Positions 1-18,113 of a stretch of 18,113 nucleotides of DNA are shown here, one piece after another. Every line of letters starts with the position of its first letter. Within the stretch, counting starts at the first letter, position 1. The DNA comes from Myxococcales bacterium. GTDB taxonomy: Bacteria; Myxococcota_A; UBA9042. The notes under the pieces were generated by a model that was given only the letters and a program-made list of their open reading frames with translations, was not told the origin of the DNA and searched no databases. Where the stretch lies: the NCBI GenBank assembly GCA_037441385.1, contig JBBISH010000122.1, forward strand, positions 1-18,113, in the 5' to 3' direction. The position numbers and the translations under genes are program-made.

Positions 1-1107
1 GCCGATGGCGATGGCGTGGCCGACACTGCGGACAACTGCAAGATGCTGGCGAACGCCGACCAAGCCGATACCGATGGCGACGGCCTGGGCAATGCTTGCG
101 ACGCAGACATCGACAACGACGGCGTGGCCAACGCCAGCGACAACTGCCCGTTGGCGGCCAACACCGACCAGGCCAACCACGACCTGGACGCCCAGGGCGA
201 CGCCTGCGACAGCGACGATGACAACGACACCGTGCCGGATGCCATCGACAATTGCTCGCTCGTCGCCAATGCCGCGCAGACGGACAGCGACAGCGACGGC
301 CTGGGCGACGCCTGCGATCCCGACTTGGATGGCGACGGCGTGGCCAACACCACCGACAACTGCCCGGCGGTGGCCAACGCCACTCAGTCGGACTTGGACG
401 CCGACGGCCAGGGCGACGCTTGCGACGGCGATTTGGATGGCGACGGCGTGGCCAACACCGCGGACAACTGCGTCAGCGCCGCCAACGCCAACCAGGTCGA
501 CTTGGACGGCGACGGCCTGGGCGACGCCTGCGACCCGGATCTGGACGGCGACGGCGTGCTGAACGGCAAGGACAATTGCGTCGGACTGGCCAACGCCAAC
601 CAGGCGGACTTCGACGCCGACGGTCAGGGCGACGCCTGCGACCCCGACGACGACAACGACGGTGTGGCCGACGCGACCGACAACTGCCAGTTCGTGGCCA
701 ACCCGAACCAGAGCAACTTTGACGGCGACAGCTTGGGCGACGCATGCGACCCCGACGACGATAACGACGGCGTGGTCGACGCCGCCGACCTTTGCGCCAG
801 CACCGCAGTCGGGTCCATCGTGGATCCCAGCAACGGCTGCTCGATCCCGCAGTTGTGCCCCTGCGCCGGCCCGCGCGGCCAGACGCTGGCGTGGAAGAAC
901 CACGGCGCCTACGTCTCGTGCGTGGAGAAAGCGGCCGAGACCTTCGAGAAAAAGAAGCTGATCTCGGAGAAGGCCGCGGACAAGACGACGGCGGCGGCCG
1001 GGCAATCGTCGTGCGGCAAGTCGCAGACCAAGCAGCCCGACAAGGGCGAGGCCGAGCGCAAGTCAGACCACAACAGCGACGATAGCCTCGAAAAGTGTGA
1101 GCACTAG
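1..1107 (+). CDS. Thrombospondin type-3 (Ca-binding) repeat protein, 5'-truncated
   Basis: Frame is open from base 1 (ADGDGVAD...). It has 7 full DxDGDGV..DNC...AN..Q.D.D.DG.GDACD units with an exact 108-bp period (DNC codons at 31, 139, 247, 355, 463, 571, 679), then a Cys/WKNHGAYVSCV C-terminal domain and TAG at 1105-1107. Confidence 0.92.
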   Translation, partial: ADGDGVADTADNCKMLANADQADTDGDGLGNACDADIDNDGVANASDNCPLAANTDQANHDLDAQGDACDSDDDNDTVPDAIDNCSLVANAAQTDSDSDGLGDACDPDLDGDGVANTTDNCPAVANATQSDLDADGQGDACDGDLDGDGVANTADNCVSAANANQVDLDGDGLGDACDPDLDGDGVLNGKDNCVGLANANQADFDADGQGDACDPDDDNDGVADATDNCQFVANPNQSNFDGDSLGDACDPDDDNDGVVDAADLCASTAVGSIVDPSNGCSIPQLCPCAGPRGQTLAWKNHGAYVSCVEKAAETFEKKKLISEKAADKTTAAAGQSSCGKSQTKQPDKGEAERKSDHNSDDSLEKCEH

Positions 1108-1123
1108 CCCGAACTAGGCCGAT

Positions 1124-1168
1124 CGATCCGGAGCGCGCCTGCAGCTCATGGCGGCGCGCTCCGGGTCG
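1124..1168. terminator. GC-rich inverted repeat between convergent genes (terminator/REP-like)
   Basis: CGATCCGGAGCGCGCC (1124-1139) pairs with GGCGCGCTCCGGGTCG (1153-1168): 15/16 Watson-Crick plus one G-U. There is no U-tract. Confidence 0.5.
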
Positions 1169-1250
1169 CAGCGGCTCCCTCGCAACCCAGCCCACGGCTG
1201 GACCTGCAGCTCCGCAATCCCGTTGACCGGCGCAGCGCGCGGCCAGGTCA

Positions 1251-1382
1251 TACGCACCCCACCTGATTCGCGGCTGTACGGCTTTTCTGACCCGTTCTGC
1301 AACCGGCGAGAATCAGGCGAGGACCCCGGTTCGGGCCCGAAGAATTGCCCGAGTTTTCGATCCGATTCAGACGGAATTGGTA
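1251..1382 (+). repeat. 132-bp interspersed repeat, full copy A
   Basis: TACGCACCCCACCTGATTC...GAATCAGG..GACCCCGGTTCGGGCCCGAAGAATTG...CGATCCGATTCAGACGGAATTGGTA. It is 114/132 identical, ungapped, to the copy at 5462-5593 (hand count). Confidence 0.95.
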
Positions 1383-1390
1383 CCAGGCCA

Positions 1391-2221
1391 CTACGGCTGT
1401 GCTCCGCCTACTCGGAACCGCAAGCAGTAGTAGAAGCGGCTCACCGGCTCGGCGAGCACGTCCCAGGCCTGGGCGGGCAGCGCCTCGCTGGGGCAGTGCG
1501 GATGGCGGTCGTAGAACGTCAGGGCGGCAAACCACAGGCGCGGCCACAGGCCATGGCGACGGCCCTTCTCTAGCTCTTCGTCCACCACCACGATCGGCGT
1601 ACCCGGCCGCGCCACACGCGCCATCTCGGCCAAAGCCTTGCCTGGATTAGAAAAACCGCCAATGCCGCCCACGTGGAACACCCGGTCAAAGCTGCCATCG
1701 GCAAACGGTAGCGCGTGGGCATCGCCCTGCAGCAGGCGCACATCGCGGCGCCCCGACTTGGCCAAGCGGTCGCGGCACACCCGCAGCATGCCCGTCGACA
1801 AGTCCAAGCCCCAGTATTCGCAGGCCACGCCGGGCGGCAGCGCCCGCTGCACCAGTTCTACGTTTACCCCAGTGCCGATGCTGACTTCCAACACGCGCAG
1901 TACTTGCCCTGCCGGCGCCTGGCCCAGCTCCAGCCGGCGGATATAGCCATCGCGCATGGCCGGCTCGGTGCCTTCTAGCTGCCAAATTGGCAAAAGGTAG
2001 TGCACCGCCGGGTCGTGCAAGCGCGGCAGGTTGTCGTAGAAGTGCCGCATCAGGCGGTCGGGGCCGCGCACCCAAGCTTCGCGGTACAGGACCGGCAGGC
2101 CGTGCACGACTGGCCACTCCTCGCGGCAAGCGGTGCAGGCCAGGCCGGGCCCGCGTTCAAGAAGGGGCGCGCGGCAGGTTGGGCAGCGCAGCAGGGCCAG
2201 GTCGGCGGCGGTCAAGCGCAT
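1391..2221 (-). CDS. Class I SAM-dependent methyltransferase with N-terminal Trm112-like Zn ribbon
   Basis: N-terminal CPTC...CTAC...WPVVHGLPVL; motif I VLEVSIGTG; GLDLS; GDAHALPFADGSFD; EMARVARPG. Confidence 0.88.
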   Translation of the reverse strand: MRLTAADLALLRCPTCRAPLLERGPGLACTACREEWPVVHGLPVLYREAWVRGPDRLMRHFYDNLPRLHDPAVHYLLPIWQLEGTEPAMRDGYIRRLELGQAPAGQVLRVLEVSIGTGVNVELVQRALPPGVACEYWGLDLSTGMLRVCRDRLAKSGRRDVRLLQGDAHALPFADGSFDRVFHVGGIGGFSNPGKALAEMARVARPGTPIVVVDEELEKGRRHGLWPRLWFAALTFYDRHPHCPSEALPAQAWDVLAEPVSRFYYCLRFRVGGAQP

Positions 2222-2250
2222 GGTTGGGTCATCCTTGGTCGGCGGTCGCC

Positions 2251-2310
2251 AGTGCGGTCTCTGCTAGTGCGGTCTCTGCTAGTGCGGTCTCTGCTAGTGC
2301 GGTCTCTGCC
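2251..2310. repeat. Tandem repeat, 4 x 15 bp (AGTGCGGTCTCTGCT)
   Basis: Three identical units plus a fourth ending in C, with no spacers. Confidence 0.97.
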
Positions 2311-2336
2311 ACCTGCAGGTCGTACGCAGCTTCGAG

Positions 2337-2445
2337 TCCGCACCCCACCTGATTCACGCCTATACGCTTCTTCTGACCCGTTGTGCAACTGGCCAGAATC
2401 AGGCAGGGACCCCGGTTCGGGCCCGCAGAATCGGCGACTGTCTCG
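2337..2445 (+). repeat. 132-bp repeat family, copy B (similarity lost after about 2445)
   Basis: TCCGCACCCCACCTGATTCACGCCTATACGCTTCTTCTGACCCGTTGTGCAACTGGCCAGAATCAGGCAGGGACCCCGGTTCGGGCCCGCAGAAT aligns ungapped to copies A and C. Confidence 0.92.
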
Positions 2446-2552
2446 GAACAAGTCCATCACTTCCGAATACCGCCGCGGCGAATCGACCCAAAGGCCGTGA
2501 GCCTACGACCCGCCGAGCAGCCGAAATGTTCAAGTTGTCTCATTACAGGACC

Positions 2553-2590
2553 TTGCTGGAATTCTCAAACCGATCCCGACGGATTCCGGA
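2553..2590 (+). repeat. 132-bp repeat family, degenerate 3'-end fragment B'
   Basis: AATTCTCAAACCGATCCCGACGGATTCCGGA aligns ungapped with AGTTCTCGATCCGATTCGAGCGGATTCCATG (end of copy E) and ends flush with the SDR stop codon. Confidence 0.65.
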
Positions 2591-3457
2591 TCAGTTGCCG
2601 GGCGGGTACTTGTCGGCGTCCCACTCGTCGTAGAGCAGGCAGTCAAGCAAGCTCTGCGCCTGGCCACCCGTAAAATCGATGGTCGCGCCGTTGAACCACT
2701 GCGCCTCGGGTCGCAGCAGCAACGAAACAAAAGCCCCCACTTCTGGCGTCTGCAGCATGCGCCGGGCCGGGATGGCCTGGGCGACCACCTCGCAAAAGCG
2801 CTGCCACTTTTCGGGCGTAAAGGCCCGTTTGACCGCGGGGGTATCCACGGTGCCAAAGTTCAAGAGGTTGACGCGGTAGCCCAGGGGCCCCATCTCCCAC
2901 GCCAAGTGGCGGACGTAGACCTGCAGGGCCGCCTTGGCCGCGGTGATGAGTCCAAAGTTGTGGATCAGCGACTCGGAGATGGGGTTGGTCAAGCCAAGCA
3001 GATGCGCCCCCGGCGCAAGCAACTGCCGCTCGTGCAGGGCCTGCGCCCACCACGCGAAGGAATTAGCCATGCTGTCCATGGTCTTGTGAAAGTTCTGCTC
3101 GATGAACGGCCGAAACGCGCCATCGCGACCAGCCAAGAACATCCCCAGCGAGGCGTTGGCAATGGCGTGCACGCAGAGCCGCACCGAGCCCTTGGGGACC
3201 AGGCTGGCCAGATGGTCCGCCGCCGCCGCCACGCCGGCATAGGTACCCACGTCGCCGATATGGAATTCGCTGCGACGGCCCAGACTTGCTAGCTCATCGC
3301 GCAGCTCGGCGACTTGCTCGGGCCAGTGGCCACGGTGGGCACCAAAAACGTGGAGCCCCGGGTCGCGGGCCACGGCGCGGGCGATCTCGCGGCCATTCCC
3401 CGACGACACGCCAAGGATGACCGCCCACTGCTCTACTGCTGCACTTGCTTCGCTCAT
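2591..3457 (-). CDS. SDR oxidoreductase, enoyl-ACP reductase (FabL/FabI)-like
   Basis: Rossmann motif ILGVSSGNG; KAALQVYVRHLAWEMGPLGYRVN; GTVDT; WFNGATIDFTGG. RBS GAGGAG lies just upstream of the ATG. Confidence 0.85.
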   Translation of the reverse strand: MSEASAAVEQWAVILGVSSGNGREIARAVARDPGLHVFGAHRGHWPEQVAELRDELASLGRRSEFHIGDVGTYAGVAAAADHLASLVPKGSVRLCVHAIANASLGMFLAGRDGAFRPFIEQNFHKTMDSMANSFAWWAQALHERQLLAPGAHLLGLTNPISESLIHNFGLITAAKAALQVYVRHLAWEMGPLGYRVNLLNFGTVDTPAVKRAFTPEKWQRFCEVVAQAIPARRMLQTPEVGAFVSLLLRPEAQWFNGATIDFTGGQAQSLLDCLLYDEWDADKYPPGN

Positions 3458-3491
3458 CGTCTCCTCAGTTGGCCTTGGGCGCGGCCGCGGG

Positions 3492-4232
3492 CTACGCCGT
3501 TGCCGAGCGGCGCAGGCCGTCGAGTTGCTGCTGGACCGCCGCCTTCACCGCACGATGAGCGCGCAAGAGCCCGTCGGGCTGGCCATCGTCGCCCACCAGC
3601 GCGCGCACGTCGAGGGGCGCACCGATCGCTTGGCGAATCGCAACCGGGAACGGCGGCGAAAAGGGGAAGGGCCCCAGCGGACCCACGCCCAGCCACAAGG
3701 GCAACCGCGCCGGGATGCGCAAGCGCTTGCCCCACGCTGCGCCATCGTTCAGGCCCAAGTACAGGTCGTCGACACCCAGGGCCGCCACCGGCACAATCGG
3801 CAGACCGTAGCGCAATGCCAGCCTGAGGTAGCCCGTGCGGTCGCCCCAATCGACCTGATAGCGCTCGGTAATCGAGCGACAACCCTCGCGTGTCCCGCCG
3901 GGAGCCACCAGAACGTGCTCGCCGCGCGCCACCGCGGCCACCAACTCGGGACCGTCCGCCGCGACAAAGCCCAAATCTCGGGTCAGCTGAGCCAGCGGCC
4001 CGACGGTAAAGCTGCCGTGGACGATGCCGTGCGGCAAGTAACCCAGGCGACCATGCAAATGCGCAGAAAGAATACACAAATCCCAGGCAAGTGGCCGACC
4101 GTGGTAGCCCACGATGAGCTTGGCGCCGCCGCTGAGCAGGTGCTCCATGCCGGTGGCGGTGTAGCGATGGGCGACGCCAAAGGTGCGCCAACCGCGCACC
4201 CAGGCCTGCACCGCCAGTGGCTGCCGCGCCAA
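3492..4232 (-). CDS. Lysophospholipid/diacylglycerol acyltransferase (PlsC/DAGAT-like)
   Basis: IVGYHGRPLAWD (extended HxxxxD), VAPGGTREG, RTGYLRLAL, PIVPV, IGAP. The TTG start is uncertain. Confidence 0.82.
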   Translation of the reverse strand: MARQPLAVQAWVRGWRTFGVAHRYTATGMEHLLSGGAKLIVGYHGRPLAWDLCILSAHLHGRLGYLPHGIVHGSFTVGPLAQLTRDLGFVAADGPELVAAVARGEHVLVAPGGTREGCRSITERYQVDWGDRTGYLRLALRYGLPIVPVAALGVDDLYLGLNDGAAWGKRLRIPARLPLWLGVGPLGPFPFSPPFPVAIRQAIGAPLDVRALVGDDGQPDGLLRAHRAVKAAVQQQLDGLRRSATA

Positions 4233-5207
4233 CTAGCCCACCTGCCAGAGCATTGCGCCCCAAGCCAGACCGGCGCCCACGCCGATGACCAGCACCCTTT
4301 GCCCGGCTTGGACCTGCCCGGTGCGGTACAGGCTGTCCAGCCCTACCGCCATCGACGCCGAGCCAACATTGCCAGTCCACTGCACTACCGGCACCAGCTT
4401 GGCCCGATCAAGGCCAAAATAGTCGGTAATCTGGTCCAGCATCGCGCCATTGGGCTGGTGCGGGACGATCCAGTCCACCTCGTTCCAGCTGAGGCCGGTG
4501 CGGGCAAAGATGGCTTGCGCGCTCTGGCCCAGGCCCAGCAGCGCCACGTCGGTGATGTCGCGATTACTCTTTGAAAAAACAATGGTCTCGCGCTTGCCCG
4601 TCAGCCCGCCGTGGGCCTGCGTCACGGTGTCGCGCAGCTGGCCGCGGTTGCCAAAGGTGCTGGCCAGCACGCCCAGTCCGGCCGTGGGCTCGGCGGGCAC
4701 AACGATCGCCGCCGCCGCCGCGTCGCCAAACACTGCGTAAGGCCGCGGATCCGCTGGGTCGATGTGCCGCGAGCCCATCTCGGAGGCGACCACCGCGACC
4801 GGCCGGCCGCCGGTAGCGACATGGCGAGCCGCCAAGTCCAGGGCAGTCAAAAAGCCCACGCAGGCGTTGTTGACGTCGAACGCCGCGATGCTGTCCTGCA
4901 CGCCCAAGTGCTCGAGCACGGCGTTGGCATTGGCAGGCATGGCATAATCGCCGCCCGTCGAACAGGTTAGGATGAGCAGCCCCAGGTCGGTGGGTGCCAG
5001 CCCGGCACGGTCCAAGGCGTCGCGCACGGCTTCGGCGGCGCGGCTGGCGATGTCTTGGCCGGGCAGCGCGATGCTGCGGCGATCGATGCCGGTGCGCGCG
5101 TACAGCTCGGCGGGGTCGCGGCCAATGGCGGCGGCTACTTCAGCGGTGCTGCGCGGAGTGCCGGTCTGGCAACTTCCGGTCGCGGCGATGCGCGCGGGCA
5201 AGAACAT
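4233..5207 (-). CDS. 3-oxoacyl-ACP synthase III family protein (FabH/OleA-like)
   Basis: Catalytic triad motifs DVNNACVGF, VPHQPN and GNVGSAS; also RTGIDRR, FGDAAAA and GVGAGLAWG. ATG at 5207 is preferred over the TTG at 5228. Confidence 0.9.
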   Translation of the reverse strand: MFLPARIAATGSCQTGTPRSTAEVAAAIGRDPAELYARTGIDRRSIALPGQDIASRAAEAVRDALDRAGLAPTDLGLLILTCSTGGDYAMPANANAVLEHLGVQDSIAAFDVNNACVGFLTALDLAARHVATGGRPVAVVASEMGSRHIDPADPRPYAVFGDAAAAAIVVPAEPTAGLGVLASTFGNRGQLRDTVTQAHGGLTGKRETIVFSKSNRDITDVALLGLGQSAQAIFARTGLSWNEVDWIVPHQPNGAMLDQITDYFGLDRAKLVPVVQWTGNVGSASMAVGLDSLYRTGQVQAGQRVLVIGVGAGLAWGAMLWQVG

Positions 5208-5243
5208 CCAAGACGCCCCAGCGGCCAAGTGGCCAGGACGGCA

Positions 5244-5272
5244 ATCATGTCATGGGGTCCAGCCCTTGTCGA
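5244..5272 (-). promoter_or_regulatory. Candidate sigma70 promoter for the KAS III cluster
   Basis: The minus strand reads TCGACA-N17-CATGAT with TG before the -10, 36 bp upstream of the ATG. Confidence 0.35.
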
Positions 5273-5296
5273 CCGCCGGGCGTTTGCTTCGATTTG

Positions 5297-5357
5297 GGCG
5301 CCAGATCGGACCCCAAGAGTGACCGGCGTTTTGCTCCCAATTCAAATGGATTGCGGT
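5297..5357 (+). repeat. 132-bp repeat family, highly degenerate 3'-half fragment
   Basis: GGCGCCAGATCGGACCCCAAGAGTGACCGGCGTTTTGCTCCCAATTCAAATGGATT aligns ungapped to GACCCCGGTTCGGGCCCGAAGAATTGCCCGAGTTTTCGATCCGATTCAGACGGAAT at roughly two-thirds identity. Confidence 0.55.
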
Positions 5358-5399
5358 TCACCTGGGCTTGCGGCCCGCCTGTGCGCTCGCTGCAATGGG

Positions 5400-5430
5400 G
5401 TGGCCATGGAGCAAGTGGCCATGGAGCAAG
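5400..5430. repeat. Tandem repeat, 2 x 15 bp (GTGGCCATGGAGCAA)
   Basis: Two identical adjacent units, 5400-5414 and 5415-5429. Confidence 0.9.
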
Positions 5431-5461
5431 CCCCGCACGACGCGGCCGCGCCGGGCCGTCC

Positions 5462-5593
5462 TACGCACCCCACCTGATTCACGCCTACACGCTTCTTCTG
5501 ACCTGTTGTGCAACTGGCGAGAATCAGGAGGGGACCCCGGTCCGGGCCCTGAGAATTGCCCGAGTTCTCGATCCGATTCGGACGGAACTGGTA
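5462..5593 (+). repeat. 132-bp repeat family, full copy C
   Basis: TACGCACCCC...GACGGAACTGGTA. It abuts the TGA (tca, 5594-5596) of the minus-strand gene. Confidence 0.95.
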
Positions 5594-7021
5594 TCATGGG
5601 GCCATTGGGCACGCGGGCGGTGCAATCGCGGTGCATTTTGCGTACGCGCATTGCAGGCCATCGGCACACGCGTCGGCCAGCGGCGTGCAACTCTCGCCCA
5701 CCGCATGGCCCTTGGCGCAAGTCCCCATCGCTTCTGGCGCAGCGCGGTTGCACACCAGACCCGCCGCGCAAGGGGGATTCACCAGCGGATTGCACGCCTG
5801 ACCCAACGCAGGTGGATCGCCGCAGACCCCGGCCACGCACTGCAGCGGTGGTTTGCAGGGCAGCAAGTAACCCCCCTTGAGTCCAGGAGGTTTGCAGGCT
5901 TCGCCCTTGTCGGCCGGCCCGGCGCAGGTGCCTTTGCCCGCGGCACTTCCAGCGCAGTGCAGGTCGTGGCCCGCGCACTGATCGTCGACCTGGCACGGCT
6001 GGCCCACGGTGGCCGGCGGCAGACAAGCTCCAGCGCTGCCCGCGACATCGGCGCAGACCAGGTTGGCGCCGCAGGCGTTTTGAATGGCGCCGCGCATCCA
6101 GTTGCACTCGTCGCCGGCCTTGGGCACGACGCAGGTTCCGGGCTGGCTTGGGTCAGCCGTCACGCAGAGCGCCCCGCCCTCGCAGGTCCAACAGTTGGCA
6201 TTGACGCAAGTGCAAGCGGCGCCAACCTTGCTGAAGGGCTTGCACACGCCGTCGCAGTACGCTGCCTTTTCGCACCAGAAGGTGCAGGGTTGGCCGATCT
6301 TCGGGATCGGCGAACAGCTCATGGTGTCGGTATCGCAGAACTGTCCTTCGGGGCACGGTGTGCCGCAAGGGGTTGCGACCGTCGTTTTTTCGGCGGTGTT
6401 GGGGGTCCAGCAGGTGGTAGCATAGCTGGTCCCCTCGCCCGTCTTGGCGGTGCACCCCTGCCCGCCGGGGTTGTCCTGGTCGCACTTGCCCGGGCACCTT
6501 TCTGTGGTGGCCGTGCAGGCGCCGCTGGCGCAATCGCGGGCAACCGTGCAGGGTGCACCCACGGGCTGCGAGCCGCTCACCACCTCCCAGCACACGGCGG
6601 GCAGCTCGAATTGCCAAACACTCACACGCACATCACAGGCCTTGATCGCGTCGACACAAGCGCGTGCGGCCAGAGCATTGTAGGTAATGTAGGGGTCTGT
6701 AGGGGCCAAGGCCAGCCAGTTCAGGAACGGCCAATTGGCGTTCGACAGAGCGCGACAGCCGCCCACGGTGCCGTAGAGGGCTTCGCCCAGCACCGGACAG
6801 CTCACCGCCGCTTGGCAATACCGGTCCAAGAGAGTGTCGCGAAACTGCTCTTGGGGCAGCGGCGGCCCCGGATAGACTTTGCCAGCGTCGGCCAAGGTCG
6901 CCGCGTCACTGCTGTCGGCCTGGCCCACCGGCGGGCTCGCCGGACTGGAACAGCTGGCCAGAGCCAGCCAGGTCGCCGCCATCGCCAACGCGGAAACGGG
7001 CTTTGCACCTGCGCAATTCAT
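5594..7021 (-). CDS. Cys-rich lipoprotein (Dickkopf-like repeats, myxobacterial type)
   Basis: The ATG at 7021 overlaps the upstream stop (ATGA). Signal peptide with lipobox LASC; repeated G.PC....C..GL.C units. Confidence 0.8.
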   Translation of the reverse strand: MNCAGAKPVSALAMAATWLALASCSSPASPPVGQADSSDAATLADAGKVYPGPPLPQEQFRDTLLDRYCQAAVSCPVLGEALYGTVGGCRALSNANWPFLNWLALAPTDPYITYNALAARACVDAIKACDVRVSVWQFELPAVCWEVVSGSQPVGAPCTVARDCASGACTATTERCPGKCDQDNPGGQGCTAKTGEGTSYATTCWTPNTAEKTTVATPCGTPCPEGQFCDTDTMSCSPIPKIGQPCTFWCEKAAYCDGVCKPFSKVGAACTCVNANCWTCEGGALCVTADPSQPGTCVVPKAGDECNWMRGAIQNACGANLVCADVAGSAGACLPPATVGQPCQVDDQCAGHDLHCAGSAAGKGTCAGPADKGEACKPPGLKGGYLLPCKPPLQCVAGVCGDPPALGQACNPLVNPPCAAGLVCNRAAPEAMGTCAKGHAVGESCTPLADACADGLQCAYAKCTAIAPPACPMAP

Positions 7022-8694
7022 CGCACACACCTCAGCGACGTCGGCACGTCGGTGTACTTGGGGTCGGCGCCCAACGCAGGGTCGCCATTCTCGATCACGC
7101 CGGTGTCGAACCGCACCCGCCAAAGCTGGCCCGTTGGGTACGAGGTTGCGCTCCAGTAGGCGCTGGCGACCTCGGGGCCAAAAACGGCCATGTCGATGAG
7201 CAGTCCCGTGGCCTGCCGGTCGAGCAGACTGGCCAATTCTTGCACCGTGGGCGCCCGCCAACCGCCGCCGGCCAGCGCAAGCGACTGGCAATTGCTCAGT
7301 ACGGCGTAGGTCGACGTCACGACCGCCGTCGCCGCACGCTGCCAAGTCAGGCCCAGGACCTTGTCTTGCACCGTGCCGTCGCCCGCAATGGCAAAGCGGC
7401 CGGTATCGCCCAGTGGATTTGGCGAGTTCAGCTGGCGCACGCAGGCCGCGGCAAACGCCAGCGGGGCCGGCCCAGGCGACGATCTACCCTGGAAGTCAAC
7501 GAACCAAGGGGTCGCCGTACCCTTGACCAACTGCCCCGCGACCAGTTGGCCCACCGCCTTGCTCGGCCAGACGAACACAGTGGACAGCCCGGTCGCTTGG
7601 GCGTTGGCCAGCGAATAGCCGTAGAGCGTGCCCAGCTCGGCCAGCGTGGGCAGGCGCCAGTCGCCATAGCCGGCCAGCTTGAGCTGGGTGCACAGCGCGT
7701 GCGGCGGCGCGCCATAGGTCATGTCGCCAAGCAGCAGGCTTTGGGTCCACATCCGCTTGCTCTGGGTGTCGGTTACCGTCCCGTCGCCGTTGTCGACCAG
7801 CAAGGTCGCCGGGTCGGCTGGCCGTACGCCCCACTCGGGGTAGTCGGGGGCGCAAACTGTCAGGGTCGCCGTGGGAATCGCCACGGCCCCGTGCGAGGAG
7901 CACGCGCAACCGCCCGGCTCGCTGCACACGGCGCCAGCGAAACTGCTGCAGGTCTCTGGAACATACGAGCACGTTTGATCTTTGCAGGCGTCGATCGTGC
8001 AGACTTTGCCATCGCTACAGCCAGCCAGGCTGGCGGTGTGGATGCAGCCGCCCGTCGAGTTGTCGCAGACATCGGCCGTGCACACGTTGCCGTCGTCGCA
8101 CGCGACCGGCGTGCCGGTGCAGCTCCCGGCATGGCAGTGGGCGACGGCGATGCAGGGGTCGCCCGGTGTGCACGCGCTCCCCTCGGCCAGGCTTGCGTGG
8201 CTGCAGCCGCTAGTGGGCTGGCAAGTGTCGGTGGTGCAGGCGTCGCCGTCGTTGCAGGCGGTGGGGGCCACTTTGCACGCGCTGGCGGCGCAAATCCCTG
8301 CGCACAGGCCGGCTTGGCACGTCTGGCCCGGCAGGTCTTGCCAGGCGCAGTGATTGCCGGCGCAGATCGGCGCTTGGCATGGGCGCGGGTTGGCCAGGGC
8401 CGCGCAGTCAGCCTGGGCAGCGCAGCCCACCTTCTCCAGCGGCGTGCATTTGTGTTCGACGCACACCTCCGTTCCGCAGGTGGCGCTGGTGGTGCACGAC
8501 ACGGTGCAGTGCTGGTTCCAGCACAGGCCCGATTCGCAGTCGTCGTGGTTGCCGCAGCTGGCCATGTAGCGGCGCTCGCCCTTTTGGCAGCCGGCGGCCA
8601 CGGCACAGGCAAGGACGAGGAGCCCTATCCAAAGGAACCGACCAATGGTCGCACAGTTGCTCCTATCTGGTCGTGTTCGCCTTGCCCCCCGCAT
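7018..8694 (-). CDS. DUF1566 (Lcl) two-domain lipoprotein with Cys-rich CxDGxxCTxDxC repeats
   Basis: Hydrophobic signal ending AAGC; repeats CNDGDACTTDTC, CDDGNVCTADVC and CSDGKVCTIDAC; two DUF1566 units (DNGDGTVTD..WRLPTLAEL and GDGTVQD..WRAPTVQEL..YWSAT..LRCVR). Confidence 0.85.
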   Translation of the reverse strand: MRGARRTRPDRSNCATIGRFLWIGLLVLACAVAAGCQKGERRYMASCGNHDDCESGLCWNQHCTVSCTTSATCGTEVCVEHKCTPLEKVGCAAQADCAALANPRPCQAPICAGNHCAWQDLPGQTCQAGLCAGICAASACKVAPTACNDGDACTTDTCQPTSGCSHASLAEGSACTPGDPCIAVAHCHAGSCTGTPVACDDGNVCTADVCDNSTGGCIHTASLAGCSDGKVCTIDACKDQTCSYVPETCSSFAGAVCSEPGGCACSSHGAVAIPTATLTVCAPDYPEWGVRPADPATLLVDNGDGTVTDTQSKRMWTQSLLLGDMTYGAPPHALCTQLKLAGYGDWRLPTLAELGTLYGYSLANAQATGLSTVFVWPSKAVGQLVAGQLVKGTATPWFVDFQGRSSPGPAPLAFAAACVRQLNSPNPLGDTGRFAIAGDGTVQDKVLGLTWQRAATAVVTSTYAVLSNCQSLALAGGGWRAPTVQELASLLDRQATGLLIDMAVFGPEVASAYWSATSYPTGQLWRVRFDTGVIENGDPALGADPKYTDVPTSLRCVR

Positions 8695-8931
8695 TCCCCA
8701 CGCTCAGTTGGACCATCGCGGTCGTGCGTGGCAGCCTACGACGCGGGCGAGTTGGCGTCAATGCGGTCTGTCCGTTGAAATTACGGCAGGAACGTGCACC
8801 CACGTGTCCGACAATCCGGCCCTGCAACGAATGTACAGGCCAAAGCCTGCCTGGCGCAGACACGACCCGACTCGCCGCCACCGTGGTTCGCTGACCTGAG
8901 CTCTTGACCGGCCTTGGGCGGGGACGCGCTC

Positions 8932-9417
8932 TCAACCACCAGGAATTTCCAAGGGATACTCGCCCTTGACGACAAAGAACGAGCCGCGGATCGTCCCCGC
9001 CAGCTTGGACTTCTGGGTGGCGAACTTGAAGCGCGCGGCCAGCTCGGCAGGGACTTCCATCCCGTCAGACAGCTTGAAGCCCACGGCCCGTTTCTTGGGG
9101 TCTTCCAGGTGGTACATCACGTTGATCGCCAAGCCGCTTTGGTAGAACACGTAGGTGAACACCAGCGAGTCGGCCTGGACCCGGGCCACCTGCAGCGGCG
9201 CCGACTCGATGGAAAGACCGCGCTCTTTGGTCAAGATGTGGTGCACGTAGGCCAGCAGCCCTGGGTTGGCCGCGGCCGAGTCGACGGCAAAATCCACGTT
9301 GTATTTGTTGGCAAAGTACCGGGCTTCGTTGGCGCGCAAGCCGGCCAAGGCCGCAGCGACCGGCGAGCTGTCGACACCGTCTGTAGAAACCTTTGCAAAG
9401 TCGACAATTTGAGCCAT
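8932..9417 (-). CDS. Conserved hypothetical protein (161 aa)
   Basis: GGAGG RBS 5 nt before the ATG at 9417. Protein-like composition with motifs LAGLRANEARYF and KRAVGFKLSDGM...KSKLAGTIRGSFFV. Confidence 0.8.
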   Translation of the reverse strand: MAQIVDFAKVSTDGVDSSPVAAALAGLRANEARYFANKYNVDFAVDSAAANPGLLAYVHHILTKERGLSIESAPLQVARVQADSLVFTYVFYQSGLAINVMYHLEDPKKRAVGFKLSDGMEVPAELAARFKFATQKSKLAGTIRGSFFVVKGEYPLEIPGG

Positions 9418-9585
9418 CTTGGCCTCCAGATTGCCCCCCAGAGTTTCGGGTTGGGGGCTCGCCACTGTGCAGCCCTGACCATCCACTTGCCAGCCGAATA
9501 CCCCAACCGGCTGCGCACCCACACGAATTGGCCCGCGGTGGGCGCGTCCTGGCCGGTGCAGGCGTCGCCGCGGGGGCGGCAGCCT

Positions 9586-9646
9586 AATCCGTTTGGAGCG
9601 GATCGAAAAACGCGGCTAGTTCCGCCGGCCGGACCCGTTGGGTTCG
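9586..9646 (-). repeat. 132-bp repeat family, degenerate short-form copy
   Basis: Plus-strand TCCGTTTGGAGCGGATCGAAAA matches the reverse complement of copy A (TCCGTCTGAATCGGATCGAAAA) at 19/22. The minus strand begins CGAACCC, like copy D. Confidence 0.65.
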
Positions 9647-9658
9647 CCGTGGCGTCGG

Positions 9659-10582
9659 TCAGGCTCGATCGTCCTGCCGCGGCCGCTCGCCCAGCAGCTC
9701 GGCCAGGCGGGGTGCGGCAAAGTCCACGAAGCGCCGCGTCAGCGCCACCGCATGGCTGGTGGGCGGCCAGACCGCGTGGACGGGCACGCTCGGCACCGTC
9801 CAACCATCCAACAGTACACGCAATTCTCCGCGTTGCACCGCGCCGCGAACCAGGACCTCGGGCAGCACCGCCGCCCCAGCCCCGGCCAGCGCCAGGGCGC
9901 GCATGGCCGCCGCGTTGTCGACTTGGACCCGCGCCGCCACGGCCACCTGGGTGTGCAGGCCCGTGCGAGCGTCTTCCAGCTCGACCTCGACCGCCAGCAT
10001 CGACAGCTGCACGAAAGGCCAACTTTGCAGATCAAAAGGGTTTTGCGGCGCGCGCTGCCGGTGCAGCAAGTGCGGCGACGCCACCAGCACGCGCCGCAGC
10101 TCGCCCACCCGCTTGGCGATCAGACTGCTGTCGCGCAAGTGCCCAGCGCGAATCGCCAAGTCCAGGCCACTGGCCAGCAGGTCGCGCGGCTGCTCGGAAA
10201 AGGTCACCGCCAGCTCGACTTTGGGGTGCACGCGGCTGAACTCAGCCAAGTGCTCGGGCCAGGGCGTATCGGCCAAGAAGGCCGGCGCTGTGACGCGCAG
10301 CGGACCTTGCAGCCCCTCGCCCGCGGCGTTGACGGCGTCCAAGCCCTGCTGCGCCGCGGTCGCCATCGCCGTTGCACCGGCCAGCAGCCGATCGCCCGCC
10401 GGGGTCAGCGCCAGGCGGCGCGTCGACCGATAGAGCAAGGCCACGCCCAGCCGCGCCTCCAACTCCGCGATATGATGACTCACCACCGAAGGCGACAGCC
10501 CCAGCTGCCGGGCGGCGGCGCGAAACGAACCGAGCTCGGCCACGCGCGCAAACACGGCCAGGGGGCGCAACAGGTCGAGCAT
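9659..10582 (-). CDS. LysR-family transcriptional regulator (CrgA/DmlR-like)
   Basis: HTH motif FARVAELGSFRAAARQLGLSPSVVSHHIAELEARLGVALLYRSTR; DLAIRAG; 307 aa. Confidence 0.95.
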   Translation of the reverse strand: MLDLLRPLAVFARVAELGSFRAAARQLGLSPSVVSHHIAELEARLGVALLYRSTRRLALTPAGDRLLAGATAMATAAQQGLDAVNAAGEGLQGPLRVTAPAFLADTPWPEHLAEFSRVHPKVELAVTFSEQPRDLLASGLDLAIRAGHLRDSSLIAKRVGELRRVLVASPHLLHRQRAPQNPFDLQSWPFVQLSMLAVEVELEDARTGLHTQVAVAARVQVDNAAAMRALALAGAGAAVLPEVLVRGAVQRGELRVLLDGWTVPSVPVHAVWPPTSHAVALTRRFVDFAAPRLAELLGERPRQDDRA

Positions 10583-10594
10583 GACGACACCCTT

Positions 10595-10613
10595 TGTTCG
10601 ATGAAGTCGAACA
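10595..10613. promoter_or_regulatory. LysR recognition box (T-N11-A palindrome)
   Basis: Perfect inverted repeat TGTTCGA-TGAAG-TCGAACA, with T10598-N11-A10610, in the divergent LysR/macrodomain intergenic region. Confidence 0.75.
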
Positions 10614-10696
10614 GTCTATCGCCGGCATCTTATCTTGTGCAACAACGCACCTCGCCTAGCTTGAGTGCAGGCCGGGGTGGCCCACCGGATGCGCCG

Positions 10697-11548
10697 ATGA
10701 ACACGGAGCCCATCGTCCACGAACTGATGGATAGGCTTGGCCTGGCCAGGTGCGAATCGGCAACGGCGGCCCGCCAGCGCCTGCAGCATCGGCTGACCCA
10801 GGCGCCCGCGGGGACGCTGCCGGCGGCGGTGTGGCCTGGGCTAGCGGCGTTGTGGCGCGCCGAGGCCGAACAGCGACCGCGCGTGGTGGCGGCCGACCTG
10901 CCCCGGCTCGCGGCCCACGGCTTGGGGGCCCGCGTCGCGCTTTGGCACGGCGACATCACTCACCTAGAGGTCCAAGCCATCGTCAACGCAGCGAATTCGG
11001 GACTGACGGGCTGCTACGTGCCCGGCCACGCCTGCGTGGACAACGCCATCCACCGCGCTGCGGGTCCTTGGCTGCGGCAGGCGTGCGCGGCGGTGATGGC
11101 CGACCGCGGCCGCCCCGAGCCGACAGGAACGGCGACCCGAACGCCGGGCTTCTTCTTGCCCGCCGCGCAAGTAGTGCACACGGTGGGGCCCATCGTGGCG
11201 GGCCGCCGGCCGACCGAGACCGATCGCTCCCAACTGGCGGCGTGCTACCGCAGCAGCTGCGAGGCGGCGGTCCAGGGCACGCAAGGTCTAGCCAGCATTG
11301 CGTTTTGCAGCATCTCGACCGGCCTGTTCGGCTACCCGATCGAGCAGGCAGCCCCAGTGGCGCTGCAGGCCGTGCGGGCGGCACTGCTGGAATTTCCGCA
11401 GCTGGCCCAGGTGGTCTTGGTCAGTTTTTCGGCCCACGACGCCGCGGTCATGGCCGCGGCAGCCAGGGAGGTCCAGGATCTACCACCGAAATTCGCCCCG
11501 GCCGCCGATTTGGGATGCAAATCAAGGCCCAAGGGGCGGAGCGACTGA
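10697..11548 (+). CDS. Zinc-dependent macrodomain protein (protein-ADP-ribose hydrolase, SirTM-linked)
   Basis: LWHGDIT, AIVNAANS, Zn-loop GCYVPGHACVDNAIH, VHTVGP and FCSISTGLFGYP. The start at ATG 10697 is inferred. Confidence 0.92.
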   Translation: MNTEPIVHELMDRLGLARCESATAARQRLQHRLTQAPAGTLPAAVWPGLAALWRAEAEQRPRVVAADLPRLAAHGLGARVALWHGDITHLEVQAIVNAANSGLTGCYVPGHACVDNAIHRAAGPWLRQACAAVMADRGRPEPTGTATRTPGFFLPAAQVVHTVGPIVAGRRPTETDRSQLAACYRSSCEAAVQGTQGLASIAFCSISTGLFGYPIEQAAPVALQAVRAALLEFPQLAQVVLVSFSAHDAAVMAAAAREVQDLPPKFAPAADLGCKSRPKGRSD

Positions 11549-11660
11549 GGCGACCTAGCGGTCGCCGCAGGGAGAAGGGCCCCAGCGGTCGCCCGCAGGG
11601 TGAACGGGTCGCCCCAGTGGGGCAACCCGTAGCTGGGACGACGTAGCAACGCCGAGTTGC
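11549..11660. repeat. Cluster of REP-like hairpins and direct repeats
   Basis: GGCGACC-tagc-GGTCGCC (11549-66); ACGGGTCGCCCC-agt-GGGGCAACCCGT (11604-30); GCAAC-gccga-GTTGC (11646-60). AGCGGTCGCC(C)GCAGGG occurs twice. Confidence 0.6.
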
Positions 11661-11690
11661 GCCCAAGGCGGCGGATCGGGGAGGTGTTGG

Positions 11691-12575
11691 ATGCTTGAAA
11701 ACCCACAGTATTTGGACGCGGTCGCGGATCCGATCACCAAGGCCGCCGAGTGGCTGCAGACCGCCGACCACGTGCTGATCACGGCGGGCGCGGGCATGAG
11801 CGTCGACGCCGGCTTTGACTACACCAGCCGCCAGCAATTCGTGGCGCGTTACCCGGTGTTGGCGGCGCAAGGGCCGCAATGTCGCTACGAGCTGTTTGGC
11901 TACCGCTGGCGCACCCCGGCGCAGCAGTGGGGGCACCTGGCGCGGCACTTAGACGAGCTGCGCTTCCAGCCGCCAACGAACCCGTTGCCATATAGACAGT
12001 TGCAGACTTTGACGGCGGGTAAGGACCGGTTCGTCCTGACCAGCAATGCCGACGACCTGTTTGCCCGCAGCGGCTTTGCCGCCGACCGCGTGTGGACCCG
12101 CCAGGGCAGCTACGCCCGCCTGCAGTGCCTGGCGCCTTGCGCGGATGACGCCACCTGGCTGTGCGAAGACTGGGTGCGCGCGGCAGTGCCCGCCGTGGAT
12201 CTGCCGACCGAGGAGCTGACCGATCCCAGCTTGATCCCCCATTGCCCGCGCTGCGGCGGCCCGGCGATGCTCAACGTGCGCGGCGGCGATTGGTTCGTCG
12301 AGAGGCCGTACCAGGCCCAAGGCCAGGCCTTTGCCGAGTGGTGGGCCCAGGCCCAAAGCGGCCGCCTGCTCGTGCTGGATGTGGGCAGCGGCTTCAACAC
12401 CCCCAGCGTGGTGCGGTGGCCGGCGGAACAGCTGGCGGCGCGTCACCCGCAGGGTCGCTTGCTGCGCGTCAACCGCCATCACCCGCAAGTGCCGGCCCAG
12501 CTGGGCGCGCGCGCCGTGGGTGTCGCCGCAAGTGGTGCCGAGTTGTGGCCGCAGCTCTTGCAGAAACTGGGCTGA
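11691..12575 (+). CDS. Class M (macrodomain-linked) sirtuin, SirTM-like mono-ADP-ribosyltransferase
   Basis: GAGMS, TSNAD, QGSY (Gln at the sirtuin catalytic His position), QCLAPC...CPRC Zn ribbon, LNVRGGDWFVE and GFNTPSVVRWP. RBS GGAGGT at 11680-85. Confidence 0.9.
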   Translation: MLENPQYLDAVADPITKAAEWLQTADHVLITAGAGMSVDAGFDYTSRQQFVARYPVLAAQGPQCRYELFGYRWRTPAQQWGHLARHLDELRFQPPTNPLPYRQLQTLTAGKDRFVLTSNADDLFARSGFAADRVWTRQGSYARLQCLAPCADDATWLCEDWVRAAVPAVDLPTEELTDPSLIPHCPRCGGPAMLNVRGGDWFVERPYQAQGQAFAEWWAQAQSGRLLVLDVGSGFNTPSVVRWPAEQLAARHPQGRLLRVNRHHPQVPAQLGARAVGVAASGAELWPQLLQKLG

Positions 12576-12640
12576 TACGAACCCCGGTTCGGGCCCGAAG
12601 AATTGCCGAAGTTTTCGAGCCGATTCGGCCGGATCCGGGC
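12576..12640 (+). repeat. 132-bp repeat family, 65-bp internally deleted copy D
   Basis: TACGAACCCCGGTTCGGGCCCGAAGAATTGCCGAAGTTTTCGAGCCGATTCGGCCGGA begins immediately after the sirtuin TGA. Confidence 0.9.
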
Positions 12641-12807
12641 TGGGCCGTGCTTTGGCAAAACCGCGGTCGACGGCAGCGACGGCGGTCCCGGAACGCTGGA
12701 CCTGTGCGACGCGGCGCCTGCGGGATGCTTCCACACCGCACGCGAGCGGCGCCTACTGCGCCAGCGGGCCCCACAGCACAGCCCAAATGCCGCCAAAGCC
12801 GACCGGT

Positions 12808-12836
12808 TTGACAGCGCCGGCTGCCTTCGCTACCCT
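12808..12836 (+). promoter_or_regulatory. sigma70-type promoter for the DUF2061 gene
   Basis: TTGACA (12808-13)-N17-TACCCT (12831-36). Confidence 0.7.
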
Positions 12837-12845
12837 TAACCAAGG

Positions 12846-12870
12846 TTCCCTATAGGCGTAGTAGGAATTA
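12846..12870. promoter_or_regulatory. Candidate repressor operator (Rrf2/CymR-like dyad)
   Basis: TTCCCTAT-AGGCGTA-GTAGGAATTA is an imperfect dyad (CCTAy-N7-rTAGG) just downstream of the -10. Confidence 0.45.
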
Positions 12871-12916
12871 TACTTGTTCCCGCCGCGACCCGCCGACCCA
12901 AGGATGCTAGCCGCCG

Positions 12917-13153
12917 ATGTCGATCCAGCTGCACGACACCCACTGGCGCACGTTCGTCAAAGCGCTGAGCTACCGGGCGGTTTCCACGGTTGTCACCGGT
13001 GCGGTTGCCTGGTTTGCCACCGGCGAGTTGCCCACGGCCTTGGCTATCGCTGCGGGCGACTCGCTGCTCAAGGTGGGGCTGTTCTATGCCCACGAGCGCG
13101 CCTGGACGCGGATTCGCTTTGGCCAGGCCAGGCCGCCCGAGTACGAGATCTAG
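12917..13153 (+). CDS. DUF2061 small membrane protein
   Basis: RTFVKALSYR...two hydrophobic helices...LFYAHERAW; 78 aa. Confidence 0.88.
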   Translation: MSIQLHDTHWRTFVKALSYRAVSTVVTGAVAWFATGELPTALAIAAGDSLLKVGLFYAHERAWTRIRFGQARPPEYEI

Positions 13154-13477
13154 TCGGCAAGCCACAAATTCGTTCGGGTTGCCGTCGTTGGCGTACCAGG
13201 CGGCGCGAGCCACACCTGGGGGTCGCAGGGGCGGCGCGGAGCGCGAAGCCACGCTGCGCTCGACGAGTCCATGGCAGTGGCCAAGGCCGAGCTGCCGAGG
13301 CCGAGGCACCGGCGGACGCCGTGCCGGCCCCTTCAAGACGGCACCGGCCGCCACCGCTCGCTTGGGCCGCCAAGCTTGACTGGCGCAGGCCGGTGGCGCA
13401 GGCTGGCACGGCACCGCTCCGCCACCGTTCGGTGGGATCTTGCCGTGGGGCGCCTTGACCGCGAATGGAGAGGCACG

Positions 13478-13954
13478 ATGGCGACCTTTGCCGCACAGCA
13501 TCAGTCCGAACACGCCCTGCCCGTCGCACCCGCCGCGGCGCTGGCCCACTGGAGCGATCCAGACGCCCAGCTGCGCGCCCGGCCCGAGGTGGTGGCCAGC
13601 GAGCGGCCCGCACCCGGACAGTTGCGGCTTCGTCTCAAAGAGATGAAGCACGGGCCCACTGCGTTCGCGGGCGACTACACGCTGCAATTTGCGACCGAGG
13701 GCACCTTGCTGCGCTGGACCACGGTGTCGAGCGGGCCGCTGCAGGTCGAAGGCGAGGCGCGTTTTGCCCAAACGGCCAGCGGTTGCTCGGTGGTGGTGCG
13801 CGAGACGGCGCGCGTGACATTGCCAGTGCCGGGATTGCTGGCCGTGGCCTTGCGCCCCCTCGTCGAGACCATGATGGCGCGCGGCAGCAAGGGGTTTGCC
13901 GAGCGCATGGCCGCCGACATCGCCGCCCGGGCCCGCCGGCCAGTGGGAACCTGA
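13478..13954 (+). CDS. SRPBCC/CoxG-like ligand-binding protein
   Basis: GGAGAGG RBS before ATG 13478; 158 aa. Helix-grip pattern of V.P...WSDP, a series of beta-strands and a long C-terminal helix. Confidence 0.65.
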   Translation: MATFAAQHQSEHALPVAPAAALAHWSDPDAQLRARPEVVASERPAPGQLRLRLKEMKHGPTAFAGDYTLQFATEGTLLRWTTVSSGPLQVEGEARFAQTASGCSVVVRETARVTLPVPGLLAVALRPLVETMMARGSKGFAERMAADIAARARRPVGT

Positions 13955-14140
13955 AACGAGGGTCGAGTCAAAAATCCCTTGCTTTCCATGCTGTAACAAC
14001 ATGCAAGCGTGACTCGGCGGCGAGTCTCGCCCACTATCGTCCAGAGCAACCCGACGCGACGGGTTCCTGCGCTCGTGCCGGTCGAAAGGTCCGTGGCGGC
14101 TGCGCTTTGCGTCTTGTATTCGCGCGCTTGCTGGTGCGAC

Positions 14141-15718
14141 ATGGCCCTTGGCTACAGCCGCGTGTTTGCCCCCTACATCGTTCCGCAAGGCGGCCCGCTC
14201 GACGGGGTGCTGGTCCCCGAGCCGCGCTGGGCGGCGCTCATGGCGATGGGACAGTTGCGCGCCACGGTGGGCGCTGGCGCTCTGACGGTGGAGCAGCACA
14301 CGCGCGGCGTCGGCTGGCTGCAGGGCCTGCACCAGGTGGCGACGCGGCTGCGGGCGGCGCTGGCGCCCGACGCGGTAGGCCAGATCCCCACCGAAGGTGA
14401 CGCCGAGTTTGCCTATGCGCGCCTGGCGGGCACCAATCCTCTGCAAATTCGTCGTGTCCGTTCGATCGGCCGGCTACCGGCCTCACTCCGCCTGGACGAC
14501 AACACCCTGGAGCGACTGACCACCACCCGGCGCTCGCTGGCCGAGCGGGCGGCCGACGGCGACCTGCTGCTGTTGGAGTACCCTGAGCTGGCGGTGCCCG
14601 ACGCGGCGGCGCTGCAGTCCGGCCGGTTCGTGGCGCCCGTCAGCGCGCTGTTCTGCCGCGCGCCCGAGCTCGACAGCCCGTTTCCGCTGGCGCCGCTGGC
14701 GATTGCCTGCCCGGCCGATGGCTTTGCCGGCGAACCGCGCACCGTCACCCCGCTGGATGGTCCGGCCTGGCAGGCCGCCAAGCGGATGGTCGCGGTCGCC
14801 GACATCAACACCGCGGAGCTGGTGCTGCACCTGGCGCGCGCCCACCACATGATCACCCCGTTCGCGGTGGCGCTGCGCCGCTGTCTCGATCGCCAGCACA
14901 CACTGTACCGCTTCTTGTATCCACACTTGCGCTTCAACCTGTTCGTGGACCGCATGGCCTGGCAGGCCGGCGTGCGCAAGGACAGCGGCGTGCTGGTGGG
15001 CAGCCTGGCCGGGACCAGCGCCTGGTCGCAACAGGTGGCCAAGTCGCTGTACCACAACCAGTCGTTTCGCGAGCAACAGTTCGAGCGCGACCTGCAGGCG
15101 CGCGACGTCGCCGATCTGCCGATCGAGTATCCGTACCGCGACGACGGGCGGCTGTTGGTGGGCGCGCTCGAGCGGTTCTGCCGCGGCTTGGTCGCCCGGG
15201 CCTATCCCAGCGATGCGGAGGTGAGGGCGGATGCGGCGTTGCAGCGCTTCGTGGCCGATGTGGCGGCGCCCGAGGGCGGCAATGTGCGCGGGCTGCTGGC
15301 CGGCGAACGGCTGGAGACCCTAGAGGAGCTGGTCGACCTGCTGAGCCAGATCCTGTTCGTCGCCGGGCCTTTGCACGCGCTGGCCCACTACTCGTCGGCG
15401 GCGCAGCTGCAAGATGCCCACGCCAATCCTTCGTGGCTCAACACCAATCCGCTCCAGGCGCCAGAAAGGAGCCACCCCGGCATTCTGGGTGCCATGGCGC
15501 AGTACCGCCGCGTGATCTCGACCAACGTGCGCTACGGGACCCTGGGCGATTTTGCCGACGTGCCCTTTGGTCAGGACCCGCAGTGGCAACCACTTATCGG
15601 CGAGCTGCAGCGCGAACTGGTCGAAATTGAGAGCGAAATTCAGCGGCGAAACCAGCAGCGCCTGGCACCGTTCGTACATTTCTTGCCGTCGCGGATCCCC
15701 AACGGCATTACGGTGTAG
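14141..15718 (+). CDS. Lipoxygenase family protein (catalytic domain only)
   Basis: EFAYARLAGTNP, WQAAK, HLARAH, LYPH, YPYRDDG, HALAH and C-terminal PNGITV. ATG 14141 is preferred as start (frame open from 14009). Confidence 0.9.
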   Translation: MALGYSRVFAPYIVPQGGPLDGVLVPEPRWAALMAMGQLRATVGAGALTVEQHTRGVGWLQGLHQVATRLRAALAPDAVGQIPTEGDAEFAYARLAGTNPLQIRRVRSIGRLPASLRLDDNTLERLTTTRRSLAERAADGDLLLLEYPELAVPDAAALQSGRFVAPVSALFCRAPELDSPFPLAPLAIACPADGFAGEPRTVTPLDGPAWQAAKRMVAVADINTAELVLHLARAHHMITPFAVALRRCLDRQHTLYRFLYPHLRFNLFVDRMAWQAGVRKDSGVLVGSLAGTSAWSQQVAKSLYHNQSFREQQFERDLQARDVADLPIEYPYRDDGRLLVGALERFCRGLVARAYPSDAEVRADAALQRFVADVAAPEGGNVRGLLAGERLETLEELVDLLSQILFVAGPLHALAHYSSAAQLQDAHANPSWLNTNPLQAPERSHPGILGAMAQYRRVISTNVRYGTLGDFADVPFGQDPQWQPLIGELQRELVEIESEIQRRNQQRLAPFVHFLPSRIPNGITV

Positions 15719-15850
15719 CATGGAATCCGCTCGAATCGGATCGAGAACTGTGGAAATTCTGTGGGCCCGAACTGGGGTCCCCGCATGATTCTCGCCAGTT
15801 GCCAACCGGGTTACGGAAGCCGTACAGGCGCAAATCAGGTGGGGTGCAGA
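15719..15850 (-). repeat. 132-bp repeat family, full copy E (inverted)
   Basis: The reverse complement reads TCTGCACCCCACCTGATTTGCGCCTGTACGGC...GACCCCAGTTCGGGCCCACAGAATT...CGATCCGATTCGAGCGGATTCCATG. It fills nearly the whole intergenic gap and is flush with the lipoxygenase TAG. Confidence 0.93.
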
Positions 15851-15855
15851 TAACC

Positions 15856-17208
15856 ATGGCAGAGCGCTGGTCCAACTGGTTGGGCAACCAAACCTCGGCC
15901 GTCGACTGCGTCTACCGGGCGCACGACGTCGCCGGCGTGGTCGAGGCCCTGGAGCAGGCCGCCGCCAAGCGGCAGCGCGTGCGAGTCGTGGCGGGCGGCT
16001 CGGCGTGGAGCCCGCTCGTTCCCGTGCACGGTGCGCTGCTCGATATCCGCGGCCTGGATCGCGTGCGCCAGGTCGACCGCGAGCGCCGACGTATCACCGT
16101 AGAGACGGGCATGATGCTGCGCGACGCGGTGGCGGCGGCGGCCGAGCACGGTCTGAGCCTGGAGAGTCCGGCCATGTTCTTGGGTCTGACTGTGGGCGGC
16201 CTCATTGCCACGGGCTCGCACGGCACGGGCCGCAACTGCGCCACCCTGGGCGATGCCGTGGTGGGCTTCGAGCTGGTCACCGCCGCCGGGCAGATCGTGC
16301 AAGTCGACGAGCCGGGTTCCGAGCTGTGGCGGGCGGTCATCACCAGCGTGGGCGCGCTGGGCGTGGTCAGCGCCGTCACGCTCCAGTGCGAGCCCCTGTA
16401 CAACGTGCACGAGGTCCACGAGACGGTCGAGGCCGCCGAACTCGCGGAGATGCTGCCGATCGCCACGCGCGAGTTCGAGTTCGTCTCGGCCTTTTGGCAC
16501 CCGGGCGCGCGCCGCGGCGTATTGAAGCTGGGCAACCGCACCCGGCTGCCAGCGACCGAGCTGAAGAACCGCATCGAGCCGAATTTCCTGGAGCGCGCCG
16601 CGGGTTGGGCCGGGCCGCTCATCCCACGGATCTACGCGCGGACGGGCGCCATCAACGAGCTGGTGGCCGCGTCGATGAGCGCCGGCATCGGCCGCGGCGC
16701 GCGGGTGGTGCGTGAGCCGCTGTTTTCGCACTACCAGCAGGTGTATCCGCCCTGCATCAGCTCGGAGTTTGCCGTGCCGGTCGAGGAGACGACCGCGGCG
16801 TGGAGCTGGGTCCATCGGCGCCTGATGGAGTTCCACAAGCACGGCCAGCGCCCCGTCAATCTGGTGGTGCACTGCCGCTTTGGCCGGGCCAGCGACGCGC
16901 TGATCGCCTCGTCGGCCGGGCGGCGCTCGTGCCACATCGAGTGCCTCAGCTTTGCCGGCAACGCCGAACGGCCCCTGTTCCAAGGCGAATTCGACGTAGA
17001 GATGCGGCGGCTGGGCGGGCGCGCCCACTGGGGCAAAGACATCGCCAACCCGGCCGCGCTGGCTGCGTGCCACGGCCGGAATTTCGAGCAGTTCCTGTCC
17101 ATTCGCGCCGAGCTGGACCCCAACCAGCGCCTGCTCAACCCCTGGCTGCGCGACGAGGTGTTTGGTCTGGGTCGCCGCCGCAGGACCGCCGCGGCCACGG
17201 CCGCCTAG
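15856..17208 (+). CDS. FAD-linked oxidoreductase, D-arabinono-1,4-lactone oxidase/gulonolactone oxidase family
   Basis: WSNWLG, TVGGLIATGSHGTG, GALGVVSAVTLQC, EFAVP, GGRAHWGK and ELDPNQRLLN. The ORF-track extension to 15799 is repeat sequence. Confidence 0.9.
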   Translation: MAERWSNWLGNQTSAVDCVYRAHDVAGVVEALEQAAAKRQRVRVVAGGSAWSPLVPVHGALLDIRGLDRVRQVDRERRRITVETGMMLRDAVAAAAEHGLSLESPAMFLGLTVGGLIATGSHGTGRNCATLGDAVVGFELVTAAGQIVQVDEPGSELWRAVITSVGALGVVSAVTLQCEPLYNVHEVHETVEAAELAEMLPIATREFEFVSAFWHPGARRGVLKLGNRTRLPATELKNRIEPNFLERAAGWAGPLIPRIYARTGAINELVAASMSAGIGRGARVVREPLFSHYQQVYPPCISSEFAVPVEETTAAWSWVHRRLMEFHKHGQRPVNLVVHCRFGRASDALIASSAGRRSCHIECLSFAGNAERPLFQGEFDVEMRRLGGRAHWGKDIANPAALAACHGRNFEQFLSIRAELDPNQRLLNPWLRDEVFGLGRRRRTAAATAA

Positions 17209-17242
17209 ATCGCCGATTTATCTAGACTTTCTCCGCATGTCC

Positions 17243-17306
17243 GCACTGTCCTACTCGGCACTGTCGAACTCGGCACTGTCGAACTCGGCACTGTCGAACT
17301 CGGCAC
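17243..17306. repeat. Tandem repeat, about 4.3 x 15 bp (GCACTGTCGAACTCG)
   Basis: One variant unit (GCACTGTCCTACTCG), three identical units, then GCAC. Confidence 0.95.
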
Positions 17307-17369
17307 GGCGAGTCGCAGCAGGCGCCCACTTGCGGCCCGCGTGGGGCTAGAGACACGACCGGTGGAGCG

Positions 17370-17395
17370 AGTTACTGAACGAATGTTCAGTAACT
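17370..17395. terminator. Perfect 11-bp hairpin between convergent genes
   Basis: AGTTACTGAAC-gaat-GTTCAGTAACT, nested inside CTAGAGAC (17347-54)...GTCTCTAG (17402-09). Confidence 0.6.
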
Positions 17396-17405
17396 GATCG
17401 AGTCT

Positions 17406-18113
17406 CTAGTTGGGGAATTCCGCGCTGTAGGCCATGCCGGCGCCGTTGGTGCCGACCGGCGGCGCTAGCGTGGCCGAAAGGGTCGACTGGGCAGCGGTGA
17501 ACGAAAGGCGAATGCGGCCCAGACCGCCAGCGCCGCCGTTGCAGCCACCACCGTTGCCGCCGGCACCGCCCACGGCACTGACCGCCGCGCCGCTCGCGAC
17601 CTTCAACGTGGGCGCGCTCAGGTAGATCAGGCCGCCCGACCCACCGCCGCCGCCACCGCTGGTGTTCACGGTCGCGCCGCCCGCGCCGCCTTTGGCCAGG
17701 ATGCTGCCCGTGACGTTGATCGAGGTGGGGCTCGCGACCCGCACCACGCCACCGCCGCCGCCACCGCCGCCGCCGCCGGCCTGGGAGCAGCTGTAGCACT
17801 GGCCGCCGCCGCCGCCGCCGCCCGAACCAGGCTGGAACGTGCTGGCCACGGCAAGGTCGTTGGCCGCAGTCGTGCCGATCGAGCCGCCGCCGCCGCCGGG
17901 CGCCGCCCACGAGCCAATGTTGGCCCAAACCCCGGCGCCACCGGCATAAACGCCCGGCCCGGTGCCACCCGGAGCGCTGGCGGAGGTGGGCGTGCCGCCG
18001 CCGCTGGCCGAGCCGCCAAACGATCCGCCGCCGGCACCGCCCGTCATGCCCCAGGCGCCCGCGCCGCCGCCGCCGCCATAGCCGCCACCGCCGCCGCCAG
18101 CGTCGCAGACACC
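17406..18113 (-). CDS. Glycine-rich C-terminal part of a large surface/secreted protein (start lies outside the window)
   Basis: Frame is open to the window end; GGGGGGGVVRV..I.VTGSILAKGG..GGGGSGGLIYL..GGAGGLGRIRL motifs; TAG at 17406-08. Confidence 0.85.
   Translation of the reverse strand, partial: GVCDAGGGGGGYGGGGGAGAWGMTGGAGGGSFGGSASGGGTPTSASAPGGTGPGVYAGGAGVWANIGSWAAPGGGGGSIGTTAANDLAVASTFQPGSGGGGGGGQCYSCSQAGGGGGGGGGGVVRVASPTSINVTGSILAKGGAGGATVNTSGGGGGGSGGLIYLSAPTLKVASGAAVSAVGGAGGNGGGCNGGAGGLGRIRLSFTAAQSTLSATLAPPVGTNGAGMAYSAEFPN

Follow-up and report, generated by a model that had tools for sequence, protein, structure and literature searches.

A 132-bp MITE family with TNA target duplications in a Myxococcales genome, likely mobilized by an ISAva6-like branch of the IS630 family

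Repeat copies and genes in the 18,113-nt window

The stretch of Myxococcales DNA analyzed here (18,113 nt; hereafter the window) carries, among genes for a methyltransferase, a minus-strand SDR protein, a sirtuin-like protein and a lipoxygenase, a set of repeats that we searched with a profile of their 132-bp family. The following elements were found.

1251-1382, plus strand: full 132-bp copy, young (profile E 1e-45)
2337..2590, plus strand: one old copy in two pieces (2337 to ~2432; 2553-2590), both found with the profile (2339-2437, plus strand, E 3e-28; 2553-2585, plus strand, E 0.021)
2430..2554, boundaries approximate, no strand assigned: unrelated ~120-bp nested repeat that splits the old copy, with eight other matches in the genome
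5297..5357, plus strand: degenerate fragment, right half or 65-bp form (profile 5298-5351, weak E 0.015), right flank TCA
5462-5593, plus strand: full 132-bp copy (profile E 2e-41)
9583..9646, minus strand: degenerate fragment, right half or 65-bp form (profile 9583-9637, E 8e-4)
12576..12640, plus strand: 65-bp short form (profile 12579-12638, E 3e-15)
15719-15850, minus strand: full-length copy, more diverged, with decayed ends (profile E 2e-33)

Each of the eight repeat stretches named in the original prediction matched the profile. The best match in the reversed window, which served as a control, had an E value of 0.64, so that the fragments at 5298-5351 and 2553-2585 are weak and yet stand above the control. 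The partial copy, first placed at 2337-2445, is real, although its match already stops near 2432-2437; it had been listed separately from the fragment at 2553-2590, while both are halves of one old copy, and hence the window holds seven elements instead of eight. The 86% identity given for the family was recovered in the ungapped comparison of 1251-1382 with 5462-5593, the other ungapped identities being 78 and 74%. TAC...GTA ends are present in these two copies, while the third full-length copy reads TCT...ATG. In the 65-bp form at 12576..12640, the left end is fused to the right half at an ACCCC microhomology.

Several copies lie directly at gene ends. The copy at 1251-1382 is flanked by TCA on the left and CCA on the right, with 8 nt between it and the methyltransferase stop codon. 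The copy at 5462-5593 is flanked by TCC and TCA, the latter triplet serving as stop codon for a gene on the minus strand that ends at 5594; likewise, the SDR gene has its stop codon in the right flank (TCA) of the old copy at 2337..2590, and the sirtuin-like gene in the left flank (TGA) of the copy at 12576..12640. On one side, the copy at 15719-15850 adjoins the lipoxygenase gene's TAG stop codon; on the other, 5 nt separate it from the ATG of the following gene. In agreement with the view that no mobilizing enzyme is encoded nearby, a Pfam scan of 16 open reading frames of the window gave no match to a transposase, integrase, RAYT or reverse transcriptase.

A gene-less 132-bp MITE that duplicates TNA

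A profile search of the whole genome yielded 424 matches, 281 of them near-full, while the reversed genome gave none; copies thus exist far beyond this locus. The element measures exactly 132 bp in 210 of 271 full copies. Its terminal inverted repeats (TAC...GTA) are imperfect and about 20 bp long, with 10 of the first 19 positions pairing in 74-96% of 177 copies. When the flanks of the full copies were compared, an identical triplet was found on both sides in 125 of 271. Among the 126 copies with TNA on both sides, the middle base was common to both in 114, as against about 42 of 126 expected from the margins of the table. A target duplication of 4-9 bp was seen in none of the 271 full copies. 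The 3-bp duplication fades with age, from 46/62 among the youngest copies to 4/20 among the oldest.

Empty sites were found as well. Where copies are nested in another repeat family, taking out 132+3 bp restores the agreement with unoccupied relatives; after excision, for instance, copies C193 and C34 are identical to the unoccupied relative C84 over 62/62 nt. These empty sites contain a single TNA and no TA derived from the element ends. The TA at each extremity is part of the 132-bp element and not of the duplicated target, unlike the 2-bp TA duplication of a canonical MITE of the IS630/RUP type. Near-identity is frequent among the copies: 62 of 210 differ from another copy at no more than two positions.

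Collectively, these observations identify the repeats as a gene-less 132-bp MITE with about 280 near-complete sites in the genome and a TNA duplication. The family is new, its class of selfish DNA is well known, and as a repeat family it is ordinary. The original prediction of a high-copy, long-active, non-autonomous element is borne out by the copy number, the duplication that decays with age, and the empty sites, although that description had overlooked both the 3-bp duplication and the terminal inverted repeats. These two features together point to a DDE transposase; they favor the MITE half of the suggested "MITE/REPIN-like" assignment and speak against the REPIN half.

An end-pattern scan of 401 genomes of the phylum detected it only in the genome of the window (G000) and in one other (G007). 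Genome G023 holds sister elements of ~201 and ~313 bp that share the ends of the MITE and have TNA duplications. The end-pattern scan of genome contigs returned at least two loci, one a chance match and one a full copy that was not counted as independent. Two runs on viral contigs gave no locus, and none of 23 candidates was confirmed in a related-locus search of viral contigs. The 62 loci from metagenome contigs lacked a profile match or partner end, the recurrent ones lying inside ordinary genes, and blastn against records of plasmids and phages found no match below E 4.

The likely mobilizer and its rivals

Searching the genome of the window for paired ends 400-4000 bp apart produced four weak candidates for an autonomous element, none convincing; its orphan ends are nested, truncated or decayed MITE copies. 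Two PF01609 transposases of this genome, L021 and L022 (presumably IS1182-like and IS1634-like, respectively), have unrelated ends and were dismissed as parents.

A lead came from a genome of the same family, in which an IS630 remnant (PF13358, NF033545) ends with GGATTCGTA followed directly by TCA. Relatives of this remnant include records annotated as "IS630-like element ISAva6." Among 34 transposase loci scanned, MITE-like ends at the element boundary were found in the IS630 remnant L133 alone. The textbook target of IS630 elements is TA. By contrast, members of the ISAva6-like branch (so called after the product name in NC_007410.1, with further members from Thermus, Deinococcus, Methylocystis, Stanieria and Azospirillum plasmids) have TAC/TAT...GTA/ATA ends, imperfect inverted repeats of ~20 bp and a 3-bp TNA duplication, as does the MITE, with an end identity of up to 15/20; they differ from it in being 1.0-1.2 kb long and in encoding a transposase. 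Of 26 branch loci, 6 lacked an end pair and the pairs of 3 (L133, L182, L186) were set aside as false, leaving 17 with credible pairs; in 13 of them the 3-bp flanks are identical, and in 12 of the 13 they read TNA. The register of L181 was re-read by eye, and L170, whose left part is missing, was excluded. One of the scans demanded TA at both ends, so that the end letters are partly given by construction, while the other did not; the 3-bp duplication was never a criterion. The end letters TAC...GTA and the TNA duplication are thus common to the MITE and to autonomous branch elements.

L161 (same family), L171 and L187 have ends that agree with the common MITE ends at 15/20 positions, these being the best of many ends within a branch range of 8-15/20, while five other IS ends match at 5-7/20; none of the autonomous elements compared exceeded 15/20. 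With the first three letters left unscored, 18 of 40 branch ends score higher than 95% of 1685 control 20-mers. In a tree of the DDE domain, the 23 branch rows separate from 3 other IS630 rows with a support of 100/100, and in two of these three (L130 and L131) TA adjoins the ends seen. The interior of the MITE is significantly similar to branch elements in one of ten tests and borderline in one. ISAva6 itself is a relative of the MITE's parent and not the parent, judged by its own ends, which match those of the MITE at just 8-9/20. We consider it likely that an IS630-family transposase from the ISAva6-like branch acts in trans to cut and paste the MITE. The novelty claimed for the repeat is lowered accordingly, since its ends match a branch that contains a named element.

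No branch transposase was found in the genome of the window, whose assembly consists of 221 contigs with a completeness of 91% and in which elements present in several copies collapse: searches for PF13358 and PF13592 gave 0 each, a tblastn search with 10 queries gave none at E<=0.01, and the recurrent contig ends held no stub of such a gene; none was found in the other MITE-rich genome, G007, either. In a genome with many near-identical MITE copies, this result counts against the IS630 reading.

The sole TNA-duplicating transposase found in the assembly belongs to an active resident IS5-family element, which we take to be IS1031-like from its GAG ends and TNA flanks. It is a collapsed multi-copy element (NF033580 fragment) whose 16 ends at contig edges are all flanked by TNA and whose end pieces are 98-99% alike when aligned, with the exception of one (91%) that runs into a neighboring MITE. 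The right end of a MITE borders six of the 16 ends, and a third repeat contains one hot site that serves both elements (11 of 271 MITE copies). It is nevertheless unlikely that this element moves the MITE: it starts with GAG and the MITE with TAC, and its end agrees with those of the MITE at 6/20 positions and has a profile score of -18.7, values like those of unrelated IS ends. Moreover, the six adjoining MITE copies differ from one another and one is old, which fits IS5 landing in a pre-existing TNA duplication and not MITE mobilization. Mobilization by another DDE transposase with 3-bp duplications (ISAzo13, ISL2/Harbinger-like or a novel family) gains from the negative outcome of the searches for the partner enzyme in this genome and from an ISAzo13 element in genome G004 with 3-bp flanks TTA and CAA. 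We regard it as quite improbable, given that the one ISAzo13 element compared (L128) has ends that start with GGG and match the MITE at 5/20, that PF13359 and PF13340 were each found in 0/5 genomes, and that the scan of 34 loci described above singled out an IS630 remnant; PF07592 was likewise absent from G000 and G007, in a weak search in which no control genome matched. Intact relatives of the ~120-bp repeat nested at 2430..2554 run TTA-GGG...CCC-TTA, as in L128, and suggest that an ISAzo13-family element is the parent of that nested repeat.

It is very improbable that the repeat is a REPIN/PATE-like hairpin element mobilized by an HUH enzyme, or that it is a structured RNA present in many copies. 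Positions 7-24 and 55-72 do form an internal inverted repeat, which pairs at 16/18 positions in 89-99% of 177 distinct copies, one copy folds with a z score of -3.3, and copies are enriched between convergent genes (69/254 vs 634/4016). The hairpin arm, though, repeats the sequence of the left end, no two-sided changes occur among the commonest pair types in the 177 distinct copies, and three of four DNA folding z scores (-1.3, -0.6, -3.3, -1.1) are unremarkable. Rfam gave no match to the repeat, the covariance-model search of the window returning a single unrelated hit at E 0.97; the structured RNA offered as an option at the outset is thereby disfavored. HUH-moved elements are not known to leave a variable 3-bp direct duplication with inverted ends, and REPIN/PATE elements are known to have neither DDE-matched terminal inverted repeats nor a short variable staggered-cut duplication; the MITE carries both a variable duplication and inverted ends.

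Copies at stop codons and within proteins

With a transposase of the ISAva6-like branch as the mobilizer, the enzyme would bind the ~20-bp MITE ends and make a 3-nt staggered cut at TNA, gap repair yielding the duplication; the donor enzyme may be unassembled, transient or lost. Selection would then shape where copies survive. Every TNA is a stop codon on one strand, so that insertion at a stop codon keeps the gene intact. The frequency with which MITE copies adjoin stop codons is about double the expected one. All copies in the window lie outside called genes, as had been stated, while genome-wide 5 of 271 lie in frame within called genes, including that for a CheA-like kinase. The element plus its duplication amounts to 45 codons, and this length, together with four open frames of six, may let a few copies persist within proteins; 45-residue natural insertions are seen in the CheA-like kinase and in a hybrid histidine kinase. 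Ten genomes of the same genus contained no CheA orthologue at E<=1e-30, and hence no orthologous empty site. A search of sequencing runs listed one DNA run that may be the source, and no RNA run; in contigs from sequencing runs, neither the site at 1251-1382 nor that of the CheA copy displayed an empty-site joint, which is uninformative on absence.

A more far-reaching reading is offered tentatively, as one that we think somewhat less probable than its opposite. An IS630 branch spanning cyanobacteria, Deinococcus-Thermus, Alphaproteobacteria and the source phylum would cut with a 3-nt stagger at TNA, a property undescribed as such; its MITE would hide at stop codons and in proteins, two histidine kinases tolerating it in their ATPase domains, and the duplication would serve as a landing site for IS5.

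Rickettsia palindromic elements lengthen proteins internally by a fixed peptide while keeping the reading frame. Fusions to open reading frames are recorded for the 107-bp Correia/NEMIS form in the passages cited here (PMC2229807). In-frame peptide addition is a likeness of behavior among these elements, the Correia form and the MITE, in which it concerns only 5 of 271 copies in called genes. The passages cited for the Correia form also describe RUP of Streptococcus pneumoniae, one of the TA-flanked bacterial MITEs, as short, high-copy and mostly intergenic, ascribe it to IS630-Spn1 by end similarity and report that, like the MITE, it inserts into other mobile DNA (PMC2229807). RUP targets TA and is closed by stops in each of the six frames, whereas the MITE targets TNA and is GC-rich with four open frames, and so can, unlike RUP, sit inside genes. 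The SNRs of Deinococcus radiodurans measure 60-215 bp and reach ~295 copies, with one family changing its copy number; the cited passages give neither mobilizer nor duplication, unlike the case of the MITE (PMC11276467; PMC1978522). A Deinococcus IS630 element of the branch (L171) has ends close to those of the MITE. We presume that the Deinococcus SNRs are possibly linked to the ISAva6-like branch.

For the IS630 family, named records document a 3-base duplication by one branch. Our literature search found no paper stating it, although ISfinder may record it; the IS630 entry ISTth6 is tabulated with a 2-bp duplication (PMC6352166), and the Thermus elements considered here are not necessarily ISTth6. 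To recognize IS5, a TNA duplication is by itself not enough. The 132-bp MITE family now has a likely parent assigned to it, and the 45-residue insertions in the CheA-like and hybrid histidine kinases are testable cases of tolerance for repeat-derived peptides.

Copy number and anatomy of the 132-bp element

The intergenic repeat, originally read either as MITE/REPIN-like or as a structured RNA, is almost certainly a MITE: every feature tested agrees with this reading, and Rfam holds no match for the element. Its predicted high copy number was borne out by 424 profile matches (281 near-full) in the 6.63 Mb genome assembly (221 contigs, 91% complete; the window is contig C122), with 0 in the reversed genome. 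Among 271 full copies with flanks, 210 measure exactly 132 bp; identical twins account for 15 of 210 copies, the other extreme lies below 70% identity to the consensus, and two young subfamilies are seven bases apart. A DNA search of 60 relatives found the element in G007, where it is abundant, and as a single copy in G001; both genomes belong to the same genus as the window's own. G023, a genome of another genus, carries sister elements (~201 and ~313 bp) that share these ends and have duplications of TNA (the T-N-A triplet beside each end).

L025:1504-1816 (G023 locus), the 313-bp sister element, containing a long palindrome with GTCATTCCCGCG arms

Conservation has sharp edges at positions 1 and 132, and T-N-A lies beyond both ends. 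The same triplet stands on both sides of 125 of the 271 copies as a direct duplication, the middle base is common to both sides in 114 of the 126 copies with TNA at both flanks, and duplications longer than 3 bp were absent from all 271. When 132+3 bp were taken out of each copy and junction-spanning matches were sought, the 271 tests yielded 38 such matches (31 ungapped), some of them trivial self or element matches, and several of them clean empty sites within other repeat families, up to 62/62 nt identical. The two ends form an imperfect inverted repeat; inside the element, the sequence of positions 7-24 recurs in inverted orientation at positions 55-72. In the 65-bp form, the left end is fused to the right half at a common ACCCC; 16 of 18 candidates are exactly 65 nt long, and six have identical flanks.

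All copies listed for the window (three full, one partial, one 65-bp form and three fragments) match the profile of genome-wide copies, the two weakest fragments with E values of 0.015 and 0.021 against a reversed-window best of 0.64. The partial copy, counted at first as separate from the fragment at 2553-2590, forms with it a single element interrupted by another repeat. Ends of the form TAC...GTA occur in the window only in the copies at 1251 and 5462. No mobility gene is among the 16 window ORFs scanned, in line with the original observation. Other repeats and genes are as follows.

Window 2430-2554, ~120-bp repeat; intact copies are bounded TTA-GGG...CCC-TTA and resemble the ISAzo13 element ends in L128 (a G004 locus)
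Window 11467-11686, dispersed repeat, up to 42 genome matches, overlapping the macro-domain gene end
Window 13149-13238, dispersed repeat, up to 26 genome matches
Window 17285-17413, dispersed repeat, up to 52 genome matches, CTAG near both ends
Window 2248-2307 and 17240-17314, short tandem arrays, repeat unit 15 bp
Window 10697-12575, macro-domain gene, then a weakly sirtuin-like gene, with a LysR regulator alongside
Window 14141-15718, bacterial lipoxygenase-family gene (PF00305)
G000:C64:21581-21818 and G000:C50:28414-28693 (window's own genome), second MITE family, ~240-290 bp, CCTGCC... inverted ends, 8-bp duplications

The macro-domain and sirtuin-like genes presumably resemble macro-linked sirtuin pairs. 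Members of the second MITE family are nested within copies of the 132-bp element.

Candidate mobilisers

Direct searches for a longer element bearing the MITE ends found none. The proposed search for copies or ends flanking a transposase gave one lead from 34 transposase loci in this genome and its relatives: an IS630 remnant in G023 with the terminus ...GGATTCGTA|TCA. Its relatives are annotated IS630 transposases, ISAva6 among them; they are carried by 10 of 401 genomes from the phylum and form a branch set apart from three other IS630 rows at support 100/100. Credible end pairs came from 17 of 26 loci of this branch, all TAC/TAT...GTA/ATA; 13 of the 17 have identical 3-bp flanks, which are TNA in 12. 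An internally deleted copy in the same-family genome G021, a Deinococcus element and a Methylocystis element share 15 of 20 bases with the common MITE ends, to which five other IS ends match at 5-7/20. Against this branch count the ends of ISAva6 itself, at only 8-9/20, and the failure to find the enzyme in the 91% complete assembly or in G007. The rival mobiliser is a resident IS5, collapsed at contig edges, active and with GAG ends, for which TNA flanks at 16 of 16 ends speak (L202-L205; C84, C98, C146, C149, C156 and C216, for example); its end, however, matches the MITE end at only 6/20. Six of the 16 IS5 ends lie directly on the right-hand duplication of MITE copies that differ in age, from which we infer that this duplication serves as a target for IS5. 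Three IS5 ends share a hot site, located in a third repeat, with 11 MITE copies. On balance, a transposase of the IS630 branch is probably what mobilises the MITE.

In its way of working, the element resembles RUP, which the consulted part of PMC2229807 ties to IS630-Spn1 and a TA target. Canonical IS630 MITEs target TA, whereas the present element fails the TA test and is therefore not one of them. For an IS630 entry, the part of PMC6352166 consulted gives a duplication of 2 bp; that of PMC10969869 contains no mention of IS630 or Myxo-. In the literature outside subscription journals, ISfinder and supplements, no relevant paper linking IS630 with TNA, 3-bp duplications or ISAva6 was found.

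Position relative to genes

Relative to 4737 genes from our own caller, the 271 copies divide into 190 intergenic ones, 59 that abut a stop codon, 17 that partly overlap a gene and five that lie inside one. Four of the six frames of the element are open, and all five copies inside genes keep the reading frame, in part because of how the caller is built.

In-gene copy, HATPase_c domain of a CheA-like kinase
In-gene copy, HATPase_c domain of a hybrid kinase
In-gene copy, tail of a Ser/Thr kinase
In-gene copy, close to the end of a DsbA-like protein
In-gene copy, HTH protein
G000:C135:6530-6663 and G000:C82:6023-6155, two old copies (134 and 133 bp) flanked on either side by coding-like sequence, with the filled frame interrupted by a stop

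Aligned with a solved CheA, the CheA-like kinase shows a ~48-residue gap separating two aligned blocks; the left junction of this copy is bridged, and the right one covered with 26 nt overlap, by contigs of one run, perhaps the source run. A stricter test on 270 copies gave strong support for the two kinases only and flagged the two old copies, which, judged from sequence, are possible gene-breaking insertions. At window 15840-15858, the G-rich left end of the element lies 5 nt upstream of the ATG of a FAD-oxidase gene, for which it might provide a putative ribosome-binding site.

TNA flanks 228 copies, and 55 of these (24%) stand at stops; among TNA sites that are non-coding or stops, the share at stops is 11.3% (p 4e-8, the sites not being independent). 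By age, the copies at stops number 22 of 120 young, 9 of 66 middle and 28 of 85 old; the higher share among old than among young copies leads us to lean towards selection, rather than targeting, as the origin of the excess, with an age trend that is not monotonic.
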